This document shows positions 1-64,000 of a stretch of DNA of 64,000 nt, in pieces (positions within the stretch are counted from its first letter, which is position 1; each line of letters starts with the position of its first letter). The stretch covers positions 4,334 through 68,333 of the forward strand of contig CBFCZO010000008.1 of NCBI GenBank assembly GCA_965602675.1, given 5' to 3'. Source of the DNA: an uncultured bacterium (lineage in GTDB: Bacteria > Acidobacteriota > DATKUA01). The notes below the pieces were generated by a model that saw only the letters and a program-made list of their open reading frames with translations, was not told the DNA's origin and did not search any database. The translations under genes and the position numbers were made by a program.

Positions 1-1
1 G

Positions 2-70
2 GCGGGCATCGCCGAGGCCTGCCGCCTGCTGCAGGAATACGAGTTGATGTTCTGGGACTCGGTGGTTTAG
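2..70 (+). CDS. 3' end of a CDS running off the window start; C-terminus resembles the TenA/thiaminase-II family
   Basis: Frame-2 ORF ends at TAG 68-70 and reads ...AGIAEACRLLQEYELMFWDSVV*. The EYELMFWD motif resembles the C-terminal EYMFWEM of the complete tenA on the opposite strand. Confidence 0.3.
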   Translation, partial: AGIAEACRLLQEYELMFWDSVV

Positions 71-165
71 GCAAGAGGTGGAGGGCGCATAAGAGAATAC
101 GCGTATTGACCGGGGAAGATTGAATTAAACCACAGAGGACACAGAGGGAAAGAAGAAGAAGAGGC

Positions 166-372
166 GGTGGCCCCCGCGTTCCGCGGGGCAGGCTGTGAAC
201 GACCGCCCTACTACACGGATTTGCAAGAGCCTGCCGAACTTGCAGGGCGCTTTGCCGTGGGCGGACAGGACCTCCCTACACGGCGGGTCAGCTCCCCCGT
301 TCAATCCCAACCTCCCCTATTCCCGCCTTCGGCGGGGCGGCGGCCCTAAAGGACCGCCCTACACGGATCGGT
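166..372. repeat. Degenerate tandem direct repeat (3 copies, 68-83 bp spacing) in a convergent intergenic region; each copy is a GC hairpin plus GACCGCCCTACACGGAT core
   Basis: CCCTAC(TAC)ACGG recurs at ~205, ~273 and ~356. Copies 1 and 3 align at roughly 75% over ~50 nt (cccccgcgttccgcggggcaggctgtgaacgaccgccctactacacggat vs cccgccttcggcggggcggcggccctaaaggaccgccctacacggat). Confidence 0.45.
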
Positions 373-387
373 CCGGCTCTGCGGTGA

Positions 388-1056
388 TCAGGATTCCGGC
401 CAGGTTTGCATGTGCCAGCTCATCTCCCAGAACATATACTCCCAGCCGAGGGCATTGTTGAAGGCGGCTTGCCGGCGGGCGAGGCGCGGATCGTCGTCGC
501 CGGGGACGAGGCGGTCGAGCAGGTCGCGGCACCAGGCGACGAGCTCTTCGAACTCTGTCGAGGCGTAGGTCTCGATCCATTTGGCGTAGTGGTGGTGCGC
601 GGGCAGGCCCCGGCGGAGCAGGCGCGAGGCGATGTCGAAGTAGCCCCACTCGCAGGGCAGCAGGACGGCGGCGATGTCGGCCAGGTCGCCCTCGTAAGCC
701 GTTCTCAACAAGTAACTTGTGTAGCCGAGGCAGACGGGTGACGGCAGGGTGGCTTCCAGTTCGCCGGCGGAGATGCCGAAGTCGGCGCAGATCGAGCGGT
801 GCAGCTCCATCTCGTAGTTGAGCGTAGTTTCGACGAAGGATGAGAATTTGCGCATCGTCTCCAGTCCGTCGGCCTTGGCAACGGCGAGGGAGAAGAAGCT
901 GACGAAGTCCTTGAGATAGACGTAGTCCTGCGCTAGGTAGAATCGGAATTTCTCCTCGGCGAGGCTGCCGTCGCCGATCCCGCGGACGAAGGGGTGGTTG
1001 AAGTTTGCCTCCCAGAGGCCGCCGGCGCCCTCTCTTAACAGCTCGGAAAGACTCAT
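388..1056 (-). CDS. tenA: Aminopyrimidine aminohydrolase / thiaminase II (TenA family)
   Basis: TenA-like sequence: FNHPFVRGIGDGSLAEEKFRFYLAQDYVYL ... CEWGY ... EYMFWEMSW. I chose the start at MSLSEL (ATG 1054-1056) rather than the ORF-track start at 1143. Confidence 0.8.
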   Translation of the reverse strand: MSLSELLREGAGGLWEANFNHPFVRGIGDGSLAEEKFRFYLAQDYVYLKDFVSFFSLAVAKADGLETMRKFSSFVETTLNYEMELHRSICADFGISAGELEATLPSPVCLGYTSYLLRTAYEGDLADIAAVLLPCEWGYFDIASRLLRRGLPAHHHYAKWIETYASTEFEELVAWCRDLLDRLVPGDDDPRLARRQAAFNNALGWEYMFWEMSWHMQTWPES

Positions 1057-1224
1057 CGAAGCCCCCCGTTTTTCGGATATATTTGTTTCAGGGATAACTG
1101 CGCCGCCCGTCGAAGTCAAGGGTGGTAAAAAAGCGTGAGGCAACGCACAATTATTGACCGCAAAGGCTTACGCTGGTAGTGTTACGCGAGGATTTCACAT
1201 CCCGGACGATGATCGCGGAAAGCC

Positions 1225-2043
1225 ATGGCGCTTAAGGACTCAGACCTGTTCGCTATCGACCAGTTCTTCGCGCGGAAGCAGTATGACCGCGCCGTGGAGC
1301 TGCTGGAGAAGCTGCATCGCCAGGCGCCTGAAGAAATATCGCTGAAGATGAAGCTGGCTGACGCCTACTTTCTCTACGGCCGCACCTCCCGCGCCAAGGC
1401 GGTTCTGGAGGAGTTGGCCGAGTATTATGCCAAGCGCGGCTTCGTGACCAAGGCGATGGCGGTGGTGAAGAAGATAAAGCGCTTCGATCCGTCGGCCGAC
1501 GTCGACATCTACCAGTACACGCAGGACGGCAAGGAGGAGCAGTTCGCTAAGCTCACTCCCCTGAGGGAGAAGAAAGAGCCGGAGAAGGCGGAGGAAGCCG
1601 AGGATGAGGAATCGACCTTCAGGATCCTCGACGAGTTGTTCGCCGGCCTCTCGCGCGAGGAGTTCGAAGCGATCACCGAAATACTCAACGAGAAAGCGGT
1701 CGAGCCGGGCAATGTTGTGCTCAAGGAGGGCGAGCGCAGCAACAGCCTGTTCATCATCATCAACGGTAGGGTTCGAGTGGAAACCAGGCACCGGGGCAAG
1801 ATCGTCGAGCTGGCCGTGCTGAAGGCCGGAGAATTCTTCGGCGAAGTGGCTCTGCTGACCGGCAAGCAGCGCACCGCGACGATTACCTCGATGGAGGAAT
1901 GTTTACTTCTGGAGATGAAGAAGGAAGACTTTTTGGGTCTCAGCGATAACTACCCGCAAATGCGCCACACCCTGGAAACGACTCTCGAGCTCCGCGCCAG
2001 CGACACAGTGGAAAAGCTTCTCGAGCTGGACAGCGAGGTATAG
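1225..2043 (+). CDS. Helical/TPR-like N-terminal domain protein with a C-terminal cyclic-nucleotide-binding (cNMP) domain
   Basis: C-terminal part NVVLKEGERSNSLFIIINGRVRVE...FFGEVALLTGKQRTATITS is a typical cNMP-binding beta-roll. The N-terminus is helical. Confidence 0.65.
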   Translation: MALKDSDLFAIDQFFARKQYDRAVELLEKLHRQAPEEISLKMKLADAYFLYGRTSRAKAVLEELAEYYAKRGFVTKAMAVVKKIKRFDPSADVDIYQYTQDGKEEQFAKLTPLREKKEPEKAEEAEDEESTFRILDELFAGLSREEFEAITEILNEKAVEPGNVVLKEGERSNSLFIIINGRVRVETRHRGKIVELAVLKAGEFFGEVALLTGKQRTATITSMEECLLLEMKKEDFLGLSDNYPQMRHTLETTLELRASDTVEKLLELDSEV

Positions 2044-2048
2044 AACAA

Positions 2049-2561
2049 ATGATATTGCCGATCCTGAAATACGGGGATCCGCACCTGATAACGCCTGCGG
2101 AAGAAGTGGACGAGATAGACGACGAGATCAGGAAGCTCGTCGAAGACATGTTTGAAACCATGTACGAAGAGCCCGGAGTCGGGTTGGCGGCGAATCAGGT
2201 GGGAGTGCTCAAGCGCGTGGCCGTGGTCGACCTGAGCATCGGAGAGGACCCCAACGCCCCGTTGGTTCTGATCAATCCCGAGATCATCGAAATCGAAGGC
2301 GAGCAGGCGACCGAGGAGGGTTGCCTCTCTTTCCCGGAAATCGAGATCGAGATTACGCGACCGGAGAGGATTGTCGTCAAGGCGCTCGACCTGGAGGGCG
2401 AGGAGTTCACCCTCGAAGCGAGCAACATGCTGACACGCGCAATATGCCACGAAATCGACCACCTCAACGGTAAGGTGATCATTGATTTTCAGACCGGCCT
2501 GGCGAAACAGATGACGCTGACCAGGATCAAGCGTCTCAAGCGCCAGGGGAAGTGGGATTGA
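2049..2561 (+). CDS. def: Peptide deformylase
   Basis: Motifs GVGLAANQVG, EGCLSFP and HEIDHLNG. Sits in the usual def-fmt pair. Confidence 0.92.
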   Translation: MILPILKYGDPHLITPAEEVDEIDDEIRKLVEDMFETMYEEPGVGLAANQVGVLKRVAVVDLSIGEDPNAPLVLINPEIIEIEGEQATEEGCLSFPEIEIEITRPERIVVKALDLEGEEFTLEASNMLTRAICHEIDHLNGKVIIDFQTGLAKQMTLTRIKRLKRQGKWD

Positions 2562-2603
2562 TTGTGGGAATCCGGTCGTGAGTAAACCGCGGGAGCGGTG
2601 CGG

Positions 2604-3563
2604 ATGGCTGACAAGCTGAAAGTGGTTTTCTTCGGCAGCCCCGAGCTGGCGATCCCGGCGCTGAGGGAAATAGTAAAGCATCCCGAGATAGCACTCCTCG
2701 GCGCAGTCACCCAGCCCGATCGCCCTGCGGGGCGCGGCCGCAAGCCCAAGCCGCCGCCAATTAAACAGGAGGCTCTTGCAGCGGGCTTCGACGTGCTGCA
2801 GCCTGAGTCGATCAGCGCAACTCACGTGAAATGGGCTTTGAAGGAGTTCAAGGCGGATTACTTCGTGGTTGTGGCCTATGGGCTGATACTCCCCCCGCAC
2901 GTGCTAGAGATTCCGCGGCTCGGCTGCGTAAACCTCCACTTTTCCCTTTTACCCAGGCTTCGCGGTGCGGCTCCGGTCAACTGGGCGCTCGTCCGCGGAG
3001 AGACGGTCACCGGCGTTACGACGATGCTGATGGACGAGGGGCTGGATACCGGGCCGATCCTGTTGCAGCAGGAAGCCGGGATCGAAGCGGAGGAAACCGC
3101 CGGGTTTCTCGCACGCAGGCTGGCCGATGCGGGTGCACAGCTCCTGACCAGTACGCTGATCGAATACGCCGAGGGCAGGATCGAGCCAAAACAACAGGAC
3201 CATTCTCTGGCCACCAAGGCCCCGATGCTAAAGAAAAAGCACGGCTTGGTTGACTGGAACAAGAACGCCGCGGAGATCTTCAACCGCTGGCGGGGGTTGG
3301 ATCCCTGGCCCGGGATTCACTCCTTCTTTCGTGGCGAAACGATCAAGCTGGTTCAGATAACTCAGGCAGCGGGCAAAAGCTTTGATAGCGAGCCGGGGAC
3401 ACTGGTACGGGAGGAGAACAGGCTATACACGGCCTGCGGCGGAGGTTCAGCCGTCGAGATGCTGCTCATGCAGATGCCCGGCAAGCGGCCCGTCAGCGCA
3501 AGCGATTTCGCCAACGGCTATCGTCCGGGCGAAGGAGAGCTTCTGGGAAACATCGAAGCCTGA
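2604..3563 (+). CDS. fmt: Methionyl-tRNA formyltransferase
   Basis: N-terminal KVVFFGSPELAIPAL, the formyltransferase core and a C-terminal domain. Immediately downstream of def. Confidence 0.9.
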   Translation: MADKLKVVFFGSPELAIPALREIVKHPEIALLGAVTQPDRPAGRGRKPKPPPIKQEALAAGFDVLQPESISATHVKWALKEFKADYFVVVAYGLILPPHVLEIPRLGCVNLHFSLLPRLRGAAPVNWALVRGETVTGVTTMLMDEGLDTGPILLQQEAGIEAEETAGFLARRLADAGAQLLTSTLIEYAEGRIEPKQQDHSLATKAPMLKKKHGLVDWNKNAAEIFNRWRGLDPWPGIHSFFRGETIKLVQITQAAGKSFDSEPGTLVREENRLYTACGGGSAVEMLLMQMPGKRPVSASDFANGYRPGEGELLGNIEA

Positions 3564-3607
3564 CAACGCTCTGATTCCCGCTACACAGTTCCGCCCGCCC
3601 GGCGGAA

Positions 3608-5107
3608 TTACCTCACGTCGTAGCGTATGAATGCGACGAAAGCCGCTGCGACGAAGACTACTGAAAGCAGTACCATAACGGCCAGATCGACCAGGGAGTT
3701 GGCAATGGACACATCGAGTGACTCTTGGCTGAACGATGTGGTATCGATGTACTGGTCCGATACGTCGATCGGCTGCCCGCTGCCGAAGCCCTGATTCAGG
3801 TACTCGGGGTGCTGCTTGATTAAGCCCGTCGCGTTCTTCGAAAAGGTCGCAACGGTTCCCCTCACGTGCTCCTGGAACACATCGTCCGACGAAAAGACTC
3901 CGCTCTTTGCCAGCCTCTGGATGCTGAACGTGAGCGCAGCAGCGGGCGAAGTGTATCTGCTGATGCTGGCCGCAAGCTGGGTCTGGACATTCTGCTTCAT
4001 GTTCATCTCCGCGACTTTCTTCATCCCTTCCTGTTGGACCTTTTGGGTGAACTCCTGATACTGGTCAGCAAGCCAACTTTGGAATTCTGCGGAAGCCTGA
4101 TCTCTCTGCTGTTCCCAAGCCCGCATTCTTTCGCGGTACTCATCGGTTACGACCACGGGCGTTTTCGGCCTGCTGGCGATCAACTGCTGCTGCAACTCCT
4201 GGACTTTGTTCCGGAGTTTCTTCATCAACTCCCCTGTGTTGGGTCCTATACTCCGCGCAAAATCCTTCTTCACTTCTTCCAGTGCCGGCACCTCGTGGAA
4301 CCACTGGGCCACCAGGACCGCCCCTCTTGGAACGATGCTGATGAAGAAGACCCAGAGCATCAGCAGAACGAGGAAAGAAACGCTCGAGCGTTTTGTGAGC
4401 GCGGAGACCATCATTCCCAGGCTGTAAAAGACTAGCAAGTAGAGTATGAAAGCGAGGAAGATGAGCCCCAGCCTAATCCAGTCCTCGCCGCTGAGCTGCA
4501 CCGCGGGGAAGAAAAACTCCAGGATCAGCATACCCATGATCAAGGGGATCATAAAGGGGATGATCAGCAGGACGAAGTTGCCTATCAGCTTGCCGATGAT
4601 GAAGGAACTCCTTTTCATCGGGTTGGAGAAATTCAGCTTCAGCGTGCCCAGCTCTTTCTCTCCGCTGATCGCATCGAAGGTAAAGAGAATGGCGAAGAGG
4701 CTGAGGATGATCTTGACGATGAAATCGAGGTCGAGCAGGCCGAAGACGGCGAGTATCGGCGTAGAGTTGTACTTGCTGACATCGAAGCTGGCGCCGGCGA
4801 TAGTATTTACATTCCCCCGCCTGGCGGCATCGCCCTCCACGCCGTTAACGAGCACTGAAAGGACGCTCGGGACGCGATAAACATACTGCCCTTTTTGGAG
4901 AAAGTCCTGCTGGTAGTTGAAAACATTCTTGAGCCTTTCCTTCTCCGCAGCCGTCTGCTGCCGGGCTTCATCGACCAACTGGGTGTAGGTAACGGCTCCT
5001 GTCATAAGGGCAGAGAGAATCAGCACCGTGCAGACGACATACGTGATAACCACTTTTGGTGTGCTGATGTTAGCCCTGATTTCTTTTCTTACGACATCCC
5101 AAATCAT
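3608..5107 (-). CDS. ABC-2-type permease paralog A1 (6 TM, two periplasmic domains, C-terminal RYDVR)
   Basis: Cytoplasmic DAISGEKELGTLKL (ABC-2/NatB-type GEKE..TL motif). About 200 aa helical insertion between TM5 and TM6 contains SPAAALTFSIQRLAKSG. Ends in FIRYDVR. I place the start at MIWDVV, which has an AAAGAGGG ribosome-binding site. Confidence 0.75.
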   Translation of the reverse strand: MIWDVVRKEIRANISTPKVVITYVVCTVLILSALMTGAVTYTQLVDEARQQTAAEKERLKNVFNYQQDFLQKGQYVYRVPSVLSVLVNGVEGDAARRGNVNTIAGASFDVSKYNSTPILAVFGLLDLDFIVKIILSLFAILFTFDAISGEKELGTLKLNFSNPMKRSSFIIGKLIGNFVLLIIPFMIPLIMGMLILEFFFPAVQLSGEDWIRLGLIFLAFILYLLVFYSLGMMVSALTKRSSVSFLVLLMLWVFFISIVPRGAVLVAQWFHEVPALEEVKKDFARSIGPNTGELMKKLRNKVQELQQQLIASRPKTPVVVTDEYRERMRAWEQQRDQASAEFQSWLADQYQEFTQKVQQEGMKKVAEMNMKQNVQTQLAASISRYTSPAAALTFSIQRLAKSGVFSSDDVFQEHVRGTVATFSKNATGLIKQHPEYLNQGFGSGQPIDVSDQYIDTTSFSQESLDVSIANSLVDLAVMVLLSVVFVAAAFVAFIRYDVR

Positions 5108-5131
5108 TGCACCACCCTCTTTCGACACCCG

Positions 5132-6553
5132 TCAACGGACGTCATAGCGTAGAAAGGCGACGAACGACGCCGCGAAGAAGACTAAAGCCAATAGTATCAG
5201 CAGGCCAATATCCCAGATCGAGCGGGAGATGGTCGTAGCGAAATCCTCTTCCTTGAACAGGAAATGGATCCTGCTTTGCTGGACCTCCAATTCCTTATCG
5301 CCCATGAAGCTCTCAAAGAACTTTTGCGGATCGGAATCGTCAATATTCTTCATCTCTTCGAAAACGTAATTCCTGAATTGCTGCTGGAAATCGCGTAGTT
5401 GGTCGATGTACTCGGTCTGGCGGGCCCAGCCGCTGCCTGCGAGGTTTTGAACCGCGAAGCTCATCGCCGAAGTCGGCGAGAGGCTGCGGGCTATCGACTC
5501 GGCCAGCACGATCTGCGCCGCCTGCTGCTGCTCATATTGCAGGTCATACTTGTCCAGAACCTGTGACTGAAATGCCGAGAGCTTCTCGAAGATGGACGTG
5601 ATCATTTCCGCAAGCTCGCCGCTTCGAGCCGCATCCGCGAATCTCGATTGGTCGTTGAACTCCTCCATCACTTCGCCGCGTTGCTGCGCGATCTCCTTCA
5701 TGGCCTTCGTCTGGAGGCTGGTGTAAGACTCATACGGCTTGAGCCGCTCCGCAGCCACAAGGCTCAACTTGGGGATAATCGTGACGAACAGCACCCAGAT
5801 CATCAGCAGCACGATGAAGCTCGTGGCAGAGCGCTGGCAGAGAGAGCTGACGAAGAGCCCGGCGGCAAAGAACACTCCGAGATAGACAACGTAGATGCCG
5901 ACAATCACCAGAAGTCGCAGCCAGGTATCGGCATTGAAGGCGCCCAGCACACCCGGATAGAACGCCGTCATGAACGCCAGGCCGATTATCATCGGCAGGA
6001 TGAAGGCGATCAGGATCACCGAATAGCCGCCAATAATCTTGCCGAGCAGGATCTTGTAGCGCGGCACTTCGTTGGCAAGCGCCTGCTTGAGCGTACCCAG
6101 CTCCTTCTCCCCGCTGATGGAGTCGTAGGTGAGCAGTATAACAAATAGGCTCAGCACGATTTTAACGACGAAGGTGATGTCGACGTTGCCGAAAACGGCG
6201 AGGATGGGAGAGACCAGATTACGGCTCTCGTCGAGGTCGGTGTCGATGTCCAGGTTAATTTCCGCCTGCCGCCCCAGGCTGTCGTCGATGCCCGTGTCGA
6301 CGATGGTCAGCACGTAGGGGACCTTTGCCTCGAACAGCCCCACGTAACCGGCATTTATCCAGTTGTTCTGGGCTGCCAACACCTCATGATTGGTCCGCAG
6401 GTGCTGCTGGGCGTCGCCGACTTTTTCCGTGTAATTCTTGCTGCCGATGATCAGGCCCGATATCACCAGCAGGATGACTACCACAAAGGTGACCACGAAC
6501 TTGAGCGTGCTGACGTTGTCCATGATCTCCTTGCGGATAATGTCCCTCAGCAT
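5132..6553 (-). CDS. ABC-2-type permease paralog B1
   Basis: Same architecture as A1: SGEKELGTLKQ, SPTSAMSFAVQNLAGSG, ends in LRYDVR. Strong ribosome-binding site GAAAGGAGTGGAAGG. Confidence 0.75.
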   Translation of the reverse strand: MLRDIIRKEIMDNVSTLKFVVTFVVVILLVISGLIIGSKNYTEKVGDAQQHLRTNHEVLAAQNNWINAGYVGLFEAKVPYVLTIVDTGIDDSLGRQAEINLDIDTDLDESRNLVSPILAVFGNVDITFVVKIVLSLFVILLTYDSISGEKELGTLKQALANEVPRYKILLGKIIGGYSVILIAFILPMIIGLAFMTAFYPGVLGAFNADTWLRLLVIVGIYVVYLGVFFAAGLFVSSLCQRSATSFIVLLMIWVLFVTIIPKLSLVAAERLKPYESYTSLQTKAMKEIAQQRGEVMEEFNDQSRFADAARSGELAEMITSIFEKLSAFQSQVLDKYDLQYEQQQAAQIVLAESIARSLSPTSAMSFAVQNLAGSGWARQTEYIDQLRDFQQQFRNYVFEEMKNIDDSDPQKFFESFMGDKELEVQQSRIHFLFKEEDFATTISRSIWDIGLLILLALVFFAASFVAFLRYDVR

Positions 6554-6631
6554 TTGCCTTCCACTCCTTTCACACCTCTCAACGTTCCCTGCCGAAATCG
6601 GAATCGCCTGATCCCGCCGTCACAACGTGGC

Positions 6632-8086
6632 TCAGCGAACGTCATAGCGAAGAAAAGCCACGATCGCCACCGCCAGGAAGATTGTGGCGGTCAAAGCCAG
6701 TATTGCGAAATCCCAAATGGAGGCTTCCACCGATTCGCCCAGCGTCTCCGCAACGTAGAATGACCGATCGGGATACACTTCCGACAGATCCAACTTCTCC
6801 ATCGAGATACCCTGACCACCCATGAGCGAATCGGGCCTATTAAAGTCCCGCGCGTAATCGGTGTAGCTTTTGATATAGTCGTCCACGCTGTCCTTGAACT
6901 GCTCATCGGATGAGTAGACGCCGGTTCTAGCCAGCCTGTCCACGGCGAAATCGAGCGCAGCCACGGGCGATGTGAGGCGGCTTAGAGTTATCGCAAGCTG
7001 GTTCTGCCTCTCCTGCTTCATCTCCTGCTCGCGGCTGATCTGGAGACCCCTTTCCGACATTTCCCGGGCGAATACGTCGTGCGCCTCTTGAATTCCTTGC
7101 AGCATCTCCTGCTGCATCTGCTGCATGTTGCTCAACCCGTCGGGGCTGTTCATTCCCGCCCTGATGAATTCAAACAGCTCCTCCACGCGCTCGCGGACGG
7201 AATTCATGAAAGCCTCCTGGCTGGAGCCGAACTCGCTGAAATATTCCTTCCTGACTTCGTCCAAAGGCGGAACAGGCTCGAGCGTCTGGGCCGTCAGCAC
7301 CGCCACCCGGGGAACCACGCTGGTGAAACACACCCACAGCATGAGCAGGATCAGGAACGAGACGACCGGCCTTTTCGTCAGCGCAGAGACCATCATCCCC
7401 ATGCTGTAGAAAACCAGGAGGTAAAGCACGAACGCAAGGGTAATCAGCAGGATTCGGATCCAATCGTCACTCGAGAAATCGATCCCGGGAGTAAATTCCA
7501 CGATCAAGAGCCCCAGGATCAACGGCAGGACAAACGGAATCAGTAACAGGATGAAATTGCCGATCAGCTTGCCGATGATGAAGGTGCCTCGCTTGAGCGA
7601 ATTGGCGAAATTCAGCTTCAGCGTTTCCTGCTCTTTCTCGCCGCTGATGGCATCGAAGGTGAATAGGATCGCGAAGAGGCTGAGAATAACCTTGACGATG
7701 AAGCTCAGGTCGAGCATCCCGAAGATGGCTAGAATCGGCGTGGAATTGAACTTGCTGACATCGAAATTCGAGCCGGTATAGAAGGTTATCCGTCCGCGCC
7801 GGGCCGCGTCGCCCTCCACTCCCGAGACTAGCACCGACAGGACGTCGGGTTCGCGATAGAGGTAAATGCCGTTCACCATGAAATCCATCCGGTAATTGAA
7901 GACGTTGCGGAGCCTGTCTTTCTCCGCAGCCGTTTGCGCAACCGCCTCCTCCTTCAGGCTAAGGTAACTCATTGCTCCGGTGATCAGCGCGGCCAGAATC
8001 AAGATCATACATACCGCATATGTGATCACCACCTTGGGGCTGGTCAGGTTGACCCGGATCTCTTTCTTAACTATCTCGAATATCAT
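6632..8086 (-). CDS. ABC-2-type permease paralog A2
   Basis: N-terminus MIFEIVKKEIRVNLTSPKVVITY closely parallels A1. Also has SGEKEQETLKL and SPVAALDFAVDRLARTG. Ends in LRYDVR. Confidence 0.75.
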   Translation of the reverse strand: MIFEIVKKEIRVNLTSPKVVITYAVCMILILAALITGAMSYLSLKEEAVAQTAAEKDRLRNVFNYRMDFMVNGIYLYREPDVLSVLVSGVEGDAARRGRITFYTGSNFDVSKFNSTPILAIFGMLDLSFIVKVILSLFAILFTFDAISGEKEQETLKLNFANSLKRGTFIIGKLIGNFILLLIPFVLPLILGLLIVEFTPGIDFSSDDWIRILLITLAFVLYLLVFYSMGMMVSALTKRPVVSFLILLMLWVCFTSVVPRVAVLTAQTLEPVPPLDEVRKEYFSEFGSSQEAFMNSVRERVEELFEFIRAGMNSPDGLSNMQQMQQEMLQGIQEAHDVFAREMSERGLQISREQEMKQERQNQLAITLSRLTSPVAALDFAVDRLARTGVYSSDEQFKDSVDDYIKSYTDYARDFNRPDSLMGGQGISMEKLDLSEVYPDRSFYVAETLGESVEASIWDFAILALTATIFLAVAIVAFLRYDVR

Positions 8087-8107
8087 CTCATCCCCTGCAC
8101 AAACGGC

Positions 8108-9559
8108 TCAGCGAACGTCATAACGGATGAATGCGACGAAGGACGCGGCGAAGAAGACTATCGACATCAGGGCCAAAACGGCCATATCGATCATCGCCCG
8201 GGAGAACACGGTGCCCAATGTCTCCTCGCGGAACTCGAAGCTTACTCTGCCAATGTCGACATCGAGCTTCTGCTTATCCATCATGTCCCACATGCTCTGG
8301 TATTCCACCGCCTCCGCTTTCTCGAAAACATAGTTCATGAAATCGATGCGGAATTTCCTCAACTGGTCGATGTACTCACGTTGCCTCGCCCATCCCGATC
8401 CGGCAAGGCTCTGCACGGCGAAGCTCATGGCGGAAGTCGGCGAGAGAAATCTTGCCATCGACTCCGCCAGCTCGATTTGTGACCGCTGTTGCCGATCGTA
8501 TTGGCGATCGTAGTAGTCCATCACTTCGCGCTGCACGTCGCCGAGTTGGCGCCAGAATTCGGTCATCATTTCCGAAATCTCGGTCGTGGGCTCCTGCTCC
8601 TCGCCGCCGCCCATGAAGGCCTGCATCATGCTGCTGTTGCGGATCTGGATGAACTTCGGCAAAAACTCGTCCATCACCGCGGCACGCTTCTCGGAGACTT
8701 CCTTGTAGGCCTTGGTCTGCAAGGCGGTGTACGATTCGTACGGCTTGATGCGCTCGGAGGTGGCTAAGCTGATGCGGGGAATGATCGTGACGAAAAGCAC
8801 CCAGATGACAAGCAGCACGACGAAGGAAGTCGAGGAGCGATGGCTGAGAGAAGAGACAAAAATCCCGAGCGAGAAAAACACCGCCAGGTAAAGCAGGTAG
8901 GCGGCGATGATGATCAGCAGGCGCCACCAAGCATCGGGTGTGAAGTCAGCCAGAACCTCATTGTAGAAACCCATCATGAAGGCCAGGCCGATGAGCAATG
9001 GCAACAGAAAGGAGAAGGCGATCACGGTGAAGCCACCCAGAATCTTGCCCAGGAGAATTTTGTAACGGGGGATATTATTCGCCAAGGCTAGCTTGAGCGT
9101 GCCTCTTTCCTTTTCCCCGCTGAGAGCATCGTAGGTAAGCAGAATGACGAAGAGCGAGAGGATTATTTTTACCACGAATGTCAGGTCGACCTCACCGAAG
9201 ACGGCAAGGATGGGCGAAACAAGGTTACGGCTTTCATCCAGCCGCGCATCGTCCAGGGTGTCGACGTAGGCGAGCCTGCCCAGGCTGTTGTCGATGCCGT
9301 TATCAACGGTGGTCAGCACAAAAGGCTTCTTAGATTCGATAACGCCGGCCCAGCCTGCGTTGAGCCAGTCGAACTGGCTCTCGAGCATCTTCTGGTTGAG
9401 CTGCCGTTGCCTATTTATTTCGCCTCGCTGTTCGAGATAATTCTTGCTACCCAGCACCAGGCCGGAGATCACCAGGACAACGACCACCAGGAATGTAAGA
9501 GCGAACTTGAGCGTGCTGACGCTGTCCCGTATCTCCTTGAGAATTACGGTCCGCAGCAT
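8108..9559 (-). CDS. ABC-2-type permease paralog B2
   Basis: N-terminus MLRTVILKEIRDSVSTLKFALTFLVVVVLVISGLVLGSKNY parallels B1. Also has SGEKERGTLKL and SPTSAMSFAVQSLAGSG. Ends in IRYDVR. Confidence 0.75.
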   Translation of the reverse strand: MLRTVILKEIRDSVSTLKFALTFLVVVVLVISGLVLGSKNYLEQRGEINRQRQLNQKMLESQFDWLNAGWAGVIESKKPFVLTTVDNGIDNSLGRLAYVDTLDDARLDESRNLVSPILAVFGEVDLTFVVKIILSLFVILLTYDALSGEKERGTLKLALANNIPRYKILLGKILGGFTVIAFSFLLPLLIGLAFMMGFYNEVLADFTPDAWWRLLIIIAAYLLYLAVFFSLGIFVSSLSHRSSTSFVVLLVIWVLFVTIIPRISLATSERIKPYESYTALQTKAYKEVSEKRAAVMDEFLPKFIQIRNSSMMQAFMGGGEEQEPTTEISEMMTEFWRQLGDVQREVMDYYDRQYDRQQRSQIELAESMARFLSPTSAMSFAVQSLAGSGWARQREYIDQLRKFRIDFMNYVFEKAEAVEYQSMWDMMDKQKLDVDIGRVSFEFREETLGTVFSRAMIDMAVLALMSIVFFAASFVAFIRYDVR

Positions 9560-9594
9560 ATTTTGCCTCCTGCAACCACCCGGAAAACAAGCCG

Positions 9595-10302
9595 TCAGGT
9601 GCGCATGTAGTCAAGGTAGAGGGCCTCGAGATCCTCGTGCTCGAGTTCTTCGGCGGTTCGCGTCATCACCAGGTTGCCCTTTTTCATGATGGCGACGCGA
9701 TCAGCGAGGCCCTTGCTGCGGAAGATGTCGTGAGTGCTCATGAAGATGCATCTTCCCTCTTCGCGCAACTCTTTGAGTAGGTGGACGAATTCATCGGCGG
9801 CCTTAGGATCGAGGCCGGATGTCGGCTCGTCGAGGATGACGACCGGGCTGTCCTTTAAGATCGCAATCGCGATACCTGTCTTCTGCCGCATGCCCTTGCT
9901 GAAGGTTTTGAGTTTACGCTCGAAAGCCTCCTCCTCAAGACCGACGCGCCTCAACGCGTTGTAATACTCCTCCCGCGAAAGGTTGCGCTTGCCTCCGAGG
10001 CGGGCGAAATAATCGAGGTTCTGCCGCGCGGAGAAGTTGGGGTAGAGCATCACGTTCTCGCTGACGAAGCTGACGTGGCGCTTCGCTTGCAGCGGGTCTT
10101 TTGTGACGTCGATATTGTTTATTCGGGCGGTGCCTTCAGAAGGCTCGATGAAGTTGAGCAGAAGGTTGATCGCAGTTGTTTTGCCGGCGCCGTTCGCACC
10201 GAGCAGGCAGAAAATCTCGCCACCTTCCACCTTGAGATTAAGGTGATCCAGCCCAAGCACTCCGTCCTCGTAGCGCTTGGTCAGGTCGATCGTCTCAAGC
10301 AC
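9595..10302 (-). CDS. ABC transporter ATP-binding protein, the single ATPase of the 4-permease operon
   Basis: Walker A GANGAGKTT, signature FSKGMRQK and Walker B VVILDEPTSGLD. First gene of the minus-strand operon. Confidence 0.9.
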   Translation of the reverse strand: MLETIDLTKRYEDGVLGLDHLNLKVEGGEIFCLLGANGAGKTTAINLLLNFIEPSEGTARINNIDVTKDPLQAKRHVSFVSENVMLYPNFSARQNLDYFARLGGKRNLSREEYYNALRRVGLEEEAFERKLKTFSKGMRQKTGIAIAILKDSPVVILDEPTSGLDPKAADEFVHLLKELREEGRCIFMSTHDIFRSKGLADRVAIMKKGNLVMTRTAEELEHEDLEALYLDYMRT

Positions 10303-10689
10303 TTTGTCTCTCCTCCGCTATAGTTATCTCAAGGCGACATTTCTTTATTATTTATACACATTCATAACGAGTTGCACCACTTATAAGTTCCATCGCACTT
10401 CGTGTAATCCTCATGACTGACAATTCCATGCAAAACGCCGATAGTTGAGAAAGGCAAACTCCATGTGTACAAATTCGGGGAAGCAACCGGAGATAGCCTG
10501 TAAACCCTTTGGGTCGATCCTGAGTCTAATATTATAAAGGGGCAGATGTGTCTTCGGGGCTCAGGATACTTGGCTGCTCGTGCATGAAAGGATACCACAA
10601 CCGCCCGCCAGGTATAAAAGACCAGATGGAGTTTGAGGTTGGCAACTCAACCGCTTAGAACAGAACATCGGGAGAACGGAGAGTCGCCT

Positions 10690-11010
10690 ATGCTTTATGC
10701 CATCGACTATTGCTTCGTCGACGGCACCGTCAGCATCAAGCTCGCTACCTTCTTCTATGACGGTAAGGAGATCTGGTACGAGATTTGTTATGACGGACCG
10801 CAAATCTCTTCGCCTCACTTCGTTCACGAAGATCTTCGGAAGCAGATGCACAGTATTATCCGCTTGCCGATAATGCGCTCTGAGCTTCGCGCCAGAACGA
10901 TGCCCTTGTATTTCAAGAATCTGGAGCCAAACTCGATGGACCACTTCTGTAATATCAGGCACGACTCCACCTATTATCGCTTTTCCTCGATCCGTAGAAT
11001 CTCCAGCTGA
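10690..11010 (+). CDS. Hypothetical small protein in a low-GC islet
   Basis: ORF in an AT-rich segment. Product MLYAIDYCFVDGTVSIKLATFFYDGKEIWYEICYDG... has no recognisable family. Confidence 0.25.
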   Translation: MLYAIDYCFVDGTVSIKLATFFYDGKEIWYEICYDGPQISSPHFVHEDLRKQMHSIIRLPIMRSELRARTMPLYFKNLEPNSMDHFCNIRHDSTYYRFSSIRRISS

Positions 11011-11153
11011 GATACCCTCGGCACTGGGATTACTCCCGGAGCGCCGTCAACTTCTATTGACCAAAATCAAAACGTCGACTACTTTTAAAGTATCAGAGTG
11101 GTAATTATTTATCCTAAGCGCCTAACGATTATAAAAAGACGATCGAAAAACCG

Positions 11154-11666
11154 ATGAAAAAATCCCGCACATCGCCCGAGCGTGCAAGAGTTGCAGAGAG
11201 CGACAACGCCCTCCTGCTTCACCCTCCCGGAGCCGTCGACATTGCAACTTTCATGCAGAAATGCACCGGAGCCGGCAGTTGTGTCGAAGCCTGCCCTTAC
11301 GGCAGCATCTCGTTCATGTCGCTGGGGAACAAAAATAAAATCCCCGTGATAAATCCGGCTGTGTCTCCCTGCTATCTCTGCGAGCCGGCACCCTGCTCAG
11401 CCGCGTGCGAGTCGGGTGCACTGGCACAGATCGACATCCGCCGGGTTCGCATGGGGACGGCTAATATCAATCCCTACTTATGCTTGAGGTTCATTGGTCA
11501 GGATTGCACGGTCTGTTACAACTCATGCCCGCTGAAGGATGAAGCCATCCTGTGGGAAGATGAGATCGAAGCCCCGTTGATAAACATGGAAAGATGCACG
11601 GGCTGCGGGGTCTGTCTTTTCAAGTGCCCTGGGCCGGCGGGGCCGATTACCATCACAATCGACTGA
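11154..11666 (+). CDS. 4Fe-4S ferredoxin-type iron-sulfur protein
   Basis: Multiple Cys clusters: CTGAGSCVEACP, CEPAPCSAACES, CTVCYNSCP and CTGCGVCLFKCP. Confidence 0.7.
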   Translation: MKKSRTSPERARVAESDNALLLHPPGAVDIATFMQKCTGAGSCVEACPYGSISFMSLGNKNKIPVINPAVSPCYLCEPAPCSAACESGALAQIDIRRVRMGTANINPYLCLRFIGQDCTVCYNSCPLKDEAILWEDEIEAPLINMERCTGCGVCLFKCPGPAGPITITID

Positions 11667-11796
11667 ATTACTCGCTTTTCACCCTCCCTTTCGCAATCCG
11701 TTGCGATCTCCATATCTTCAACTCTCAGCTTTTATAAACACAAGGTTTTGTGCTAAACTCCGCGTTAACTTTAGGCTGGATTCTATCGGCTGAACC

Positions 11797-14700
11797 ATGT
11801 TGCTGCAAAAGATCAGGATCAAGGGCTTCAAGAGTTTTCCGGACTCGGTGGAGCTGGAACTCGAGAAGGGCATCACGGGCATTGTAGGGCCCAATGGCTG
11901 CGGCAAGAGCAACATCGCCGACTCGATCAATTGGGCACTCGGTGAGCAGAGTCCCACTTCGCTTCGCGGCAAGCGGATGGAGCAGATGATCTTCAACGGC
12001 AGCTCGAATCGCAAGGCGATGGGGGCTGCCGAGGTCACGCTGGTGCTCAGCATGAACGGCGGCCAGCCGCAATTGCACGACGGCCCGGAGGAGGAGGCGG
12101 AACTTCTGCGCCAGGGTTCCGGCCTGCCCGAGTTGTTACCAGCGAACGATAACGGCGAGCTGACCGTCACCCGCCGGATGTTCCGCGATACCCAGAGCGA
12201 ATATCTGTTGAACGACAAGCCCTGCCGCCTGAGGGATGTCCAGGATCTGTTGATGGCCCTCGGTATCGGGTCGCGGGTGGTAACCATTGTCGAGCAGGAC
12301 AGGATCAACGCCATTCTAAACTCCCGGCCGGTCGACCGCCGCGAGTTGATCGAAGACGCGGCCGGCATCACCAAGTTCAAGCTGAACAAGCACCTCACCA
12401 AGTTGAAACTCGAGCGCACCGGCCAGAATCTGATGCGGATCGAAGACCTGCTCGCCGAGCAGGACGTGCACCTGCGGCGCTTACGCCGCCAGGCGGCACG
12501 TGCCAGGCGCTTTCGCCGCTTTCAGGCCGAGATCAGGGAGATAGAAACTTCCCTGCTGGCGGTTCGCCACTACGAACTATCAGAGCAACACAAGGAGAGC
12601 AGCCGGCGTTTGCGAATGCTCGAGGATGATCTGGCCGCCTCCAGCGCAAAACTCTCAACCGCAGAAAGTGCTCAGGCGGAGCTTCGCCAACGGGTGGATG
12701 AGCTGACAGCCAACCAGGTAGACACTCGCGAGAAACACTACCAGAGCAGCCTTGAGATCGACCGCGACAACAACCGCCTGAAGCATCTGAGGGATGGACT
12801 GGAGGGCCTCTTCAGCCGCCGGGAGCAGGCCAGCGCGCGGCTCCAGGATGCGCAACAGCGTTACAAGAATAAGCGCCTGAACCTCGAGGACGCCAAGCAC
12901 CAGGCGGAAGAGCTGGAGAAAGAGCTGAAGTCGGCCCAAGCCCGCTTGAAGGAACTCAAGGAAAAAGCCGACCTCGCCGGCTCCGACCTGGATTCTCTGC
13001 GCCGCGAAAAGGAAAGGCTCCAGGGCGAGCTGGCCGGCATGCGGGAGAAACTGGCAGCCGAAAACAGCCGCCGTGAATCCTTGCGAATTGAAGAACGACG
13101 CCTTGCGGGCGCAGCAGTCAACGCCGAAGCGCTGAAGGACAAGCTGCGCGGCAAGATCTCCGAGGTCGACGACGGCATTGCTCAGTTGAATCAGCGCATC
13201 GGCGATCTGGACGAACAATTACTGAACACGAACGGCCAGCTGCAGCGCTGCATCGATGATCGCAAAGCAACGGAGAAGGAGATCGAGGCGCACGACCGAA
13301 GAGCGGAGTCGATCAAGAGCTCGCACGGCAGTGCCGCCGCAACTCTGGAAGCCCTGCGTGAGATGGAGAAACGCAGAGAGGGGGTGGCCGATGCCACGCG
13401 TGCTCTGTTCGAGAACAATGAAATTCGAGATGCAGTGAAACCGCTTGGGCTGGTTGCGGACAACTTCGACATCGATCCCGACAGGATAAAGGCTGTATTG
13501 GCGGCCTACGGCCGGATTCTCGAGGCGGTGCTGGTTGAAGACGAAGACGCCGCCGAGCGCGGACTGAAGATGCTCCGCGATTTGGAGATCGGCCGCGCCT
13601 CCTTCATTCCCCTGTCACGGATTTCGGAAAACACCGTCGTTGAAATTCCCGAGAACGATTTGAGAGCGGGGCTCGGCCCAAGGGGTGATCTCGGAAAGCG
13701 GCTGCTGTCTTTGTTCGAGCCCGCCCGCCTGGCAGCTGACATTCATCAGGCTATCGAGATTTCATCCGGCGGTGAGGTTGAAATTGCGGCGACAAATGAC
13801 GGCAACGCGGCCTGGCACGGCCGTTTGATCAAGGGCGGATCGGACACCTCCCGGGAGGAGGCGTTCACCCGGCGGTCCAGGATGGAAGCTGTCGGCAAAC
13901 AGGCGAAATCGTTGGAAAAGGAGCTCGAAGAGCTCTCGAGTGCCAGAGCTGAACTGAGCGGCCGGCGTGAAGAGATCGAGGCATCAATTGACGAACTCAG
14001 AGAGACACGCGAAAAATTGAGGCTGGAAAATGCCAAGCTTTCCGCACAGGTGAGGGCGGAAATTGCGGAACGGGAGCGGCTCGAGGACGCCATAGACGAT
14101 AAAGACAGAGAAATCGAATCGCTGAAAGAACAGCACTCGGAAATCGCTTCCGAGATCACCACGGAGAGCGACCGCCTTGCCGGGATGGAAAGCGAAATCG
14201 AGGAGTTTTCCACGTCACTGCAGAAATACGAGGAACGCCTGGAGCAAGGTTCGGAAGCCGCCGGAGACGCCCGGCGCCGGGAGAGCCTGCTTCAGGCCGA
14301 AATCAGCGCACTGGGGGAGCGGCGCAACGCCGGCCGCAGAACGGCCGAGCTGATCGAATCCGATCTCACCGAATTGCTCGAAAGAATCGCCTCTTCTCAG
14401 GACGAAATCAAGATGATCGAGGAAGAGCGAATCAGCGACCTGCATGAGGTCGAGGTGATCGAGGCAGGCATGCAGGAGAAGATCGAAACCAACGAAGCGC
14501 TCAAACGCTCGCTCAGCGAGATAGACGGCAGGCTGATGGAGTTGAATTCGTCGCTCAAGCTGCGCGAGGCTGAGGTCAAGCAGCTGCGGGCGGAGCACGA
14601 AGAGATCCATGAGAAGCTGGAAAGCAGCCGTCTGGAGTCGCAGGAACACCTCCTGGAGTTGGAGCACCTGCGCGAGCGGGCCGCGTCCACGCTTCAGATC

Positions 14701-15411
14701 GATCCCGATAAATTGGAGGACTCTGCCAGACCCGAAACCGCGGACAGTGAGGCGGAAGAGAGCTTCGATTCTCAGGAGGCTCAGCAGCGTCTCCAGGATC
14801 TCAAGGACAAGGTCGAGCAGATGGGACCGGTCAACCTGCTTGCCAGCGAGGAGTACGAACGGCATCAGGAGCGCCACCGCTTCCTGCTCGATCAGAGGCA
14901 GGACGTCGTGGACAGCATCGCTTCGCTCGAGCAGGTGATCAATCGCATCGACCGCGTCAGCCGCAAGAGATTCCGCGAAGCGTTCGACCGGATCAACGAG
15001 TACTTCCACAAGACGTTCCGCAAGCTGTTCGGCGGCGGCCGCGCCGAGCTGAAGCTGGAGGAAGGCGACCTGCTCGAGGCGGGGATCGAGATTCTCGTTC
15101 AACCCCCCGGCAAGCGACTGCAAAGCGCGACTCTTCTCTCTGGCGGAGAGAAGAGCATCTCGGCCTTTGCCATGATCATGTCCGTGCTCCAGTTCAGGCC
15201 CAGCCCCTTCTGCATCCTCGACGAGGCCGATGCCGCGCTCGACGAAGTTAACACGCGCCGGATCGCCAACCTGCTCCGCGATTACAGCGACAACACGCAG
15301 TTCATCCTCATCACCCACAACAAGACCACGATGGAAGTCGCCGACCGGCTCTACGGAGTCACGATGGAGGAACCCGGCGTCAGCAAACTTGTATCTGTGA
15401 AGTTCAATTGA
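11797..15411 (+). CDS. smc: Chromosome segregation protein SMC
   Basis: N-terminal Walker A GPNGCGKSN, long coiled coils with a hinge, and C-terminal LSGGEKSISAFAMIMSVLQ...ILDEADAALD. Length 1204 aa. Confidence 0.95.
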   Translation: MLLQKIRIKGFKSFPDSVELELEKGITGIVGPNGCGKSNIADSINWALGEQSPTSLRGKRMEQMIFNGSSNRKAMGAAEVTLVLSMNGGQPQLHDGPEEEAELLRQGSGLPELLPANDNGELTVTRRMFRDTQSEYLLNDKPCRLRDVQDLLMALGIGSRVVTIVEQDRINAILNSRPVDRRELIEDAAGITKFKLNKHLTKLKLERTGQNLMRIEDLLAEQDVHLRRLRRQAARARRFRRFQAEIREIETSLLAVRHYELSEQHKESSRRLRMLEDDLAASSAKLSTAESAQAELRQRVDELTANQVDTREKHYQSSLEIDRDNNRLKHLRDGLEGLFSRREQASARLQDAQQRYKNKRLNLEDAKHQAEELEKELKSAQARLKELKEKADLAGSDLDSLRREKERLQGELAGMREKLAAENSRRESLRIEERRLAGAAVNAEALKDKLRGKISEVDDGIAQLNQRIGDLDEQLLNTNGQLQRCIDDRKATEKEIEAHDRRAESIKSSHGSAAATLEALREMEKRREGVADATRALFENNEIRDAVKPLGLVADNFDIDPDRIKAVLAAYGRILEAVLVEDEDAAERGLKMLRDLEIGRASFIPLSRISENTVVEIPENDLRAGLGPRGDLGKRLLSLFEPARLAADIHQAIEISSGGEVEIAATNDGNAAWHGRLIKGGSDTSREEAFTRRSRMEAVGKQAKSLEKELEELSSARAELSGRREEIEASIDELRETREKLRLENAKLSAQVRAEIAERERLEDAIDDKDREIESLKEQHSEIASEITTESDRLAGMESEIEEFSTSLQKYEERLEQGSEAAGDARRRESLLQAEISALGERRNAGRRTAELIESDLTELLERIASSQDEIKMIEEERISDLHEVEVIEAGMQEKIETNEALKRSLSEIDGRLMELNSSLKLREAEVKQLRAEHEEIHEKLESSRLESQEHLLELEHLRERAASTLQIDPDKLEDSARPETADSEAEESFDSQEAQQRLQDLKDKVEQMGPVNLLASEEYERHQERHRFLLDQRQDVVDSIASLEQVINRIDRVSRKRFREAFDRINEYFHKTFRKLFGGGRAELKLEEGDLLEAGIEILVQPPGKRLQSATLLSGGEKSISAFAMIMSVLQFRPSPFCILDEADAALDEVNTRRIANLLRDYSDNTQFILITHNKTTMEVADRLYGVTMEEPGVSKLVSVKFN

Positions 15412-15491
15412 TTGCCGGCTGCATAGGCTTTACTTCGCGCTCAGGAAGGCGGTAACAAGGTAAATAATTCCCAATAAATCGAGGACCGACA

Positions 15492-15959
15492 ATGGCTCAA
15501 GATAATAGAGAAAAGAAACGTGCCGAGACGGTGCACCGCACCGAAATCGTCCTCCCGGGGCTGACGAACGTCTATGGCACGATGTTCGGAGGGAAGGTTC
15601 TCGAGATGATGGACGTCACCTGTGCCATCGCAGCGGCGCGGTTCTGCAGGCGCGACGTCGTCACAATCTCGTCCGAACGCGTGGACTTCAAGGTCCCAAT
15701 CCGGGCCGGACGCATAGTTGAGTTGGCCGCCCGCGTTGTTTTGACCGGACGCACCTCGATGACAGTCAAGGTGGATGTCTACAGTCAGCACTTTGCCGAG
15801 GAAAGCAAGCAGCTTTGCACAACCGGCTACTTCAACTTCGTCGCACTCGACCGCACGGGGCGTCACACCGTGCCGGTGCCCGAATTGATTGTCGAGACGG
15901 ATGAGGAGCGAGGCGACTGGGAAATCGCCGAGCAACTCCGCCACAAGCGCCAGTCGTAA
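15492..15959 (+). CDS. Acyl-CoA thioesterase (hotdog fold, YciA-like)
   Basis: Motif VYGTMFGGKVLEMMD...VTISSERVDFKVPIRAGRIVELAARVV typical of acyl-CoA hydrolases. Confidence 0.8.
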   Translation: MAQDNREKKRAETVHRTEIVLPGLTNVYGTMFGGKVLEMMDVTCAIAAARFCRRDVVTISSERVDFKVPIRAGRIVELAARVVLTGRTSMTVKVDVYSQHFAEESKQLCTTGYFNFVALDRTGRHTVPVPELIVETDEERGDWEIAEQLRHKRQS

Positions 15960-15978
15960 TCTCATCAAGACAAAAAAA

Positions 15979-16000
15979 GCGGGGGATTTTTCAATCCCCC
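15979..16000 (-). terminator. Intrinsic terminator for minus-strand transcripts (ftsAZ operon tail)
   Basis: Hairpin GGGGGATT-TTTC-AATCCCCC. On the minus strand it is followed by a T7 run (+ strand aaaaaaagc before the hairpin). Confidence 0.5.
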
Positions 16001-16323
16001 GGGCTCAGAAAGTGAAGGGAATAAGGAGCTGCTAGTATCTAGTCGGCTCCGCAGGGAGCGGAGACGGGAAGTGCTTTTTGAGTGGGCGGCCCGTCTCAAG
16101 GGCGGACCGCCCACACGGCGGCCCCTGAAATATCAAGGGTCAAACGAGAGGTGCTGCGAAAGCAACTCCCCTCACTCAACGATCTCGCACTGGCTGAACC
16201 CGCCGGAAGTGCCTGCCTCAACTGGGGGCCTATACGGGGTTTGCCTCCCGAGGACTCCACTATCTCCAGAGAACAGCCCCGAGATCGTTAAAGTTCGACT
16301 TGTTAAAGAACAAAACAACCGTC

Positions 16324-16521
16324 TCAAGCGCTGACTTTCGCGGCGGGCTCCGCCGTGCCGCCCCAAACTCCAGCGCCTGAGCCGGTCCTGCCCGGCACTT
16401 CGGCCGAAGTGCGCTTCGCGCCCAGCCCGCACAGGGCCAGCACCACCAGCCGCAGTCTGCTCCTGCGCCACTCGTTAACCGTCGAGAGAAGTCCCGACAC
16501 TCTGTCGCTTGCCTTGCTCAT
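16324..16521 (-). CDS. Possible small ORF (65 aa) whose start overlaps the ftsZ stop as ATGA
   Basis: ATG overlaps the ftsZ TGA. Product MSKASDRVSGLLSTVNEWRRSRLRLVVLALCGLGA... In GC-rich sequence this may be a spurious ORF. Confidence 0.2.
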   Translation of the reverse strand: MSKASDRVSGLLSTVNEWRRSRLRLVVLALCGLGAKRTSAEVPGRTGSGAGVWGGTAEPAAKVSA

Positions 16522-17705
16522 GCGCGCTTCTTTTCCTTGGTCAACATCCGCCGTCTCAGGTAGGCGGGGATCTTCAATTCGTCCTCGCTCAGCCTGCGCG
16601 GATTAAGCACCGTAATGCCTTCCACCCGGTTGAGTTTCCTGTGGCGAGGGACATCGACTCCGCCGGAGCTCAGGCGCTGTGCCGGATTCCCGCTCTCGCT
16701 GACGTGCCTTTGGAGGAAGTCGAGCTCCACAACTTCGTTGAACAGGGGCAGCCCGGAAGCGATCACGCTCACCCGCGTCTTGCCCTGCTTGACTCCGTTA
16801 AAGACCACGCCGAGTGCGAGCTGCGCGTCCTTGCTGAACACGCGCTGAGCCACGCCGAATGCGTTGCGCACGCCGTCCATCAGAACATCGTCGTCGATGG
16901 CGAACTGGATAAGCGCCCTCGGGGCTTTGGTGATGTCGCTCTTCATCTTGGCGAAGCGTTCCATGGCTGTCTTGAGGGCTTCGATCGCGTTGTTGCGCAT
17001 CGCGCTCACTCCAGTGGCGAAAGCGCAGAGCCCGCCCCGCGTGAGGTGGCTCTTGATCGTCCCGAAGTCGAGCAGCATGCGCTTGCTGGGCGTCAGGAAT
17101 TCGAGGATTCCGCAAACCGTCTCCATCAAGGCCGCATCGGCGCGCCTCAGAGCTTCCTTCGCCGCCATCTTTCCCTGGCCGACACCGGCCAGCATGTCGT
17201 TGCTCAGCAGGAACACCGAATCGGCGCTGCGCACAAGCGAATGGATTTTGCGCTTGGCGAGTATCGATTTGCTCTCTTCCTCGTAACCGAATGGGCGCGT
17301 GGCGATTACTATCGTGAGCGCGCTTGCCGAGCGGCTGATCTTGGAGATTTCGGGTACCAGGGCGGTTGCCGTCCCGCCGCCGAGCCCTCCAAAAATCAGG
17401 TTTGCCTTGACTCCGCTCATTAGATCGCGCACCTGCATGTTGTTTCCGCTGAGGCAGCGCTCGCCGATCTTGTCGTCGCCGCCGGTTCCGTCGCCGCCGG
17501 TGAATTCCTCGCCGAGCAGGAGCTTCTGATCGCATTCGGACTCAAACAGTCTGCCTCGGTCGGTGTCGATACCGAGGGTGGAGACCGAGTTGCCGAGAAT
17601 GTCATGCAGGCGGTCGAGCAAGGTCAGACCGCAACCGCCGACGGCAGTCACCTTGACCTGGCTCAGCCCTTCCTCTCTCGTCTCGGTATCCTCGAAAAGC
17701 TTCAT
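16518..17705 (-). CDS. ftsZ: Cell division protein FtsZ (divergent GTP-binding motifs)
   Basis: Aligns to FtsZ: VKVTAVGGCGLT (cf. IKVIGVGGGGGN); ANLIFGGLGGGTATALVPEISK...TIVIATRPFGYEE (cf. GADMVFIAAGMGGGTGTGAAPVVA...VAVVTKPFNFEG); C-terminal DELKIPAYLRRR (cf. DYLDIPAFLRKQ). Confidence 0.88.
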   Translation of the reverse strand: MKLFEDTETREEGLSQVKVTAVGGCGLTLLDRLHDILGNSVSTLGIDTDRGRLFESECDQKLLLGEEFTGGDGTGGDDKIGERCLSGNNMQVRDLMSGVKANLIFGGLGGGTATALVPEISKISRSASALTIVIATRPFGYEEESKSILAKRKIHSLVRSADSVFLLSNDMLAGVGQGKMAAKEALRRADAALMETVCGILEFLTPSKRMLLDFGTIKSHLTRGGLCAFATGVSAMRNNAIEALKTAMERFAKMKSDITKAPRALIQFAIDDDVLMDGVRNAFGVAQRVFSKDAQLALGVVFNGVKQGKTRVSVIASGLPLFNEVVELDFLQRHVSESGNPAQRLSSGGVDVPRHRKLNRVEGITVLNPRRLSEDELKIPAYLRRRMLTKEKKRA

Positions 17706-19015
17706 ATCAGCTCTCTCCCCTCGGGAACCGGCGCTCCCACCAGAGCGCTAAACCAGCAACGCGCTTTTTCAAAGGCGGTCATGCCTGCAGTTTCCATGCG
17801 CCTATTGGCGAGGATCCGCTTGCGCAGCAGGCGCAAAGTTCCCACCAGCGCGGCGCAGCCGGGATCGCTGAAGCCCATCCTCGTGCCGTTAACCGCTCGC
17901 GGATGCCCCACCTCGACGGTCCTGTCGAGAACGATCTCGGCCAGTTCCGGCAGGCCGGCCAGCCTGGCGCACCCTCCGGTCAGGATCACGCGGGAAAGCA
18001 GTTCGGGAGAGAGACCCTTGCTGATCTCCTGGCCGACGGCGTAAAGCAACTCCTGGGCGCGATCGCGCAGTACTGAGGCGATCTCTCGCGCTGACACGAG
18101 CTTCTCCACACCCAGGCCTCTCTCCTTCAGGTCAATCACTTCGTTGTAGCGGATTACCTGTGGCAGGGCGCAGCCATAGTTGTGCTTGACGTCTTCCGCA
18201 ACCGCCATGCTCTCGTTGAGGAAGATCGCCAGGTCGGAATCGAAATCCCGGCCGCCGCTGGCGATGACACCCAGATGAAGCAGCTTGCCGTGGGCGTAGA
18301 CCGCCACGTCGGTGGAATTCCCGCCCAGATCGATCACCGCGACTCCGGCTTCGGTGTTCTTGCCGAGCACCGACAGCGCTGAACTCAGCCCGGAGTAGCT
18401 CCAGGATTTGACGCTGTAGCCGCAGGACTTGAAGGCCTTTTCGATTTGCTCGAGCGCCGAGATGGGCGCGGTGACGAAGGTGATCTCTATGCCGAGCTGC
18501 TCTCCGCGCATTCCCAGGGGCGGCTCGTTGCCGCTGTAGACGGAATCGAGGCTGTAGCGGACCGGAACCACCTGCATCACATGCTCGACAAGGCTTGAAA
18601 TTTCCTCCCGCGTACGCCGGACCGCGTCGTCAACAATCCTCTGGGTCACACGGCGGCGGGCGGGGACCTTGACGTTAGCGAAATGGCTGAAGTAGGAGAT
18701 GAAGGGAGCGGAGACTGAGACATGCAGGCGCTTCGAGCGAACTCCGTTGCGGCGCCGCAGGTCGGTGACCGCGCGATCGACGGCGGCGGTAAAGCGCGCC
18801 GGATCGGTGACCGCTCCATCGCTGATTCCGAGGTTATAAGAGGAGGCGTAATCCAGCACCATCACCTCGCCTGACGGCCCTATCTTCGCCAGCAGGGCTT
18901 TGATGGTGCTGTGGCCGAGATCGACGATCAGCAGATTGTCGCCGTTGCCGCGCCTGGCCACCCCCTTCCACCTCTGGTAGGCGGACTCAAAATCGATGAC
19001 TGCGCGACGATTCAT
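17702..19015 (-). CDS. ftsA: Cell division protein FtsA (actin-like ATPase)
   Basis: Motifs LLIVDLGHSTIKALLAKI and VIDLGGNSTDVAVY. ATGA overlap with ftsZ. Confidence 0.88.
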   Translation of the reverse strand: MNRRAVIDFESAYQRWKGVARRGNGDNLLIVDLGHSTIKALLAKIGPSGEVMVLDYASSYNLGISDGAVTDPARFTAAVDRAVTDLRRRNGVRSKRLHVSVSAPFISYFSHFANVKVPARRRVTQRIVDDAVRRTREEISSLVEHVMQVVPVRYSLDSVYSGNEPPLGMRGEQLGIEITFVTAPISALEQIEKAFKSCGYSVKSWSYSGLSSALSVLGKNTEAGVAVIDLGGNSTDVAVYAHGKLLHLGVIASGGRDFDSDLAIFLNESMAVAEDVKHNYGCALPQVIRYNEVIDLKERGLGVEKLVSAREIASVLRDRAQELLYAVGQEISKGLSPELLSRVILTGGCARLAGLPELAEIVLDRTVEVGHPRAVNGTRMGFSDPGCAALVGTLRLLRKRILANRRMETAGMTAFEKARCWFSALVGAPVPEGRELI

Positions 19016-19164
19016 CGTGCTCTGCTCGCCTTTTGCCCGCGGCCCACGACTGCGAGCTGCTGCCTGGTCAGCTCCCTGATCCGCAGCAGAGTCTTTTGAA
19101 TCTCCTGCTCCATCAGGCGCGCCGCGCGGCTCGTCCGCGGCCCTCTTATTGCCGCTATTCCCAT
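19012..19164 (-). CDS. Possible small basic helical protein (50 aa), coupled to ftsA by an ATGA overlap
   Basis: MGIAAIRGPRTSRAARLMEQEIQKTLLRIRELTRQQLAVVGRGQKASRAR. Its start lies 1 nt after the ORF57 stop (TGAcATG). Alternative starts exist. Confidence 0.25.
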   Translation of the reverse strand: MGIAAIRGPRTSRAARLMEQEIQKTLLRIRELTRQQLAVVGRGQKASRAR

Positions 19165-19165
19165 G

Positions 19166-19339
19166 TCACCGGCTCTCCACCGCGGCCGGTTTGCTCTGAA
19201 CCGGTTCGCGTTCACCCGCAACCGCATGACTGCTGGAGGCATCGAGAGCGAAGATCGCCATCAGGCCGCCGGCAAGAAGCAGAGCGGCTATGGCAACAAG
19301 CAACCATTGCCCCACCTTCACCGTCACTTGCACTCTCAT
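19166..19339 (-). CDS. Small single-TM protein (57 aa), not in the ORF track; its ATG overlaps the mraZ stop (ATGA)
   Basis: My translation: MRVQVTVKVGQWLLVAIAALLLAGGLMAIFALDASSSHAVAGEREPVQSKPAAVESR*. Could be an FtsL/FtsB-like divisome component. Confidence 0.35.
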   Translation of the reverse strand: MRVQVTVKVGQWLLVAIAALLLAGGLMAIFALDASSSHAVAGEREPVQSKPAAVESR

Positions 19340-19842
19340 TGGTCTTCCTCCGCGGTGCGGTTGTCCCCGTTTATCCTTCTAACCGTTCTCTCCGCTATCT
19401 CCTCATAGCGGCTCATCTGCTCATCGAAATAACGCTCCCAGTTCTCCAGCTTCCATATCTCGATGCGGTCTTCCGCTCCGATGACGGCGACGTTGTCTCG
19501 AGGCGAAACCTCGATGTGCCGCCGGTAGGACTCGGGCAGCAGCAGGCGGCCCTGTGCGGCGACTTCCACATCGAGGCCCGTGCCGGCGATGCGCGTCAGC
19601 GCCCTGGCATCCGAAGAGCCGGGAACCAGCGGCCCGAGCCTGGAGAGCACTTCCTTCCAGCCGGAGTCCCAAGTGCCGCGCGGATAAATGGCAAGGCACT
19701 TCTCGGGCATGCGCATCATCCGGCACTTCCTGCCGTGGTTATCCAAGAGGGCGTTTAAAAGGCGCGTGGGCAACTTGATGCGTCCCTTCTCATCAAGCTG
19801 GGGGTAATACTCCCCATGGAAAGAGTTGCTATTCTCGCCCAC
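19336..19842 (-). CDS. mraZ: Transcriptional regulator MraZ
   Basis: Two MraZ repeats: FHGEYYPQLDEKGRIKLPTRLL and AAQGRLLLPESYRRHIE...VAVIGAEDRIEIWKLENWERY (cf. E. coli FRGATLVNLDSKGRLSVP / DGAGRLLIAPVLRQ...FELWDETTW). GTG start. Confidence 0.85.
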   Translation of the reverse strand: MGENSNSFHGEYYPQLDEKGRIKLPTRLLNALLDNHGRKCRMMRMPEKCLAIYPRGTWDSGWKEVLSRLGPLVPGSSDARALTRIAGTGLDVEVAAQGRLLLPESYRRHIEVSPRDNVAVIGAEDRIEIWKLENWERYFDEQMSRYEEIAERTVRRINGDNRTAEEDQ

Positions 19843-19850
19843 TTTTGGTA

Positions 19851-19909
19851 CCCTTTAGTCCCCTTTTAATCTCAGAAGATCAATCTAGTACAATTTAGTC
19901 CCCCTTTGG
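19851..19909 (-). promoter_or_regulatory. Direct repeats (GGGGACTAAAG x2, 40 bp apart) just upstream of mraZ; candidate MraZ operator or promoter element
   Basis: + strand ccctttagtcccctttt (19851-19867) and caatttagtccccctttgg (19891-19909), in the AT-rich divergent mraZ/crp promoter region. Confidence 0.3.
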
Positions 19910-20297
19910 CCCGGCGTCAAGCAAAAAAACGCTTTTTCAATTACTATTTTTTGAACATACAAGATGTTGGGGTTATTTGTGTTATTAAACACAACATGGT
20001 GTACACGCTAAAACGAAAAAATGTAGTCCGGATTGTGGATCAGGTGGTGGCTTCCGCCTCAGCCCACTATTTTCACATTTCTGCGGCAGGCGTCCGAAAT
20101 GACGAAGCGTTAAGTCAACCGTAAAACCGAATCGTCAAGATTCCTTGACACCGTATAGACATTTAGACAATTGAATCGCAGCCGAGATTCCGCCTAACCT
20201 GTTGCAATAAGAAGGCTTAACCAATATGCCTTGCCTGGCATGACACTTGCTCACTATGAGTGTGGTCCGACATAAAGCCATACAACGGGGAGCACAA

Positions 20298-20987
20298 ATG
20301 CAGACTGAGGGTAAACAGCTGAAGATCAACCTCCTCTCGGAACTGAGTTCCGAGGATATGCAAAAACTAATAAACGCTGCGGTAATCAATGATTACGATC
20401 GCCGGGAAGTGGTCTACCTGCCTGGCGACGCGCGGACTCACGTTTTCCTGGTGCTCGAGGGCATCGTCAAGCTGGCCCGACTAAGTGAGGACGGCCGCGA
20501 GATTATCATCACCACCGCGGAGGCCGGCGAGATGTTCGGCGAGTTGGCACTCGTCAACCTCGGCCTCCACGACACGATGGCCGAAATGATGAGCGACGGA
20601 AAAATCGCTGCCGTCGACGTTCACACGCTGGAAGAGATCATGGACGATGTGCCGAAGCTGTCGCTGATAATCGCCCGGGTGATGGGTTACCGTCGCATGC
20701 TGCTGGAAAGCAAGCTCGAAGACCTCGCTTTCCGCAACGTTCCGGCACGGCTGGCGAAGTTCCTGCTCGAGGAAGCAGCCAACCGCGGCAGTGGCAACGG
20801 CGGGGCGATCGTGCTACCCAGCCAGTATTCGCAACAGGAGATCGGCTCGATGATCGGCAGCACGCGGGAGACCACGAGCCACTTCCTCAACAACTTCCGG
20901 AAATCCGGATTGATCGACTTCAATAAGCGCCTCATCAGCATCCTCAACCCTGAGAAACTGGCAGAGCTGAGTGGGGCGATGGCATAG
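20298..20987 (+). CDS. Crp/Fnr-family transcriptional regulator (cNMP-binding plus HTH)
   Basis: cNMP-binding domain with C-terminal HTH RETTSHFLNNFRKSGLI. I chose the ATG at 20298 (ribosome-binding site GGGGAG) over the TTG at 20247. Confidence 0.85.
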   Translation: MQTEGKQLKINLLSELSSEDMQKLINAAVINDYDRREVVYLPGDARTHVFLVLEGIVKLARLSEDGREIIITTAEAGEMFGELALVNLGLHDTMAEMMSDGKIAAVDVHTLEEIMDDVPKLSLIIARVMGYRRMLLESKLEDLAFRNVPARLAKFLLEEAANRGSGNGGAIVLPSQYSQQEIGSMIGSTRETTSHFLNNFRKSGLIDFNKRLISILNPEKLAELSGAMA

Positions 20988-21036
20988 ACTTCCCACAACG
21001 GACACCATGTCCACTCCAGGACAACCCCCTACACCT

Positions 21037-21066
21037 GCCCGGGACTACGGTTCCGGGCTTTTTTTT
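21037..21066 (+). terminator. Rho-independent terminator after the crp-like gene
   Basis: GCCCGG-gactacggtt-CCGGGC followed by T8. Confidence 0.6.
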
Positions 21067-21279
21067 ATACTCGCCCTCCCGAAGAATCAGCGAGAACTTA
21101 AGTGATTCGAGTGCTTTACGCTCCATAGGAATACATATGACTGTATATGAGAGATTGACAGTCGTCCTGAATATTTTTAATATCCTCACGACGAGGACAT
21201 TGTTTCTCCCGTCATGATCCGCAAGTGCGCCCACCCGTTATAACAAGCCGCACGCATATAGTTTAGGAGTGCTTAAAAC

Positions 21280-22710
21280 ATGTCATTCAAGAGTTTGTCA
21301 ACGTTGCTCCGAGGGAGCCTTTACTTCAAGGTTATCGCATCACTGTTGGTGGTGCTTATCACAGCGCTGGGTCTGATCACCTTCTTTGAAATGCAGGACA
21401 AGGGAGGATTCTTCCAGGAGAAACTTGAAGGTGAAATCAATCATCTCAACACCGTGCTGAACGCCGCACTCTACAACGTAATGATGAATGAAGACACGGA
21501 AGGCCTGGAGGTCATATTAAATAAGGTAGCTGAGGTTGAAGGAATAAGGCAGGCGTATGTGCTCACCGCCGATGCAGGCATCTATATGGCATCCGACGAG
21601 GAGATGGCGGGAGAGCTGGAAATAGAGGAAGCAATAGCTCACGTCCGGGAAAACAGCCGCAGCTTCGCTTCAATGAGAGAAACATCCGCCAGCGAGAACT
21701 ACATGCTCGGCCTGACGCCGATTATTATCGAGGCCGCCTGCCTCGACTGCCACGACGACATGAAAGAGGGCGACCTTATCGGCTTCCTCGGTCTTGAGAA
21801 ATCGGCACAAGCCGATGTCGACAGTATTCAGGGAAGCCTTTGGAGGTCGATCTTCTTCGCAGCTGCCGCCGTGTTGTTGATCGGACTTGTGATAGCGTGG
21901 CTGATATCGCGGCTTGTTACCAGGCCTTTGAACCTGACGATCAGCAATCTGAGTGAGGGAGCCGAGACAATAACCACCGCTTCATCGGAGCTATCCCAGA
22001 GCAGCGCGAAGCTGGCGGAAGGCGCGAGCAACCAGGCCAGCTCGCTGGAAGAGGTCAGCAGCAGCCTGGAGGAACTCGCCTCCGTTACCCGGCAGAACGC
22101 CGACAACACCCGCCAAGCCAGCGGCCTGGCCGTGGAGGCTAGGGAGTCAGCTGAGAGCGGCAACGCATCGATGAACCGAATGTCGGAAACCATCACGGCG
22201 ATCAAGGAATCATCCGATAAGACCGTAAACGTCATCAAGACCATCGACGAAATTGCTTTCCAGACCAACCTGCTTGCTCTCAACGCGGCAGTAGAGGCGG
22301 CCCGGGCCGGCGAATCGGGGAAAGGATTCGCAGTGGTTGCCGAGGAAGTGCGCGCGCTGGCCCAACGCAGCGCCGAGGCGGCCAAGAACACAGCCGACCT
22401 GTTGGAAGGCTCGAGAGCTCAAGCCGACCACGGAGTGACAGCCATCGAAGAAGTGGCAAACGAATTCGACAAGATATTTACCAGCGTTCAGAAAGTGACC
22501 GAGCTAATAGATGGGGTTGCCCAGGCAAGCCACGAGCAGGCGGAGGGCATCCAACAGATAAGCTGCGCTGTTTCAGAGATGGACGGAGTGACGCAACACA
22601 ACGCCGCAGCCGCGGAGCAATTCACTGCGACAAGCCAGGGTCTCTCAACTCAGGCTGAAGCGGTGATTCAAGCCGCCGGTTCGCTGATCGGAATTCTGCG
22701 CGGCAGCTAA
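21280..22710 (+). CDS. Methyl-accepting chemotaxis protein with a periplasmic sensor carrying a CxxCH (heme c) motif
   Basis: TM1 at residues 15-36. Periplasmic ~120 aa contains CLDCH at ~21739-21753. TM2 follows, then the MCP signalling domain [37 protein letters not shown]. Confidence 0.9.
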
Positions 22711-22810
22711 ACAGCCAATGTCGCTCTTCCGGCTCACGAAAAACCGGCCGGTCTGATCGAGAACAAATAAGCCCGCCGCGGCCATTGGACTGAAAAATCC
22801 CGCAACCGGT

Positions 22811-23812
22811 TCATTCGAGTTCCAGCTGTCTACGGGCATCCTGCAGTTTCAGAAGCTTGCCCTCTTCATCGGGGCCGGGTGCTTCCGCAAGCTCGGAGAA
22901 AGCTTTGAGGAACAGCTTTTCCCCTTTGAACTCGCGGAGCTCCTTGAGATCCTGCTCGGGGACCTCCCTACCGCCGAGCAGCAGGCGTATCAGTTCGATC
23001 TTGGAGTGATCATCGACGTGCTTGAGCTTGATGAGCCAGCGTAACATTACGCCGTACTCTTCAGCGGAGATCGACTCTTGCGCCTGGAGGGTTTTCGCCA
23101 TCTCGAACGCGGTCAGCAGTTCCGCTGCGGATTTCTCGTTGCGCACGCGACGGCCGCTGTAGAGCATCACAGCCTCTTCGCCAACGATAGTGACAAGCCC
23201 GGTAACGAAGTACCTGCGAGCCGTCTCTAATCCCACCTCGATAAAGACCTTGCGCCCCCAATACCAGGGATTGAGCAAGTTGGCGGCGCCCCAGCCGACC
23301 TGCCATAGCTTCCTAAGCGCCGGCTTGTTCATGACGAACTCGGTGACCGGATGCTGGCGCACCGCATCGTAGCCTTTTTTAAGGCTTAGAATTGTGGCGA
23401 CGTCGAGGCCACGGAACTTGTTAATCAGCGGCTTGTCGAGGATCTCCTTCAGCCTCTGTCCCACGCGCTCGTTTAATTCCAGCAGGCCGTCGATGTTGGC
23501 CTTGTATTGGGGTTCCTTCTCATCGGGATAGTATACCGACGCAATCTTTTCGATCACTTCGAACGAGATCTGGGAGACCGCCCGCGGATTGAGTTGCATA
23601 TCCTCGCCGAAGCGGCCCCAGATGTGGCGCCGGTAAGTCTTGAGGAGCTCGTAGGCTTCCTTGTCCTTCTCGGTCGGCATGTCGACTATCCTGACCGGCA
23701 TGCGGTCGATCGAGCGCTCCACGCGCTTCTTCCGCACCCAGCGCCACAACCAACTCAAGAGAACTATCGCCAGGACCGCCCCGACGAGAATCGCTATCTG
23801 CTCGATTTGCAT
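22811..23812 (-). CDS. Hypothetical membrane-anchored protein (N-terminal TM), downstream of rlmN
   Basis: MQIEQIAILVGAVLAIVLLSWLWRWVRKK then a ~300 aa soluble domain with no recognisable family. An alternative TTG start at 23860 overlaps rlmN. Confidence 0.5.
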   Translation of the reverse strand: MQIEQIAILVGAVLAIVLLSWLWRWVRKKRVERSIDRMPVRIVDMPTEKDKEAYELLKTYRRHIWGRFGEDMQLNPRAVSQISFEVIEKIASVYYPDEKEPQYKANIDGLLELNERVGQRLKEILDKPLINKFRGLDVATILSLKKGYDAVRQHPVTEFVMNKPALRKLWQVGWGAANLLNPWYWGRKVFIEVGLETARRYFVTGLVTIVGEEAVMLYSGRRVRNEKSAAELLTAFEMAKTLQAQESISAEEYGVMLRWLIKLKHVDDHSKIELIRLLLGGREVPEQDLKELREFKGEKLFLKAFSELAEAPGPDEEGKLLKLQDARRQLELE

Positions 23813-23835
23813 TTTTCTGTTCCCGTTAACATATC

Positions 23836-24921
23836 TTACTCGACAGCCAGTTGCCCGCAAGCCGCCGACAACTCACTACCACGGCTGCGCCTGACAGTGC
23901 AACTGATGCCGGCTTTAACCATCTCACTGAGAAAAGCGTCGATCACCGCCTCGCCCGGAGATTCGAACGGCAATCCATCGCATTCATTGTAAGGGATCAG
24001 ATTCACCTTCACCCGCAAGCCTCGCAGCAAGTCTGCGAGTTTCCTTGCCTGCGCCGGGCTGTCGTTTACTCGGTTGATCAAAACATATTCTATCGTCAAT
24101 CGCTCCCGCTTCAGCACCTCCCTGGGCAGGCTTCGCAAAACCGCCATCAGCTCGGTAAGCGGGTGCCTGCGGGCAATCGGCATCAAACTTTCCCTCAATT
24201 CCTGATCGGGAGCATTGAGCGAAATGGCAAGCCGGGGCGCCCGTGGAAGGTTATCAGCCGAGAACAGCCTGCGGATTCCTTCGGGGATACCCGCCGTAGA
24301 TATAGCTATTCTCCTCATCGGCAGCGCCAGGCCGTGAGGATCGTTAAAAATCTCGAGCGCGCGCAGCACAGCATCCAGATTGAGCAGCGGTTCCCCCATG
24401 CCCATGAGGACGATGTTTACCCACAGAGGTCTCTGCGGAATCCGCTTCAGCATCAACACAACCTGGGCAACGATCTCCGCCGCCTCGAGGTTGCGATGCA
24501 GCCCCATTGTGGCGGTCTTGCAGAAAACGCATCCAAGCGAGCAGCCCACCTGCGACGAAACGCAGAGACTGATTCCGCCGCCTTCCTCGTCAGGCATGGC
24601 CACGCACTCGATCGCCTCGCCGTCGTCCAGCGCCAGGCGGTATTTGACGGTCCCGTCGCCGGTTGCGACTTCGTGATCTATTTTCGGGAGATCGAATAAG
24701 AATAAACTCGAGATGCTCTCTCTCAGGCCGGCGGGTATGCTGGTCATCGATTTCGGATCAATAATCAGCTTCTCGTACAACCAGGAGAAAATCTGGTCGG
24801 CACGGTAGCGAGGCGTACCGAAAACATTCAGCCTGGATGAGAGCTCTTCGTGAGTGAGACCGAAGATGGATTCCTTGCGCGTCATGCGGACAATGCTAGC
24901 ACGCACCTCTCGGAGCCACAA
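23836..24921 (-). CDS. rlmN: 23S rRNA m2A2503 methyltransferase RlmN (radical SAM)
   Basis: CVSSQVGCSLGCVFCKT (CxxxCxxC); ...GMGEPLLN; ~360 aa, RlmN/Cfr family. Confidence 0.9.
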   Translation of the reverse strand: MWLREVRASIVRMTRKESIFGLTHEELSSRLNVFGTPRYRADQIFSWLYEKLIIDPKSMTSIPAGLRESISSLFLFDLPKIDHEVATGDGTVKYRLALDDGEAIECVAMPDEEGGGISLCVSSQVGCSLGCVFCKTATMGLHRNLEAAEIVAQVVLMLKRIPQRPLWVNIVLMGMGEPLLNLDAVLRALEIFNDPHGLALPMRRIAISTAGIPEGIRRLFSADNLPRAPRLAISLNAPDQELRESLMPIARRHPLTELMAVLRSLPREVLKRERLTIEYVLINRVNDSPAQARKLADLLRGLRVKVNLIPYNECDGLPFESPGEAVIDAFLSEMVKAGISCTVRRSRGSELSAACGQLAVE

Positions 24922-25007
24922 AAGGAATAGCTACGACATGCCGGACCGTTGCCACAATGCAGAGCCGGTGTTTCCCCGGTTTATCAAGGGAAACCATCAG
25001 AGCGGGA

Positions 25008-27182
25008 TCAGCGCTGCTCGAGCTTCCAGAACGGCCAGGCAGCCAATTCCTCCGGCGGCCAGGCCATCGACTCCGCCCGTTCGACGTAGCGGTCTGCATC
25101 TTCCTGCAACATGTATCTTTGCCGGAGCAATTCTCCGACAGTGGCTTTGACCCTGCCCAAATAATCCGCCTTGCCGCTGTATCGGGCTTCGATGGAGGGG
25201 CGCGTGTCCCCGGTCTTTCCACGCTCGGCCTCAGTTGCCGCGAAAGCCCAGAAGGAGCCTTCGAAGCGCCCGAGGTATAAAGGCGCACCGAACTCCGCCC
25301 TGCGTGGATTCCACCCCTGGTAGGTCCCGAGCGGCACCTGCAGCTCGGGCAGGCGGATGCCGCCGATGCTGTTCCCGTCGTCATCATAGGCCGGGACCAA
25401 CGTGATATAAACCTCGCCCATCTCGGGAGGCACGATTGTCATTATCCCCTCGGTCCAGAAGCGGCCGCCGTAGTTCACTCTCGGCGGCTGCAGGTTGCGT
25501 CCCGGATGGCGCATTCCTGGTATGGCGGGGAAGAGTTTCTTGTGTTCGCCAGCGGAGATCAAATCGAAGCGATCGATGCGGGGATAGCAGTTGGGCGGTG
25601 GTTCTGTTCCCTCCGTGACCCAGTGGTCCATCGCCACCATTAACGCCCGCAGCACCGGGCTGACGTTGATCGGATTGAGCGAGTGTTCGTGTATTCCCCG
25701 CTCTCTCGAGCGGACGGCTCTGTGCGGCGCACCTACGGTGACGTAGATCCGCACCTTCTCATGCAACGGCGCATCCCTTGTGCCCTTGACATCCGTGTGG
25801 ATTAGCGACGCCGAGCGCGTCCAATACTCCAGCTCGTTGTTGGTGATCATGATGAAGGGCACTTTGCCGAGCTTCTTGGCCACAGCAAAAACGTCGTTGT
25901 CGCCTCCGGAGCCGGGATCGCCGGACGGCAGGTAATTGAACGGCATGTGGTCGGCAGGCATGTAATTGCCTTCGAGGTGGCTGGGATGATGAGTGGTCTG
26001 CGAGAAACGGAAGTTAAAGCCTCCCTTGCCGCCGCCGGGGACGTGGATGCGCGCGCCGTCGAACACCATCCGGTCCGCCTCGTCGACGTGGAAGCCCTGC
26101 CAGATCATGTGGGTGATGAAGCGTCCCGACTGCGAAACGCCGTAGATATAGGCGAGCTCGCTGTCCGCTCTCAATTCGCCGTCGGAGTTACTGACTGCGA
26201 GCGGATTCGGCGTACCTGACTCGTCGCTCGCAGTGAAACGGAAGAATGAGATCGCATCGCGCACCGATGCCAGCCCCAGGCCGACCACTTTCGGGCCCTC
26301 GACCTCGTAAATCAGCTCGTAGATTCTGCCGGGCTCGAGTCCCGATTCCATATAAAGGGAGGCGGGATCAGGAATTACAGCGCCGTCCTTCTCTCTGGCG
26401 AAGCGCCATTCGCTGTTTGGGATTAATCGGCGATCTCCGCGCGGTTGGTCACGTACCGTAAGGAAGCAGTTCGAATTGTCGTTGGGATCCATTGCCGGGT
26501 AGCAACGGCTGCTTCCCCAGGCCAGCGGCTGGCTCTTCACTTTTCCCCTGGCGAAGGTGAGCACGATCTCCGCGGCGATTTTCTGGCGGATCGGCTTGCC
26601 GTCGAAAGTAGCGACCGGCAGCTCTATCTGCAGTCTGCCGTTGCCGGGGATCACGTCCCAGTTCCACGCGCTCCAGAGCAGGGAGTAGCCCTGCCTCATC
26701 AGGAATCCATTACCGGCGTGCAGGGGAGTCGACGGATCGTTACTCCAGGGAGCGTCGTTCATCGAGCCGAGCATTACCAGGTTGCCACGGTTATTGACGT
26801 CGTAAAGCAGGCGGTGGTTGCCCTTCGAGAGGTCGAGTGGCTTGAGCAGCACGAACTCGCCGACAAATTCAACCTTGCCCTCACTATTCCTCGGAGCGTA
26901 TTGCAGGTCGACTATTCTGCTGTTCGCTGCATCGCCGGGATCGACCGAATAATGCAGGCGCCCTTTGATTTTCTCGTACGCGCCCACTTCGCCGAATTCC
27001 ATTCCGTCGGCGAACGGCTCACGCGAGAGAATCTCGAGCCTGACGACCTCGGCAGAAGCCGTTGGAGCCAAGCCGAGAGTGCAGGCAAGCACCATCACCG
27101 TAAGTAGAACAAACCGCGACAAACCAGCACTGGCTGACGAGTTCTTATCAGCCGAAAGCCCCGATGTGTTTTCCCTTTTCAT
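25008..27182 (-). CDS. Large secreted hypothetical protein (724 aa, Sec signal peptide)
   Basis: Signal peptide LSRFVLLTVMVLACTLGLAPTASA|EV. No confident family assignment; it may be hydrolase-like. Confidence 0.55.
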   Translation of the reverse strand: MKRENTSGLSADKNSSASAGLSRFVLLTVMVLACTLGLAPTASAEVVRLEILSREPFADGMEFGEVGAYEKIKGRLHYSVDPGDAANSRIVDLQYAPRNSEGKVEFVGEFVLLKPLDLSKGNHRLLYDVNNRGNLVMLGSMNDAPWSNDPSTPLHAGNGFLMRQGYSLLWSAWNWDVIPGNGRLQIELPVATFDGKPIRQKIAAEIVLTFARGKVKSQPLAWGSSRCYPAMDPNDNSNCFLTVRDQPRGDRRLIPNSEWRFAREKDGAVIPDPASLYMESGLEPGRIYELIYEVEGPKVVGLGLASVRDAISFFRFTASDESGTPNPLAVSNSDGELRADSELAYIYGVSQSGRFITHMIWQGFHVDEADRMVFDGARIHVPGGGKGGFNFRFSQTTHHPSHLEGNYMPADHMPFNYLPSGDPGSGGDNDVFAVAKKLGKVPFIMITNNELEYWTRSASLIHTDVKGTRDAPLHEKVRIYVTVGAPHRAVRSRERGIHEHSLNPINVSPVLRALMVAMDHWVTEGTEPPPNCYPRIDRFDLISAGEHKKLFPAIPGMRHPGRNLQPPRVNYGGRFWTEGIMTIVPPEMGEVYITLVPAYDDDGNSIGGIRLPELQVPLGTYQGWNPRRAEFGAPLYLGRFEGSFWAFAATEAERGKTGDTRPSIEARYSGKADYLGRVKATVGELLRQRYMLQEDADRYVERAESMAWPPEELAAWPFWKLEQR

Positions 27183-27272
27183 TTAAGTCCCCACCCTTTC
27201 ATATGCGCTGTTTACCTTAGCACAGGTGGAATCGCCTTGACCGCATTCGCGGCTAGGTCGTACGATGTATTT

Positions 27273-28307
27273 ATGAGTAAACCGATGCGCATAGGAGTTC
27301 TGGCTCCGCCTTGGCTGCCGATTCCTCCGCCGACCTATGGCGGCACCGAGTTGATTGTCGACATCCTCAGCCGCGGCTTCAAGGAAGCGGGCCACGAACC
27401 GATCCTTTTTGCCTCAGGCGACTCGACCTGCCCCGTCAAGTTGGTAAGCCCCATTGGCCTAGCCGAAATGCCTCCCGACAAGTACAAAGAACACCTTCAG
27501 ATCGCCGCACTGCTGCGACACGCGGAAAAGCAAAAACTTGACCTTGTTCACTCTCACCTGGAAGGCGTTCAGCCTTATGCGGAGGTATTGGGAATACCCG
27601 TCTTTTGTACTCTGCACGTCGACGTGACGGAACAGCGGCGCATCTTCCTGCAGACAAACGAGAGCGTCGAGTATATCGCCGTCAGCGAGAAACAGGGGCG
27701 GTCGTTTCCGTTCGGCGTGCACGTCATCCGCAACGGCATAGAACTGTACCGCTATCCTCTCGTTGACCGGGAAGAGAAAGAAGGCTATTTGCTGTTCCTC
27801 GGCAAGATCTGCCGTCGTAAAGGAGCCGACTTGGCGGTGAAGGCCTGGATGACGCTCGCCCGGCCTGTCAAGATAGCCGGTTACGTGCCCGCGTCTGAGG
27901 AGGAATGGTTCAAGGAAACTGTGATGAGCCGAGTGAAGCTGGGATCGCTGGAATTCATCGGGCCCGTCGGCTTTGAGGAGAAGGTGCGCCTGTTGAGCGG
28001 CGCGGCGGCGCTGCTGTGCCCGGTTCGCTGGGAAGAGCCGTTCGGGCTGGTGGCCGCCGAGGCTATGGCATGCGGCACACCGGTGATCGCCACCCGGCGC
28101 GGCGCTTTACCCGAGTTGGTCGAAGACGGCGTGACCGGCTTTCTCTGCGACGACGAAAAAGAGGTGCTGGAAGCGGTGGAGAAGTGCGACGAGATCGACC
28201 CGCAGGCATGCCGCGAGCGGGTGGAGCGTCTCTTCGATTCCCGCAGGATGGTGCGGGAGTATCTCGAATTATTCGAGCGTAAATTGGCCGGCCGCGGCCG
28301 GCCATGA
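27273..28307 (+). CDS. Glycosyltransferase family 4 (GT-B, GT4)
   Basis: EPFGLVAAEAMACGTPVIATRRGALPELVEDGVTGFL (EX7E-type motif). ATG at 27273; the ORF-track start at 27237 is TTG. Confidence 0.85.
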   Translation: MSKPMRIGVLAPPWLPIPPPTYGGTELIVDILSRGFKEAGHEPILFASGDSTCPVKLVSPIGLAEMPPDKYKEHLQIAALLRHAEKQKLDLVHSHLEGVQPYAEVLGIPVFCTLHVDVTEQRRIFLQTNESVEYIAVSEKQGRSFPFGVHVIRNGIELYRYPLVDREEKEGYLLFLGKICRRKGADLAVKAWMTLARPVKIAGYVPASEEEWFKETVMSRVKLGSLEFIGPVGFEEKVRLLSGAAALLCPVRWEEPFGLVAAEAMACGTPVIATRRGALPELVEDGVTGFLCDDEKEVLEAVEKCDEIDPQACRERVERLFDSRRMVREYLELFERKLAGRGRP

Positions 28308-28322
28308 ACCGGGAGGAGATCC

Positions 28323-28526
28323 ATGCCGATCATTACTATTGAAGGCCCCAAGATCGACATCGAGAAAAAGCGGAAGCTCTCAAGCGGATTGGCTGAAGCG
28401 GCCTCTGCGGTCTACGGTCTGCCGATCGAGAAAATCATTGTACTGATCAGGGAAAACCCGCCCGAAAACGTGTTCACGGGCGGTGAGCTGCTCCACGACC
28501 GTTGGCAAAAGCAGCAGAAAGCCTGA
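28323..28526 (+). CDS. 4-oxalocrotonate tautomerase family protein
   Basis: 67 aa, N-terminal Met-Pro (MPIITIEGPKIDIEKKRKL), the tautomerase family size and Pro1. Confidence 0.65.
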   Translation: MPIITIEGPKIDIEKKRKLSSGLAEAASAVYGLPIEKIIVLIRENPPENVFTGGELLHDRWQKQQKA

Positions 28527-28576
28527 CGAAAAGGGGCGGCTTGTCAGCCGCCCTCTATCCATCTCTGCCCGTTGTA

Positions 28577-29872
28577 TCAGACCTTGAAGATTGCGTTCTC
28601 GTTCTTGAACATCCTGGCGCAGAGCCATATTGCAATCCCTGCGATTACCAGGGTGCTGACGAAAGTTAGCGCGTAGTAATGCATCACCTCGAAGCCCTGG
28701 CCTGCCAGCACCTTCTTCAGCACCAGCGAGACGTTCACGACAGGAATCAGGGAAAGAGTGAAGTTGAGCTCGACTCCGGGCAGGAACGAAGCGAACGCGG
28801 GCAGAATGATCAGTATGGTGAGCGGCCCCATATATCCCTGGGCCTCGCGGTAGCTACGGGCGAACACAGAAATGGTCAGCAAGATGCCGGCGAACACGAA
28901 CGCCAACGGCACGACCAGCAACACTGCCAAGAGGATCGTCTGCGTATCGATGCTGAGTGTCATCACTTCCCTGAGCTGTCGCCCGATCTCTCCCATCGAG
29001 AAGCCGTAATAGAGGCCGACAAGGGCCAGCACGGATGAAATGACCCCGGTCATCACGATCACGAGAAACTTGCCGGTCACCAGCTCGATCCGGCTCGCGG
29101 GGCTGGCCAGCAGCGTCTCGAGAGTCTTCTGCTCCTTTTCGCCCGCGGCCATGTTTATCGCCGGGAACATCGCGCCGTTGAAGGTCATCAGGATGATCAT
29201 GTAGGGCAGAATCCTGCCGAATATCTCACCTGCTCTTTCCTGCCCGGTGGCCATGTCCTGGCCGGCGGTCTCGAACGGATCGATGATTGATGCCTGAAGG
29301 CTGGCGTTTTCCAGCCGACCGGCCACCACGCGTTGGCGATAAGTCGTCAAGCTCCTGCGCAGCCTCTCGAAGGCTTTCTCCGACCTCTCGCTGGTCGATA
29401 GGTAGTCGATGCGCAGGTTCAAGCCCTTGTCGTGATCCTGGAGCTGCCCCTGGAAATCCGGCGGGATCACCAGCACTGCGTCCAGTTGCTTCGAATCAAT
29501 CAGTTTCCTGATTTGGCCTTCTTCACCCGCCACCGGTGCATCATCGAGAATCTCGATAAATGCATTGACGCCCGACTGTTGTTCGATGGCGAATATGTTG
29601 AGATCACTCTCAACGGGCGGATTGAAGCGCTGCCGTTCCTCGTTCCTGAGGTAATCGATCAGGGCCGGCGCGTCTTCGGCGCCGACGACCGCCACCACGC
29701 TATTCCTCTCGGCAATCCCCTTGGCGCTGCCGATGGTGAACATGCTCATCAGGTACATCAAAGCTGGGATAAGAAACAGCGGCATAATGACCATAAATAT
29801 AACCGCGCGGCGGTCGCGGATTATATCCAACACTTCCTTGCGAAATACTACCCAGATTGTGCGCGGATTCAT
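28577..29872 (-). CDS. ABC-2 family permease (NatB-like)
   Basis: TM1, ~180 aa periplasmic loop, then TM2-6 with AGEKEQKTLETLL. Confidence 0.8.
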   Translation of the reverse strand: MNPRTIWVVFRKEVLDIIRDRRAVIFMVIMPLFLIPALMYLMSMFTIGSAKGIAERNSVVAVVGAEDAPALIDYLRNEERQRFNPPVESDLNIFAIEQQSGVNAFIEILDDAPVAGEEGQIRKLIDSKQLDAVLVIPPDFQGQLQDHDKGLNLRIDYLSTSERSEKAFERLRRSLTTYRQRVVAGRLENASLQASIIDPFETAGQDMATGQERAGEIFGRILPYMIILMTFNGAMFPAINMAAGEKEQKTLETLLASPASRIELVTGKFLVIVMTGVISSVLALVGLYYGFSMGEIGRQLREVMTLSIDTQTILLAVLLVVPLAFVFAGILLTISVFARSYREAQGYMGPLTILIILPAFASFLPGVELNFTLSLIPVVNVSLVLKKVLAGQGFEVMHYYALTFVSTLVIAGIAIWLCARMFKNENAIFKV

Positions 29873-30606
29873 TACTTTTCCCCCACTATCTTGACAAAGG
29901 CGTCCTCGAATTCATTCTCACCCGCCACCTGTTTCAGCGAATCGACTGTTCCCTGCGCGAAGAGCCTGCCGTTGTGGATAATAGCCACCTCGTCGCAGAG
30001 CCGCTCCGCCTCACGCATTATGTGAGTGGAGAAGATAATGCACTTGCCCTGATTCTTGCAGAAGTTGATGAAATCGACGATCGAGCGCGCGGCTAGTATA
30101 TCCAGCCCGACTGTCGGCTCGTCGAAGACCATGACGGGCGGATCGTGGACGATAGTGCGGGCGATGTTCACCTTCTGCTGCATTCCCGAGCTGAGCTTTG
30201 AGCACTTGGTGCCGAGGAAATCCTCCATGTCGAGCCACTTCGCGATCTCGGCTATTCTGGGGCCGATACTCTTACGATCCATGCCGTTGAGCTGGCCGAA
30301 ATAAGTAATCACCTCGCGGGCGGTCAGTCGCTGGTAGAGGCCGGTGTTGCCGGTGAGGAATCCGATCTTCGCCCTGACGAGGGAGGGTTTTTTCAGCACA
30401 TCGAGCCCATCGACCTCGATGCTCCCCGATGTCGGTTTCATCGTAGTCGAGACGATCCTGAGAGTTGTGGTTTTGCCGGCGCCGTTGGGCCCCAGCAGGC
30501 CGAAAATCTTGCCGGACTCGCAGGAAAAGCTGACATTGTCGACGGCACGTATTTCTCCCCGCTTCCGGTCTTTGAAGATTTTGATTAGATTTTTTACGGA
30601 AATCAT
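29872..30606 (-). CDS. ABC transporter ATP-binding protein (NatA-like), coupled to the permease
   Basis: Motifs GLLGPNGAGKTT, LSSGMQQK and VMVFDEPTVGLD. TAATG overlap with the downstream permease. Confidence 0.9.
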   Translation of the reverse strand: MISVKNLIKIFKDRKRGEIRAVDNVSFSCESGKIFGLLGPNGAGKTTTLRIVSTTMKPTSGSIEVDGLDVLKKPSLVRAKIGFLTGNTGLYQRLTAREVITYFGQLNGMDRKSIGPRIAEIAKWLDMEDFLGTKCSKLSSGMQQKVNIARTIVHDPPVMVFDEPTVGLDILAARSIVDFINFCKNQGKCIIFSTHIMREAERLCDEVAIIHNGRLFAQGTVDSLKQVAGENEFEDAFVKIVGEK

Positions 30607-30793
30607 CGTTCCAGGCCTACTCCTTTTTTAATGCGGGAGGCATCCATCGTGTGAAGAAATCCGGTATTACCCTCCGCCTTTTCCCCGAGATCGTTTTTAC
30701 GATTCAACAACAAACAAAAGCCTTCAAAGCAACTCGGTTGAGATCGGGATGATTGGTAATCTTAGATGATTTTTCAGTGTTTGTCGAAACAAC

Positions 30794-30991
30794 TCAGCCC
30801 ATCCAGAATCCCTTGCGATGCGAGATACCCAGAACCTTCATGCAGTTCGAGCAATAGTAGATATAGCGCCTTCCCAGGACAGATTTGATCTCGTTGAAAA
30901 ATATCTTCTCGATTTGCACTTCACAGTGAGGGCAGACCGGCCGGGGGCTGGCCTCTCCGCTAAACTGCCCGGGCTCCTCCAATTCGATCAT
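30794..30991 (-). CDS. Small zinc-ribbon-like protein (CPHC...CSNC)
   Basis: 65 aa with CxxC...CxxC. Confidence 0.4.
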   Translation of the reverse strand: MIELEEPGQFSGEASPRPVCPHCEVQIEKIFFNEIKSVLGRRYIYYCSNCMKVLGISHRKGFWMG

Positions 30992-31166
30992 GCCACTCCT
31001 CCGCCAAGGATAATTCTTTACCTATTACGTCAGCACCCGCCGCTTGGTTCGTTCGCCAAGTCTAAAAAAAGCCCCCCCACCTGAGTGGGGGGACCCATGC
31101 ACGCTGCATGCAGCGCATGCAACCCTGTCAAGGTTCGAGATAGTTCTACCGTCGCTTCCAGTAGCC

Positions 31167-32444
31167 TCAGGCCATGCCGACGGCGTTCTTGATCCACGGA
31201 GTCGTCACGCTCTTCGGACGCGTGATCGGGGTTCCCAGCGCGCGGTTGATCACCAGGTTGCTGAGCACGCCCATGGCGCGGCTGACGCCGAACAGCACGG
31301 TGTAGTAGCTGAATTCGGTCATGCCGAAGTGGTAGAGCAGCGAGCCGCTGCCCGCGTCGACGTTCGGCCAGGGATTCTTTGCCTTGCCATGCTCCTGGAG
31401 GATTCCGGGGACTGTCTCGAACATCAGCGAGACGGTCTTGACGGTCGGATCCTCGGGGCAGACCTTCTTACCGAAGGCGTGGAAGGCGGTGAAGCGCGGG
31501 TCGGTGGCGCGCAAGACTGCGTGCCCGTAACCCGGTATCACCCTGCCGCTGTTGAGGATATCCCAAGCGTACTCGGACAGCTGCTCCTTGGTCGGGGAGC
31601 CGCCGTACTTCTTGTTGATCTCGAGGACGAACCTGAGGCATTCCTGGTTGGCAAGGCCGTGGAGCGGTCCCGCCAAGCCGTTGAGGCCGGCGCTGAGGGC
31701 GTAGTAGCAATCGCTGAGGGCAGAGCCGACGGTGTGGGTGGTGTTGGCGCTGACGTTGCCGCCCTCGTGGTCGCAGTGCAGCGTGAGGTAGAGGCGCATC
31801 AGGTTGGCGAAATTGCCGGTCGGGTCGTCGATCCCCAGCATGTGGGCGTAGTTAGCACCCCAGTCGAGGTTATCCTTCGGCGGGATCGGGTCGCCGTGGC
31901 CGAAGCGGATGCGGTACATGCCCGCCGCCAGGCCGGTCAGCTTGGAGAGGAGGTTGATCATGTCCTCGAACGAGGGGTCCCAGTACTCCGTCTTGTGGAT
32001 GCCTTCGTCGTATTTCTTGCGGAAGACGCTCTCGCGCTCCATCACCAGGATTCCGGTGTCGAGCATTGCCATCGGGTGGCTGTCGGAAGGCATTGCGCGC
32101 ATCACGTCCCAGACGTAGTCGGGCACCTTGGCGCGTCTGTTCATCTCGCCCTGCAGGTCGGCAACCATTTCATCAGAGGGAAGCTCGCCCAGCATCAGCA
32201 GGCAGAGGATCTCCTCGGGCAGCCTGTCGGTGAGGTCGCCGATGGGATAGTCGCGGATGATCAATCCCTTCTCAGGATCGACGTAGGACGTGTCGCAGAT
32301 CATTCCTTTGATGCCGCGCATCCCGCCGTAGGCCTGGGCCACGGTCACTTCGGAGATCACGTCATTCGCATGCTTCGCCGCAATCGCCTTCAGCTCATCG
32401 CGCAGCCCGGGAATCTGGGATGCAAACTTTTCTTTAAGTTTCAT
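31167..32444 (-). CDS. Citrate synthase
   Basis: Motifs AQAYGGMRGIKG, GYGHAVLRATDPRF and DPRF...KLYP region. Length 425 aa. Confidence 0.9.
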   Translation of the reverse strand: MKLKEKFASQIPGLRDELKAIAAKHANDVISEVTVAQAYGGMRGIKGMICDTSYVDPEKGLIIRDYPIGDLTDRLPEEILCLLMLGELPSDEMVADLQGEMNRRAKVPDYVWDVMRAMPSDSHPMAMLDTGILVMERESVFRKKYDEGIHKTEYWDPSFEDMINLLSKLTGLAAGMYRIRFGHGDPIPPKDNLDWGANYAHMLGIDDPTGNFANLMRLYLTLHCDHEGGNVSANTTHTVGSALSDCYYALSAGLNGLAGPLHGLANQECLRFVLEINKKYGGSPTKEQLSEYAWDILNSGRVIPGYGHAVLRATDPRFTAFHAFGKKVCPEDPTVKTVSLMFETVPGILQEHGKAKNPWPNVDAGSGSLLYHFGMTEFSYYTVLFGVSRAMGVLSNLVINRALGTPITRPKSVTTPWIKNAVGMA

Positions 32445-33087
32445 GCAAACAACTCCTTTCGTTTCCCTTTCGGGGAAGTCCCCCCCGATTTGTTAACGCC
32501 GCATCGAAACAAACCGCTCGCGAGGAGTTCCCGTTCGCCCCAAAGACAGTTATCCTCGCCAGGCCTCCCTCGCCTCAGGCGGCTCGAACCGCTCACCCTG
32601 ATCATCGAGCGCTTAGGTTCCGTTTCGACACTAAAAGAGGCAAAAATCGCTATTCGAAGATCGATTGAGTGCCCGCCCTCGCTTGCATATTCGCGCCGGG
32701 ACGGATCGCGCCTCGTTCGTTGCGGCTGGTTTCTATGGTGCAATCCTTATTATGATTCCAAATAAACGAGAATGCAAGACATCCGTTTTTAAAAGCAATT
32801 GAATTACGCGATTGCCCCGATCCAAGCGATTCTGAGAGACCCAAATAATCGATATATAGTGATATATTGATCAAATTAGCAAACAGCCATTCCCGTAATG
32901 TACTTTTGACATTATCCATCGGCTGAAATAAAATCCGCAGCGTGGGTAGCTTTGCACTTATCACCGGGGGTTGATCTGTTCATCCTTTGTTTTCTGGAAA
33001 TAGTGTATACGTCTCTATTTCGTCCCACTATGCAATGGGCGACCGTATGGCCGCCGCCGAAATCCTATTAATAATTGGAGGAAAGAG

Positions 33088-36000
33088 ATGAAACGAGCCA
33101 CGGCAATCCTCCTGGCCATGTTCATCCTGGTTCCGCTTTGGGCAGCGGCTCAGGAAGAGGAGCAGGAGAAGGGCAAGTTGAACGCAGGAACGTTCTCCGG
33201 GCTTAAGCTGCGCTGTATTGGCCCGGCGTTGATGTCGGGCCGCATCAGCGACCTCGCCGTCGATCCCACCGACGCGGCCACCTGGTATGTGGCAGTCGCC
33301 TCGGGCGGCGTCTGGAAAACCACCAATGCCGGCACGACCTGGAATCCTATCTTCGACAACTACGGAACTTACTCGATCGGCTGTGTCACAGTCGATCCCA
33401 ACAATCCGTGGGTGGTCTGGGTCGGCACGGGCGAGAACAACAGCCAGCGCTCGGTCGGCTGGGGCGACGGCGTCTACAAGTCCCTCGACGGCGGCCGGAG
33501 CTTCAAGAACGTTGGGCTGGCGAAATCCGAGCACATCGGCAAAATCCTCGTCGACCCGCGCGATTCCAACGTGGTCTACGTTGCCGCGCAGGGTCCGCTC
33601 TGGGCCCCCGGCGGCGACCGAGGCCTTTATAAGACCACCGACGGCGGTGAGACTTGGGAGTTGGTGCTGGAGATCAGCGAGAACACCGGCGTCAGCGACA
33701 TAGTCTTCGACCTGCGCAATCCCGACGTAATCTACGCCTCCGCCTACCAGCGCCGGCGCCACGTTTGGACGTTGATCAACGGCGGCCCGGAGTCGGGCTT
33801 GTATAAAACGGTCGACGGCGGCGCGAACTGGAAGAAGATCAACAAGGGCCTTCCGAGCGGCGACATGGGCCGCATCGGCCTGGCTATATCATTTCAGAGA
33901 CCCGACGTGGTCTATGCAATAGTCGAAGCCGATCCCGAGGCCGAGGGCTTCTTCCGCTCTGAAGACGACGGCGAGAACTGGGCGAAAATGAGCGACTACG
34001 TCGCCGGATCGCCGCAGTATTACAACGAGATCTACGCCGACCCGCACCAGTTTGACCGCATCTACTCGCTTGACACTTACATGATGGCCAGCGACGACGG
34101 CGGCACGAACTTCTACCGCCTTGGCGAGGAGTGGAAGCACGTCGACAACCACGCGATCGTTTTCTTCGACGATGACCCCGATCACCTGCTGATCGGCTGC
34201 GACGGCGGTCTCTACGAGACCTGGGATCGCGGCAAGAATTACAAATTCTTCGAGAACCTGCCGCTCACCCAGTTCTACCGTGTCGCGGTGGACAACGACC
34301 TACCCTTCTACAACGTTCTCGGCGGAACGCAGGACAACAACTCGCAGGCCGGCCCCTCCCGCACCAACAACGTCCACGGCATCCGCAACAGCGATTGGAT
34401 CATCACCTGCGGCGGCGACGGCTACCAGTCCCGCGTCGATCCCACCGACACAAACATCATCTACGCCGAGTCGCAGTACGGCGGGCTGGTGCGCTACGAC
34501 AAGCGCAGCGGCCAGAGTGTCTACATCCAGCCGTTGACCGAGCCCGGCGAGGATCCCTCGCGCTGGAACTGGGATTCCCCGTTGATGATCAGCCCCCACT
34601 CGCCCACCCGCCTCTACTTCGCCTCGCAGAGGCTCTACCGCAGCGATGACCGTGGGGACACCTGGACGGCAATCAGCCCCGACCTCTCCCGCCAACTGGA
34701 CCGCAACAAACTGGAGGTCATGGGCACCGTGTGGGGCGTCGATACCGTCGCCAAGAACAACTCGACCTCCCTCTACGGCAATATCATCGCCCTCGACGAG
34801 TCGCCGCTGGTGGAAGGGCTGATCTACGTGGGCACCGACGACGGCCTGATCCAGGTCACCGAGGACGGCGGGCAAAACTGGCGCAAGATCGACAAGTTCC
34901 CCGGAATAGCTGAGCTGGCCTACGTCACCGACGTCACCGCTTCGTCTCACGAGCCCGATACGGTCTATGCCACGTTCAGCAACTTCAAGAGCGGCGACTT
35001 CAAGCCATACGTGCTCAAGAGCACCGACCGCGGAGCCAACTGGACTTCGATCACCTCCAACGTTCCCGGCGATAACGTGACCTGGTGCATCGTCGAGGAT
35101 AACGTCAAGAAGGAACTGCTCTTCCTCGGCGCCGAGTTCGGCCTCTTCTTCTCGATCGACGGTGGAGGCAACTGGGTACAACTCAAGGGCGGCGTGCCGG
35201 TGATCGCCTTCCGCGATCTCGAAATTCAGAAGCGGGAGAACGACCTAGCCTGCGCCACTTTCGGGCGCGGCTTCTACATTCTCGACGACTTCACACCGCT
35301 ACGTCACGTCACCGAGGAAGCCCTCGAGCAGGAAGCAATGATCCTCCCGATCAAGAAGGCCTTGATGTTCATCGAAGCGCGGCCGCTGGGCGGCGGCGAA
35401 AAGGCGTCGCTGGGCGCCGACTTTTTCACCGCGCCCAACCCACCCTACGGCACCGTGATCACTTACTACTTCAAGGATGCGCTCAAGACCCGCAAGCAGA
35501 ACCGCCAGGAGGCTGAGGCAAAGTTGCGCAAAGAGGGCGAGCCGGTTTACTACCCGGCCTGGGAGGATCTGAAGGCCGAGGATCGTGAAGAAAAGCCATC
35601 GCTGATTTTCACGATCACCGACGAGGAAGGCAACGTGGTGCGCCGGATCACCCAGCCCACCATGCCCGGCATGAACCGCTTCACCTGGGACCACCGCTAC
35701 GCCTCACCCGTCTCCGGCGGCAGGAGATATGGCAGCTTCGGCCCGATGGCCGTGCCCGGCACTTACAAGGTGAGCATGGCCAAGTGCGTCGACAGTGTGA
35801 TCACGCCGTTAGTCGAGCCGGTGGAATTCGAGATCGAGCCGCTCGGCCTGGCCACGTTGCCCGCCGAGGACAAGGCAGCCCTGCTCGCCTTTCATAAGAA
35901 GGTTGGCAGCCTGATGCGCGCAGTGATGGGCGCCTATGCGGTCATCAACGATATAGAAGGCCGTTTCGATGCCATCAAGGGTGCCATCCTCAATACTCCG

Positions 36001-36351
36001 GCGCTCGATCCGGCTCTGATTAAGACAACGCGTGAGCTCGAGTTGCGCCTAGTGGACATCAAGGAGCAGTTCACCGGCGATCCCACCAAACCGAGGCGCA
36101 GCGAGCCGGGTGAGCCGGGCTTCATGCGGCGGCTGCAGGAGGTGGTTTACGGGGCGATTCGTTCAACATCCAACCCGACGACCACGCACCAGCGCAATTA
36201 CGACATCGCCGCTGACCAGTTCGAGGCGATCCTCGGCGACCTGAAGCAGCTGGTCGAGGTCGATCTCAAGGCCCTTGAGGACGCCCTCGAGGCCGCCGGC
36301 GCTCCCTACACACCCGGACGCGCCATACCCGACTGGAGCAAGGAACAATAA
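33088..36351 (+). CDS. Secreted BNR/Asp-box repeat protein (sortilin/VPS10-like beta-propeller), 1087 aa
   Basis: Signal peptide MKRATAILLAMFILVPLWAAAQ. Repeated S/TxDxGxTW motifs: GGVWKTTNAGTTW, YKSLDGGRSF, YKTTDGGETW, YKTVDGGANW, SDDGGTNF, TEDGGQNW, STDRGANW and SIDGGGNW. Confidence 0.8.
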   Translation: MKRATAILLAMFILVPLWAAAQEEEQEKGKLNAGTFSGLKLRCIGPALMSGRISDLAVDPTDAATWYVAVASGGVWKTTNAGTTWNPIFDNYGTYSIGCVTVDPNNPWVVWVGTGENNSQRSVGWGDGVYKSLDGGRSFKNVGLAKSEHIGKILVDPRDSNVVYVAAQGPLWAPGGDRGLYKTTDGGETWELVLEISENTGVSDIVFDLRNPDVIYASAYQRRRHVWTLINGGPESGLYKTVDGGANWKKINKGLPSGDMGRIGLAISFQRPDVVYAIVEADPEAEGFFRSEDDGENWAKMSDYVAGSPQYYNEIYADPHQFDRIYSLDTYMMASDDGGTNFYRLGEEWKHVDNHAIVFFDDDPDHLLIGCDGGLYETWDRGKNYKFFENLPLTQFYRVAVDNDLPFYNVLGGTQDNNSQAGPSRTNNVHGIRNSDWIITCGGDGYQSRVDPTDTNIIYAESQYGGLVRYDKRSGQSVYIQPLTEPGEDPSRWNWDSPLMISPHSPTRLYFASQRLYRSDDRGDTWTAISPDLSRQLDRNKLEVMGTVWGVDTVAKNNSTSLYGNIIALDESPLVEGLIYVGTDDGLIQVTEDGGQNWRKIDKFPGIAELAYVTDVTASSHEPDTVYATFSNFKSGDFKPYVLKSTDRGANWTSITSNVPGDNVTWCIVEDNVKKELLFLGAEFGLFFSIDGGGNWVQLKGGVPVIAFRDLEIQKRENDLACATFGRGFYILDDFTPLRHVTEEALEQEAMILPIKKALMFIEARPLGGGEKASLGADFFTAPNPPYGTVITYYFKDALKTRKQNRQEAEAKLRKEGEPVYYPAWEDLKAEDREEKPSLIFTITDEEGNVVRRITQPTMPGMNRFTWDHRYASPVSGGRRYGSFGPMAVPGTYKVSMAKCVDSVITPLVEPVEFEIEPLGLATLPAEDKAALLAFHKKVGSLMRAVMGAYAVINDIEGRFDAIKGAILNTPALDPALIKTTRELELRLVDIKEQFTGDPTKPRRSEPGEPGFMRRLQEVVYGAIRSTSNPTTTHQRNYDIAADQFEAILGDLKQLVEVDLKALEDALEAAGAPYTPGRAIPDWSKEQ

Positions 36352-36360
36352 CGCATCAAC

Positions 36361-36410
36361 AAAGCCCGCGCCCTTGCCTGCCGGCGGGGGCGCGGGCTTT
36401 TCCTTTTTAA
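36361..36410 (+). terminator. Strong Rho-independent terminator after the BNR gene
   Basis: AAAGCCCGCGCCC...GGGCGCGGGCTTT, a 13-bp stem, followed by TCCTTTTT. Confidence 0.65.
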
Positions 36411-36483
36411 CCGCGGGCAGCATGAGCCACTACGGTTCGGATTCGCCCCTTGAGCAAAACGTGCATTAAAGCAGGAGTATCAA

Positions 36484-36753
36484 ATGGCCACAGGAGGAGC
36501 AGCAGCAGCGATCGCCAACGCCATCAAAGCGTCGGGAGTGATCGTTTCGCTGGAACCGGAGGAGTTCCTCAAGCTCCTTTCAAGAGTGGAGAATCCGCTG
36601 CTGGTCGTGGCCCGCGGCGCCGTGATGAAGAGCACGTACAAGTACATCTTCGGCTGGCGCGGCCTGGCTTTCTATACGAAGAACAAGGGTCCGTTGCAGT
36701 TCGACAGCGCTGTCGAGACGGTTCAGGCAAAGACCATATGGATTCCAGGTTAA
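36484..36753 (+). CDS. Hypothetical small protein (89 aa)
   Basis: ORF with an AGGAG ribosome-binding site 8 nt upstream. No recognisable family. Confidence 0.35.
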   Translation: MATGGAAAAIANAIKASGVIVSLEPEEFLKLLSRVENPLLVVARGAVMKSTYKYIFGWRGLAFYTKNKGPLQFDSAVETVQAKTIWIPG

Positions 36754-37093
36754 TCAGTAGTAGGAAGAGCATTTAGTAATTTAATCCCGGGCAGGTTCTC
36801 TTCGGTGTAACCTCCGGTCGATTGTTGTGCCCGGGGTGTCCTCTGTGAAGGTCATATTCCCCTCTATGTGACAAAGCCGCCCTCCAAATTCCAGGCAAAT
36901 CCGCCTATTGTCGCAGGCACGACCCTTGCTTAACAAAGCAATCGATAACTGGAGAGGTTTGTGAGTGCCGCCGCTTACTGAATCGGCGGAACTTCTAGTA
37001 AACAATCAACATACCTCGAACAGGAAGCGAACAGTGCTCACAGGATTTGTATGCTCTTTCGCAACCGGTGGGAGGCTAACAGGGAGAGAAATC

Positions 37094-37642
37094 ATGAAGA
37101 CAACCATTCTCATCACATTATTGGCGTTGACTTTCACACCGCTGGTCACCGCAGCGGACGACGAAACGCTCGACGGAAAACGATGGACTATCAGTCTCAG
37201 GTTGGGCAACTTCACTACCAGCGACGACGCAAAGTGGCCCATATCGTCGGCAAGAGCCGCAGGCGGACTCGAGTTTTCGCGGCTCTACACATCCCATACG
37301 GCGCTGTCCGTAACTCTCGACGGGCTGGCCTTTTCAAGCAGAAACATGTCTCTGGCTCCGATCACGGTGAATTACAAGATGTTCCCGGCAGGCAACAGCC
37401 TTCGGCTGAACGGTGGGAGCAAAGCGCCGGTGGTCCAGCCCTGGATCGGCGCAGGAGCGGGCCTCTATTTGCACGAATCCAACTTCTGGACCGGCGATAC
37501 GATTGATGCGGGAGCGCACCTGTCCGCCGGGGCCGTCGTGCCGCTGGGCAGTATCTTCGAGATCAACGGAGAACTGCGCTGGGCCTTCACTTCGCAACAG
37601 AGGCTTTTTTCCTACTTCATGGGCTTCGGTGTCAGGTTCTAG
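37094..37642 (+). CDS. Outer-membrane beta-barrel protein (OmpW/OmpA-like small porin)
   Basis: Signal peptide MKTTILITLLALTFTPLVTAA, alternating amphipathic strands and C-terminal GFGVRF. Confidence 0.7.
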   Translation: MKTTILITLLALTFTPLVTAADDETLDGKRWTISLRLGNFTTSDDAKWPISSARAAGGLEFSRLYTSHTALSVTLDGLAFSSRNMSLAPITVNYKMFPAGNSLRLNGGSKAPVVQPWIGAGAGLYLHESNFWTGDTIDAGAHLSAGAVVPLGSIFEINGELRWAFTSQQRLFSYFMGFGVRF

Positions 37643-37661
37643 AACTTCTGTATGAGGCAAA

Positions 37662-37690
37662 GAAAACGGCCGCCGGGTGGCGGCTGTTTT
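37662..37690. terminator. Bidirectional intrinsic terminator between convergent genes
   Basis: AAAACGGCCGCC-gggt-GGCGGCTGTTTT. Confidence 0.55.
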
Positions 37691-37718
37691 ACTATCAGAA
37701 TCTCAGCGAAATCCGTGA

Positions 37719-38420
37719 TCAATACTCTCTGATGCTGAACACGAGTCCACTGCGGAAGAGGACCATCAGTGTGGTGAAGTCCTCGCGGTGGTAGAACCAG
37801 GCTTCGTCGAGGATGCCGTTGTGCAGGTCCCTGACTATGTCGTTTGGATCCCCCAGCGCGAGATAGACTGCGCGCATGTTCATCCCCGCCATGACAATGC
37901 CGTTGCGGATCGCTTCCTTGATCTCGGCGGGCAAGCCATCGTCGGAGACGAGAGAGCGCGTAGAAACCACCGTGGCAAGCCCCATGTTTACCCTTGGGAT
38001 TAACCCTTCGCCGGGAATCAAAGGCTCTTTGAAAACAAGCCGGATCTTGGCGGTGCCTGCTTCCCATATTTCTTCTTTCAACAAATCGGGCCCAAGCGTT
38101 ATCCCGGGCGGTTCCTGCCCCACTCCGACCAGGTCGAAGGTCACCTCGTCGCGCTTGACATCGACGCTTCTGATTACTGCAATCAGGCCAAAATCGATCC
38201 CGATCTCGCCGCGTTCCATCTTCAGCGCATATAGAGCGCTGTCGATTTTCTTGTCCTGATCCGGATAGACCAGCATCGGGCTGTGAGCCGGTATCGGCAA
38301 TTTCACCTCAACCGCCTTGCCGATATAGTGGTTTCGAAGCACATCCTGGAGGTTTTGAGCACTCGCAATGGAAGCCGCAGACAGGATGATAAACAGGCCG
38401 GTGAGTATCCCTTTTCTCAT
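37719..38420 (-). CDS. Secreted hypothetical protein
   Basis: Signal peptide MRKGILTGLFIILSAASIASAQN. Confidence 0.55.
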   Translation of the reverse strand: MRKGILTGLFIILSAASIASAQNLQDVLRNHYIGKAVEVKLPIPAHSPMLVYPDQDKKIDSALYALKMERGEIGIDFGLIAVIRSVDVKRDEVTFDLVGVGQEPPGITLGPDLLKEEIWEAGTAKIRLVFKEPLIPGEGLIPRVNMGLATVVSTRSLVSDDGLPAEIKEAIRNGIVMAGMNMRAVYLALGDPNDIVRDLHNGILDEAWFYHREDFTTLMVLFRSGLVFSIREY

Positions 38421-38462
38421 CTCCTTGTCACCCCTGATGATATCGTAAAAAAACTATCCGCC

Positions 38463-38657
38463 TCAGTATCCCAGCCAAAGGCCAAAGAGCCAGAGAGCCA
38501 GGAGGGCTGTCGCCACATGGAACAGCATCGCTCCCCAGAAGCTGAGGTTGACCGGGAACCGAATTTTCCCGGTGGCCACCTCGAAAGCCGTCGTAAGCGA
38601 GCAGCCGAGGGAGAACAGTGCGACGACAATAGCACCAGCTAGCAAGAAGTGTTCCAT
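38463..38657 (-). CDS. Small 2-TM membrane protein (64 aa)
   Basis: MEHFLLAGAIVVALFSL...ALLALWLFGLWLGY. The GGGGAGGA ribosome-binding site lies within the upstream gene's 3' end. Confidence 0.45.
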   Translation of the reverse strand: MEHFLLAGAIVVALFSLGCSLTTAFEVATGKIRFPVNLSFWGAMLFHVATALLALWLFGLWLGY

Positions 38658-38870
38658 TTATTCATCCTCCCCTTTGTGGGAGGCCGCCAACCTGAAGAAG
38701 AACACTGACAGCATAGCGGCGGCCGCGTGGGCTACCACCCACAACCACAAGAATGGAGCGAGAACCGAGCGGATGCCGCCGAATACGAACTGCCCGATCC
38801 CCAGCAATATGAACACGGCTCCGGCGGCAGCAGAAAGCAAGCCGAGTGCAAACCAGATTTTTCTCACCAT
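38658..38870 (-). CDS. Small 2-TM membrane protein (70 aa)
   Basis: MVRKIWFALGLLSAAAGAVFILLGIGQFVFGG...; GGAGG ribosome-binding site. Confidence 0.5.
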   Translation of the reverse strand: MVRKIWFALGLLSAAAGAVFILLGIGQFVFGGIRSVLAPFLWLWVVAHAAAAMLSVFFFRLAASHKGEDE

Positions 38871-38931
38871 GAACCTCCGCTGACTTGATCAAGGATAGCA
38901 CGCGAGGATCGCGCGGTCAGGCGGATAGTGA

Positions 38932-39372
38932 TTACTCTGCGAGACCTCTCGCTCGGTGAATTGCAGTGAGCGCGATCCAGGAAATCAGGCAGGCTGTTGC
39001 TGCTCCCGCCATGTCCGCCGCAAGGTCAAGCAGATCCGGCACCCTGCCGGGTACAAACAACTGATGAAACTCATCCAGAACGCCGTAGCCGAAGCAAAGA
39101 AGGAAGGCGATAAACAGCGCCGCCAGTGTGACAGGATTCCTCAATCCCCCGTTCATAGCCCGAAAGAGAAGGATTCCGAGGATGAAGAATTCGAGAAAGT
39201 GCGCCAGAAACATTACATACTCGGGAGGCGACGGGAGAGCCGAAGCGGGCACGGATGAAGCGGCGAAAATGACACCCATCCAGAGAAACGGAGGCAACCA
39301 GAGTAAGAGCAGTCTCCAAAGGGGGCGGCCGTTGTTTGGAATGGCTGGATTAGGATTTGATTTCCGGGACAT
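38932..39372 (-). CDS. VanZ-like family membrane protein
   Basis: VanZ-like pattern LWMGVIFAASSVPAS...EFFILGILLFRA...LDEFHQLFVPGRVPDLLDLAADMAGA. Confidence 0.72.
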   Translation of the reverse strand: MSRKSNPNPAIPNNGRPLWRLLLLWLPPFLWMGVIFAASSVPASALPSPPEYVMFLAHFLEFFILGILLFRAMNGGLRNPVTLAALFIAFLLCFGYGVLDEFHQLFVPGRVPDLLDLAADMAGAATACLISWIALTAIHRARGLAE

Positions 39373-39378
39373 CGGATA

Positions 39379-39546
39379 TCACGGGATGAAGACCGCAATC
39401 CAGCCTGCAATCAACGTGAAGGCAACGAATCCGAGAAACATCTTGATCCCGAAGATCAGGCGTTCCTTGGGTGTCTCGCGCATCAGAAATGAGAACGCCA
39501 AGCTGATTAGCGCAGCCAGCAGGGTCAAAATGCCCCAATGAGACAT
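39379..39546 (-). CDS. Small 2-TM membrane protein (55 aa), not in the ORF track; ATGA overlap with the upstream gene
   Basis: My translation: MSHWGILTLLAALISLAFSFLMRETPKERLIFGIKMFLGFVAFTLIAGWIAVFIP*. Confidence 0.4.
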   Translation of the reverse strand: MSHWGILTLLAALISLAFSFLMRETPKERLIFGIKMFLGFVAFTLIAGWIAVFIP

Positions 39547-39959
39547 CACTTCACTCCGCGGGCGTGGTCGAATGCATCAAAAATGACAAGCAGATTTATC
39601 AGCGCAGCCACGATAATAAAGGTCGTGCCGTATTCGTAGTTTCTGACCACCACGTCGCCCATGGCCATCCCGAGAGCCTGCATCAGGAGATGAAAACCGC
39701 CGAGCGCCAGGTTTCCCAGCGCTGCGAGCCACTGCAGGAAACCCTCCCCGGAGTTGGCGCGCAGCAGCGAGTGCATCTCTCCCTGCAACAGGATTCCCAC
39801 GACTAGGAGAGCCGTGACGCTGAAGAAATAAACGGCGGCATGCCAGTATTTACGCAGGTACAGATGACCCGCACCCGGCACCAGCCAGGCGAGGAAACAT
39901 GCGATGCCGATACGCGAGAACTGGTCGCGGCCGGCTTCTGTGGCTGGTTTGGAGGCCAT
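39546..39959 (-). CDS. Hypothetical polytopic membrane protein (137 aa)
   Basis: IGIACFLAWLVPGAGHLYLRKYW...; three or four hydrophobic segments. Confidence 0.5.
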   Translation of the reverse strand: MASKPATEAGRDQFSRIGIACFLAWLVPGAGHLYLRKYWHAAVYFFSVTALLVVGILLQGEMHSLLRANSGEGFLQWLAALGNLALGGFHLLMQALGMAMGDVVVRNYEYGTTFIIVAALINLLVIFDAFDHARGVK

Positions 39960-40142
39960 CTTTCAGGAACCCCTTCCTAATTCCCGGCCGCAATCCTACA
40001 CACGGCCGGCCAATGCGTCAATCGATGAGCGCTAGTAGCCGGTCGAAAGCAGCATCGCGTACGCCTTGCTTTTTCCCCGCTATACCGATAACCTCCCTCA
40101 AACGACAAGCAATATGAACCCTAAAGGGTAGGAGGTATTTCG

Positions 40143-41144
40143 ATGGGAGGAGGCGGCTTTCCGAACTTCCCTGAGATCCGCATGCCGAAGCTCAACCCGC
40201 AGATCATTATATTGGCGATCGTCGGCATCGTCATCCTCTTGGGGCTGCTCACTTCGTTCTACACTGTGGCCCCGGACGAAGTCGGCGTTATTCAGCGCTT
40301 CGGCAAGTTTATCGGCACAGCGGATCAGGGACTTCACTTTAAACTTCCCTTCTTTATTGACAACGTGACCAACGTCAAGACGACGTTTGTCTACAAGAAT
40401 GAATTCGGTTTCCGCACGGCCCGTGCCGGGGTGCAGAGCGAATTCGTCACCACCGGTGAAGGGCTCGATTCCGAGCGTCTGAGCCTGACCGGCGACCTCA
40501 ACGTGGTGGTTGTGGAATGGGTGATGCAGTACACGATCATCGATGCCTACAAGTATCTCTTCAAGGTGCGCGATCCCGAGGCAACCATTCGTGCGGCTTC
40601 GGAAACAGCGATCAAGGAGGTGATCGGCGATTACACGGTGGACGAGGTGATCACCACTGAGCGTGAGGCTGTCGCCGCCAAGGCGAGAATCTCAACCCAG
40701 GAGCTTCTTGACAACTATGAGATCGGCATCAACATCGTCGACGTCAAGCTGCGCAACGTCAACCCGCCCACTCGCGAGGTCCAGGACGCATTTGAGGAAG
40801 TCAACCGCGCCGAGCAACGCCGCGACGAGTTGATCAACAACGCCGAGGCGGAATACAACGCCACCATTCCCCGTGCCCGCGGGCAGGCGCAGCAGCGCAT
40901 CGAGCAAGCGATCGGCGCCAAGCAGGCGCGCATCAACGTCGCTCAAGGTGAGGCCGATCAATTCAACCAGGTCAGAGCGGAGTACAACAAGGCGCGCGAC
41001 GTCACCCGCCAGCGCCTCTACCTCGAGACCTGGGGCGTGATCCTGCCTAAACTCGGGCGCAAGATCATCGTCGACGGCGATCTCCGGGGGCTGGTGCAGC
41101 TTCTCAATCTTCAGGCTGCCGCCAACCAGGGAGGTGAGCGATGA
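40143..41144 (+). CDS. hflK: Protease modulator HflK (SPFH/band-7)
   Basis: Motif FYTVAPDEVGVIQRFGKFIGTADQGLHFKLPF and the SPFH domain. Confidence 0.85.
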   Translation: MGGGGFPNFPEIRMPKLNPQIIILAIVGIVILLGLLTSFYTVAPDEVGVIQRFGKFIGTADQGLHFKLPFFIDNVTNVKTTFVYKNEFGFRTARAGVQSEFVTTGEGLDSERLSLTGDLNVVVVEWVMQYTIIDAYKYLFKVRDPEATIRAASETAIKEVIGDYTVDEVITTEREAVAAKARISTQELLDNYEIGINIVDVKLRNVNPPTREVQDAFEEVNRAEQRRDELINNAEAEYNATIPRARGQAQQRIEQAIGAKQARINVAQGEADQFNQVRAEYNKARDVTRQRLYLETWGVILPKLGRKIIVDGDLRGLVQLLNLQAAANQGGER

Positions 41145-42262
41145 ACACCAGATTGATAATCCTCATCGGGGTGTTGGTTGTTGCTCTCCTCGTCATCATC
41201 GTCCTCTCCGGCTCGGTTTACATCGTCGACGAAAGCCAGCAGGCGGTGATCACCCAGTTCGGCAAGATCATCGGCGAGCCGATAACCGAGCCGGGCCTGC
41301 ACTTCAAGGCACCCTTCGTCCAGGAAGCCAGGATGTTCGAGAAGCGCGTGCTTGACTGGGAAGGCGAGAAAACCGTTATTAAGACGGTCGAACAGAAATT
41401 TATCTACGTCGAGGTCTATGCGCGCTGGCGTATCACCGATCCCAAGCTCTTCCTGCAGACTGTCGCGGGCAGCTTCGAAGTGGCATCCAGCCGCCTCGAC
41501 GCGATCATCGACCCGATCGTACGCGACTTCATCGCCAAGTACGAGCTAAGCGAGCTGGTGCGCTCCGACACCGAACGCATCATCTATGAGCGCGTCATCC
41601 GCGGCACCTCGGAAGCCGGCGAAGCCGTAGACGTTGAAGTCATCCCGATCACGGCCACGACCCTGACCGCGTCGGAACTCGAGGCTCAGCAGAAACAGGC
41701 CGCGGGTGAGGAAGGGCAAGCCGAGGACGAAACCGGCGACATCTTCAGCGATATCGATCAGCAGGAGAGCCAGCTCTTCGAGCTCCGCGCCCGCCGCATT
41801 GAACGGGGCCGCTTCCACATTACCCAGGAAATCTTCCGCAAGGCAAAAGAGCAGGTAACGCGATTTGGGATCGACCTGGTTGACGTGCGCATCCTCCGGA
41901 TCAACTACCAGCCGGAAACACGCAATCAGGTCTACAACCGCATGATCTCCGAGCGCAAGCGCGTGACCGCCCGCTACATCTCCCAGGGGCAGCAAAAAGC
42001 GGCCGAGTTGCTCGGGACCAAGGATCGGATGCTGAGGGAGATCGAATCGAAGGCCGAGGAACAGGAACTTCGCATCCTTGGCGAGGGCGAGGCCACTGCG
42101 ATCGCCACATACGCAGCCGCCTACAACAGGGATCCCGACTTTTACAAGTTCTGGAAGAGCCTCGAGACGCTCAAGGCCACGGTAGACAAGGACACCTGGA
42201 TTATCCTCTCCACCGATTCGGAGTTCTACCAGATCCTCAAGAGCCTCGGAGCAATGCGATAA
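41141..42262 (+). CDS. hflC: Protease modulator HflC (SPFH/band-7)
   Basis: VYIVDESQQAVITQFGKIIGEPITEPGLHFKAPF, overlapping hflK. Confidence 0.85.
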   Translation: MNTRLIILIGVLVVALLVIIVLSGSVYIVDESQQAVITQFGKIIGEPITEPGLHFKAPFVQEARMFEKRVLDWEGEKTVIKTVEQKFIYVEVYARWRITDPKLFLQTVAGSFEVASSRLDAIIDPIVRDFIAKYELSELVRSDTERIIYERVIRGTSEAGEAVDVEVIPITATTLTASELEAQQKQAAGEEGQAEDETGDIFSDIDQQESQLFELRARRIERGRFHITQEIFRKAKEQVTRFGIDLVDVRILRINYQPETRNQVYNRMISERKRVTARYISQGQQKAAELLGTKDRMLREIESKAEEQELRILGEGEATAIATYAAAYNRDPDFYKFWKSLETLKATVDKDTWIILSTDSEFYQILKSLGAMR

Positions 42263-42416
42263 ATCAATTCCTGATCGATTCTAAGAGGGCGGCTGCAGGC
42301 CGCCCTTTTTCGTGCGTGGGGCCTCTGCAAAAACAGCTGTGATTGAGTGCCGTTATATTGACTTTCGTGAGAAAAACTTGAATCTTATTACCTGAAAAAC
42401 AACAAAGGTAGAAACG

Positions 42417-43328
42417 ATGGGCTCTGAACTGGATAAGCTCACGGACTTCGAATACCTGCTGGACAACCTCTACGACGGTGTCTATATCGTCGACACAAAG
42501 CGAAGAATAACCTACTGGAACAAATCCGCCGAGAGGCTGACCGGATTCTCGCGCGAAGAGGTCGAGGGATCATTCTGTTTCGATAACAAACTCGATCACG
42601 TGGATGGCCAGGGCAACCAGCTTTGCCGTGGCAACTGTCCACTGAAGAGAGCGATGCAAGACGGCAGGTTTCACGAAGACGATATTTACCTAAGACAGAA
42701 AAATGGCATCAGGCGCCCTGTCAGCGTCAGGGTGGCGCCTATCAAAGACGAAAACGGTGAGGTTGTCGGCGCGATCGAAGTTTTCAGCGACAACTCGGTC
42801 AAGATGTCGGCCATCGAACAGCTGCATAATGCGCGGGAAGAAGCCCTGCTGGACCCCCTGACCCGGGTTTACAATCGCCGCGGCCTTGAGGCGGCTTTCG
42901 AGGATCGATTCAGGGAGCTCAGAAGCAGAGATTGGGCATTTGGAATCAGCATGACCGATATCGACGATTTCAAGAAAGTCAACGATACCTACGGCCACCA
43001 AGCGGGCGACGAAGTCCTGAAAATGATAAGCACTCTATTGATAACCGCCTCCCGCGCCTATGATGTGGTAGGCAGATGGGGCGGCGAGGAATTTGTGACG
43101 ATCTTCGGTAACATGACACAGGATCTCCTGGAGCAGATCGTCGAGCGGCACCGCATGCTGGTGGAAAAGTCGTTCGTAAAGGTTGACGACCAGGTCATCA
43201 GGGTGACCATGTCCGTCGGCGCAACAATGGTTACCGAGGAGGACGACATCGACTCGATTATCACCAGGGCGGATCGCCTGCTATACGAGAGTAAAGAAAC
43301 GGGTAAAAACAAAGTAACGTTTGGATAA
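42417..43328 (+). CDS. PAS-domain diguanylate cyclase (GGDEF)
   Basis: N-terminal PAS then a GGDEF domain with DPLTRVYNRRG and RWGGEEF. Confidence 0.85.
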   Translation: MGSELDKLTDFEYLLDNLYDGVYIVDTKRRITYWNKSAERLTGFSREEVEGSFCFDNKLDHVDGQGNQLCRGNCPLKRAMQDGRFHEDDIYLRQKNGIRRPVSVRVAPIKDENGEVVGAIEVFSDNSVKMSAIEQLHNAREEALLDPLTRVYNRRGLEAAFEDRFRELRSRDWAFGISMTDIDDFKKVNDTYGHQAGDEVLKMISTLLITASRAYDVVGRWGGEEFVTIFGNMTQDLLEQIVERHRMLVEKSFVKVDDQVIRVTMSVGATMVTEEDDIDSIITRADRLLYESKETGKNKVTFG

Positions 43329-43342
43329 TCGTTACGGAAAAA

Positions 43343-44452
43343 ATGTATAGAAAAAATGATCCCGTCGCTCTCGAACACTGCCCAGGCTACTCGGTCGAGT
43401 CGGTTATCGAGTCTCTGCGAACAGGCCTGGAGCACCTTGGCGGTCTCGAACGTTTCATCAAGCCCGGCGAGAGGGTCCTCCTCAAGCCCAATCTGCTTCG
43501 CGCAGCCCCTCCCGAGGCCGCGGTGACAACACACCCGGCGGTAGTGGAGGCGGCTATCCAGCTCGTGCGCGAGATCGGCGCCGAGCCGTTCGTCGGCGAC
43601 AGCCCGGGATTCGGCAGCGCAGGCAAAGTGGCCAGGGCCTCGGGTATCGAAGAGGTGTGCCTCAGGCTGGACGTTACCCTTATCAACTTTGATCAGAAGG
43701 TAACTAGGGACGGCATAGAGGGCGGATTATTTCGCCGCTTCGAGGTGGCTAAGGAAGCGATCGAGGCCGACAAGATTATCAACCTCGCAAAGGCCAAAAC
43801 GCACCAACAGATGACGCTCACACTCGGTGTCAAGAACCTCTTCGGCTGCCTTCCCGGCCTCGACAAGGCACGCTGGCACCTGCAGGCCGGCACCGATGAA
43901 TTCTATTTCGGCCGCATGCTCGCCGAGCTGGCGATTTTAATCGAAGCAGACCTGACCATCCTCGATGCGGTTGTCGGGATGGACGGCAACGGCCCCGGTG
44001 GGGGCAGGGTGCGCGAATTCGGTTTTTTCGCTTTGAGCGAGAATCCCTTCGTGCTGGACGTTGTCGTTTCGGGACTCTTCGGTATTGATCCGCGCAAAGT
44101 GCCCGTGCTGGCGGCGGGGATCGAGCTCGGCGCGGCCCCCTCGTCCCCGAAGGAGATTGAGATCTTAGGCGCCGATCCGTATAGCCTCAAAGTCAGCGAC
44201 TTCCTGATACCGAGCGCTCAACGCGTCGGTTTCGGCCTGCGGGGATTGCTCTTCCGGGCGCTCAAGCGAACCTTCACACCCAAGGTGCGTATCAGGCACC
44301 GCCGGTGCGTCCTCTGCAACGCTTGCGTGGAGATCTGCCCCGCGGACGCCCTGAGCAACGACGGCAAGAGAATTAGGGTATCCCGCAAGGATTGCATCAA
44401 CTGCTACTGTTGCGCCGAGGTCTGCCCGCACAATGCCGTGCGAATCCGCTAA
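43343..44452 (+). CDS. DUF362-domain protein with a C-terminal 2x[4Fe-4S] ferredoxin domain
   Basis: C-terminal CVLCNACVEICP...CINCYCCAEVCP. N-terminal ~300 aa matches the DUF362 arrangement. Confidence 0.7.
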   Translation: MYRKNDPVALEHCPGYSVESVIESLRTGLEHLGGLERFIKPGERVLLKPNLLRAAPPEAAVTTHPAVVEAAIQLVREIGAEPFVGDSPGFGSAGKVARASGIEEVCLRLDVTLINFDQKVTRDGIEGGLFRRFEVAKEAIEADKIINLAKAKTHQQMTLTLGVKNLFGCLPGLDKARWHLQAGTDEFYFGRMLAELAILIEADLTILDAVVGMDGNGPGGGRVREFGFFALSENPFVLDVVVSGLFGIDPRKVPVLAAGIELGAAPSSPKEIEILGADPYSLKVSDFLIPSAQRVGFGLRGLLFRALKRTFTPKVRIRHRRCVLCNACVEICPADALSNDGKRIRVSRKDCINCYCCAEVCPHNAVRIR

Positions 44453-44527
44453 ATTACGGTTGAATTAGTCTACCGCAGTACCGAAGGGTTATACTCGCGA
44501 ACAAGGGGAACCGAGGGTATCTCTCGA

Positions 44528-45730
44528 ATGTTTGACCGCCGCGATCTGCTCAGGGGCGTGCTGGGAGTGCCGTTATTGGGTTTGGCTGGCGACTTGATGT
44601 ATGAGGCGAAGGACATGAGTAACTATAAGAAACTCGTCAAGCAGCGGGACTTCGTTATTTACAGCGACGAGAGATACTACTGCGCCTTCCCCTCGGTGGT
44701 CTGTCGGCCCGACGGCGAGCTGCTGGTTGCCTTCCGCCGCGCGCCCGAGCGCCGGCTGCTCGGCGCGGATGACGTGACGCACGCTGATCCCAACAGTTAC
44801 CTCTTGCTGGTGCGCTCCAATGACTGCGGGGAGACCTGGTCGGCAGAGCCGGAGCTGATTTTCGCCCACCCGCTCGGGGGCTCGCAGGATCCCTGCATGA
44901 TTCAGCTCGGCGACGGCACGATTCTCTGCACCAGCTACGGCTGGTGCCAGGTGCCATCAGACTATGCGGCGGACGATCCCTACCGGGCGCGCTACCGCGA
45001 CTTCATGTTCATGGGCGGCTACATACTTCGCTCATTTGACGGCGGCAAGAGCTGGGAAGAGCCGATAATCCCTCCTCCTGTGCCTAGCAGCGTTACGCGG
45101 GATCATTTCGGCGCCCCCTGCCCCGCCTTCAACCGCGGAGCCTTGTGCGAAGGAAGAGACGGCAGGCTCTTCTGGGGCGTGACCAGCCGCGAGAGCGTCG
45201 AGCCGCAGGTGACATCGATACAGTTGCTGATTTCGGAAGATCGCGGCGCGACATGGCGGCACGCCTGCCGCATCGCGGGCGATCCCTCCGGCGCGATCCA
45301 GATGAATGAGACATCGCTCTATGAGACTCCCGGCGGCAACCTGGTGGCCTTCATCCGCACCTTCGGCAACGACGACCGGGGAGCCGTCGCTCGCTCAAGC
45401 GACGGCGGTCGCAGCTTCGGGCCCTGGGAGGACACCGGTTTTATGGGCCACCCCCACCACCTGCTCCGCCTGCCCGATGGCCGCGCCCTGCTTGTCTACG
45501 GCTACCGCCACGAGCCCTTCGGCATCCGCGCCAGGGTGCTCGAGCCGGAGTGCCGCGATTTTGCGACAGCCGAGGAAATTGTGATCAGGGACGACGGCGG
45601 CAATACCGACATAGGCTACCCCTGGTCGGCACTTATGCCCGACGGCCGCATGCTCGTGACCTACTACTTCAATCAAGACGACGGCACGAGGCACATAGCG
45701 GGCTCGATGCTGGCCCCGGCGAGCGCGTGA
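44528..45730 (+). CDS. Tat-secreted BNR/sialidase-like (exo-alpha-sialidase fold) protein
   Basis: Twin-arginine motif MFDRRDLLRGVLGV. Asp-box-like SNDCGETWS, FDGGKSW and SEDRGATW. Confidence 0.7.
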   Translation: MFDRRDLLRGVLGVPLLGLAGDLMYEAKDMSNYKKLVKQRDFVIYSDERYYCAFPSVVCRPDGELLVAFRRAPERRLLGADDVTHADPNSYLLLVRSNDCGETWSAEPELIFAHPLGGSQDPCMIQLGDGTILCTSYGWCQVPSDYAADDPYRARYRDFMFMGGYILRSFDGGKSWEEPIIPPPVPSSVTRDHFGAPCPAFNRGALCEGRDGRLFWGVTSRESVEPQVTSIQLLISEDRGATWRHACRIAGDPSGAIQMNETSLYETPGGNLVAFIRTFGNDDRGAVARSSDGGRSFGPWEDTGFMGHPHHLLRLPDGRALLVYGYRHEPFGIRARVLEPECRDFATAEEIVIRDDGGNTDIGYPWSALMPDGRMLVTYYFNQDDGTRHIAGSMLAPASA

Positions 45731-45833
45731 TCGGCACCTGGATTCGCGCCAAGCGGGGATTTGTCGAAATCCCGCTCCTGGTTTAATCTTCCGTGTATAG
45801 AATTAAATGTTCGCCCACTGGAGGAGTGAAGAG

Positions 45834-47006
45834 ATGAACAAAGCCACACTTTCGATTTCCATCGCCGTGATTATCTCATTGATCGCCGCACAGGCCCCCG
45901 CGTCAGATCCTCAAGAGAAAGACTTGCGTTTGCGGACAGGCGACGGCGTCCGGATCGATGCCGACGGCAATCCGTTCTACGCGACGTTTTCCATCTGCGC
46001 CATCGACCCGAAAACCGGCGAGAGCGGCGCAGCGGTCACCACCCGCGTGCCGTTTGTCGGCCGGGCAGTGCCATGGGTGCGGGCTGGAGTCGGGGCGGTC
46101 GCCACGCAGGCATGGACGGTTGTCGAATACGGCCCCCGGGGACTCGACCTGCTGGAACAGGGCATCGAGCCCAAGGAAGTGATAAAGCAGCTGCTGGCCG
46201 ACGACACAGGCCGGGAGCGCCGCCAGCTCGGTGTGATCGACATGCAGGGCAGATCCGCCTCCCACACCGGCACGGAAAACGGCGATTGGGCCGGCAGCCG
46301 CAAGGGCGCGGACTACACTGTTCAGGGCAACATCCTTGTCGGCAAGGAGGTAGTCGACACCGTCGCGGACTACCTCGATAAAACCCGCGGCATCGGCATG
46401 CCGCTGGCGGAGCGAATGATCCTCGCGCTCGAGGCGGGTCACGCAAAAGGCGGCGACAAACGCTGGGGTTATTTCCAATCGGCCGCCATCCGCATCGCCG
46501 ATCCGAATAATCCCGGGCGCGGCGGCGACCACATCAGCCTGGCCATTGACGTCGGCGAGCACGCCGACCCGGTCGCCGAGATGAAGCGGATTTATTACAC
46601 GACCGCCCGCAGGCTTGGCTACCGCGAATTCTCCGAGGTTCGCGGCGACGACGTCCTCGAGCTGAAGCGCATGCTGCACGCTCTCGGCTACTGGCGCAAG
46701 GAACTGGAGCAGTTCCCTGAGCCGCCATCGATCGGCAAGCGCCCCGACGACTCCCTGCGCCGCAGTGATCCCGAGGCCTGGAACGCAGCTTGGGCCGAAT
46801 ACCGCAAGGTTTATAGGGAATACTACGATACCTACTCACTTGTCGACGAAGAGACGATCGCTGCGGTAGACTCTTTTCGCAAGGAGCGCGGTCTCGACTA
46901 CCAGGGCAATCCCCGTGGTCTCGTGGATCGGCGTTTTGTCGATGCCCTGCGCGAAGCATATTATTTCAAGCGCGAAAAGGCGGCGGAGTCGGCAGTCCCC
47001 AATTGA
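45834..47006 (+). CDS. Secreted DUF1028 (Ntn-hydrolase-like) protein with a C-terminal peptidoglycan-binding-like domain
   Basis: Signal peptide MNKATLSISIAVIISLIAAQAPAS. TFSICAIDPKTGESGAAV resembles the DUF1028 N-terminus. C-terminal IAAVDSFRKERGLDYQGNPRGLVD resembles PG_binding_1. Confidence 0.6.
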   Translation: MNKATLSISIAVIISLIAAQAPASDPQEKDLRLRTGDGVRIDADGNPFYATFSICAIDPKTGESGAAVTTRVPFVGRAVPWVRAGVGAVATQAWTVVEYGPRGLDLLEQGIEPKEVIKQLLADDTGRERRQLGVIDMQGRSASHTGTENGDWAGSRKGADYTVQGNILVGKEVVDTVADYLDKTRGIGMPLAERMILALEAGHAKGGDKRWGYFQSAAIRIADPNNPGRGGDHISLAIDVGEHADPVAEMKRIYYTTARRLGYREFSEVRGDDVLELKRMLHALGYWRKELEQFPEPPSIGKRPDDSLRRSDPEAWNAAWAEYRKVYREYYDTYSLVDEETIAAVDSFRKERGLDYQGNPRGLVDRRFVDALREAYYFKREKAAESAVPN

Positions 47007-47045
47007 CATCGAGGGGCTCTGAGCTTAATATTCGTGGCCGCCGGA

Positions 47046-47120
47046 GCCAGCGTAGCTCAGTGGTAGAGCAGCTGATTCGTAATCAGCAGGTCGGCGGTTC
47101 GAATCCGCCCGCTGGCTCCA
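47046..47120 (+). tRNA. tRNA-Thr (anticodon CGU)
   Basis: GCCAGCG-TA-GCTC-AGTGGTA-GAGC-A-GCTGA-TTCGTAA-TCAGC-AGGTC-GGCGG-TTCGAAT-CCGCC-CGCTGGC-T-CCA. Cloverleaf with anticodon CGT and encoded CCA. Confidence 0.9.
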
Positions 47121-47310
47121 TTTTGCTGCGTTCTCACGGAAGTTGAATAATAGCCGCGGCATTGAGCTCACAGCATGGCTCGCTGGCTAAAAATAAAGAG
47201 TTCTGCGGATGAACCTTTCAGCTGTTGAACAAGCATCCAGATGCATGGCTTTAGCCGTTTTCGTCTGTTTCATTGATGATTGCCGGAAATGAGCGGGCGT
47301 AGGCAAGGGA

Positions 47311-48621
47311 CTATTGTGATTTCGCCCTGTAGAGTTTTCTAAGCTCTCTCAAGCTTTTGTCCGAGAAGAAGATGCAGTCTTTCTGGTTGGCGCGACCCCA
47401 TGACAGGTCTTTTGCGAATTCGTCACAGGTCGGCGCGCCGCAAAGTCCACAATCGATGCCCGGCAGGTTCATTTTTACGGCTTTCTCAAAGCCCATTCTC
47501 TTTACCCCGGCTTCAAGACTGCTTACTTTTTCTCCCAGAGTCCGGGGCTTGATTCTACGGTTCAGTGAAAAGTCCTCATGTGGAAATCTTCGCTTGACCG
47601 CAGCTTCGAGCTCAGGATCACTGTCAGGCAGCTCCTCCAACAAGCGCCTTATTTTACTCCGAGCAGTATAAATGTTATCAACAGTCAGATTTCCCCCAAC
47701 GCAGCCATCCCAGCAGGAGTAGCATTCAAGATACTCGATGTTGCGCAGCCGCCCCTTCTCGATGTCATCAAAAACTTGGATAATGTATCTCAACCCGGTC
47801 ACGGACAAGTATTGATGCAGCGAAAGGTAGCGGCCGTGCCGATTAGTTGTCGCCCAGTTGAGGATGCCGGCATCCGGAATGAGATTGTCGGAGAGATCCT
47901 TTGGTTTCTCTTTTTTCCTGGCTAGCCTGTCGGCCAGGATATGATTGTAAACATCCGAGATGCCGATAGCGCCGTCGAGGGAGCTCTCTGAACCTTCAGC
48001 GGGTTTAAGAATCGAGATGGTTTTTGCCTGACAAGGTGAAATGTAAATTGCTGCTATGTCTCCGCTATCGATACCCAGCTCTTCTGATAATTTCCGCTTG
48101 AGCACTCGACCAGCCAATTCGCGAGCCGGCTGGACGTGAATGAGCTGGTCGACAATTCCTGGATACAGGACTTGTACTAATCTCACCACCACCGGACATG
48201 TGATTGAGATGAGCGGATAAGGTCCCTTCCAATTCTCCAGGTACTCTTTAATTCCACGATCAACCAGCGCAAGCTCGGTTGAATAGTTCCAAACTGAATC
48301 GAAACCGAGACTGAGCAACCCTCTGACAATGTCTTCGATTGAAACGGCCATGGGGAACTGTGCAAAGAGGACCGGACTGGGGACGGCCACCTTAAACTTG
48401 TACTTGTGGATATCAGCAAATGTCAGCGTCGTGGGCCGGATCGCTCCACTAGGACAGACCGAAAAGCATACACCACAGTCGATACAAAACTCCGGTTTAA
48501 GGCTGGCTTTGCCATTACGAACGCGGATGGCATGCGTCGGGCAGGCGCGCAAACAAGCTAGTTTTCCACGACATTGATCCTCAACGATCTCAAAACCATG
48601 AGTGAAATCATCCATTTTCAT
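47311..48621 (-). CDS. [FeFe]-hydrogenase-like protein of the putative sensory (HydS-like) type
   Basis: N-terminal 2x[4Fe-4S] ferredoxin domain, CRGKLACLRACP and CIDCGVCFSVCP. H-cluster-like motifs: L1 degenerate ITCPVVV (TSCCP missing the proton-relay Cys), L2 SPCQAK, L3 LECYSCWDGCVGG. Extra C-terminal Cys cluster DCGLCGAPTCD...C. Confidence 0.65.
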   Translation of the reverse strand: MKMDDFTHGFEIVEDQCRGKLACLRACPTHAIRVRNGKASLKPEFCIDCGVCFSVCPSGAIRPTTLTFADIHKYKFKVAVPSPVLFAQFPMAVSIEDIVRGLLSLGFDSVWNYSTELALVDRGIKEYLENWKGPYPLISITCPVVVRLVQVLYPGIVDQLIHVQPARELAGRVLKRKLSEELGIDSGDIAAIYISPCQAKTISILKPAEGSESSLDGAIGISDVYNHILADRLARKKEKPKDLSDNLIPDAGILNWATTNRHGRYLSLHQYLSVTGLRYIIQVFDDIEKGRLRNIEYLECYSCWDGCVGGNLTVDNIYTARSKIRRLLEELPDSDPELEAAVKRRFPHEDFSLNRRIKPRTLGEKVSSLEAGVKRMGFEKAVKMNLPGIDCGLCGAPTCDEFAKDLSWGRANQKDCIFFSDKSLRELRKLYRAKSQ

Positions 48622-49045
48622 TTAACCTAATTATACTGGTAACTGATGTGCCGTTCCCCAGTGCAGATTCGATATTGAAGATGTCCGAGTTCTTTCTGAT
48701 ATTCGGTAAACCCATCCCAAAGCCGAATCCCATCATTCGCATTTCGTCGGTCGCGGTTGAATACCCCTCTGTCATGGCTTTTTCTATATCTTCAATTCCC
48801 GGACCCGTATCAACGATCCTCAAAGTGATATCTTCGTTGGTCAAAACAAAACTGATGGTTCCCTCGTGGGCGTACATGACCATGTTCATTTCGCCCTCGA
48901 ATGTAATAACTACAGTGCGACGGACAAGTTGCGGTGCTATTTGGAGGTCTTTCAGTATCTTCTTTATTTCATCTGCGACCTCCCCTGCTTTGTCATAGTC
49001 GCCGCCGCGGACCTTATAACTTCTTGTCAGCAGTTTTTCCGCCAT
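48608..49045 (-). CDS. Histidine-kinase-like ATPase (HATPase_c; anti-sigma/serine-kinase-like)
   Basis: IVDTGPGIEDIEKAM...GFGFGMGLPN...GNGTSVT, the G1/G2 boxes. I place the start at MAEKLL (49045). Confidence 0.7.
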   Translation of the reverse strand: MAEKLLTRSYKVRGGDYDKAGEVADEIKKILKDLQIAPQLVRRTVVITFEGEMNMVMYAHEGTISFVLTNEDITLRIVDTGPGIEDIEKAMTEGYSTATDEMRMMGFGFGMGLPNIRKNSDIFNIESALGNGTSVTSIIRLNENG

Positions 49046-49047
49046 AT

Positions 49048-49392
49048 CTACATACCGCCTTTCAGCCCGTTTTCGCGCAGGATGCCGCAAACATCGAACA
49101 CTCCCATCTTGGTCACCAGAACAGGGATGTCATATTTCCGGGCGTAATCGAGCGCCCTTTCCTCCGGGCGCTTGCCGCGGATGTAAACGATCGCCTGCGC
49201 ATCGGCCATGTGAGCGGTTCTCGCCGATTGAATATTGGTCAGGCTGGTAACCATTAAAGCGTTCGGGCGGGCAAAGGTAAGGATTTCACTCATTCCATCG
49301 GAAGCTATGACAATATCGATTTCGATCGAGAGGTCATTCTCGCCATTCAACACATCACATTCCAACAAATCCCTTATCTCAGAAAGCCTCAT
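49048..49392 (-). CDS. DRTGG-domain protein
   Basis: ~114 aa; ALMVTSLTNIQSARTAHMADAQAIVYIRGKRPEERALDYARKYDIPVLVT resembles the DRTGG domain. Confidence 0.6.
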   Translation of the reverse strand: MRLSEIRDLLECDVLNGENDLSIEIDIVIASDGMSEILTFARPNALMVTSLTNIQSARTAHMADAQAIVYIRGKRPEERALDYARKYDIPVLVTKMGVFDVCGILRENGLKGGM

Positions 49393-49648
49393 CCCAAGGT
49401 ACCTCCGGGAACATCTGTCTATACTTGATTATATATATTTTTTTGCTTAAAACCGCCCAGTCGCAAAGCACGGCGTATGGTTCCAGCCCGGCTTCCTTGA
49501 GCAACTTTGCTTCGTAAAATCTCCTCCTCTCTCTAATAAATATCTGAAGAGCCTTTGCCGACAGACTGCAGGCGGATGCATTCATTTGATGAACCGGTGT
49601 CGCGGCGCAGGAGAGCCTCTCCAATAAATTATCAACTGCCGATTTCAA
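49379..49648 (-). CDS. Hypothetical protein (89 aa)
   Basis: ORF overlapping the DRTGG gene start by 14 nt. Confidence 0.35.
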   Translation of the reverse strand: MKSAVDNLLERLSCAATPVHQMNASACSLSAKALQIFIRERRRFYEAKLLKEAGLEPYAVLCDWAVLSKKIYIIKYRQMFPEVPWDEAF

Positions 49649-49707
49649 TCGGACAGAATCCCAACCGTTTTATCTACCATCATGTGTGAATCTCAAGTTG
49701 GGTTATA

Positions 49708-51111
49708 TCAAGCCTTCTTCAGGAGGTGGTCGTTGATGTCCTTCGCCGCCTTCCTTCCGGCTCCCATTGCGCTGATGACCGTTGCCGCACCCGTGACAAC
49801 ATCCCCCCCCGCCCAGATCGCCTCGCGGGAGGTTCTGCCGGTTTCCTCATCGGCGACGATGTTACCTCGCCTACCGACCTCGAGGCCTGGAGTGGTCATG
49901 GGGATGAGGGGATTTGGGCTGTTGCCGATGCTGCAAACGGCGGCGTCTACTTCCATAGTGAATTCCGAACCCTCGATGGGGACAGGACGACGCCTGCCGG
50001 AATCGTCAGGCTCTCCGAGTTCCATCTTTAGGCATTCCAGCGCTGTAAGCCAGCCGTTATCATCCCCAAGAAGTCTTACAGGGAGAGTTAGAAAGTCGAA
50101 GATGATCCCTTCTTCCTCAGCGTTTTCTACCTCTTCGAGCCTCGCAGGCAACTCCTTACGGCTCCGGCGGTAGACAATGTGGACCTCATCGGCTCCCAAC
50201 CGCAACGCGGTCCGCGCGCAATCCATCGCTACATTCCCTCCTCCAAATACCGCCGCGTTGGACGCGCGCTTGATCGGCGTGTCATATTCCGGAAAACAAA
50301 ATCCCTTCATCAGGTTGCATCGTGTCAAATATTCGTTAGCGGAATAGACGCCGTTGAGATTCTCACCCGATATCTCAAGGAACCACGGTAAGCCTGCTCC
50401 CGCGCCGATGAAGATCGCATCGAATTCTTCGAGGAGTTTTTCAATTGTCAGTGTCTTGCCAATTATGTAATCGAGGTGCAATTGGACACCAAGACTCTTA
50501 ACGTATTCGACTTCGCGATTGACGATGGCTTTGGGCAGTCGGAATTCGGGTATGCCGTAGGTCAACACGCCGCCGGGCGCGTGAAGGGCTTCGAACATAG
50601 TAATATCGTGCCCGAGCAAAACCAGGTCATTAGCAACAGTTACCCCGGCCGGCCCGGATCCCACTATAGCGACCTTTTTTCCTGAAGCCGGCGCGATGTC
50701 GGGTCTTTCAATTTCTCCGCTCGCCGCCTCCCAATCGGCCAGGAAGCGTTCGAGCCGCCCAATTGCGACGGGTTCGCCCTTTTTCCCCAGGACACATTTT
50801 ATTTCGCACTGCTCCTCCTGAGGGCAAACACGCCCGCAAACCGCGGGCAAGGCATTGGCTTCTTTAATCTTTTTAATTCCCGCCGCGAAGTCGCGTTCGG
50901 CAATGTGCTGGATAAAGCCGGGTATGTCGATCATGACGGGGCAACCGTCGACGCAAAACGGCTTCTTGCAGTTCAGGCAGCGAGAGGCTTCCTCGACAGC
51001 GAGTTCTTCCGTATAGCCGAGTGCCACTTCGTCGAAATTCTTAATACGCTCGAACGGTTCCTGCTTGGGCATTGGCCGCCGCTTGAGATCTAATTTTTTG
51101 GCCAACGACAC
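49708..51111 (-). CDS. NAD(P)H-dependent oxidoreductase, GltD/NfnB/SudA-like (FAD, 2x[4Fe-4S])
   Basis: N-terminal Cys clusters CLNCKKPFCVDGCP...CGRVCPQEEQCEIKC, then VAIVGSGPAGVTVANDLVLLGHDITMFEALHAPGGVLTYGIPEFRLPK. Confidence 0.85.
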   Translation of the reverse strand: MSLAKKLDLKRRPMPKQEPFERIKNFDEVALGYTEELAVEEASRCLNCKKPFCVDGCPVMIDIPGFIQHIAERDFAAGIKKIKEANALPAVCGRVCPQEEQCEIKCVLGKKGEPVAIGRLERFLADWEAASGEIERPDIAPASGKKVAIVGSGPAGVTVANDLVLLGHDITMFEALHAPGGVLTYGIPEFRLPKAIVNREVEYVKSLGVQLHLDYIIGKTLTIEKLLEEFDAIFIGAGAGLPWFLEISGENLNGVYSANEYLTRCNLMKGFCFPEYDTPIKRASNAAVFGGGNVAMDCARTALRLGADEVHIVYRRSRKELPARLEEVENAEEEGIIFDFLTLPVRLLGDDNGWLTALECLKMELGEPDDSGRRRPVPIEGSEFTMEVDAAVCSIGNSPNPLIPMTTPGLEVGRRGNIVADEETGRTSREAIWAGGDVVTGAATVISAMGAGRKAAKDINDHLLKKA

Positions 51112-51120
51112 ACCCTCCGT

Positions 51121-51954
51121 TTAAAAATGCGAAGCGCAGCCGCTCTTACGGAGCGGATGGATTTCTTCGGGATTATATGTCTGACGCCGTTTAAGAAATT
51201 CAACCCAGTCGACTTCGTGACCGTCAAAGTCAGGTCCGTCAACGCATGCGAATTTCGTCTCTCCCGCCACTGTCAAGCGGCAGACACCGCACATTCCGGT
51301 GCCATCTATCATTATTGGATTCATACTAACTATCGTTTTAATTTCCAGGAGCTTTGTCATCTCGGAAGTCTTCATCATCTGGAATGTACAACCGTTGACG
51401 ATAACTCTGTCGGGCTTAGTCTTTTCAAGCTGCAGGATTTCATCAAGGCGCGATACGTGACCTTTGTAACCGGCTGTTCCATCCCGCGTTATGATGATGA
51501 CTTTTTCGCAGACCTCCTCGAACTTGTCCTGCCAATAGAGAAGATACGAACTACGCGCCTCCAGCAGCGCATAAACCTTATTACCCGCCTCCTTGAGTTC
51601 GCGAGCGATCGGATAGATGCTGCCGATGCCATAGCAGCCGCCGACACACAGCACCGTCCCGAAGTTGTCTATTTCAGTCTCCTTTCCCAGAGGTCCCGCG
51701 AAAGTGGGGATTGTATCGTCCGGTTCGAGCCGCGCCAGTTTTGATGTAGATGCTCCAACCTGCATGAAGATGGAGGTCACGGTGCCGGCTTCGCGGTCCC
51801 AGTCGGCAACTGACAAAGGGGTACGCTCGCCCGGCTCATCCGGCCTCACGATAACGAAGTTCCCGGGCAGGATCGACTGCGCGACCGCAGGCGCCTCGAC
51901 AGTAATCTCATGTAGGTTCGGAACTATCATCCGGCGTTCGATTATCCGATACAT
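51121..51954 (-). CDS. Ferredoxin-NADP reductase-like subunit (NfnA/SudB/PyrK-like; FAD plus 2Fe-2S)
   Basis: FNR-like fold with C-terminal CGVCRLTVAGETKFACVDGPDF. Adjacent to the NfnB-like gene. Confidence 0.8.
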   Translation of the reverse strand: MYRIIERRMIVPNLHEITVEAPAVAQSILPGNFVIVRPDEPGERTPLSVADWDREAGTVTSIFMQVGASTSKLARLEPDDTIPTFAGPLGKETEIDNFGTVLCVGGCYGIGSIYPIARELKEAGNKVYALLEARSSYLLYWQDKFEEVCEKVIIITRDGTAGYKGHVSRLDEILQLEKTKPDRVIVNGCTFQMMKTSEMTKLLEIKTIVSMNPIMIDGTGMCGVCRLTVAGETKFACVDGPDFDGHEVDWVEFLKRRQTYNPEEIHPLRKSGCASHF

Positions 51955-51978
51955 CCGGCCCTCCGGGTGCGCTGTTTA

Positions 51979-54549
51979 TCAGCAGCGGCTGCTTTTGCGC
52001 GGCTTTCCTTTTCCGGTTTTCCTGCCTGTTGAACCCGCGGCCCGCACATTTACCTTAACGGGATTCTCACTAATACGATAAAGGGGCTCCCAGTTGGAGC
52101 GGTGTGCGAGACCACCAAAGGCATCGGGGAGGAAAAAGTAAATAATTCCTTCGGGACACTCCGGTTCCGCCCTCGTCGTGCCAGTCACCTTCAGCGTGGT
52201 TGTTGAGACAGTGATGCTATTGCCAGGTTTTACCTTTAGCTTGCGTAAGTCTTCGGGATTAAGCCGAAAACCCTCTTCGAGAGCGAGTTCTCCCAGCCCC
52301 TCGACTTTCGAGCTCAAATCTATACCACGATGCCGGAAGCCTGCCGGTTCAGCAATCAGCAGGTATGATGCCGTTCCGGCTGCTTTGGTCTTTTGCTTCG
52401 CTTCGGTCTTCTGCTTCTTGATCGGAATCGATGTTTTGGGAACCAACCTGCGGGGCTTTCTATCGGGCTTCGAGGGAAAACCGGGAAAGACAGTGCTTAT
52501 CTCCTTCAGAACCGCACCCGAGTTTTTATAATTGAATCCCAGGTATTTCATCCTTTGCGCAAGGCTGCTGAAAATGAACCAATCCGGTCGAGCGAAACCT
52601 GAGATAACACCATCCGGCAGGTCTTCAACCTTGACCAGCCGTTGCACACGGCCTTCGACATTTGTAATCGTCCCTTCCGCCTCGACGAAACTCGAAGCGG
52701 GTAGAAAGGCGTCCACCTTGAAGGGGGGATAATAGATATCCTGCGCAACAATATATTCGCAATCGGGCCGTTCGAAGAACGGAACCTCTCCGACGAGATA
52801 TATCACCTTCGGTTTCGCTCGGCCTTCGATAACGTCGGTCAGCGTGATGTGCTTGCCTTTAGCTTTATCCACGCCGGGCAGAATCTCGCCCAGTGTGCCC
52901 ATTTCAAAGGCGCCGCGAGTGTTTGCTCCCTGATAGAGCGGGATGATGATGGAACCGTCCCGTTTCGCGAGCTTGTTGAGGGCGTCAACCAGGCCCGCGT
53001 TCGACTGATAATTGAATACCATCGGCCCGATCACTACGACAAGGTTCTTCCCGGAAGAAAGGATTCTGATAGCTTCTTCCAATAAGGCGGCATCGACGCC
53101 GGCCTGTTCCGCCACACCGGCGATGTCGCTCTTTTTCCTGCCGAGATTCTTCGCAATTGCGTCGAGAACGCCGCCTTCCTTACCCGGAGTGGGCTGCAGC
53201 CAATAATCCGTGTAGCGTGCCAGATTGGAATCGTATGGATTTATCGTTACCAGATTGGCTCCAGCTTTTAATGCATGCCTTATCTCAACTCCGACAATAG
53301 AGAAGTAGAAGCGTGAATCCAGCCCCATGGCAATGATTGAATCAGCCTCTCTGATACTCTTCAATGATATGGGGAGCGAGAACAGCTTGGCCCAAAGTCC
53401 CAGCCCGCCGGCCAACGAATGTCGCGCCGTCGAATCGATGCTGTTGGAGCTCATGCACGAGCGAACGAACTTCTGAGCGACATATAAGCTCTCATTTGTC
53501 AGGTCGCCCGACACGACCATCAGGAAGTCGGACGGCTTAAGACCTTCAAGTTTCCCGGCAACTTCAGTCAACGCCTCGTCCCACGTCACCTCGCGATAGT
53601 ATTTTCCGCGCTTGAATATCGGTTTCTTCGCCCGACTATAGTGATGCGACGTTTCCGGCATGGAGAACCTGCCGCGCACGCAGAGCTGCCCATCGTTGAT
53701 CTCGGGATCAAGGTTTGGCTGGACCTTGGAGAGGATTCCGTCTTTGTGAAGAAGCTCCACCTGGCACCCGATGCCACAGAACGGGCAGGTGGAAACCTCC
53801 ATTCCGTCGGGCAAACCGTCCCATTTCGAGGCCTTTTCCGCAAGCGTCCCGGTGGGGCAAACGCAGACACAGGCTCCGCAGAATTCGCAACCGGCTTCGA
53901 TATGGCTCTTACCATAAGCCGGACCGATCTGCACCCTCGGACCGCGGAAATTGAATGCCAGGATCCCGGTCCCGCGCACTTCCTGGCACATCCTGACGCA
54001 GCGACCGCACAGGATACAGATATTGTAATCCCTGTCGAAAAACGGATCGTCGTGCTCGACCTCGTTTCCACGGTAATAGCAGGGGTACTCAATATCGGTT
54101 ACACCGACTTTTTCGACTACATCCTGGAGTTCGCACTGTCCGTCGTTGGGGCAATAGCGGCAGCCGGTAGTGACCCCGGCCTTCCTGATGGTGTACTGGT
54201 TGTCACGGCATTCGTCTTTTTCGTCGCAGATGAGGCAACTCGCGGGATGCTCGCTGAGGATCAGTTGGAGGATTTCTTTTCTCATCTCGTGCAGAGTCGC
54301 CGTGTCGGTCAGGACCTTCATCCCTTCCTCGGCGATTGTGCTGCACGATAAGGGATAATCCCGCATCCCCTCAATTTCGACCATGCACATCCGGCAGCCG
54401 CCGAACGGTGTCAGATCTTTGTGTGAACAGAGGGAAGGGATGTATATATCGTTCAATTCGGCGGCGCGCAGAACGGTCACTCCCTGGGGGAAGGAGACTT
54501 TGCGGTGGTTGATCTCCATCTCGAGGTTGTGTGTTTTTCGCGGACTCAC
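51979..54549 (-). CDS. NuoG/FdhA-like molybdopterin-oxidoreductase-family Fe-S subunit (2Fe-2S plus 4Fe-4S clusters; shortened catalytic region)
   Basis: N-terminal 2Fe-2S domain (CSHKDLTPFGGCRMCMVEIEG), a His-ligated cluster, then 2x4Fe-4S. Molybdopterin Fe4S4 motif CPFCGIGCQ...DGQLCVRGRF, TWDEAL. Molydop-binding-like C-terminal barrel. No SeCys or Cys-His active-site pair found. Start may be the internal MEINHRK. Confidence 0.75.
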   Translation of the reverse strand: MSPRKTHNLEMEINHRKVSFPQGVTVLRAAELNDIYIPSLCSHKDLTPFGGCRMCMVEIEGMRDYPLSCSTIAEEGMKVLTDTATLHEMRKEILQLILSEHPASCLICDEKDECRDNQYTIRKAGVTTGCRYCPNDGQCELQDVVEKVGVTDIEYPCYYRGNEVEHDDPFFDRDYNICILCGRCVRMCQEVRGTGILAFNFRGPRVQIGPAYGKSHIEAGCEFCGACVCVCPTGTLAEKASKWDGLPDGMEVSTCPFCGIGCQVELLHKDGILSKVQPNLDPEINDGQLCVRGRFSMPETSHHYSRAKKPIFKRGKYYREVTWDEALTEVAGKLEGLKPSDFLMVVSGDLTNESLYVAQKFVRSCMSSNSIDSTARHSLAGGLGLWAKLFSLPISLKSIREADSIIAMGLDSRFYFSIVGVEIRHALKAGANLVTINPYDSNLARYTDYWLQPTPGKEGGVLDAIAKNLGRKKSDIAGVAEQAGVDAALLEEAIRILSSGKNLVVVIGPMVFNYQSNAGLVDALNKLAKRDGSIIIPLYQGANTRGAFEMGTLGEILPGVDKAKGKHITLTDVIEGRAKPKVIYLVGEVPFFERPDCEYIVAQDIYYPPFKVDAFLPASSFVEAEGTITNVEGRVQRLVKVEDLPDGVISGFARPDWFIFSSLAQRMKYLGFNYKNSGAVLKEISTVFPGFPSKPDRKPRRLVPKTSIPIKKQKTEAKQKTKAAGTASYLLIAEPAGFRHRGIDLSSKVEGLGELALEEGFRLNPEDLRKLKVKPGNSITVSTTTLKVTGTTRAEPECPEGIIYFFLPDAFGGLAHRSNWEPLYRISENPVKVNVRAAGSTGRKTGKGKPRKSSRC

Positions 54550-54556
54550 ATTACCC

Positions 54557-56428
54557 TCATGACTCGATTACGATGGCGTCGCCGGCGACAGCATCGAAGC
54601 GACAGATTTCGTAACACGACCGGCACTTAATGCACTTATCCTCGTCGAGGAAGTGGGGCTGGGAGCGGGGCCCGGAGATGGCCCCTGTGGGGCAGACTTC
54701 CACGCACCGCTGGCAGCCAGTACACTTGCCTTCGATGATGCGGTAAACAACGAGGTCGCGACAGACCGCGGCAGGACAGCGTTTATCCTTGATGTGCAAC
54801 AAGAATTCGTCTCGGAAGTATTTCAGCGAAGAGAGAATTGGGTTAGGGGCTGTCTGCCCCAGTCCGCAAAGAGACCCCCCTTTGATCGCTTTGCCGAGTC
54901 TTTCGAGCTTGGCTAAATCCTCGAGTTCACCCTTTCCGTGACAAATCTTCTCAAGTATGTGCACAAGATGCTTTGTGCCGACGCGGCACGGCACGCACTT
55001 TCCGCAGGATTCCTCCTGTGTAAAATTCAAAAAGTACTTCGCCATATCGACGATACATGTGTCCTTGTCCAACACAATCAAGCCACCGGACCCCATGATT
55101 GAGCCGGCGGCAGCAAGGTTTTCATAATCGATGGGAGTGTCCAGAAATTCTTCGCTGAGGCAACCGCCGGAGGGCCCCCCGGTCTGAACCGCCTTGAACT
55201 CTTTGACCAGACCTCCGCCGATATCGTAAATGATCTCGCGAAGTGTCATTCCGAACGGGACTTCGATCAAGCCGGCCCGCCTCACCTTTCCCACGAGGCT
55301 GAACGTCTTGGTTCCCTTTGTTTTCTCCGTTCCGAATTGGCTGTACCATTCGGCTCCATTGCGGATGATTGTGGCAAGCACGCTAAGCGTCTCGACGTTG
55401 TTGATTATCGTCGGCTTCCCCCAGAGGCCGGAAACAGCCGGGAACGGCGGCCTGGTGCGGGGCATCCCTCGCTTGCCCTCGACAGATGCGATGAGGGCGG
55501 TTTCCTCTCCGCAAACAAATGCGCCTGCCCCTTCTTTGATTTTTATCTCAAAATCGAAACCGCTTCCGAGAATGTTTTGGCCGAGCAATCCGAGAGTCTG
55601 CATCTGGCTGATTGCAGCCCTCAAGCGGGCGATGGCCAGCGGGTATTCCGCGCGGATGTAGATAATTCCCTTGCTCGCTCCGATAGTGTAGGCGGCGATA
55701 AGCATGCCCTCGAGGAGTGCATGCGGATCGCCTTCGATGAGCGAGCGGTTCATGAAAGCGCCGGGATCGCCCTCGTCGGCATTGCATATCAGATATCGCT
55801 GGTCGCTTTGGGTCTCGCGGCAGAATTGCCACTTGCGCCATGTCGGGAATCCCGCTCCGCCACGACCCCGAAGACCGGAGGCCTTCACCTCCTCCAGCAC
55901 ATTCTCCCACGGCATCGAGATGCACTTCTCGAAGGCCTCGTAGCCGCCGCGCGCCAGGTAGTGGTCGACATCATCCGGATTGATGACGCCGCAGTTTCTA
56001 AGGACCACGCGGACCTGGGGCGCAAGCATGGGCAGATCGAAGAATCGGGGCACGCCGTCGATTTCATCTTCGCCGAAGTGTCCCGCAAGGTTGAATTTCG
56101 GAATCTCGTTTTTCACAAAGTATGAATCAAGAATCCTCTCCGTCATCGCCGGTGTGACGTTCGAGTGGCTGATACGAGGCAACTGCGGCATCTGGATATC
56201 AACTAACGGCTCGAGATAACACGGGCCGATACAACCGACCTCGAACAATGTTGCGTTGACCTTCTTTTCCTTGGCGTATTGTTTAATAGATTCGATGACT
56301 TCAACCGCACCGGCAGCCCTGCCACAGGAACCCGCGCCCACATATATGATGGGCCGAGTGTTGTTCTGTAGCTTCTTCCACTTGGCTACCGCAGTGGATC
56401 GCCGATCATTAATCGTCATCGTGCTCAT
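54557..56428 (-). CDS. NuoF-like NADH-binding flavoprotein subunit (HydB/HoxF/FdhB type) with N-terminal thioredoxin-like domain and C-terminal 2x[4Fe-4S]
   Basis: GRGGAGFPTWRKW, FMN/NADH site, ESCGKCVPCR, and C-terminal CTGCQRCVEVCP...CIKCRSCYEICR. I chose an internal Met start (~56428) so it does not overlap the nuoE-like gene. The exact start is uncertain. Confidence 0.82.
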   Translation of the reverse strand: MSTMTINDRRSTAVAKWKKLQNNTRPIIYVGAGSCGRAAGAVEVIESIKQYAKEKKVNATLFEVGCIGPCYLEPLVDIQMPQLPRISHSNVTPAMTERILDSYFVKNEIPKFNLAGHFGEDEIDGVPRFFDLPMLAPQVRVVLRNCGVINPDDVDHYLARGGYEAFEKCISMPWENVLEEVKASGLRGRGGAGFPTWRKWQFCRETQSDQRYLICNADEGDPGAFMNRSLIEGDPHALLEGMLIAAYTIGASKGIIYIRAEYPLAIARLRAAISQMQTLGLLGQNILGSGFDFEIKIKEGAGAFVCGEETALIASVEGKRGMPRTRPPFPAVSGLWGKPTIINNVETLSVLATIIRNGAEWYSQFGTEKTKGTKTFSLVGKVRRAGLIEVPFGMTLREIIYDIGGGLVKEFKAVQTGGPSGGCLSEEFLDTPIDYENLAAAGSIMGSGGLIVLDKDTCIVDMAKYFLNFTQEESCGKCVPCRVGTKHLVHILEKICHGKGELEDLAKLERLGKAIKGGSLCGLGQTAPNPILSSLKYFRDEFLLHIKDKRCPAAVCRDLVVYRIIEGKCTGCQRCVEVCPTGAISGPRSQPHFLDEDKCIKCRSCYEICRFDAVAGDAIVIES

Positions 56429-56867
56429 CAAGGATCCTATGGAGTCTGAGTACCGACACCCGGCTGATAATCTTGTCATCGAAAGCAACGACCGGCGCGA
56501 GAGCGCAGCATCCCAGGCATGCGACTCGCTCCAGATCGTACTTGCCGTCGGCGGAAGTTTCGCCGGGCTTGATATCGAGTCGGCGATCGATAACATCGAG
56601 CAGCTGCTCGCCTCCCCTCACATGGCAGGCGGTTCCGAGACAAACCTTGATATGATGTTCACCCGGCGGGGAGAAGCGGAATTGCGCGTAGAAAGTGGCG
56701 ACGCCGAAAACCTCGTTCTCCGATACTTTGAGCCATCGTGATATCCGGTGTATCACTTCGGGGGAAAGATACCCATCGACTTTCTGTATCTGCTGTAAAA
56801 CGGGAATCAGGTCCGACGCTTCGCCCTTAAAACCTTGAATTACCTTTTCGAATGCCCTTCCCGTCAT
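56409..56867 (-). CDS. NuoE-like 2Fe-2S thioredoxin-fold subunit (HydC/HoxE type)
   Basis: CLGTACHVRGGEQL...CLGCCALAPVV, the four Cys of the NuoE [2Fe-2S] cluster. Confidence 0.85.
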   Translation of the reverse strand: MTGRAFEKVIQGFKGEASDLIPVLQQIQKVDGYLSPEVIHRISRWLKVSENEVFGVATFYAQFRFSPPGEHHIKVCLGTACHVRGGEQLLDVIDRRLDIKPGETSADGKYDLERVACLGCCALAPVVAFDDKIISRVSVLRLHRILDEHDDD

Positions 56868-56971
56868 AACCCGGATTCCACGTTTAGTATCTAGTTGTTT
56901 ATTAACCTCAAGCCAAGCTCAGAGAGCGTCAAGGCTCACGTAACAAACTGTCAAGCTAGGGGAGAAAAGTC

Positions 56972-57310
56972 TTATTTAATTCCGATTTCGGCCAGATTCA
57001 TCGCGAAGGACCAGGTATCCAATTCTGTGAAGAAAAGCCCGATACCGGCCTTCGCGGCGAGCTTGATAACGTCATCTTCAGGCTTCTTGTTTCGAGCGAA
57101 AACAATTGCAGCGACGTCGACAAGATTCGCCGCCGCAATGATGCTCTTATTCGTCTGAAGAGTGATTAATATACTGTTTGCTTTCGGCCCGGTGATGATA
57201 TCCGAGACCATATCGGAAATGTAGACTCCCTCCACCTCTTTATCTATGAATTCATTAAGAGCCTTAAGGCTCAATTTCTCTGCGATAACGGATACTTTCA
57301 TCCCTAGCAC
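56972..57310 (-). CDS. DRTGG-like domain protein (second copy)
   Basis: ~110 aa; ILITLQTNKSIIAAANLVDVAAIVFARNKKPEDDVIKLAAKAGIGLFFT parallels the 49048-49392 product. Confidence 0.5.
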   Translation of the reverse strand: MLGMKVSVIAEKLSLKALNEFIDKEVEGVYISDMVSDIITGPKANSILITLQTNKSIIAAANLVDVAAIVFARNKKPEDDVIKLAAKAGIGLFFTELDTWSFAMNLAEIGIK

Positions 57311-57368
57311 CCTCCTAAGTCATAACTGAGTGATCGTTGTCATAGCTTCACTTAATCCGGGTAACCGC

Positions 57369-57890
57369 TCAGTAGAATTCTGTTAGATTCTTGTCTGCGA
57401 TCACTATTCCCTCGCACGTATCGATGCTGCAGCACATCTTACAAGGGACTACTATGATCTTTTTGTTCGGATCTTTGATGGATGCGTTGAAATACTCCGT
57501 GAGCGCCTTAATGCCCTCATCACTCACGCACCTTCCATCAGGATGAGTGCTGTCAGCACATAATGCGACATAGATCCAGGTGTTATCTCCGGCTTCGGCT
57601 GAGAGCCGAGCAACCTCGCATTCCGGATTGCTACAAGTGGAAAGCATCAAACCCATCATGTCGTTGAGGCTGACTACATGGCCGCATTCTTTACACTGCA
57701 GATCGAATTTCACTGCCTGAAAGCAGCCAAGATGCTTCCAGTAGTGCTCTCCGTCATGATAGTTGTCGACAGGTGGTACCGGCTCGACTGAGAAAAACGA
57801 GGCGCGCGCTTTACATTTGTAGCATCCCTCGACTACGAGGTAACCGCTGCGGACATTGATTATGGACATACTGTGTGTACAGACACTCAT
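57369..57890 (-). CDS. Cys-rich hypothetical protein (possible Zn/Fe-S binding), first gene of the redox operon
   Basis: Start at MSVCTHSM with a strong ribosome-binding site GAGGAAGG. Multiple CxxC pairs: CYKCKA, CKECGH, CSNPEC, CKMCC and CEG. Confidence 0.5.
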   Translation of the reverse strand: MSVCTHSMSIINVRSGYLVVEGCYKCKARASFFSVEPVPPVDNYHDGEHYWKHLGCFQAVKFDLQCKECGHVVSLNDMMGLMLSTCSNPECEVARLSAEAGDNTWIYVALCADSTHPDGRCVSDEGIKALTEYFNASIKDPNKKIIVVPCKMCCSIDTCEGIVIADKNLTEFY

Positions 57891-58427
57891 TAGTCCTTCC
57901 TCATGGATTCTGAAATGAGTTATTCTCCGGTCTCCCTGCCTCCCTCCGAGTATATGATAACCAATGGACAAACGGCGCTGAGATCAGCCTCTGTGGACCA
58001 GGGTCTGATTTACTGTCGTCTTGTATAATACCCTTGTTATATTACTAATAATATACTCCGCGCACTGATGTCAACACTGGAATAAGCCGAGTCATTCCCA
58101 GGCCTCCCGCATTGCTTTTTTTGATCAGCAAGCCACTGCCGTGATCAGCTCGGGGGGTAATCGTGAGGATAAAATTACACGAAAGCGAGGTCGCCGATCC
58201 GATTGAAGTGTACGGAAATAACCCGGACGAGCCGATATGGACCACTGCCAGGGGCCGTTCTGAGTCGGGAGAAATGATCAGGCTCTTAAGAATGTTCAGT
58301 AAATGTGCAAGCAGTTGACTGCCGCATTTATATAGCACAACCGCGGGCAATCAACGGGATAGAACTGATTTAAGAGGTGAGATCATCCGTAAAATTATTA
58401 TCTGGGCAAAGCCTGCCAGATGAATAT

Positions 58428-59138
58428 CTAGACCAATCCCCGCTGTTTCATTCCACAGATAATCATGTCCACCATTTCCGAGGGGGAACAACGTGCGTTG
58501 TTGATGACCAGATCAAAATCATCTCTATGGCCCGCCTCCCGGCAGAAATGGTAGCAGAAGAATTGCTTGCGGGTTTTATCCATCATATCCACGTATTTTT
58601 CGGCTTCGTACTCGCTGTCGAAGTCGTGCTGAAGCGCAGCTTGCTCCAGGCGCCACTTTTTAGGTGCCACCATCTGCACGTGAAAACCGGCCGGCATGTC
58701 CGCACACACAAGATAACCACCGCGCCCGATAATTACTGCTCTCCCGTGCCATGCAATACATTTGATTACCCTCGCCATCCGTATGAACAGCTTGTCGCAG
58801 GAGGTTGTTTTAAGCTCCATTACCTTCAGGAATTCCTCATAATGTCTCCGGTGTTCGGGGGGCATCGAATCGATAATACGCTCCAGCAACTGATCACCCT
58901 TCGCCACCCACTCAACCAGCGTTTTGTCGAAGGCATCCCAAGGCGGCCCCGATTCAGTAATCGCCGACAGCTTATCGACCAACCGGGTTGCAGTCTCGAA
59001 CGATTCACAACCGAATTCGCGCGAAATAGTAATGAAAGGCTGCGGTTTTCCCTTCTCCAAGGGATAATCGTACTTCTTGAAAGATTCAATCCTTCGCGCA
59101 ATGACTCCCTCAACATCCATGGTGGCCAAGGTTTTCAT
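58428..59138 (-). CDS. Cytidylate-kinase-like family (AAA_28-like P-loop) protein
   Basis: FITISREFGCE... N-terminus typical of the cytidylate kinase-like family. Confidence 0.6.
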   Translation of the reverse strand: MKTLATMDVEGVIARRIESFKKYDYPLEKGKPQPFITISREFGCESFETATRLVDKLSAITESGPPWDAFDKTLVEWVAKGDQLLERIIDSMPPEHRRHYEEFLKVMELKTTSCDKLFIRMARVIKCIAWHGRAVIIGRGGYLVCADMPAGFHVQMVAPKKWRLEQAALQHDFDSEYEAEKYVDMMDKTRKQFFCYHFCREAGHRDDFDLVINNARCSPSEMVDMIICGMKQRGLV

Positions 59139-59759
59139 GGTTCGCTCCCGATGTAAACCAACAGAAATAGTGGTTTAATAAAGCTTAGTATCTGCATGAG
59201 GAGTTCGCAAGTCCGGTCTTCAGATTCATAACAATTGTAGACAAATGATTCATTTGAATTCCCGGGAAAGCTCTCTCCAGCGTCCGATCATTCCTGCAAG
59301 TCAATCGACTCGTCGGGAAACCATGGAGAGTATCGCCGTCTTATTCCGTTCCTTCATCCACAAGCCTTCCGCATATCGGCTTTGCATTACCGCGGTGCCT
59401 TCAACTCCCGCCGGATCGATTTCATTTGTTCTATTTCACCGATAAAAGAATCTCTTCGATTTGGGCCATAACTTTTACTCTTGTTTGAGAGAGGCAATAA
59501 GAGCAGTGTCGCATTTCGTTACATTTGGTTTTCCACTAGGGCGCACATATAGACTGCTTAAACAATTCGTCCGGTTTTCAGGTATTGTTTACGAGTATTA
59601 TCTTAAGACAAACCTGCACCAGGTGCGGTAGAAATCAATCTCTCATCCAGGATAAAATTGTGCTACTATCTACTCAGAGAAATTTAACTCATCAGTGTTA
59701 TCTGCGGATACGGGTGTAGCGACGCCCGGTGGACTTTATCGTTATAACCGGGGGGTTTT

Positions 59760-60920
59760 ATGCTGAAAATCCTGCTGGTCGACGACAGTCACGACGATTT
59801 TTATCTAGCTTATCGTCAACTCAAAAAGGTCAGTGAAAGCATAGTCGTCGAATGGGCCGAGTCGGGTGAGAAAGCCTTATTGCTCTTGAAGCAACTGGAA
59901 TTTGACTGCGTTCTCAGCGATTTTCAGATGCCGGGAATGGACGGTCTCGAACTGCTTAAAAACGTACGCGATCAGGGTGAGTCGATACCATTCATTTTCC
60001 TGACGGGACAGGGGAACGAGGAAATCGCCGCCCAAGCCCTGCGACAGGGCGCTAACGATTACTTCACCAAGGATATCGGCTTCGCCCACTACGACCGCTT
60101 GTTCAACAGCATTAGCAAATCGGTCAAAGCACATCTTTATGGGCTTAACAAAGTCGAGACCGAGAGGGCGCTTCACGAGAGCGAGCGAAAATACCGAACT
60201 TTAGTCGAATGCGCGAGCGATTCGATCATCATCATCCAGGACAGCCGCATCAAGTTCGTGAATCCCCGCCTGCCCAAGATCATCGGTTACTCGGTGTATG
60301 ATGTACTCGACAAGCCATTCATTAAATTCGTCTGCCCGGAGGAACAGGAAAAGGTCGACACGTACTATCAGCGGCTGATCGCCGGCGACGACTTTATCGT
60401 CAGTTATGAAACACAGCTTTGTCACAAACAGGGCGGCTTGGTAGACGTCGAAATCAACGCCAGCAGCATCGAATTCGATGGGCAGAAGGCCTCTTTGGTG
60501 TTTATCCATGACATTACGGCCCGCAAGAGAGCCGAAGCTAGGCGCTTGGCAAGTGAATTCCGATACAAGGCTATATTCGAATCCGCCGGCGATGCGATTT
60601 TCCTGATGCAGGGGGACAAGTTCATCGAGTGCAATCCGAAGACTTTGGAGATCTTCGCTTGCTCCCGGGACGACATCATCGGCAAGCCGCCATATGATTT
60701 CTCCCCGACAAAACAGCCCGACGGGCGGAGCTCGAAGGAAGCGGCCTGCGAGCTGATACGCCGCGCCTGCGACGGCGAGCCACTGGTTTTCGAGTGGCTC
60801 CATAGACGCCTTGACGGAACCGAGTTTCCTGCGGAAGTAACTCTCACTTGCCTGCACATAGAAAAAGAGAACACTCTCCTGGCAATCGTGAGAGATATTT
60901 CGGACCGCGAGAACGCTTGA
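59760..60920 (+). CDS. Response regulator with receiver plus two PAS domains (no obvious output domain)
   Basis: REC domain with LLVDDSHDD...DFQMPGMDG (phospho-accepting Asp) then two PAS-like repeats. Confidence 0.85.
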   Translation: MLKILLVDDSHDDFYLAYRQLKKVSESIVVEWAESGEKALLLLKQLEFDCVLSDFQMPGMDGLELLKNVRDQGESIPFIFLTGQGNEEIAAQALRQGANDYFTKDIGFAHYDRLFNSISKSVKAHLYGLNKVETERALHESERKYRTLVECASDSIIIIQDSRIKFVNPRLPKIIGYSVYDVLDKPFIKFVCPEEQEKVDTYYQRLIAGDDFIVSYETQLCHKQGGLVDVEINASSIEFDGQKASLVFIHDITARKRAEARRLASEFRYKAIFESAGDAIFLMQGDKFIECNPKTLEIFACSRDDIIGKPPYDFSPTKQPDGRSSKEAACELIRRACDGEPLVFEWLHRRLDGTEFPAEVTLTCLHIEKENTLLAIVRDISDRENA

Positions 60921-61042
60921 TCAGTTCCAAGGGTTAACGGGGAAGGTCCTCACGGCAAACAAACAGACGGTTGCTTTGCACGGCGCCTTCAACTGTATTA
61001 AAATCCGCCCAAGCCAAACTAACCAAATCAGGGAGGCAGCAA

Positions 61043-61558
61043 ATGTTGAAGAAGATCAGCCTGTTTGCGCTAATGCTGGCCGCGATCACATTCGCGGCAT
61101 GCGCCGGCGAGCAGGCGGAACAGCAGGACACGGAGGAAGAATCCGGAGAAGCAGCCTCCGCCGAGATGACACCAGAGCAAATCGGCGATGCAGCCGGCCA
61201 ACTCTACGCGCAGGCGATGCAGGAAGTTGTCGATTTGCTCGAGGGCCAGCCTGAGGCCGAGGAAGTGACTCCGAAGCTGGAAGAGCTGAAGGAATCTTAC
61301 GTGCAGAAACTCGTCGAGCTCGGGCACAAGCGCGAGGCTCTTGACGAGAGCGGCCGCTCGACCGTCGACCGCTCAACCATGGCGGTGTTAGGCAGAATAT
61401 CGCCAGATCTTTACGAGGCTTATAGAGCCGCGCAGCGAAACTACGCCGGCTCTGAAACCGGCAACCTGATCGCAAGCTTCAACACGATCACTCAATATAT
61501 GAACTTCGAATTACTGAAAAGGCAGGAACCGGCAGAAGCGGAGAGGCTAGGTCTTTAG
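61043..61558 (+). CDS. Hypothetical lipoprotein
   Basis: MLKKISLFALMLAAITFAAC (lipobox) with a GGGAGG ribosome-binding site. Acidic helical mature domain. Confidence 0.55.
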   Translation: MLKKISLFALMLAAITFAACAGEQAEQQDTEEESGEAASAEMTPEQIGDAAGQLYAQAMQEVVDLLEGQPEAEEVTPKLEELKESYVQKLVELGHKREALDESGRSTVDRSTMAVLGRISPDLYEAYRAAQRNYAGSETGNLIASFNTITQYMNFELLKRQEPAEAERLGL

Positions 61559-61712
61559 TCCCTGAGCGGATTGAGCGGGCAGATCGATTCCACACGGAAA
61601 CCGATTAAACTCAGACAGGATTCCAAGGCGCAAGGCGCTACACGCAAGCGGACTCTGACTTCAGGCTGAAGTCGACCGAATGGCCACCGGGGAGGATCGG
61701 AGAAAGGGCGCA

Positions 61713-61958
61713 TCAACGGCTCTCGATTTTCTTGAGAATCTCATGAAGCAGGCCGTTCATCTTCTTCAACTCGTTGAGGATCGCCTTATCGACCTCAAGC
61801 TGCATCAGTTGCTCTTCCTGGCCGCTGGCTACACGTAGCTCCGCCTCCCGGTCCCTGAAAGTCCGCACGCCCGGTTCATCGAGCTTGCTCGCAATGTCAT
61901 CCGGGCTCATGAGGTTGTCGAAATAATCCAAGCTGTCTCTTTCCCGATTGTTCACCAT
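61713..61958 (-). CDS. Hypothetical small protein
   Basis: ORF with a coiled-coil-like C-terminus. Start uncertain. Confidence 0.3.
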   Translation of the reverse strand: MVNNRERDSLDYFDNLMSPDDIASKLDEPGVRTFRDREAELRVASGQEEQLMQLEVDKAILNELKKMNGLLHEILKKIESR

Positions 61959-62363
61959 TTTCTCCTCTCCCTCGCCGGAGGCGATACTAACATGCGGCGC
62001 GGGAACAACGAGTGATGCTCCGCACATATTAAAACAGGGCAAAGCGATTCAATTTTCTTGCTCTGCCCCGTATGCGTATTCGTGCTTAAACAATTATTCT
62101 TCGTTATAAATATAGATTCTCACAGCATTGCAGTCAAGTGCATATAGCGGCCTAAGTCATTGAAAAAAGTGACGTAAATCACGTTGGAGAGGATCAAATC
62201 ACCCATGAAAGTGGAAAAAGATGGTATTGAGACACCGATAAATGCTTTTTATCGGGGATTGTCCCTCTACTTTGGCCAATTATGTCCATCTCTGTCCATC
62301 GAGAAATGAATTCTGCCGCCGTTTTTTAAGGCACTGCGGAAAAAGCTCAAATATGTTTCAATA

Positions 62364-63569
62364 ATGTCAGACTCAAAACCGGGGGATCTCCAGATGCCGG
62401 AATCAGGAACCAGTGTCCGAGAATGCAGAGTATTAATCATCGGAGCGGGGATTATCGGTTGCAGCATCGCTTACCACCTGACTCAACTAGGGCAGGAGGG
62501 GATTATAACGGTCGAAAAGGAATCGGAGCCGGGCTTGGGCTCGACGACGAAGGCTACCGGCGGCATCAGAGCCCAGTTCACCACGGAGGTTAACATCAGG
62601 ATGTCGCTGAAATCGATGGAGATCCTCGACAGGCTGCAGAATGCCACAGGCAATCAATCGATGTATAAACCGGCCGGGTACCTCTTCGTGACCGCCCACG
62701 AGAAGAGATACACCGCGATGGCCAGCGCCGTCGAGTTCCAGCGCTCCCAAGGCGTCAGCGTGGAACTGCTCAGCGGCGATGAGGTTCGCCGGATGGCCCC
62801 TCACATCCACGGCGATGACATAGTCGGGGGGAGCTTCGGTCGCCGCGACGGATTCATCGATCTCATCAGCCTGATCAACTTCTTCCAGCGAGCCTCCAGC
62901 GAGGCCGGCGTGCGATACCTTTTCAACTCAGAAGTCACGCGCATCATGCTTAATCAATCGGGACAATTCCTGGTGGCGGCCGGCAACGAGCTGATACTTG
63001 CGGATAAAGTGGTCAACGCCGCCGGAGCGCGCGCCGCGCAGATCGCGTCGATGCTGGGAGTGGAATTGCCGGTCGAGCCCGTCCGCCGGCAGATCGTCGT
63101 CAGCAATCGCTGCTTCGACATCCCAGAGCAGTCGCCGATGATGGTTGATGCCGACAGCGGCGTGCTTATCCGGAGATTCGGCGACCGGGTCTTGATCGCC
63201 TACGCGAATCCGGATGAGCCGCCGGGATTCGATGAATCCTTCGATCCGGCATTCATCGACAGGATCGCGGAGCCGGTAGAGCGTAGATTTCCGCTGGTTG
63301 CCGCCCCCGGTTACGATCTCGGCCGCTGCCGGGCGGGGCTGTACGCGGTCACTCCCGATCACCATGCGATACTCGGCGGGGCGCCGGAAATCGAGGGTTT
63401 TTATCTGGCCAACGGCTTCAGCGGTCACGGTAACATGCACTCGCCCGCCGTGGGGCTTTGTGTGGCCGAGCTAATCAGCACAGGCCGCAGCGAGAGCCTC
63501 GATATCTCGCCGCTCGGGCCTATGCGGTTCGAGCGCGGCGAAACGATTCATGAGACAATGGTGTTGTGA
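62364..63569 (+). CDS. FAD-dependent oxidoreductase (DAO family; glycine/D-amino-acid oxidase-like)
   Basis: VLIIGAGIIGCSIAYHL (GxGxxG) and the DAO fold. Confidence 0.85.
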   Translation: MSDSKPGDLQMPESGTSVRECRVLIIGAGIIGCSIAYHLTQLGQEGIITVEKESEPGLGSTTKATGGIRAQFTTEVNIRMSLKSMEILDRLQNATGNQSMYKPAGYLFVTAHEKRYTAMASAVEFQRSQGVSVELLSGDEVRRMAPHIHGDDIVGGSFGRRDGFIDLISLINFFQRASSEAGVRYLFNSEVTRIMLNQSGQFLVAAGNELILADKVVNAAGARAAQIASMLGVELPVEPVRRQIVVSNRCFDIPEQSPMMVDADSGVLIRRFGDRVLIAYANPDEPPGFDESFDPAFIDRIAEPVERRFPLVAAPGYDLGRCRAGLYAVTPDHHAILGGAPEIEGFYLANGFSGHGNMHSPAVGLCVAELISTGRSESLDISPLGPMRFERGETIHETMVL

Positions 63570-63625
63570 GCCGCTGCCGCGACGGCGCACTGCTTGGCAT
63601 ACCAGTTAACATCCAGGGGTAAAGG

Positions 63626-64000
63626 ATGATAGATGAAGAATTAACGATGATCCCGGGACCGACGCCGGTGCACGGGAGGATACTGAGAGCGCTGGCGCAG
63701 CCGACGGTGTCGCACCAATCTCCCCGTTTGGTGAAGGCCTACAGCGAATGCCTCGACGATCTACGCAGGGTTGCGGGAAGCCCGGAATCCCTGCCGTTCG
63801 TTTTCGCCGGCGGCGGTACGCTCTCGATGGAGGTCGCCCTGGTCAATATCGTCAAACCGGAAGACAAAATTCTGGTGATCTCGCAGGGTTATTTCGGCGA
63901 CCGCTACGCCGAGCTAGCTTCGGCTTTCGGCATCGACTGCGATCTCCTGCAGGCCGAATGGGGACAGATCGTCCCGCCTGAAGAAGTCGAACGCCTGTTG
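63626..64000 (+). CDS. Class V aminotransferase (serine-pyruvate/alanine-glyoxylate type), 5' part running off the window end
   Basis: MIDEELTMIPGPTPVHGRILRALAQPTVSHQSPRLV... typical AGXT-family N-terminus. No stop before the window end. Confidence 0.75.
   Translation, partial: MIDEELTMIPGPTPVHGRILRALAQPTVSHQSPRLVKAYSECLDDLRRVAGSPESLPFVFAGGGTLSMEVALVNIVKPEDKILVISQGYFGDRYAELASAFGIDCDLLQAEWGQIVPPEEVERLL

Follow-up and report, generated by a model that had tools for sequence, protein, structure and literature searches.

In the minus-strand gene cluster considered here, a single ABC ATPase gene is followed by four permease genes with an additional periplasmic domain. The cluster lies in a 64-kb stretch of DNA (hereafter the window) from a MAG of an uncultured member of the Acidobacteriota. 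The results place it as an interesting variant of the known, uncharacterised DUF3526 family and not as a new kind of system.

Results

Organization of the operon

Five minus-strand open reading frames occupy positions 3608–10302, an ABC ATPase gene coming first and the permease genes A1, B1, A2 and B2 after it (Table 1). The sequence-only reading had described an ATPase with four tandem permeases in the order A-B-A-B, and this arrangement was recovered with all frames intact and permeases of 473–499 aa. The intergenic gaps measure 21–78 nt and each gene is preceded by a Shine-Dalgarno-like sequence; therefore, the five genes form one real operon. The start codon of B2 is most likely the ATG at 5107 and not the GTG at 5128. 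A Shine-Dalgarno-like sequence, AGAGGGTGG, stands upstream of this ATG, and translation from this start yields exactly database protein P0089.

The operon is neighboured by fmt/def, a small conserved ORF, ferredoxin and SMC. The small ORF, which is divergent, is confined to the window clade. In positions 10200–11200, ahead of the operon, the Rfam search gave nothing at E ≤ 1, neither a riboswitch nor another leader RNA, and the single match in the whole window at the gathering threshold was a tRNA. In the promoter and terminator scans of positions 3300–11200 consensus matches were not commoner than in shuffled sequence, and these searches found no conserved cis regulator for the operon.

Table 1. 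Features of the operon, with positions in the window.
Feature	Position	Strand	Remarks
ABC ATPase (NBD), 235 aa	9595–10302	−	Operon gene 1; sole NBD gene of the operon
Permease A1, 483 aa	8108–9559	−	NosY-like ABC-2 permease with DUF3526 insertion
A1 insertion, residues 266–450	8210–8764	−	Predicted: DSSP on AF2 model; positive-inside bias in flanking short loops
Permease B1, 484 aa	6632–8086	−	Subtype B; SGEKEQETLK as coupling motif
B1 insertion	6734–7297	−	Predicted: AF2 model, alignment
Permease A2, 473 aa	5132–6553	−	A1 paralogue, 60% identity
A2 insertion	5234–5758	−	Shortest hairpin, 99 residues between invariant P261/P374 equivalents
Permease B2, 499 aa	3608–5107	−	B1 paralogue, 54% identity; GTG 5128 is an alternative start
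B2 insertion	3710–4315	−	Longest hairpin, 128 residues between invariant Pro anchors
Upstream intergenic region, ~330 nt	10303–10632		Presumed operon promoter and leader

Family assignment of the ATPase and the permeases

The ATPase matches PF00005 at 2e-29, and its motifs are intact by sequence (Walker A GANGAGKTT, Walker B with the catalytic Glu VVILDEPTSGLD, and the H-loop). Its closest solved NBDs are those of ABCA3/4/1/7 (1e-50 to 1e-56), NosF (1e-37) and Rv1218c, and it matches the drrA subfamily model at 6.4e-55, under the curated cutoff of that model. Judged from these matches, the operon carries its cognate ATPase, of the DrrA/NosF/ABCA class.

All four permeases match PF12679 (ABC2_membrane_2) with 100–110 bits, the cutoff being 27.2 bits (E-values 6.7e-29 for B1, 1.2e-28 for A2 and 2.3e-30 for B2), and have the type V ABC (ABC-2) fold. 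The PF12040 (DUF3526) model was matched by A1 (34.0 bits) and A2 (28.5 bits, 2.9e-6), both above the 25-bit cutoff, whereas B1 (20.9 bits) stayed below it and B2 gave no match. The B insertions align with the invariant motif columns, and the B1 insertion folds like that of A1 in the AF2 models. In A1 and A2 the insertion is Pfam PF12040 embedded in PF12679, and the B insertions are probably of the same kind; by precomputed Pfam labels, the PF12679 + PF12040 architecture is present on most of the 120 database matches listed. Moreover, alignment of an 85-sequence family profile with Hymenobacter WP_269562104 by hhalign gave a probability of 99.8% (E 1.5e-28) over 437 columns. The earlier statement that the domain order matches no family is not supported, as the A permeases show PF12679 + PF12040 and the homology to the RefSeq 'DUF3526 domain-containing protein' extends over the full length. 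A full-text literature search returned no mention of DUF3526 or PF12040, and literature searches for the NEW3 domain with ABC transporters and for ABC-2 systems with TonB-dependent receptors gave nothing useful.

Structure of the TM5–TM6 insertion and conserved motifs

Hydropathy analysis gave six TM segments in each permease, with about 180–200 aa between TM5 and TM6; in the alignment the insertion measures 175–202 aa. The short inside loops are rich in K/R, residues that are missing from the short loop outside, and the permease core superposes on NosY with the same TM order, which corresponds to a six-TM protein with both termini in the cytoplasm. The AF2 models of A1 (pLDDT 90) and B1 (pLDDT 90.1) contain the same helical hairpin. 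The models, the positive-inside bias and the NosY superposition agree with the initial proposal that the insertion is helical and periplasmic. According to DSSP on the AF2 model, the A1 insertion would comprise a hairpin (residues 277–315 and 327–372), the SP-motif helix (374–386) and a further helix (390–417), the Pfam DUF3526 match spanning residues 347–417; in the B1 model the hairpin is formed by residues 275–311 and 317–372 and is followed by helices 374–386 and 390–415. Across the comparison the stretch from one invariant Pro anchor of the hairpin to the other varies in length between 97 and 132 residues, and no covariation was found between the hairpin lengths of gene-adjacent partners (r = −0.30, n = 16). 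An insertion-only profile run against 1.84 billion representatives yielded 118 matches. Among the matches listed, the insertion appears only within the NosY-like permease architecture, and in those of at least about 440 aa it lies at approximately residues 245–470. As modelled, the periplasmic module is a confidently predicted structure with no solved counterpart.

The C-terminal (I/L)RYDVR and the motif SPxxAxxF(A/S)(V/I)(Q/D)xLAxxG are present in all four permeases, as had been noted from the translations. In the set of 85 homologues P374 does not vary, while conservation is ≥90% at S373, R370, Q361 and G389. The motif DxxSGEKExGTLK, also attributed to all four, is exact in three of them, but B1 reads SGEKEQETLK, in which E replaces the nearly invariant G of the other three permeases. 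The interpretation of SGEKExGTL as a cytoplasmic ABC-2/NosY-type motif is in line with its alignment with NosY DAIVGEDEGGTL.

Duplication and selection of the permease genes

Pairwise identity amounts to 60% for A1/A2 and 54% for B1/B2, as against 32–37% between A and B, and in the neighbour-joining tree both subtypes form clades with 100% bootstrap. The N-termini, at first described as near-identical within a subtype, are in fact 62–70% identical. In the paralogue comparison identity reaches 67–74% in the TM2–TM5 core versus 28–49% in the hairpin. The P1–P2 genes of the window are orthologous as a unit to P1–P2 of the relative L003 (95% and 96% bootstrap), in which six permeases follow the order A-B-A-B-A-B, with the same strict subtype alternation as the A-B-A-B of the window. 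In Desulfatiglans (L072) a P1–P2 unit was duplicated independently, both sister pairs having 100% bootstrap. The dN between paralogues is alike for A (0.33) and B (0.39). The strict alternation, the orthology of whole units, the independent duplication in L072 and the similar dN all argue that A+B is the functional unit. The phylogeny bears out the (A+B) × 2 duplication model, with independent unit duplications in other lineages too, and supports an origin of the array by duplication of an A+B gene pair, a process that is recurrent. The duplication is old, because the paralogue dS of ~1.6 is saturated; both pairs are kept in the window and in the relatives L005 and L001, and L003 has three pairs.

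Each operon gene was also compared with its orthologue in a MAG of 90–95% identity. The dN/dS values across the five genes were 0.04–0.17 (ATPase 0.044, B1 0.167, A2 0.095 and B2 0.089), with a range of 0.07–0.17 for the four permeases at an orthologue dS of 0.24–0.60. Purifying selection thus acts on each of the five genes, and these values indicate that all copies are functional; the shared features are due to homology and not to chance. It is therefore hardly credible that one pair is merely superfluous or in decay, without a distinct role of its own. Tandem paralogues are often of neutral origin, and the G-to-E change of B1 affects a nearly invariant motif position, but the four frames are intact and constrained and the old pairs have been retained throughout the window clade members named above, so that the dN/dS analysis largely refutes this explanation.

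Relatives and partner genes

A single scan by motif, covering 185,579 species genomes, gave 525 confirmed relatives. The number of permeases per ATPase among relatives is 1, 2, 4, 5 or 6, and arrays of 4, 5 or 6 permease genes per ATPase gene occur in at least three separate lineages (the window clade, L072 and L029). The four-permease layout, which had been considered unmatched, is indeed unusual, but it is also found in close relatives and, independently, in the Desulfatiglans MAG. Multi-permease arrays behind a single ATPase gene are unusual among ABC systems, and their recurrence, together with the purifying selection that retains all copies, could be taken to mean that four permeases and ATPase dimers build one hetero-oligomeric machine, with the hairpins forming a periplasmic barrel or tube. 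This is improbable, however. As far as is known, the number of TMDs in a type V ABC transporter is always two. Single- and two-permease relatives are in the majority, which suggests that the basic unit works as a dimer, and the variable number of pairs (two in the window, L001 and L005, three in L003) is a better fit to modular isoforms.

Related FCB-group and Aminicenantes systems, such as L061, L076 and L043, have the same permease family, at 31–37% identity, the same ATPase type and comparable A-P-P or P-A layouts. They also possess a conserved partner gene of ~500 aa, whose product has a signal peptide, an adaptor-like, MacA/HlyD-like alpha-hairpin, beta domains, a NEW3 domain (PF10633) and a C-terminal TM anchor, whereas the window clade is without it in cis and has extra permease pairs instead; a search with an HMM built on this partner likewise gave no homologue for the window or for L001, L003 and L005. 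In the Hymenobacter operon the order is TonB-dependent receptor, ABC ATPase, DUF3526, DUF3526, and there is no substrate-binding protein gene. No TonB-dependent receptor is present in the 64-kb window or in the syntenic relatives. Since both the NEW3 partner and the receptor are absent from the window, an unlinked partner may exist.

Discussion

The preferred reading, to which we assign a probability of roughly 60%, is that this type V DUF3526 operon encodes two alternative A/B heterodimeric machines which share one ATPase and whose stalk acts on an envelope substrate. The NBD dimer would be supplied by the single ATPase gene, and the adjacent pairs A1+B1 and A2+B2 would each form a heterodimeric membrane domain; alternatively, homodimers or A1/B2-type combinations may be formed, and the lack of covariation between the hairpin lengths of adjacent partners speaks against the pairing. 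Both heterodimers would dock onto the same ATPase via the conserved cytoplasmic D-x-x-SGEKE-x-x-TLK coupling region, resulting in two isoform machines with one motor. Each permease consists of a six-TM NosY core and a two-part periplasmic module between TM5 and TM6, comprising an antiparallel helical hairpin of variable length (~100 residues, with a projection of ~55–60 Å if upright) and a conserved membrane-proximal part, Q..Q..LA...SR-SP..A..F...LA..G, with an amphipathic helix after it. The binding and hydrolysis of ATP would act through the TM helices on the periplasmic stalk, whose movement would expel or hand over a substrate located in the membrane or periplasm. This substrate is probably hydrophobic or amphiphilic, either an envelope constituent or a toxic compound. 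Recognition by the divergent hairpins would set the two isoforms apart.

A possible, though rather unlikely, explanation is that of a pure NosFY-like mechanotransducer, in which no substrate crosses and the hairpins work on a periplasmic or outer-membrane partner encoded elsewhere in the genome. NosY is the closest solved relative of the permeases, and PDB entries show it with the periplasmic NosD, NosL and NosZ. NosFY has reportedly been interpreted as a mechanotransducer (Müller et al., Nature 2022). Since it is not known to translocate a substrate, this explanation is favoured by the relationship. It is also consistent with the secreted, C-terminally anchored NEW3 protein encoded next to the ABC genes elsewhere in the family, with the TonB-dependent receptor adjoining the Hymenobacter genes, and with the character of the insertion, a charged coiled-coil hairpin without resemblance to a binding pocket. 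However, the window and the syntenic L001, L003 and L005 contain no partner gene, and many family loci are likewise without one (of 81, 29 comprise one permease gene and one ATPase gene, as PA or AP, and 2 are APP); therefore, the core is probably self-sufficient. Moreover, the ATPase is most similar to the NBDs of ABCA-type lipid transporters, although this is little guide to the substrate.

The same Hymenobacter operons, which pair DUF3526 genes with a TonB-dependent receptor and have no gene for a substrate-binding protein, might point to an importer or inward flippase, whose helical periplasmic domain would capture a ligand for the type V core to move inward. ABCA4 is a type V flippase with importer direction, and the ATPase of the window is ABCA-like. 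Such a function is nevertheless very improbable, given that neither the window nor its syntenic relatives have the receptor. With an identity of only ~20%, the Hymenobacter proteins may differ in function, and the bacterial ABC-2 systems characterised so far are, to our knowledge, exporters or mechanotransducers.

On a broader scale, it may be suggested tentatively that the DUF3526 permeases constitute a new type V class with hairpin stalks, lineage-specific partners and one motor for two or three A/B isoforms. The TM5–TM6 coiled-coil hairpins of a permease dimer would then form an ATP-driven periplasmic stalk. Its partner would be the adaptor-like NEW3 protein in some lineages and a TonB-dependent receptor in others, and in still others it would have no partner. 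We know of no description of such a 'one motor, several heads' arrangement for ABC-2 systems.

Within the NosY-like type V ABC family, the DUF3526 permeases form a widespread, unstudied branch. The locus and its relatives present the permease pair as a functional unit, repeatedly duplicated while the ATPase gene stayed single, in a family associated with at least two different envelope partners. Although the locus alone does not answer a long-standing question, it offers structural and genetic studies concrete targets in the A/B pairs, in the invariant Pro/SP anchors and in the NEW3 partner, through which to ask how force is transmitted, or cargo moved, into the periplasm by type V ABC transporters.

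Comparison with known systems

Membership in several known systems was ruled out. GldAFG is rejected by the 22–33 bits obtained with TIGR03518 (GldF), whose cutoff is 288.5 bits, and by the lack of an adjacent GldG-like gene; type VII (MacB/LolCE/FtsX), by the lack of a four-TM FtsX permease with a TM1–TM2 periplasmic domain. No NatB-specific model was among the profile matches of the operon proteins. In ABCA proteins the extracellular domains are placed between TM1 and TM2 and do not form helical hairpins, and EL3 of ABCG proteins is short; the insertion has no sequence relationship to the extracellular domains of ABCA1/ABCA4 or ABCG2.

NosFY (PDB 7o0y, 7znq, 7qba) contains the closest solved permease homologue. 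NosY, however, has ~270 aa, lacks a hairpin of ~100 or more residues, forms a homodimer, has periplasmic NosD as its working partner and belongs to nos clusters, whereas the window permeases are not compact and no nos-cluster gene or NosD was present among the ORFs scanned in the window; a role as NosFY in N2O-reductase maturation is therefore excluded. The likeness to MacB, LolCDE and FtsEX is one of concept only, namely that an ATPase in the cytoplasm drives a large domain in the periplasm, and the mechanotransmission analogy seems reasonable because NosFY is regarded as a mechanotransducer. The Hymenobacter canadensis proteins WP_269562104 and WP_269562105 resemble the window permeases, despite the low identity, in the PF12679 core, in the helical TM5–TM6 insertion, which bears the SP motif, and in size (~470 aa), and in both cases the permease genes stand behind one ATPase gene, two in number in Hymenobacter. 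The Hymenobacter operons begin with the TonB-dependent receptor and have one permease pair, whereas the receptor-free operon of the window has two.

Results

Five closely packed ORFs fill the minus strand of 3608-10302, and the array of one ATPase followed by A-B-A-B permeases was found as the sequence-only reading had described it, with minor corrections. The intergenic gaps are 21-78 nt and a Shine-Dalgarno-like sequence precedes each gene, which marks the ATPase, A1, B1, A2 and B2 genes as one predicted operon. The start of B2 is most likely the ATG at 5107, because a Shine-Dalgarno-like sequence lies upstream of it and the resulting product is identical to the database protein P0089. Rfam searches gave no riboswitch upstream of the operon, and promoter and terminator scans around it returned nothing useful. 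The global identity reaches 60% for A1/A2 and 54% for B1/B2, against 32-37% between A and B. The C-terminal (I/L)RYDVR and the SPxxAxxF(A/S)(V/I)(Q/D)xLAxxG motif occur in all four permeases, as had been claimed, whereas the third claimed motif, D-x-x-SGEKE-x-G-TLK, is exact in three of them, E replacing G in B1. With orthologues in L005 (a MAG 90-95% identical) as reference, dN/dS is 0.04-0.17 for all five genes. Selection therefore maintains all four permeases, which contradicts the explanation that they are redundant duplicates and makes it less likely.

Coordinates of the operon, of other features in the window and of selected related loci
Feature	Position	Strand	Remark
ABC ATPase	9595-10302	-	ORF, 235 aa
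Permease A1	8108-9559	-	ORF, 483 aa
Permease B1	6632-8086	-	ORF, 484 aa
Permease A2	5132-6553	-	ORF, 473 aa
Permease B2	3608-5128	-	maximal ORF; 499 aa from the favoured ATG
Small ORF	10633-11010	+	likely true start near 10690 (M20); ~105-125 aa, soluble, conserved
FtsA-FtsZ pair	16518-19015	-	
Second ABC-2 system	28577-30606	-	
Two adjacent SPFH/Band 7 genes	40143-42262	+	HflK/C-like
tRNA	47046-47117		
Oxidoreductase-like cluster	47311-56596	-	
A-B-A-B-A-B array	L003:4737-14386		metagenome relative; SMC/fmt-def synteny as in the window
NEW3 partner genes	L061:7712-9214, L076:2889-4403, L043:12177-13688		also about 30 other related loci
Receptor-ATPase-DUF3526-DUF3526	NZ_CP114768.1 18146-24275		L088, Hymenobacter canadensis plasmid

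The permeases had been regarded as matching no recognisable family, a view that did not survive profile searches. PF12679 (ABC2_membrane_2) matches all four (1e-28 to 1e-31), and the match extends over the full protein on both sides of the insertion between TM5 and TM6. PF12040 (DUF3526) matches the insertions of A1 and A2 above the gathering threshold and that of B1 just below it, while B2 gave no match. The combination of PF12679 and PF12040 is present in most of the 120 homologues listed (precomputed Pfam labels), and full-length homologues in Hymenobacter carry the RefSeq name 'DUF3526 domain-containing protein'. A window-family profile of 85 sequences matched one Hymenobacter homologue with 99.8% probability (E 1.5e-28) over 437 columns, insertion included. 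Judged by sequence, the permeases belong to PF12679/type V and to the DUF3526 subfamily, and their second periplasmic domain is thus a catalogued rather than an unrecognised one. An insertion-only profile gave 118 matches among 1.84 billion representative proteins; wherever a listed match is at least about 440 aa long, the domain occupies approximately residues 245-470, and it therefore appears only in the architecture of PF12679 plus insertion. DUF3526 is catalogued yet completely uncharacterised, and a full-text literature search returned no papers on DUF3526 or PF12040.

Six TM segments were predicted from hydropathy, TM5 and TM6 being separated by about 180-200 residues. The AlphaFold2 models of A1 and B1 (pLDDT 90.2 and 90.1, respectively; pTM 0.87) have the same order of elements. 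TM1 reaches ~23 residues into the periplasm, and a small beta-sheet in loop 1 is followed by TM2 to TM5. Then come two long helices with a short connecting loop (277-315 and 327-372 in A1, 275-311 and 317-372 in B1), which in these models must pack as an antiparallel hairpin. The helix breaks at the conserved S373-P374 and is followed by helix 374-386 with the SP motif, a turn at the conserved G389, helix 390-417, a poorly ordered linker and TM6. P261, Q361, R370 and D458 are further strongly conserved positions. The permease core superposes on NosY, an N2O-reductase assembly protein, with identical TM order, and the SGEKExGTL motif is aligned to NosY's cytoplasmic DAIVGEDEGGTL. K/R residues are abundant in the short inside loops and absent from the short TM3-TM4 loop. 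The superposition, the motif alignment and the loop charges argue strongly for a periplasmic location of the insertion, which, together with the models, bears out its description as helical and periplasmic.

A neighbour-joining tree of 38 family members supports the window lineage's A clade and B clade with 100% bootstrap each and unites the two with 85%. The window permeases P1 and P2 are orthologous to P1 and P2 of L003 (bootstrap 95% and 96%), which dates the duplication of the A+B unit to before the separation of these lineages, in agreement with the proposed (A+B)x2 history. Paralogue dN is similar for A (0.33) and B (0.39), with dS saturated. In L003 itself one ATPase is followed by six permeases, arranged as three A-B units. 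The P1-P2 unit of the Desulfatiglans MAG L072 arose twice by a separate, independent duplication (100% bootstrap for both sister pairs), and in L029, labelled Gemmatimonadales, at least five permease genes accompany an ATPase and a partner gene. In a layout census of 81 loci (A, ATPase; P, permease; N, NEW3-domain partner), one permease gene adjoins the ATPase gene in 40 (PA, PAN, AP, NAP), two permease genes accompany it in 18 (NAPP, APP) and four to six in 6, and the other 17 loci are for the most part cut short or divided by ORF calling. Duplication of the unit has happened repeatedly in the DUF3526 family. The hairpin is 28-49% identical between paralogues, compared with 67-74% for the TM2-TM5 core, and paralogue divergence sits mostly in this predicted element. 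Its length between invariant proline anchors varies from 97 to 132 residues (membrane-proximal part 79-102); no covariation was found between the hairpin lengths of adjacent partners.

The best genome match was the Acidobacteriota MAG SMAG_U14095 (95% amino-acid identity for A1), and a second Acidobacteriota MAG showed 58% identity. The gene order around the array is conserved in Acidobacteriota relatives: in the window and in syntenic relatives, SMC, ferredoxin and a small ORF are divergent from the array, and fmt-def converge on it from the other side. The small ORF lies next to the ABC ATPase, with ferredoxin and SMC after it, and is 49-84% identical across the syntenic relatives L005, L001 and L003. 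It had no Pfam match or family assignment, and its homologue was not found in other DUF3526 loci; it is clade-restricted. The two Acidobacteriota MAGs nearest to the window each contain an additional DUF3526 permease locus on a different contig (L050, DATKUA010000051.1; L074, CAYOXX010000110.1). These loci group as a sister clade to the A and B clades of the window. The contigs are short, and no ATPase gene was detected beside the permeases, whose neighbours include a peroxiredoxin and an MMPL/RND-type transporter.

Elsewhere in the window, a second, unrelated ABC-2 system comprises a 244-aa ATPase (PF00005) and a 431-aa permease (PF12698/PF12679), the latter with no PF12040 match. A cluster whose products resemble Fe-only hydrogenase, NuoF, NuoG/molybdopterin oxidoreductase and GltD would fit an anaerobic hydrogenase or formate dehydrogenase complex, possibly an electron-bifurcating one. 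In the FtsA-FtsZ pair, FtsZ matches its C-terminal domain profile weakly (20.6 bits, below cutoff).

Discussion

The DUF3526 family occurs in four genomic contexts, namely with a NEW3 partner, with a TonB-dependent receptor, with a regulator only (HTH_34 alone upstream) and with no partner. The NEW3 partner gene encodes ~500 aa and adjoins the ABC genes in FCB-group, KSB1, Zixibacteria and many Aminicenantes loci. Its product consists of a signal peptide, an alpha-hairpin weakly similar to CzcB/RND_mfp/HlyD adaptors, beta domains, PF10633 NEW3 and a C-terminal TM anchor, and appears uncharacterised. Hymenobacter operons (L088, L089; RefSeq annotation) have the order TonB-dependent receptor, ABC ATPase, DUF3526, DUF3526, which suggests that this distant branch works together with an outer-membrane receptor. 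The window clade has no NEW3 partner, TonB-dependent receptor or HTH_34 regulator in cis, and neither NosD, a TonB-dependent receptor nor an obvious accessory protein was found among the ORFs scanned in the window. Taken together, the four contexts make the transporter core look self-sufficient, yet able to couple to envelope partners. The partners of other branches, along with the nature of the closest solved homologue, favour the main rival explanation, a NosFY-like pure mechanotransducer that would act on an unlinked partner.

The best-supported reading is that A1B1 and A2B2 are alternative type V ABC machines, each an A/B heterodimer, which share one ATPase dimer. It is based on the strict A-B alternation, the unit duplication, the conserved coupling region and the pair number varying among close relatives. 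As regards pairing, ATPase sharing, stalk movement and substrate alike, we infer that each A would pair with its adjacent B on a common ATPase dimer, that ATP-driven TM-helix movements would be passed on to the periplasmic stalk, and that a substrate located in the membrane or periplasm would be expelled or handed over by this stalk; the divergent hairpins may give isoform specificity. A single large hetero-oligomer, in place of two alternative heterodimers, is a less likely arrangement, and import, in place of expulsion or handover, a less likely role.

Summing up, what is new here is the combination of several permease pairs with one ATPase and the lack of a partner gene in the vicinity, the family itself being known but uncharacterised. 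The DUF3526 family deserves structural and genetic study, and current understanding is not overturned. Among known systems, GldF (22-33 bits against a cutoff of 288.5) and a MacB/FtsX/Lol fold were ruled out for the window permeases. NosY proper was also ruled out, since no NosD or nos cluster was found among the ORFs scanned in the window and the permeases have twice the size and are probably heterodimeric. The operon's ATPase most closely resembles ABCA-type NBDs and NosF.

Follow-up and report, generated by a model that had tools for sequence, protein, structure and literature searches.

A compact mraZ–ftsA–ftsZ unit as the probable main division operon of an uncultured clade labelled Acidobacteriota

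With a probability that we put at about 0.68, a single compact operon encoding MraZ, FtsA and FtsZ is the main FtsA–FtsZ division operon of an uncultured clade whose Acidobacteriota label derives from the submitter's MAG label and from the nearest named relatives of its RlmN protein. The operon was found in a 64-kb stretch of DNA (the window), where the minus strand carries, from position 19920 to 15980, one unit composed of a promoter, mraZ, ORF57, ORF50, ftsA, ftsZ, ORF65 and a terminator, with a structured RNA between ORF65 and the terminator. The usual bacterial division and cell-wall cluster comprises 15–17 genes. The initial annotation had described a mraZ cluster devoid of mraW, ftsI and mur genes, and indeed none of these adjoins the cluster or lies elsewhere in the window: a Pfam search of essentially all open reading frames of at least 150 aa in the 64 kb revealed no mraW, ftsL, ftsI, mur, mraY, ftsW, ddl or ftsQ. 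In the related loci, no peptidoglycan or divisome genes occur among the genes called within 10 kb on either side. The peptidoglycan and late-divisome genes are thus either located elsewhere in the genome or have been lost.

One promoter, one terminator and overlapping start and stop codons define the unit as a single one. All the genes of the minimal cluster first proposed lie on the minus strand where they had been placed, and the outer limits given for it coincide with the promoter-like site (19920..19892) and the terminator hairpin (16001..15980). The overlapping, translationally coupled junctions that had been claimed can all be read in the sequence: ATGA at mraZ/ORF57, ORF50/ftsA, ftsA/ftsZ and ftsZ/ORF65, and TGAcATG at ORF57/ORF50. 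This arrangement is not a matter of chance, since the ATGA overlap of ftsA and ftsZ is retained in 9 of 10 related loci, and in no related contig of sufficient length does the gene order differ. The GC content of the operon (0.60–0.62, against a window mean of about 0.57) reveals no anomaly of composition. Purifying selection acts on all six reading frames; for mraZ, ftsA and ftsZ the dN/dS between the window and the related locus L001 is 0.07–0.10, a ratio that is trustworthy for the closest pairs only, dS exceeding 1 for most others.

The sole promoter-like site between 15900 and 20300 is a sigma-70-type sequence, TTGACG-17-TAAATT (19892..19920, minus strand), which is preceded by a T-rich tract; TTGAC and TAAATT/CAAAAT elements occupy the equivalent place upstream of mraZ in eight relatives (L001, L004, L005, L007, L008, L009, L011 and L012). 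Over the same region (19838..19903, minus strand) we read a series of boxes resembling MraZ operators, with a core G(G/T)(G/T)AC or GTGGG and a spacing of 10 nt. Two of them (19902–19898 and 19892–19888) overlap the -10 hexamer, and three others (19862–19858, 19852–19848 and 19842–19838) run into the mraZ start codon. The sequence GGGGACTAAA occurs exactly twice in the 64 kb, both times among these boxes, and comparable boxes with the 10-nt spacing precede mraZ in all the relatives. Published MraZ operators consist of three to four GTG(G/T) boxes with 6-nt spacers (PMC12957436); binding of MraZ to these putative operators is inferred from sequence. The mraZ gene itself (19336..19842, minus strand) has a GTG start and encodes 168 aa that match Pfam PF02381 in two stretches (E=2.4e-24). 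Its product is divergent, scoring 75 bits against TIGR00242, under the cut-off of 98; it carries both KGR/QGR DNA-binding half-motifs (QLDEKGRIKLP and AAQGRLLLP), and mraZ is found in every relative.

The ftsA gene (17702..19015, minus strand) encodes an actin-like membrane tether of 437 aa, a length exactly conserved in 9 of 10 loci. It passes the NCBIfam equivalog cut-off (TIGR01174, 210 bits against 176) and matches Pfam FtsA (E=2e-25) and SHS2_FTSA (E=1e-6); the SHS2 (1C) insert is present and the C-terminal amphipathic segment (FEKARCWFSALV) is conserved. The ftsZ gene (16518..17705, minus strand) encodes a highly derived protein of 395 aa with a Tubulin/FtsZ domain (E=4e-23) that scores 156 bits against TIGR00065, below the NCBI cut-off of 295. 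Its family forms a single long-branch group that shares about 27% identity with canonical FtsZ, whereas the figure among four canonical FtsZ taken from different phyla is 45–54%. In every family member the alignment reveals substitutions in the GTP-contact loops and the catalytic T7 loop: GGGGxN of T1 has become GGCGL, the GGGTGTG signature GGGTATA, and GxxNxDxxD of T7 KxxLxDxxT. The protein is nonetheless predicted with confidence to have the FtsZ fold. Among PDB sequences its best matches are without exception FtsZ (E=1e-38), and its AF2 model has a core pLDDT >90 and 50 best PDB fold matches that are all FtsZ, with target TM-scores of 0.76–0.93 (0.88–0.93 for the bacterial ones). The FtsA-binding tail, LKIPAYLRRRM, is intact and conserved; the C-terminal domain shows unusually strong conservation, and the protein also has a linker that is disordered. 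At NCBI a protein 90% identical to it bears the annotation "hypothetical protein", and one member of the family is labelled Chlorobiales. Residues N207, D209 and D212 of FtsZ have been described as highly conserved (PMC8456036), and the E. coli D212A mutant retains 7% of the wild-type GTPase (PMC8142252). N207 and D212 of E. coli have no counterparts in the T7 loop of the window FtsZ, and for this reason slow or differently regulated GTP turnover and filament dynamics are probable.

Between mraZ and ftsA lie two small genes. ORF57 (19166..19339, minus strand) encodes, as the initial annotation had it, a bitopic protein with a single membrane helix, recognized by hydropathy: a short basic N-terminus precedes the helix (WLLVAIAALLLAGGLMAIFAL; Kyte–Doolittle 19-residue maximum 2.5–2.8), after which come an invariant Asp and a tail, about 24 aa long, that varies. 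Its family comprises 13 proteins of 49–59 aa, none of which has a Pfam match. ORF50 (19012..19164, minus strand) encodes the short, basic, helical peptide that had been described, with a net charge of +4 to +9, an amphipathic helix (hydrophobic moment 0.62–0.73) and a conserved core L-x-E-x-E-I-E-K/R-T-x-L-R-I-R-E-L. It matches no family and no PDB entry. As hydropathy detects no transmembrane, export or hydrophobic segment, it is most likely cytoplasmic. A 76-aa reading of ORF50 (start at 19242) was rejected, the extension not being conserved as protein; the gene is the 50-aa form. ORF50 is confined to the crown clade (the window, L001, L005–L008, L012 and L013); L011 has ORF57 without ORF50, and L004, L009, L042 and L044 have neither.

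Such short frames of 50–65 aa, matching no known family, could have arisen by chance in intergenic or overlapping sequence and not be expressed as proteins, and the constraint on ORF65 is the weaker one (dN/dS 0.38 in the closest pair). We find this barely credible. Between the window and L001 the dN/dS of ORF57 (0.11) and ORF50 (0.08) equals that of the flanking essential genes; the frames and their start/stop coupling persist down to 61% FtsZ identity for ORF57 and ORF50 and 47% for ORF65; conservation is at the amino acid level, including the membrane helix, the invariant Asp and the DRVxGxLS motif of ORF65; and independent pipelines called the small genes in relatives. ORF57 and ORF50, present in relatives and under purifying selection, are real genes. 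The initial annotation had further supposed that together they are one FtsL/FtsB/DivIC-like protein split by a frameshift, whether through sequencing error, recent mutation or a programmed shift. ORF57 does occupy the usual place of ftsL downstream of mraZ(-mraW), and an artificial fusion of about 107 aa, with an N-terminal membrane helix and then a helical segment, resembles the FtsL/FtsB layout. This proposal is nevertheless largely refuted and very improbable. The split, with its stop and start, is seen at every locus that has both genes, and the frame of ORF50 relative to ORF57 is +1 in the window, L001 and L008 but +2 in L005 and L007, which excludes a frameshift introduced by assembly as well as a programmed one that is conserved. 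A start codon and a purine-rich tract resembling a Shine–Dalgarno sequence can be assigned to each gene separately. Neither the single frames nor artificial fusions from four loci matched FtsL, DivIC or FtsB in Pfam at E<=10, profile searches of the PDB with ORF57 and ORF50 found nothing, and hhalign gave probabilities of 0.3% against E. coli FtsB and 0.1% against E. coli FtsL. When 1.84 billion representatives were searched exhaustively with HMMER, the only relatives of ORF57 to emerge were small ones of 49–59 aa. No coiled coil follows the membrane helix of ORF57. The coiled coil of FtsL and FtsB is periplasmic, whereas ORF50, with no membrane or export segment, would stay in the cytoplasm; moreover, sister lineages lack one or both genes. 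A related idea, quite unlikely in our view, is that ORF57 by itself is a vestige of ftsL, a membrane helix left behind when mraW to ftsQ were deleted, and not a new gene. Its position directly after mraZ and its bitopic, N-in topology would fit, as would the divergence of FtsL, so high that its families fall into many orthologous groups (PMC8871954). Yet no similarity of ORF57 to an FtsL or FtsB could be detected, and ORF57 is without the coiled-coil part, which is the part that carries FtsL function. It is also missing from four loci of the clade, and of these L044 alone has a position close to the base of the neighbor-joining tree; on this unbootstrapped tree, on which the order of gains and losses depends, later gain fits at least as well as retention. 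ORF57 and ORF50 thus appear, from their sequences, to be orphan families unrelated to FtsL or FtsB.

The third small gene, ORF65 (16324..16521, minus strand), is coupled to the ftsZ stop codon and encodes a small basic protein with a conserved N-terminal motif (D/N)R(V/I)xGxLS, followed by a stretch that is basic and hydrophobic or amphipathic. A homologue follows ftsZ in every related locus with a readable region, including the most distant (L004, L009, L010, L011 and L044), and it is the only small protein common to all of these. It has no family match and no PDB match; its dN/dS is 0.38 between the window and L001 and 0.16 between L004 and L009. Beyond it lies a conserved structured RNA of about 300 nt (16002..16300, minus strand), recognized by nucleotide conservation in seven lineages and by covariation, which is either the 3' UTR of the operon or an sRNA. 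Its 5' part is a multi-helix domain; its core (about 16060–16142) contains hairpin A (CCCUUGA..UCAGGGG), the sequence CCGCCG, which is invariant and single-stranded, and hairpin B, which covaries; a CU-rich tract (UUCCCUUCAC) follows. RNAalifold predicts 69 pairs, in which 90% of cells can pair, against 42–55% when the partners are slid, and 18 pairs have changed on both sides, against 4–10; none of 500 shuffles reached the observed values. All 11 lineages have the core, whose folding z-scores range from -3.0 to -4.7, and U–G wobbles assign the element to the minus strand. No Rfam family reaches threshold. An intrinsic terminator, a hairpin with a T-run (15980..16001, minus strand), ends the unit, and a GC-rich hairpin with a T-run likewise ends the RNA element in L001, L005, L007, L008, L011, L012 and L044.

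About 15 metagenomic contigs, all from one uncultured clade, carry the unit together with its Crp, RlmN and SMC neighbours; the most divergent FtsZ of the clade is 47% identical to that of the window. Crp, RlmN with an unknown protein, a 4HBT thioesterase and SMC are found around it in L001, L004–L013, L026, L029, L033, L042 and L044, and the unit and this housekeeping neighbourhood have been inherited vertically across the clade. A Crp/Fnr-family regulator (20298..20987, plus strand; Pfam cNMP_binding and HTH_Crp_2) lies next to mraZ, in divergent orientation, in all relatives whose contigs reach that far, and possibly controls the operon.

Could the unit instead be a second, specialised FtsA/FtsZ pair, like the extra FtsZ paralogues of some bacteria, while the real division genes reside in a canonical dcw cluster elsewhere? 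FtsZ falls far below its equivalog cut-off and MraZ below its own, the T7 loop is without two of three conserved polar residues, and no partner divisome genes are nearby; our comparison covered the 64-kb window and the flanks of the relatives, and beyond them there may be another ftsZ, of the canonical type, or a complete dcw cluster. We consider this unlikely all the same. A primary cluster normally begins with mraZ and operator boxes of the MraZ type, and both accompany FtsA and FtsZ here; FtsA also scores above its equivalog cut-off. The FtsA-binding C-terminal peptide, often missing from known accessory FtsZ paralogues, is retained. The window contains no second tubulin-family gene, and the synteny with core genes such as smc and rlmN in all the relatives argues against a mobile or accessory copy. 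A more radical suggestion, that the clade has lost peptidoglycan synthesis altogether in the manner of the Mollicutes, would explain both a cluster limited to mraZ, ftsA and ftsZ and a fast-evolving FtsZ. The closest known reduced cluster, mraZ-mraW-ftsA-ftsZ, belongs to those wall-less bacteria, whose FtsZ is also atypical (PMC8475190; bioRxiv 10.1101/2025.09.01.673419); no mur, fts or PBP genes were found in the 64 kb outside the unit or in the flanks of about 12 relatives. This too is improbable. Many walled bacteria have ftsZ apart from the mur genes, the cluster is fully dispersed in Cyanobacteria, and Acidobacteria are described as ordinary diderms with peptidoglycan (PMC8871954); the genome, at about 4 Mb or more, is not a reduced one.

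If the unit is the main division operon, its working can be pictured as follows. MraZ would repress its own operon through the 10-nt-spaced boxes that cover the -10 element and the ribosome-binding site, and translational coupling would fix the ratios of the products. Through the LKIPAYLRRRM peptide, FtsZ filaments would attach to FtsA, which would hold them at the membrane by its amphipathic tail. ORF65, the one small partner that is universal, is likely to bind either FtsZ or FtsA, and the constrained C-terminal domain of FtsZ is a candidate surface; ORF57, a membrane peptide, and ORF50, a basic cytoplasmic helix, may be accessory modulators or anchors acquired later by part of the clade. 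These roles of the three small proteins, and any role of the RNA, are suggested by position, coupling, composition and conservation. The usual division and cell-wall cluster of 15–17 genes would then have been reduced in this uncultured lineage to one operon, and its MraZ, FtsA, altered FtsZ, three tiny lineage-specific proteins and structured RNA would represent a natural stripped-down bacterial division machinery.

The division genes lie in a single compact unit on the minus strand. Its first gene, mraZ (19842..19336; 168 aa, GTG start), is followed in turn by ORF57 (19339..19166), ORF50 (19164..19012), ftsA (19015..17702; 437 aa), ftsZ (17705..16518; 395 aa) and ORF65 (16521..16324), all six being placed by the ORF listing together with a direct reading of the DNA. 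The initial annotation had proposed a cluster chained by coupling overlaps, and these same two sources bear it out: read in order from mraZ to ORF65, the junctions are ATGA, TGAcATG, ATGA, ATGA and ATGA, and a purine-rich tract precedes every start codon in the unit. The sole sigma-70-like promoter between 15900 and 20300 (TTGACG-17-TAAATT, 19920..19892, minus strand) lies ahead of mraZ, and a strong hairpin with a T-run (16001..15980, minus strand) forms a terminator at the other end; the outer limits originally assigned to the cluster are thus those of a promoter-to-terminator unit.

The signals at the head of the unit have been well preserved. In the relatives the -35, the -10 and a T-rich upstream tract are all kept 5' of mraZ. 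A series of boxes with the core G(G/T)(G/T)AC or GTGGG is superimposed on this region at 10-nt spacing, two of them over the -10 and three reaching the mraZ start codon; the sequence GGGGACTAAA occurs exactly twice in the 64 kb, both times in this box region, and comparable periodic boxes stand upstream of mraZ in every relative. In Mycoplasma genitalium, transcription starts inside box 1 (PMC12957436). The MraZ protein matches PF02381 in two stretches (E=2e-24) and fails to reach the TIGR00242 cut-off (75 bits vs 98), and it has the two MraZ/AbrB-like repeats, the basic DNA-contact residues, the first position in the operon and the repeated upstream boxes that characterize the family. Since both the boxes and the KGR and QGR half-site motifs are retained, MraZ would be expected to repress its own operon via these boxes, and such autorepression is the likely mode of its control. 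A Crp/Fnr-family regulator (20298-20987, plus strand) is transcribed divergently from mraZ, an arrangement shared by all relatives whose contigs reach far enough, and may be a co-regulator of the division operon. The Crp-mraZ intergenic region also holds a perfect palindrome that resembles a Crp/Fnr site (TTGTGTT-TAAT-AACACAA, 19977-19994), which has no obvious conservation in the upstream regions of the relatives.

A protein search with FtsZ revealed a family of about 21 clusters that are 47-100% identical, after which there is a sharp drop to canonical FtsZ at about 27%. The same unit was found on all the encoding contigs that were fetched, and those long enough to show it carry the divergent Crp gene, mraZ, ftsA, ftsZ and a small ORF at the ftsZ stop, between conserved flanks consisting of smc and/or 4HBT downstream and of rlmN and an unknown membrane protein upstream. 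One of these loci (L004) is on a contig of 4.05 Mb. The unit is inherited vertically in a housekeeping region, and the base composition of the cluster reveals no anomaly. The clade is probably affiliated with the Acidobacteriota: the 90%-identical relative L001 comes from a metagenome-assembled genome so labelled by its submitter; and beyond the clade RlmN has its nearest named relatives in bacterium HR11, Vicinamibacterales, Terriglobia and other Acidobacteriota (44-46% identity). The only names among the FtsZ cluster members are "Acidobacteriota bacterium" and, for one family member, "Chlorobiales bacterium". The synteny of the unit is not shared by the HR11 locus.

Several features of the neighborhood deserve mention in their own right. 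In the window rlmN (23836-24921, minus strand) is followed, as always in this clade, by the gene of a roughly 345-aa protein (22811-23860, minus strand) that carries no known domain beside its N-terminal TM helix and is duplicated in L004 (4698-6885) and in L009. The gene after rlmN in E. coli is rodZ; a RodZ-like identity for the 345-aa protein was considered and rejected, there being no Pfam support and no RodZ-type domain detected. In L012 a type I-E CRISPR-Cas operon (Cse1/Cse2, Cas7, Cas5, Cas6e, Cas1; 1-6128) takes the place of the rlmN block by Crp. The stretch 3608-10302 (minus strand) holds one ABC ATPase gene beside a tandem array of four paralogous genes for ABC-2-type permeases (473-506 aa, two with DUF3526), and the same block is near the division operon of L004. 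The only RNA gene found in the window by standard tools is a tRNA-Thr(CGU) (47046-47120, plus strand). A redox cluster (47311-56596, minus strand) encodes an Fe-only-hydrogenase-like protein, a NuoF-like flavoprotein, a molybdopterin/NuoG-like protein and a GltD-like Fe-S flavoprotein, and suggests that the organism lives anaerobically and cycles hydrogen or formate.

It had been claimed that mraZ is followed directly by ftsA-ftsZ, with mraW, ftsI and the mur genes missing, and this reading withstands a look beyond the cluster, which has unrelated genes, on both strands, for 16 kb on one side and 44 kb on the other and no mur genes immediately outside it. A Pfam scan of essentially all ORFs of at least 150 aa in the 64 kb found no mraW, ftsL, ftsI, mur, mraY, ftsW, ddl or ftsQ; what it found were ABC-2 transporters, Def, Fmt, SMC, a 4HBT thioesterase, the Crp-family regulator, a chemoreceptor, RlmN, a GT4 glycosyltransferase, citrate synthase, SPFH proteins, a GGDEF protein and hydrogenase-, NuoF- and formate-dehydrogenase-like redox proteins. 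Nor is there an mraW (Methyltransf_5) in the cluster, in the window or in the flanks of the relatives (up to 10 kb on each side). Compared with the E. coli dcw cluster (mraZ-mraW-ftsL-ftsI-murE-murF-mraY-murD-ftsW-murG-murC-ddlB-ftsQ-ftsA-ftsZ), the unit has the same first gene, with its 10-nt-spaced operator boxes, and the same last two genes in the same order, together with the FtsZ C-terminal peptide and the FtsA C-terminal amphipathic segment; however, the 12 internal genes are absent from both the cluster and the whole window, the FtsZ shares only about 27% identity with canonical FtsZ and carries substitutions in its T7 loop, and the space between mraZ and ftsA is held by small genes unrelated to FtsL or FtsQ.

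The closest known arrangement is the reduced mraZ-mraW-ftsA-ftsZ cluster of the Mollicutes, which in Mycoplasma genitalium reads mraZ-mraW-MG_223/ftsA-ftsZ (PMC8475190). In both cases the regulatory head and the FtsA/FtsZ tail have been kept, while mur, ftsI, ftsW, ftsL and ftsQ are gone, and in both there are MraZ operator boxes upstream and an atypical FtsZ (PMC8475190, PMC12957436, bioRxiv 10.1101/2025.09.01.673419). The differences are nonetheless substantial: here mraW has gone too, so that the mollicute gene set is not reproduced; the genome is large (the 4.05 Mb contig), has about 57% GC and is that of a free-living organism; the unit has gained three small orphan proteins and a structured RNA; and a loss of peptidoglycan in the clade is only conjectural. 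Because walled bacteria such as the cyanobacteria also have dispersed dcw genes (PMC8871954), a mur-free cluster is no proof that peptidoglycan is absent.

The most unusual protein of the unit is FtsZ itself. Its tubulin/FtsZ domain is recognized by Pfam (E=4e-23), the FtsZ_C domain only at E=6e-4, below its cut-off, and its score for the curated equivalog TIGR00065 falls well short (156 bits vs a cut-off of 295). All strong sequence matches in the PDB are nevertheless FtsZ (E=1e-38 over residues 14-319). An AF2 model built from the family alignment has a core with pLDDT >90, a disordered linker (328-371) and then a C-terminal helix, and the best 50 PDB fold matches listed for it are all FtsZ (target TM-score 0.76-0.93, rmsd 2.2-4.0 A). 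Judged by its sequence and this model, the protein is an FtsZ, with the tubulin/FtsZ GTPase fold and the C-terminal domain. The C-terminal peptide LKIPAYLRRRM, exact in 10 of the 12 members and with its core PA(Y/F)(L/M)R in all 12, aligns with the canonical (I/T)PA(Y/F)LR peptide that binds FtsA/ZipA, and the gene combines a predicted FtsA-binding peptide with an adjacent ftsA.

It is the nucleotide site that has been altered. The T1 loop is GGCG(L/M/I) in the family vs the canonical GGGGxN, and the tubulin signature is GGGTATA in nearly all 12 members (P0018 and P0012 deviate slightly) vs the canonical GGGTGTG or GGGTG(T/S)G. The T7 synergy loop enters the pocket of the next subunit and triggers GTP hydrolysis there. 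In the family it reads KxxLxDxxT/S/A/I (K being the window residue) vs the canonical GxxNxDxxD. The window residues L211, D213 and T216 are the equivalents of E. coli N207, D209 and D212, which have been described as highly conserved (PMC8456036); of these three only the D209 equivalent is kept, the N207 position having become L (Q in one member) and the D212 position T, S, A or I in 12/12 members. The D212A mutant of E. coli FtsZ has 7% of the wild-type GTPase left (PMC8142252), and from this and the T7 substitutions we infer that GTP turnover in the clade would be slow or differently activated. The identity of the N-terminal GTPase domain is 59% within the family, 54% among four canonical FtsZ and 28% between the family and the canonical proteins, and the corresponding values for the C-terminal domain are 78%, 45% and 21%; this inverted pattern of constraint points to an interaction surface under strong constraint on the C-terminal domain. 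The 90%-identical NCBI protein HUX07178.1 (L001, locus tag VMX35_07655) is named "hypothetical protein" in GenBank because its score is below the FtsZ model cut-off, and gene-presence surveys would consequently record the clade as being without FtsZ. Our literature search for divergent FtsZ in the Acidobacteriota found no paper.

FtsA is much more orthodox. It exceeds the TIGR01174 cut-off (210 bits vs 176), it is matched by both Pfam FtsA and SHS2_FTSA, and it displays the actin-like fold with its SHS2 (1C) insert and a conserved amphipathic C-terminal segment, predicted to be a membrane-targeting helix. Its gene, directly upstream of ftsZ, encodes 437 aa in nine of ten loci, and the ATGA overlap between the two genes is kept in the same proportion (9/10).

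At the other side of ftsZ, ORF65 overlaps the ftsZ stop or adjoins it wherever the region could be read, in the most distant loci too. A conserved N-terminal motif, (D/N)R(V/I)xGxLS, is followed by a basic stretch which in the crown group (the lineages carrying both ORF57 and ORF50) runs into a short hydrophobic run and in the sister lineages forms an amphipathic basic helix ending ..KAS; the dN/dS is 0.38 between the window and L001 and 0.16 between L004 and L009. Being the only small protein universally linked to the FtsZ of this clade, ORF65 is the best candidate for its direct partner. A precedent of sorts is provided by MciZ, a B. subtilis peptide of 40 aa that binds FtsZ (PMC8456036). 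Like it, ORF65 and ORF50 are basic, 40-80 aa long, genetically tied to ftsZ/ftsA and, as a prediction, plausibly direct binders; unlike it, they have no sequence similarity to MciZ and are co-expressed with ftsZ by translational coupling rather than under stress or sporulation. This coupling suggests a constitutive partner rather than an inhibitor.

A non-coding stretch of roughly 320 nt separates the ORF65 stop from the terminator. Its nucleotide sequence is conserved even among lineages between which the synonymous sites of the protein genes are saturated. It contains a structured RNA of about 300 nt (16002-16300, minus strand; core about 16060-16142), for which RNAalifold predicts 69 pairs. 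With 7 sequences only, and a structure derived from the same alignment, the named structure pairs in 90% of the cells vs 42-55% after the partners have been shifted by 1-3 columns, 18 pairs differ in both partners vs 4-10 in the shifted controls, and 0/500 shuffles reach the observed values. The core consists of hairpin A (CCCUUGA..UCAGGGG), an invariant CCGCCG and a hairpin B whose arms are wholly different yet complementary between lineages; the whole dodecamer CAGGGGCCGCCG is invariant. This core is present in 11/11 lineages, including the most distant, with folding z-scores of -3.0 to -4.7, and U-G wobbles assign the RNA to the ftsZ strand. Downstream of ftsZ the element was seen in L001, L004, L005, L007-L013, L026, L029, L033 and L044, and an exact-pattern scan of JGI metagenomes gave 29 loci, of which only 4 were true copies; each of these came from this clade and lay beside the ftsZ unit.

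The element matches no Rfam family at the gathering threshold, and a scan at E<=10 gave none above threshold. The best sub-threshold hits, ncS16 (26 vs 48 bits) and mmgR (19 vs 41 bits), cover only the terminator and the CU-rich tract (UUCCCUUCAC) directly ahead of it (15971-16050, minus strand); both of these families also have a C/U-rich tract ahead of a terminator hairpin, which hints that the 3' end may be an sRNA-like module. As neither a promoter scan nor inspection of the sequence recognized a convincing separate promoter, the simplest reading is that the RNA is a 3' UTR, possibly processed. Weinberg et al. reportedly described in 2017 a structured RNA downstream of ftsZ in Fibrobacter, the ftsZ-DE motif. 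The two have in common a conserved structured RNA directly downstream of the ftsZ transcription unit, but they differ in sequence, structure and host clade, and the E<=10 Rfam scan linked the element neither to that family nor to any other above threshold; in the literature, a search for "ftsZ-DE" turned up nothing but chance matches of words.

There remain the two small genes between mraZ and ftsA. They pass the test of conservation and purifying selection that the initial annotation had set: homologues of both are present in L001, L005/L006, L007, L008, L012 and L013, and in the closest pair, the window and L001, the Nei-Gojobori dN/dS is 0.11 for ORF57 and 0.08 for ORF50, the values for mraZ, ftsA and ftsZ being 0.07, 0.075 and 0.096 (in more distant pairs dS is saturated and the estimates are less reliable). 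Both are real genes. They are also dispensable within the clade, since L011 has only the TM gene and L004, L009, L042 and L044 pass from mraZ to ftsA with a gap of 29-39 nt and neither ORF. In a neighbor-joining tree of FtsZ, without bootstrap, the lineages with both ORFs form one crown group. Members of the ORF57 family have a short basic N-terminus, one strongly hydrophobic helix (Kyte-Doolittle 19-residue maximum 2.5-2.8) with a nearly invariant Trp at its start and an invariant Asp directly after it, and a variable, non-helical-looking tail of about 24 aa without a coiled coil. Those of the ORF50 family are very basic (net +4 to +9) amphipathic helices with no hydrophobic segment; with no membrane or export segment by hydropathy, ORF50 is most likely cytoplasmic. 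Neither of these proteins, nor ORF65, matches any known family in Pfam or NCBIfam.

The initial annotation had seen in ORF57 and ORF50 a split or frameshifted component resembling FtsL/FtsB, and in this it has not been upheld. The ORF57 stop adjoins the ORF50 start in every locus, but the frame of the second relative to the first is +1 in the window, L001 and L008 and +2 in L005 and L007, a variation that excludes both an assembly error and a conserved programmed frameshift; a frameshift artefact was rejected for the same reason. A 76-aa extended version of ORF50 was also rejected, the extension being about 65% identical to L001 vs 89% for the overlapping ORF57 frame. At E<=10 in Pfam neither ORF57, ORF50 nor four fusions of the two (from four loci) matched FtsL, DivIC or FtsB; profile searches against all PDB chains gave no match, NCBIfam and word-index searches gave no FtsL/FtsB/DivIC homology, and hhalign of the fused-family profile gave probabilities of 0.3% for E. 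coli FtsB and 0.1% for FtsL; such tests have low power when families are this short and divergent. An ORF57 profile search of 5.8 billion proteins found 13 relatives, all of 49-59 aa, and exhaustive HMMER on 1.84 billion representatives added a few more small relatives and three long repetitive proteins (484-997 aa); the latter matched only profile positions 27-49, in 5-9 repeated stretches, and were treated as low-complexity noise. The topology is likewise contrary. The coiled coil of FtsL and FtsB is periplasmic, whereas ORF57 has a TM helix with no coiled coil after it and the ORF50 helix belongs to a polypeptide of its own. ORF57 does share with FtsL, FtsB and DivIC its small size, a bitopic and probably N-in topology and, with FtsL, its usual position; but there is no sequence or profile similarity, no FtsQ partner nearby, and ORF57 is dispensable in the clade. 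An ancient kinship between ORF57 and FtsL could escape searches with families this short, but we consider it improbable.

The best-supported reading of the unit as a whole is that of the primary, MraZ-controlled FtsA-FtsZ operon, from which the internal dcw genes have been removed and to which lineage-specific small components have been added. Its main rival supposes an accessory FtsA/FtsZ pair, with a canonical cluster elsewhere in the genome. Against such an accessory pair stand the presence of mraZ with its operator-like boxes, a complete FtsA, an FtsZ whose tail is intact and the synteny of the locus with core genes. What is new in this reduced dcw cluster is an FtsZ family that is strongly derived, small proteins from three orphan families and an unclassified structured RNA. 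A more speculative extension, to which we would give roughly one chance in five, is that the clade has a remodelled Z-ring, in which the catalytic loop of FtsZ would be disabled and filament turnover would depend on new partners, the universal ORF65 and, in the crown group, ORF57 and ORF50; division would be uncoupled from the septal peptidoglycan synthase FtsQLB-FtsWI, perhaps with the loss of peptidoglycan itself, and the operon would have a structured regulatory RNA of its own. If true, this would be the first such case among free-living, large-genome bacteria that belong neither to the Mollicutes nor to the PVC superphylum.

How much of the divisome is needed, and what role FtsZ plays beyond the organization of septal wall synthesis, are open questions that have so far been studied mainly in the Mollicutes and in engineered minimal cells. 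In this clade there is a second, natural example, that of free-living bacteria of about 4 Mb genome size with a self-contained MraZ-controlled FtsA-FtsZ operon, whose FtsZ has kept its fold and its FtsA-binding tail, lost two of the three conserved T7 residues and come to have a strongly constrained C-terminal domain. Concrete candidates for new regulators of FtsZ and FtsA, open to testing, are provided by the operon's three orphan small proteins and its RNA.

Follow-up and report, generated by a model that had tools for sequence, protein, structure and literature searches.

Using Pfam, NCBIfam and PDB searches, we assigned the genes of an operon at positions 47311-57890, on the minus strand, of the window, by which we mean the whole 64-kb stretch of DNA that was analysed (Table 1). 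A preliminary description had listed eleven genes here, all of which were found again as minus-strand open reading frames; ten are real genes, and the 89-aa "hypothetical protein" did not hold up. A comparison with 80 related loci gave no homologue of this ORF (best E 1.8), it is missing from the operon of a closed Phycisphaerales genome, and the spacer between the NfnB gene and the second DRTGG gene, 316 nt in the window, measures 1-90 nt in most related loci. Because it lacks homologues and the spacer is mostly too short to contain it, the ORF is most likely spurious and not a gene.

Table 1. Features of the operon, in the direction of transcription
Feature	Position	Strand	Domain or other support
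Cys-rich protein "CysR" (173 aa)	57369..57890	-	ORF; orphan family
DRTGG-domain protein 1 (~110 aa)	56972..57310	-	PF07085, E 1.9e-07
NuoE/BfuC-like thioredoxin-like [2Fe-2S] subunit (152 aa)	56409..56867	-	PF01257, E 6.8e-47
NuoF/BfuB-like FMN/NAD(H) subunit (623 aa)	54557..56428	-	PF01512, PF10531, PF10589, 2x Fer4
NuoG/BfuA-like iron-sulfur subunit (856 aa)	51979..54549	-	Fer2_4, NADH-G_4Fe-4S_3, Fer4_Nqo3, Molybdop_Fe4S4, Molybdopterin
NfnA/NfnS-like FAD/[2Fe-2S] subunit (277 aa)	51121..51954	-	PF10418
NfnB/NfnL-like subunit (467 aa)	49708..51111	-	Fer4_20, Pyr_redox_2, TIGR01316
89-aa ORF, most likely no gene	49379..49648	-	no Pfam match
DRTGG-domain protein 2 (114 aa)	49048..49392	-	PF07085, E 3.9e-07
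Small stand-alone GHKL ATPase / HATPase_c (145 aa)	48608..49045	-	PF02518, E 7e-08
Group D (M2e) putative sensory [FeFe]-hydrogenase (434 aa)	47311..48615	-	2x Fer4, PF02906 Fe_hyd_lg_C (1.3e-20), PF04060

The operon is conserved across many anaerobic bacterial phyla. A comparison with relatives, as the preliminary description had suggested, recovered the full gene order in about 30 loci, which belong to Planctomycetota, Acidobacteriota, Desulfobacterota, Actinomycetota and others, a recurrence that places the arrangement far beyond chance. The core order (NuoE-NuoF-NuoG-like-NfnA-NfnB) was found in about 40 loci that together span at least 8 phylum-level lineages, with the five genes strictly adjacent across phyla (gaps of 7-24 nt in the window), and no further conserved neighbour family was seen around these core loci. 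In the literature searched, we did not find this combination of a NuoEFG-like module without a catalytic site of its own, NfnAB and a sensor-type [FeFe]-hydrogenase module.

At the level of sequence, the NuoE-like and NuoF-like subunits match the BfuC/BfuB core of bifurcating enzymes. The former lies above the NCBIfam cut-off for NuoE (NF005722, 142.5 bits versus 141). The latter, whose 623-aa start was set as the gene is called in the closed Phycisphaerales genome, combines a thioredoxin-like N-terminus, a GGPSG motif and a C-terminal 2x[4Fe-4S] domain. In the PDB it comes closest to the BfuB subunits of bifurcating enzymes, namely 9bov_B (E 3e-229), Csac NfnB (9n5u_B), NiFe-HydB (7t2r_B), StnB (8oh5_B) and HydB. 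Alignments to the four structures named by identifier are near-full-length, at an estimated identity of about 65%.

The place of the catalytic HydA had been said to be filled by a NuoG/FdhA-like protein with neither an H-cluster nor a formate dehydrogenase active site, and our searches bear this out. A domain search detected no H-cluster domain in the 856-aa protein. Its best PDB matches are FdsA (E 1e-79 and 2e-78, the latter to 6tg9); in the alignment, the Cys of ARVCHS falls opposite a gap. Here and in all orthologues shown, the Cys/Sec-His pair is deleted or replaced and the catalytic Arg (PLRGQNN) is substituted, and the gene contains no in-frame TGA. True FdsA homologues from Pseudomonas and Bacteroidales loci retained both the pair and the Arg. 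The formate dehydrogenase-like domain is predicted to be catalytically dead, and in this it resembles Sporomusa StnC, whose inactive FdhF-like domain has a structural role (PMC10482914). The Fe-S ligands are all conserved in 40 orthologues (invariant or present in at least 37), as are C130, C133 and C139 of an extra CxxCx5C motif within a family-specific 25-aa insertion. HMMER alignments to HydA split at this duplicated motif.

NfnA scores above the NCBIfam NF004862 cut-off (342 bits versus 220) and matches P. furiosus NfnS (5jca_S, E 1e-72) and T. maritima NfnA (4ylf_A, E 8e-64). Its nucleotide loop is altered to GGCYGIG: every operon-linked copy checked carries [GA]GCYG, whereas the T. maritima and P. 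furiosus proteins and a stand-alone copy in another locus (L036) have GGGVG. NfnB aligns over its full length with T. maritima NfnB (4ylf_B, E 5e-177; about 64% identical, counted from the alignment), lies above the TIGR01316 cut-off and retains the GIPEFRLPK segment, including the FAD-N5 Arg (for its role, see PMC10482914). It is predicted to carry the bifurcating FAD, an NADP(H) site and 2x[4Fe-4S], and NfnAB seems fully equipped to bifurcate on its own.

The two halves of the core are linked by a sister family, made up of at least 120 protein clusters from Hydrogenedentota, Planctomycetota and Dehalococcoidia, in which NuoG-like Fe-S domains and NfnA form one polypeptide of about 830 aa, located inside NuoE-NuoF-[NuoG-NfnA]-NfnB operons. 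The fusion belongs to this family only, which is 42-50% identical to the present operon; two derived markers are nevertheless common to the split and fused families, one being the duplicated CxxCx5C insertion and the other the GCYG loop of NfnA. On the strength of the fusion, the NuoEFG-like module and NfnAB are most likely one complex. The terminal reaction had previously been left open; the fusions now point to NfnAB, so that the missing third substrate of the NuoEFG-like module is most likely NADP(H). We propose, with moderate confidence, that the five core proteins form one soluble multi-flavin Fe-S complex that would interconvert NADPH, NADH and ferredoxin and be accompanied by a regulatory accessory module. 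NADP(H) would react at the FAD of NfnB and NAD(H) at the FMN of BfuB, the docking site for ferredoxin would be the C-terminal 2x[4Fe-4S] domain of BfuB, the clusters of NfnB or both of these, and the BfuA-like protein would act only as wire and scaffold, joining NfnAB to the BfuBC bifurcation core. What we infer is the physical assembly of this complex in the present organism, which way and in what ratio electrons pass through it, and whether both bifurcation sites (the NfnB FAD and the BfuBC FMN/cluster site) are active.

Two bifurcation sites in series have no obvious thermodynamic rationale, which counts against a single complex: by our own estimate, which uses physiological potentials quoted in PMC9304861, a low-potential branch of NfnB feeding BfuBC would need an acceptor near -680 mV. 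Moreover, Stn and Nfn are reported to be nearly mutually exclusive in acetogens (PMC7483475), and a combination of both types is therefore unexpected. The operon might instead encode two independent, co-transcribed enzymes, a stand-alone NfnAB and a NuoEFG-like NADH/ferredoxin module whose partner is encoded elsewhere, for instance a hydrogenase, formate dehydrogenase or 11-subunit complex I. This would suit the full-length NfnA and NfnB, which have no docking extensions and are close to Nfn of T. maritima and P. furiosus, and Chloroflexi offer an example of NuoEFG operons located apart from their partners (PMC5736913). We nonetheless consider it improbable, given a large sister family of NuoG-NfnA fusions with the same gene order, the strict adjacency of the five genes, the lack of a conserved partner gene near the core loci and a derived GCYG loop that is missing from stand-alone NfnA copies. 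Far less credible still is an enzyme of the FdsABG type, an NAD-dependent formate dehydrogenase: the top PDB matches of the 856-aa protein and a NuoE-NuoF-FdsA order like that of fds operons speak for it, but the protein shares only about 30% identity with FdsA, and the lost Cys/Sec-His pair and Arg, both kept by the true FdsA homologues, and the lack of an in-frame TGA all tell against such an enzyme.

The 434-aa protein at the end of the operon has a 2x[4Fe-4S] region, an H-domain and a C-terminal Cx2Cx4Cx16C cluster, and is collinear with the characterised TamHydS, with the same motif variants (PMC8163306). Its motifs (ITCP, SPCQAK and ECYSCWDGC) are as first described, L2 and L3 being kept and L1 reduced to TCP. 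Across 30 orthologues from several phyla, all four H-cluster Cys (C142, C197, C303, C307) are invariant, the Lys of PCxxK is conserved and the C-terminal Cys C391, C394, C399 and C416 are invariant or nearly so (C399 and C416 in 29 of 30), while the equivalent of C299, the proton-relay Cys, is Ser or Thr and that of M353 is Thr or Ser. A grouping with catalytic group A enzymes, which the preliminary description had raised as a matter for HydDB-type classification, was rejected: the relay Cys is missing and scores fall far under the NCBIfam cut-offs for groups A and B1. We assign the protein by its sequence as a putative sensory group D (M2e) [FeFe]-hydrogenase homologue; the earlier idea of a sensor type agrees with the lost relay Cys, and the label "HydS-like" is better replaced by group D/M2e, as distinct from the PAS-containing HydS.

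The neighbouring small GHKL ATPase, whose start was taken from the gene call in a related locus (L081), has no HisKA domain and weakly resembles SpoIIAB/RsbW-type Ser kinases (NCBIfam anti-sigma F factor TIGR01925, E 1.2e-11, below cut-off; best PDB relatives SpoIIAB, E 0.05). DRTGG protein 2, which has no PDB relative by sequence, adjoins the ATPase gene in 31 loci, and the position of DRTGG protein 1 is conserved in 29. The Cys-rich protein heads the operon in 28 loci (53-74% identity), with about 11 Cys and 3 His invariant. It has no Pfam or NCBIfam match, all of its 227 word-based matches are annotated "hypothetical", a set of 1.84 billion proteins contains just 77 representatives of its family, and an AF2 model (pLDDT 81.8) found no fold match in the PDB (best E 0.067, TM 0.30). 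These five accessory genes constitute a separable module: 9 core loci lack the six accessory-gene positions, five of which are real genes, and in one locus (L024) the accessory genes form a contiguous divergent block separate from the core, which favours a regulatory over a catalytic role. Upstream of trimeric bifurcating hydrogenases, the literature documents M2e hydrogenases that have kinases next to them (PMC3561251, PMC8163306), in line with the hydrogenase-like and kinase part of the recurring module noted earlier, and the proposed module would parallel the M2e/kinase modules beside HydABC hydrogenases in Firmicutes.

Could the group D homologue itself be a catalytic H2 module docked on the site-less BfuA-like protein, much as HydA receives the NiFe subunits in NiFe-HydABCSL, making the complex an H2-dependent NAD(P)+/ferredoxin enzyme? 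Its H-cluster ligands and PCxxK Lys are all conserved, TamHydS turns over H2 slowly (PMC8163306), and a separate catalytic subunit has precedent in Type 3 Bfu enzymes (PMC9304861). Yet the homologue is missing from the 9 core loci and from the whole fused family, its gene always accompanies those for the ATPase and DRTGG proteins, even on the opposite strand (L024), and the lost relay Cys and low scores against curated cut-offs for catalytic hydrogenases make such a role doubtful at best. Alternatively, the module may sense a signal other than H2, such as the redox state of ferredoxin or NAD(P)H, iron-sulfur status or O2. In that case the hydrogenase-like protein would be only an Fe-S protein that lacks the [2Fe] subcluster. 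In TamHydS, the C-terminal cluster is not reduced by H2 (PMC13104023), and the regulated enzyme does not use H2. Furthermore, no hydrogenase or HydEFG maturase (hydE/F/G) is encoded within the 64-kb window, although maturase genes are commonly unlinked. However, the four Cys of the H-cluster are strictly conserved, as are the Lys and, at M353, the Thr/Ser specific to group D, which is hard to explain without an H-cluster, and we regard this alternative as unlikely.

A bifurcating NAD(P)H/ferredoxin module under H2 or redox control, as first proposed for this DNA, is still the best reading. We infer H2 binding by the predicted sensor and the signalling route of the accessory module, which would report H2 or redox state and adjust the activity or expression of the complex; the core complex would in effect be a transhydrogenase-type redox balancer.

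Eleven minus-strand ORFs in a single orientation fill positions 47311-57971 of the window, and ten of them could be assigned by Pfam, NCBIfam and PDB sequence searches.

Genes of the minus-strand operon in the order of transcription, with positions in the window
Product	Position	Strand	Family, domains or basis of assignment
Cys-rich protein, 173 aa from Met28	57369-57890	-	no family; first in transcription order
DRTGG protein (first)	56972-57310	-	Pfam/NCBIfam/PDB searches
NuoE-type [2Fe-2S] protein, 152 aa (BfuC)	56409-56867	-	PF01257
NuoF-type protein, 623 aa (BfuB)	54557-56428	-	PF01512, PF10531, PF10589, Fer4 x2
NuoG/molybdopterin-oxidoreductase-like protein, 856 aa (BfuA-like)	51979-54549	-	Fer2_4, NADH-G_4Fe-4S_3, Fer4_Nqo3
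NfnA-like protein	51121-51954	-	FNR-like fold and cluster motif
NfnB-like protein	49708-51111	-	Fer4_20, Pyr_redox_2
DRTGG protein (second)	49048-49392	-	Pfam/NCBIfam/PDB searches
Small HATPase_c protein	48608-49045	-	Pfam/NCBIfam/PDB searches
HydS homologue	47311-48615	-	two ferredoxin motifs, PF02906 Fe-hydrogenase large-subunit domain, PF04060; last in transcription order

The operon consists of a five-gene core (BfuC, BfuB, the BfuA-like protein, NfnA and NfnB), in which the intergenic gaps measure 7-24 nt, and a separable five-gene accessory module (the Cys-rich protein, both DRTGG proteins, the small ATPase and the HydS homologue), since some related loci carry the core alone, since the accessory genes form a single divergent block in one of them (L024), and since ORF clustering over 49 loci found no further conserved partner gene around the operon. 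The 89-aa 'hypothetical protein' (49379-49648) that the preliminary description had counted as a gene belongs to no family and has no homologue in 80 related loci (best E 1.8). As the spacer between NfnB and the second DRTGG gene is, moreover, too short to hold it in most relatives, we treat this ORF as spurious. The spacer itself (49393-49707) measures 316 nt in the window, 195-277 nt in four Phycisphaerae relatives and 1-90 nt elsewhere, and might house a promoter inside the operon, or some other control element, from which the sensor genes are regulated. When 46-60 kb was scanned for promoters and terminators, sites were no commoner than chance predicts, and Rfam gave a tRNA as the sole RNA match.

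To place the operon among its relatives, we scanned one genome per species, which returned 486 relatives of the 856-aa protein, and examined the best 80. About 46 loci among these best 80 of 486, all from MAGs, carry a member of its family (42-84% identity), and tblastn with the window proteins recovered the full ten-gene order in about 26 loci whose flanks are complete, and in 5 truncated ones. Operon conservation, which the preliminary description had left to be checked, thus extends across Phycisphaerae/Planctomycetota, Acidobacteriota/Aminicenantes, Desulfobacterota, Eisenbacteria, Krumholzibacteriota, Brocadiia, Thermoleophilia and one Eubacteriales MAG; the closest copies among the best 80 are those of Phycisphaerae/Planctomycetota (70-76%). 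Closed genomes with the operon are Phycisphaerales CP070744.1, in which all ten genes recur, Thermodesulfobacteriota ORM2a CP113000.1 and Aminicenantes OY969762.1. In CP070744.1 (locus L085, 1-1632), about 8 kb separate the operon from an upstream pyruvate:ferredoxin oxidoreductase gene, a plausible source of reduced ferredoxin. The core occurs without the accessory module in nine loci of the best 80 of 486 (Actinomycetes, Desulfocapsaceae and one MAG labelled Pseudomonadota), as well as in a sister family in which NuoG-like protein and NfnA form one polypeptide.

This fused arrangement was found in L071, a Hydrogenedentota locus in which the NuoG-like Fe-S domains and NfnA make up a single 864-aa protein, with NfnB on its 3' side and NuoE and a NuoF-GltD fusion on its 5' side. 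A search with the L071 fusion as query identified at least 120 clusters of proteins, about 830 aa long, that combine these domains, from Hydrogenedentota, Planctomycetota, Dehalococcoidia and many metagenomes, and two members (from a Planctomycetota MAG and a Dehalococcoidia MAG) were seen to lie in four-gene NuoE-NuoF-[NuoG-NfnA]-NfnB operons without regulators. Between the fused family and the family with separate genes, identity is 42-44% over the NuoG part, 46-51% over NfnA and 61-63% over NfnB. Recurrent gene fusion is a classical sign of physical association, and the recurrence of the NuoG-NfnA fusion leads us to read NfnAB as a putative 'third-substrate module' of a Bfu-type core. In L071 the NuoF-like subunit (6840-9950; 1036 aa) has a GltD-like module, Fer4_20 plus FAD/NAD(P), in place of the C-terminal two-cluster ferredoxin domain, so that this operon holds two GltD-type modules (in the NuoF-GltD fusion and in NfnB); a comparable BfuB variant has been mentioned for 'sub-type I' hydrogenases (PMC11406978).

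The 623-aa protein has the domains by which BfuB is defined (FMN-binding, SLBB, NuoF-4Fe4S and ferredoxin-type 4Fe-4S; PMC9304861), and the 152-aa protein has the NuoE-type domain that defines BfuC (PMC9304861). BfuB gave full-length matches to 9bov_B (E 3e-229), Caldicellulosiruptor NfnB 9n5u_B (4e-225), NiFe-HydB 7t2r_B (7e-222), StnB 8oh5_B (3e-218) and HydB of three [FeFe] enzymes (3e-205 to 2e-194), with about 65% identity to solved BfuB chains by our own estimate and with the GGPSG motif present. Domains, and for BfuB the PDB matches, place the two proteins in the Bfu family, whose electron-bifurcating activity is predicted for them.

By sequence, the NfnAB pair resembles canonical NfnAB far more closely than it does the GltD-like domain of Stn/NfnABC: NfnB matches Thermotoga maritima NfnB (4ylf_B) with E 5e-177 and about 64% identity by our own count, and NfnA matches Pyrococcus furiosus NfnS (5JCA) with E 1e-72 and Thermotoga NfnA with E 8e-64, whereas the window's Nfn gives E 4e-83 to 5e-100 against the Stn/NfnABC domain. 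NfnB has all the features expected of its class, namely two [4Fe-4S] clusters, FAD, an NADPH domain and an Arg near FAD N5, the last within the retained segment GIPEFRLPK (role of the Arg: PMC10482914), and NfnA keeps its fold and [2Fe-2S] motif. The Gly-rich nucleotide loop of NfnA (residues 105-111; 51630-51650) reads GGCYGIG as against canonical GGGVG(I/V)A, and this change may alter NAD(H) binding by NfnA. A [GA]GCYG loop was present in every operon-linked and fused copy tested, and GGGVG in Thermotoga NfnA, Pyrococcus NfnS and a second, stand-alone NfnA of L036; the NfnII-S loop of P. furiosus also deviates (GAYTG), and its NfnII complex is functionally unlike NfnI (PMC7483475). In all loci compared, the operon NfnAB adjoins NuoEFG-like genes. 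The additional NfnAB of L036, an Acidobacteriota locus, is canonical-looking, lies directly 3' of the HydS gene (17144-19400), has the loop GGGVGIA and shares 43% and 57% identity with the operon's own pair.

For the 856-aa protein, which carries the 2Fe-2S and 4Fe-4S ferredoxin-type domains of a BfuA subunit (Fer2_4, NADH-G_4Fe-4S_3, Fer4_Nqo3), the top solved relatives are alpha subunits of NAD-dependent formate dehydrogenases (9wxb_B, 9e-80; Rhodobacter FdsA 6tg9_A, 2e-78), followed by Acetomicrobium NiFe-HydA and then by Stn/NfnABC large subunits and NuoG. This ranking would fit an NAD-dependent formate dehydrogenase (FdsABG), but that identity can be rejected, as the Mo/W-ligand Cys/Sec-His pair and the catalytic Arg are missing. 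In alignment with true FdsA homologues from Pseudomonas and Bacteroidales, the family representatives shown have variable residues and a one-residue gap in place of the 'ARxCH' Cys-His pair and have replaced the Arg of 'PLRGQNNVQG', whereas the references retain both, and the gene contains no in-frame stop able to encode selenocysteine; the preliminary description was therefore right to see no standard formate-dehydrogenase active site here. An H-cluster domain (PF02906), which would make the protein a HydA of the HydABC type, is likewise absent, as are the Pyr_redox and Fer4_20 domains that would indicate an in-subunit GltD fusion of the Stn/NfnABC kind. The ligands of the [2Fe-2S], His-ligated, two ferredoxin-type and Molybdop_Fe4S4 clusters are, by contrast, kept across 40 orthologues (each invariant or in at least 37 of the 40). 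A 25-aa insertion (residues ~115-140; 54130-54210) repeats the CxxCx5C motif found behind the His-ligated cluster motif (C130, C133 and C139 in the copy) and may form an additional cluster or a Zn site. This duplicated motif is found in 120 of 120 fused and 38 of 40 split homologues and is specific to the family: none of the solved NuoG, HydA, FdsA and Stn structures has it, and HMMER alignments to HydA structures split exactly at it.

The protein encoded by the last gene (434 aa; the deposited start lies two residues downstream of an earlier 436-aa reading) combines two [4Fe-4S] motifs (Fer4 x2), an H-domain (PF02906, E 1.3e-20) and a C-terminal Cx2Cx4Cx16C motif (PF04060), and gave no match to a PAS domain in a Pfam search. 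M2e, or group D, [FeFe]-hydrogenases are defined by N-terminal 2x[4Fe-4S], C-terminal Cx2Cx4Cx16C and the lack of PAS, and are further marked by loss of the proton-relay Cys299 and by exchange of Met353 for Ser or Thr, a stated M2e hallmark (Land et al., PMC8163306). In an alignment of 30 orthologues from the related loci, the H-cluster cysteines C142, C197, C303 and C307 are invariant (30/30) and the Lys of PCxxK is retained in 27 and replaced by Arg in three. The Cys299 position holds Ser in 22 and Thr in four (Thr in the window), the Met353 position holds Thr in 29 and Ser in one (the window's residue being Ser), and in the C-terminal motif, spaced x2, x4 and x16, C391 and C394 occur in all 30 and C399 and C416 in 29. 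The HydS homologue thus agrees with M2e/group D in its domains, its H-cluster cysteines, the loss of Cys299 and the Met353 exchange. A catalytic group A enzyme with a complete active site, the outcome that would have undone the sensor reading of the preliminary description, is rejected on these motifs and on scores of 70-82 bits against NCBIfam group A and B1 models whose curated cut-offs are 406-450 bits.

TamHydS of Thermoanaerobacter mathranii, a characterised group D protein whose coding sequence we took, with OCR errors, from the supplement of PMC13104023, is of the same length class and domain order and aligns collinearly with the HydS homologue, which matches its motif variants (SxCP without the relay Cys, ISPCxAK, GCxGG and CGxPTC-x16-C; recovered from TamHydS as SACP, ISPCAAK, GGCIGG and CGSPTC...x16...C). 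The two differ in genomic partner and share about 30-35% identity, as estimated from the OCR-damaged DNA. An H-cluster-bearing HydA, the usual group D context, was found neither in the window nor within 10 kb in about 30 loci, and the thirty other ORFs scanned in the 64-kb window include no hydrogenase or HydEFG gene; the radical-SAM gene at 23836-24921 is RlmN-like. The hosts, too, are different: Planctomycetota, Acidobacteriota, Desulfobacterota and similar phyla lie outside the published list of 70 group D enzymes (PMC13104023 supplement), which by our own taxonomic reading covers Firmicutes, Bacteroidetes, Synergistetes and Coprothermobacter.

The ATPase of the accessory module lacks HisKA, weakly resembles the Ser kinase/anti-sigma factor SpoIIAB (PDB E 0.05) and matches TIGR01925 with E 1e-11, under the cut-off; for neither DRTGG protein did PDB sequence searches give a solved relative, and nothing relevant on DRTGG proteins next to hydrogenases was found in open-access papers or bioRxiv preprints. 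The Cys-rich protein is an orphan, with 227 word-based matches that are all annotated hypothetical, 77 representatives among 1.84 billion proteins, and a confident AF2 model (pLDDT 81.8) that has no PDB fold match. Because the core can do without the module, and because ATPase and DRTGG genes accompany HydS in every case, we favour a regulatory rather than a catalytic role for the module. We hypothesise that the HydS homologue senses H2, a role that is hypothetical even for TamHydS (PMC13104023).

Several observations concern the surroundings of the operon. A tRNA-Thr(CGT) gene (47046-47120, plus strand) is convergent to the operon end, and a contig from another sample (L081) matches the window at 98.9% identity between 51615 and 47073, then diverges inside this gene; at 4480-4545 of L081 only the 3' 48 nt of the tRNA are kept, followed by AT-rich unrelated DNA, which looks like a mobile element integrated at tRNA-Thr in a sister strain. 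Immediately 5' of the operon, and co-oriented with it, is a cytidylate-kinase-like (PF13189) gene (58428-59138); in L006 (~17032), from a MAG labelled Acidobacteriota, a 57%-identical copy directly follows the operon in the opposite orientation, hinting either at a common neighbourhood or at mis-binning of that MAG. Farther away, an ABC ATPase gene is followed by a tandem array of four paralogous genes for ABC-2-type permeases, each of about 480 aa (3608-10302, minus strand), another ABC-2/ATPase pair is found at 28577-30606, and an FtsA-like gene adjoins a tubulin/FtsZ-family GTPase gene (16518-19015, minus strand), in which only the GTPase domain was detected (E 4e-23). Planctomycetota are, to our knowledge, generally described as lacking FtsZ, and the pair would merit attention if the window came from that phylum, as its nearest operon relatives suggest.

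Parts of this arrangement are shared with several known systems. Stn/NfnABC (Nfn-Bfu Type 1; Sporomusa ovata, Caldicellulosiruptor saccharolyticus, Thermococcus sibiricus) has the same NuoE/NuoF-type BfuBC core, a large subunit with NuoG-like Fe-S domains and an inactive FdhF-like domain (PMC10482914) like that of the BfuA-like protein, and a GltD/NfnB-type FAD module that gives the NADP(H) site, as NfnB would here. In that three-subunit enzyme, however, the GltD-like module is fused into BfuA, bifurcation is lost and NfnA/NfnS is lacking, whereas the operon has a separate canonical NfnB with the FAD-N5 Arg segment, NfnA in addition, and the extra CxxCx5C in its BfuA-like protein. In Caldicellulosiruptor, Thermoanaerobacter, C. 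thermocellum and others, an M2e hydrogenase gene is separated by a few genes, kinase genes among them, from a trimeric bifurcating hydrogenase encoded downstream (PMC3561251), and these HydABC loci have the BfuBC-type core, the M2e sensor-like protein and the adjacent small ATPase in common with the operon (PMC3561251, PMC8163306); the operon differs by a dead FDH-like domain in place of the HydA H-cluster domain, and by the addition of NfnAB. Compared with NfnAB/NfnSL (T. maritima 4YLF, P. furiosus 5JCA), lengths are equal and the cluster-binding motifs and GIPEFRLPK are kept, but the pair is embedded among NuoEFG-like genes, the sister family joins NfnA and the NuoG-like protein in one chain, and the NfnA loop is GCYG rather than GGGVG. 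Geobacter sulfurreducens SfrAB, an NADPH-dependent soluble oxidoreductase, likewise pairs a NuoG/FDH-like protein (SfrA, which we take to lack the Mo ligand) with a GltD-like NADPH flavoprotein, and is set apart, by its description, by having neither a NuoE/NuoF core nor NfnA.

SfrAB appears among the homologues in PMC7483475, where Stn and Nfn are reported to be nearly mutually exclusive in acetogens, and the Stn and NfnABC structure papers present NfnSL and Bfu as unrelated alternatives. The Bfu classification of Schut et al. (PMC9304861), with its 57-clade tree, names H-cluster, NiFe, Fdh, fused-Nfn, F420, Wor, Por, Codh, Bam, Rub, Nuo and Mbh as partner types and leaves clades 1-17 unassigned; a separate NfnA plus NfnB partner is absent from the types described in the text sections and supplement consulted. 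We found no description of this operon or of a NuoEFG+NfnAB hybrid in open-access papers or bioRxiv preprints.

In coarse terms, we hold with moderate confidence that the five-gene core forms an NADP(H)/NAD(H)/ferredoxin complex in which the BfuA-like protein acts as a wire. NADP(H) would be handled by NfnB, NAD(H) by the FMN of BfuB, and ferredoxin by the C-terminal domain of BfuB, the NfnB clusters or both, while the BfuA-like protein would serve as both wire and scaffold; in StnC, the inactive FdhF-like domain serves assembly (PMC10482914). How the two candidate bifurcation sites might cooperate was considered using our own estimates from published physiological potentials (PMC9304861). Feeding the low-potential branch of NfnB into BfuBC needs an acceptor near -680 mV, with an estimated stoichiometry of 4 NADPH + 3 NAD+ + 2 Fd(ox) -> 4 NADP+ + 3 NADH + 2 Fd(red); this route is possible but has no obvious use. 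Tandem bifurcation that saves ferredoxin during NADPH synthesis was rejected, as it would run in the endergonic direction. The more specific proposal, that the operon represents an unrecognised Bfu class in which a site-less BfuA connects a complete flavin-bifurcating NfnAB to a BfuBC FMN/cluster core, with two unlike bifurcation sites and a group D [FeFe]-hydrogenase as H2 sensor for a non-hydrogenase target, is advanced tentatively, and we regard it as rather improbable as a whole. Were it true, the NADPH/NADH/ferredoxin stoichiometry, or the reachable potential, would be unlike that of both Nfn and Stn.

The operon and the fused family together suggest that Bfu and NfnSL, two solutions to NADPH/NADH/ferredoxin balancing, have been physically combined, and that this combination is spread over many uncultured anaerobes of the Planctomycetota, Acidobacteriota/Aminicenantes, Desulfobacterota, Actinomycetota, Hydrogenedentota and Dehalococcoidia. 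They provide a concrete candidate complex with two kinds of bifurcation site, and may fill some of the Bfu clades to which no function has been assigned. The physiological role and interaction partners of group D 'sensory' hydrogenases are open questions (PMC13104023); a sensor regularly accompanied by the same four small partner proteins, with a predicted non-H2 target, would set sensing apart from catalysis and names candidate partners.
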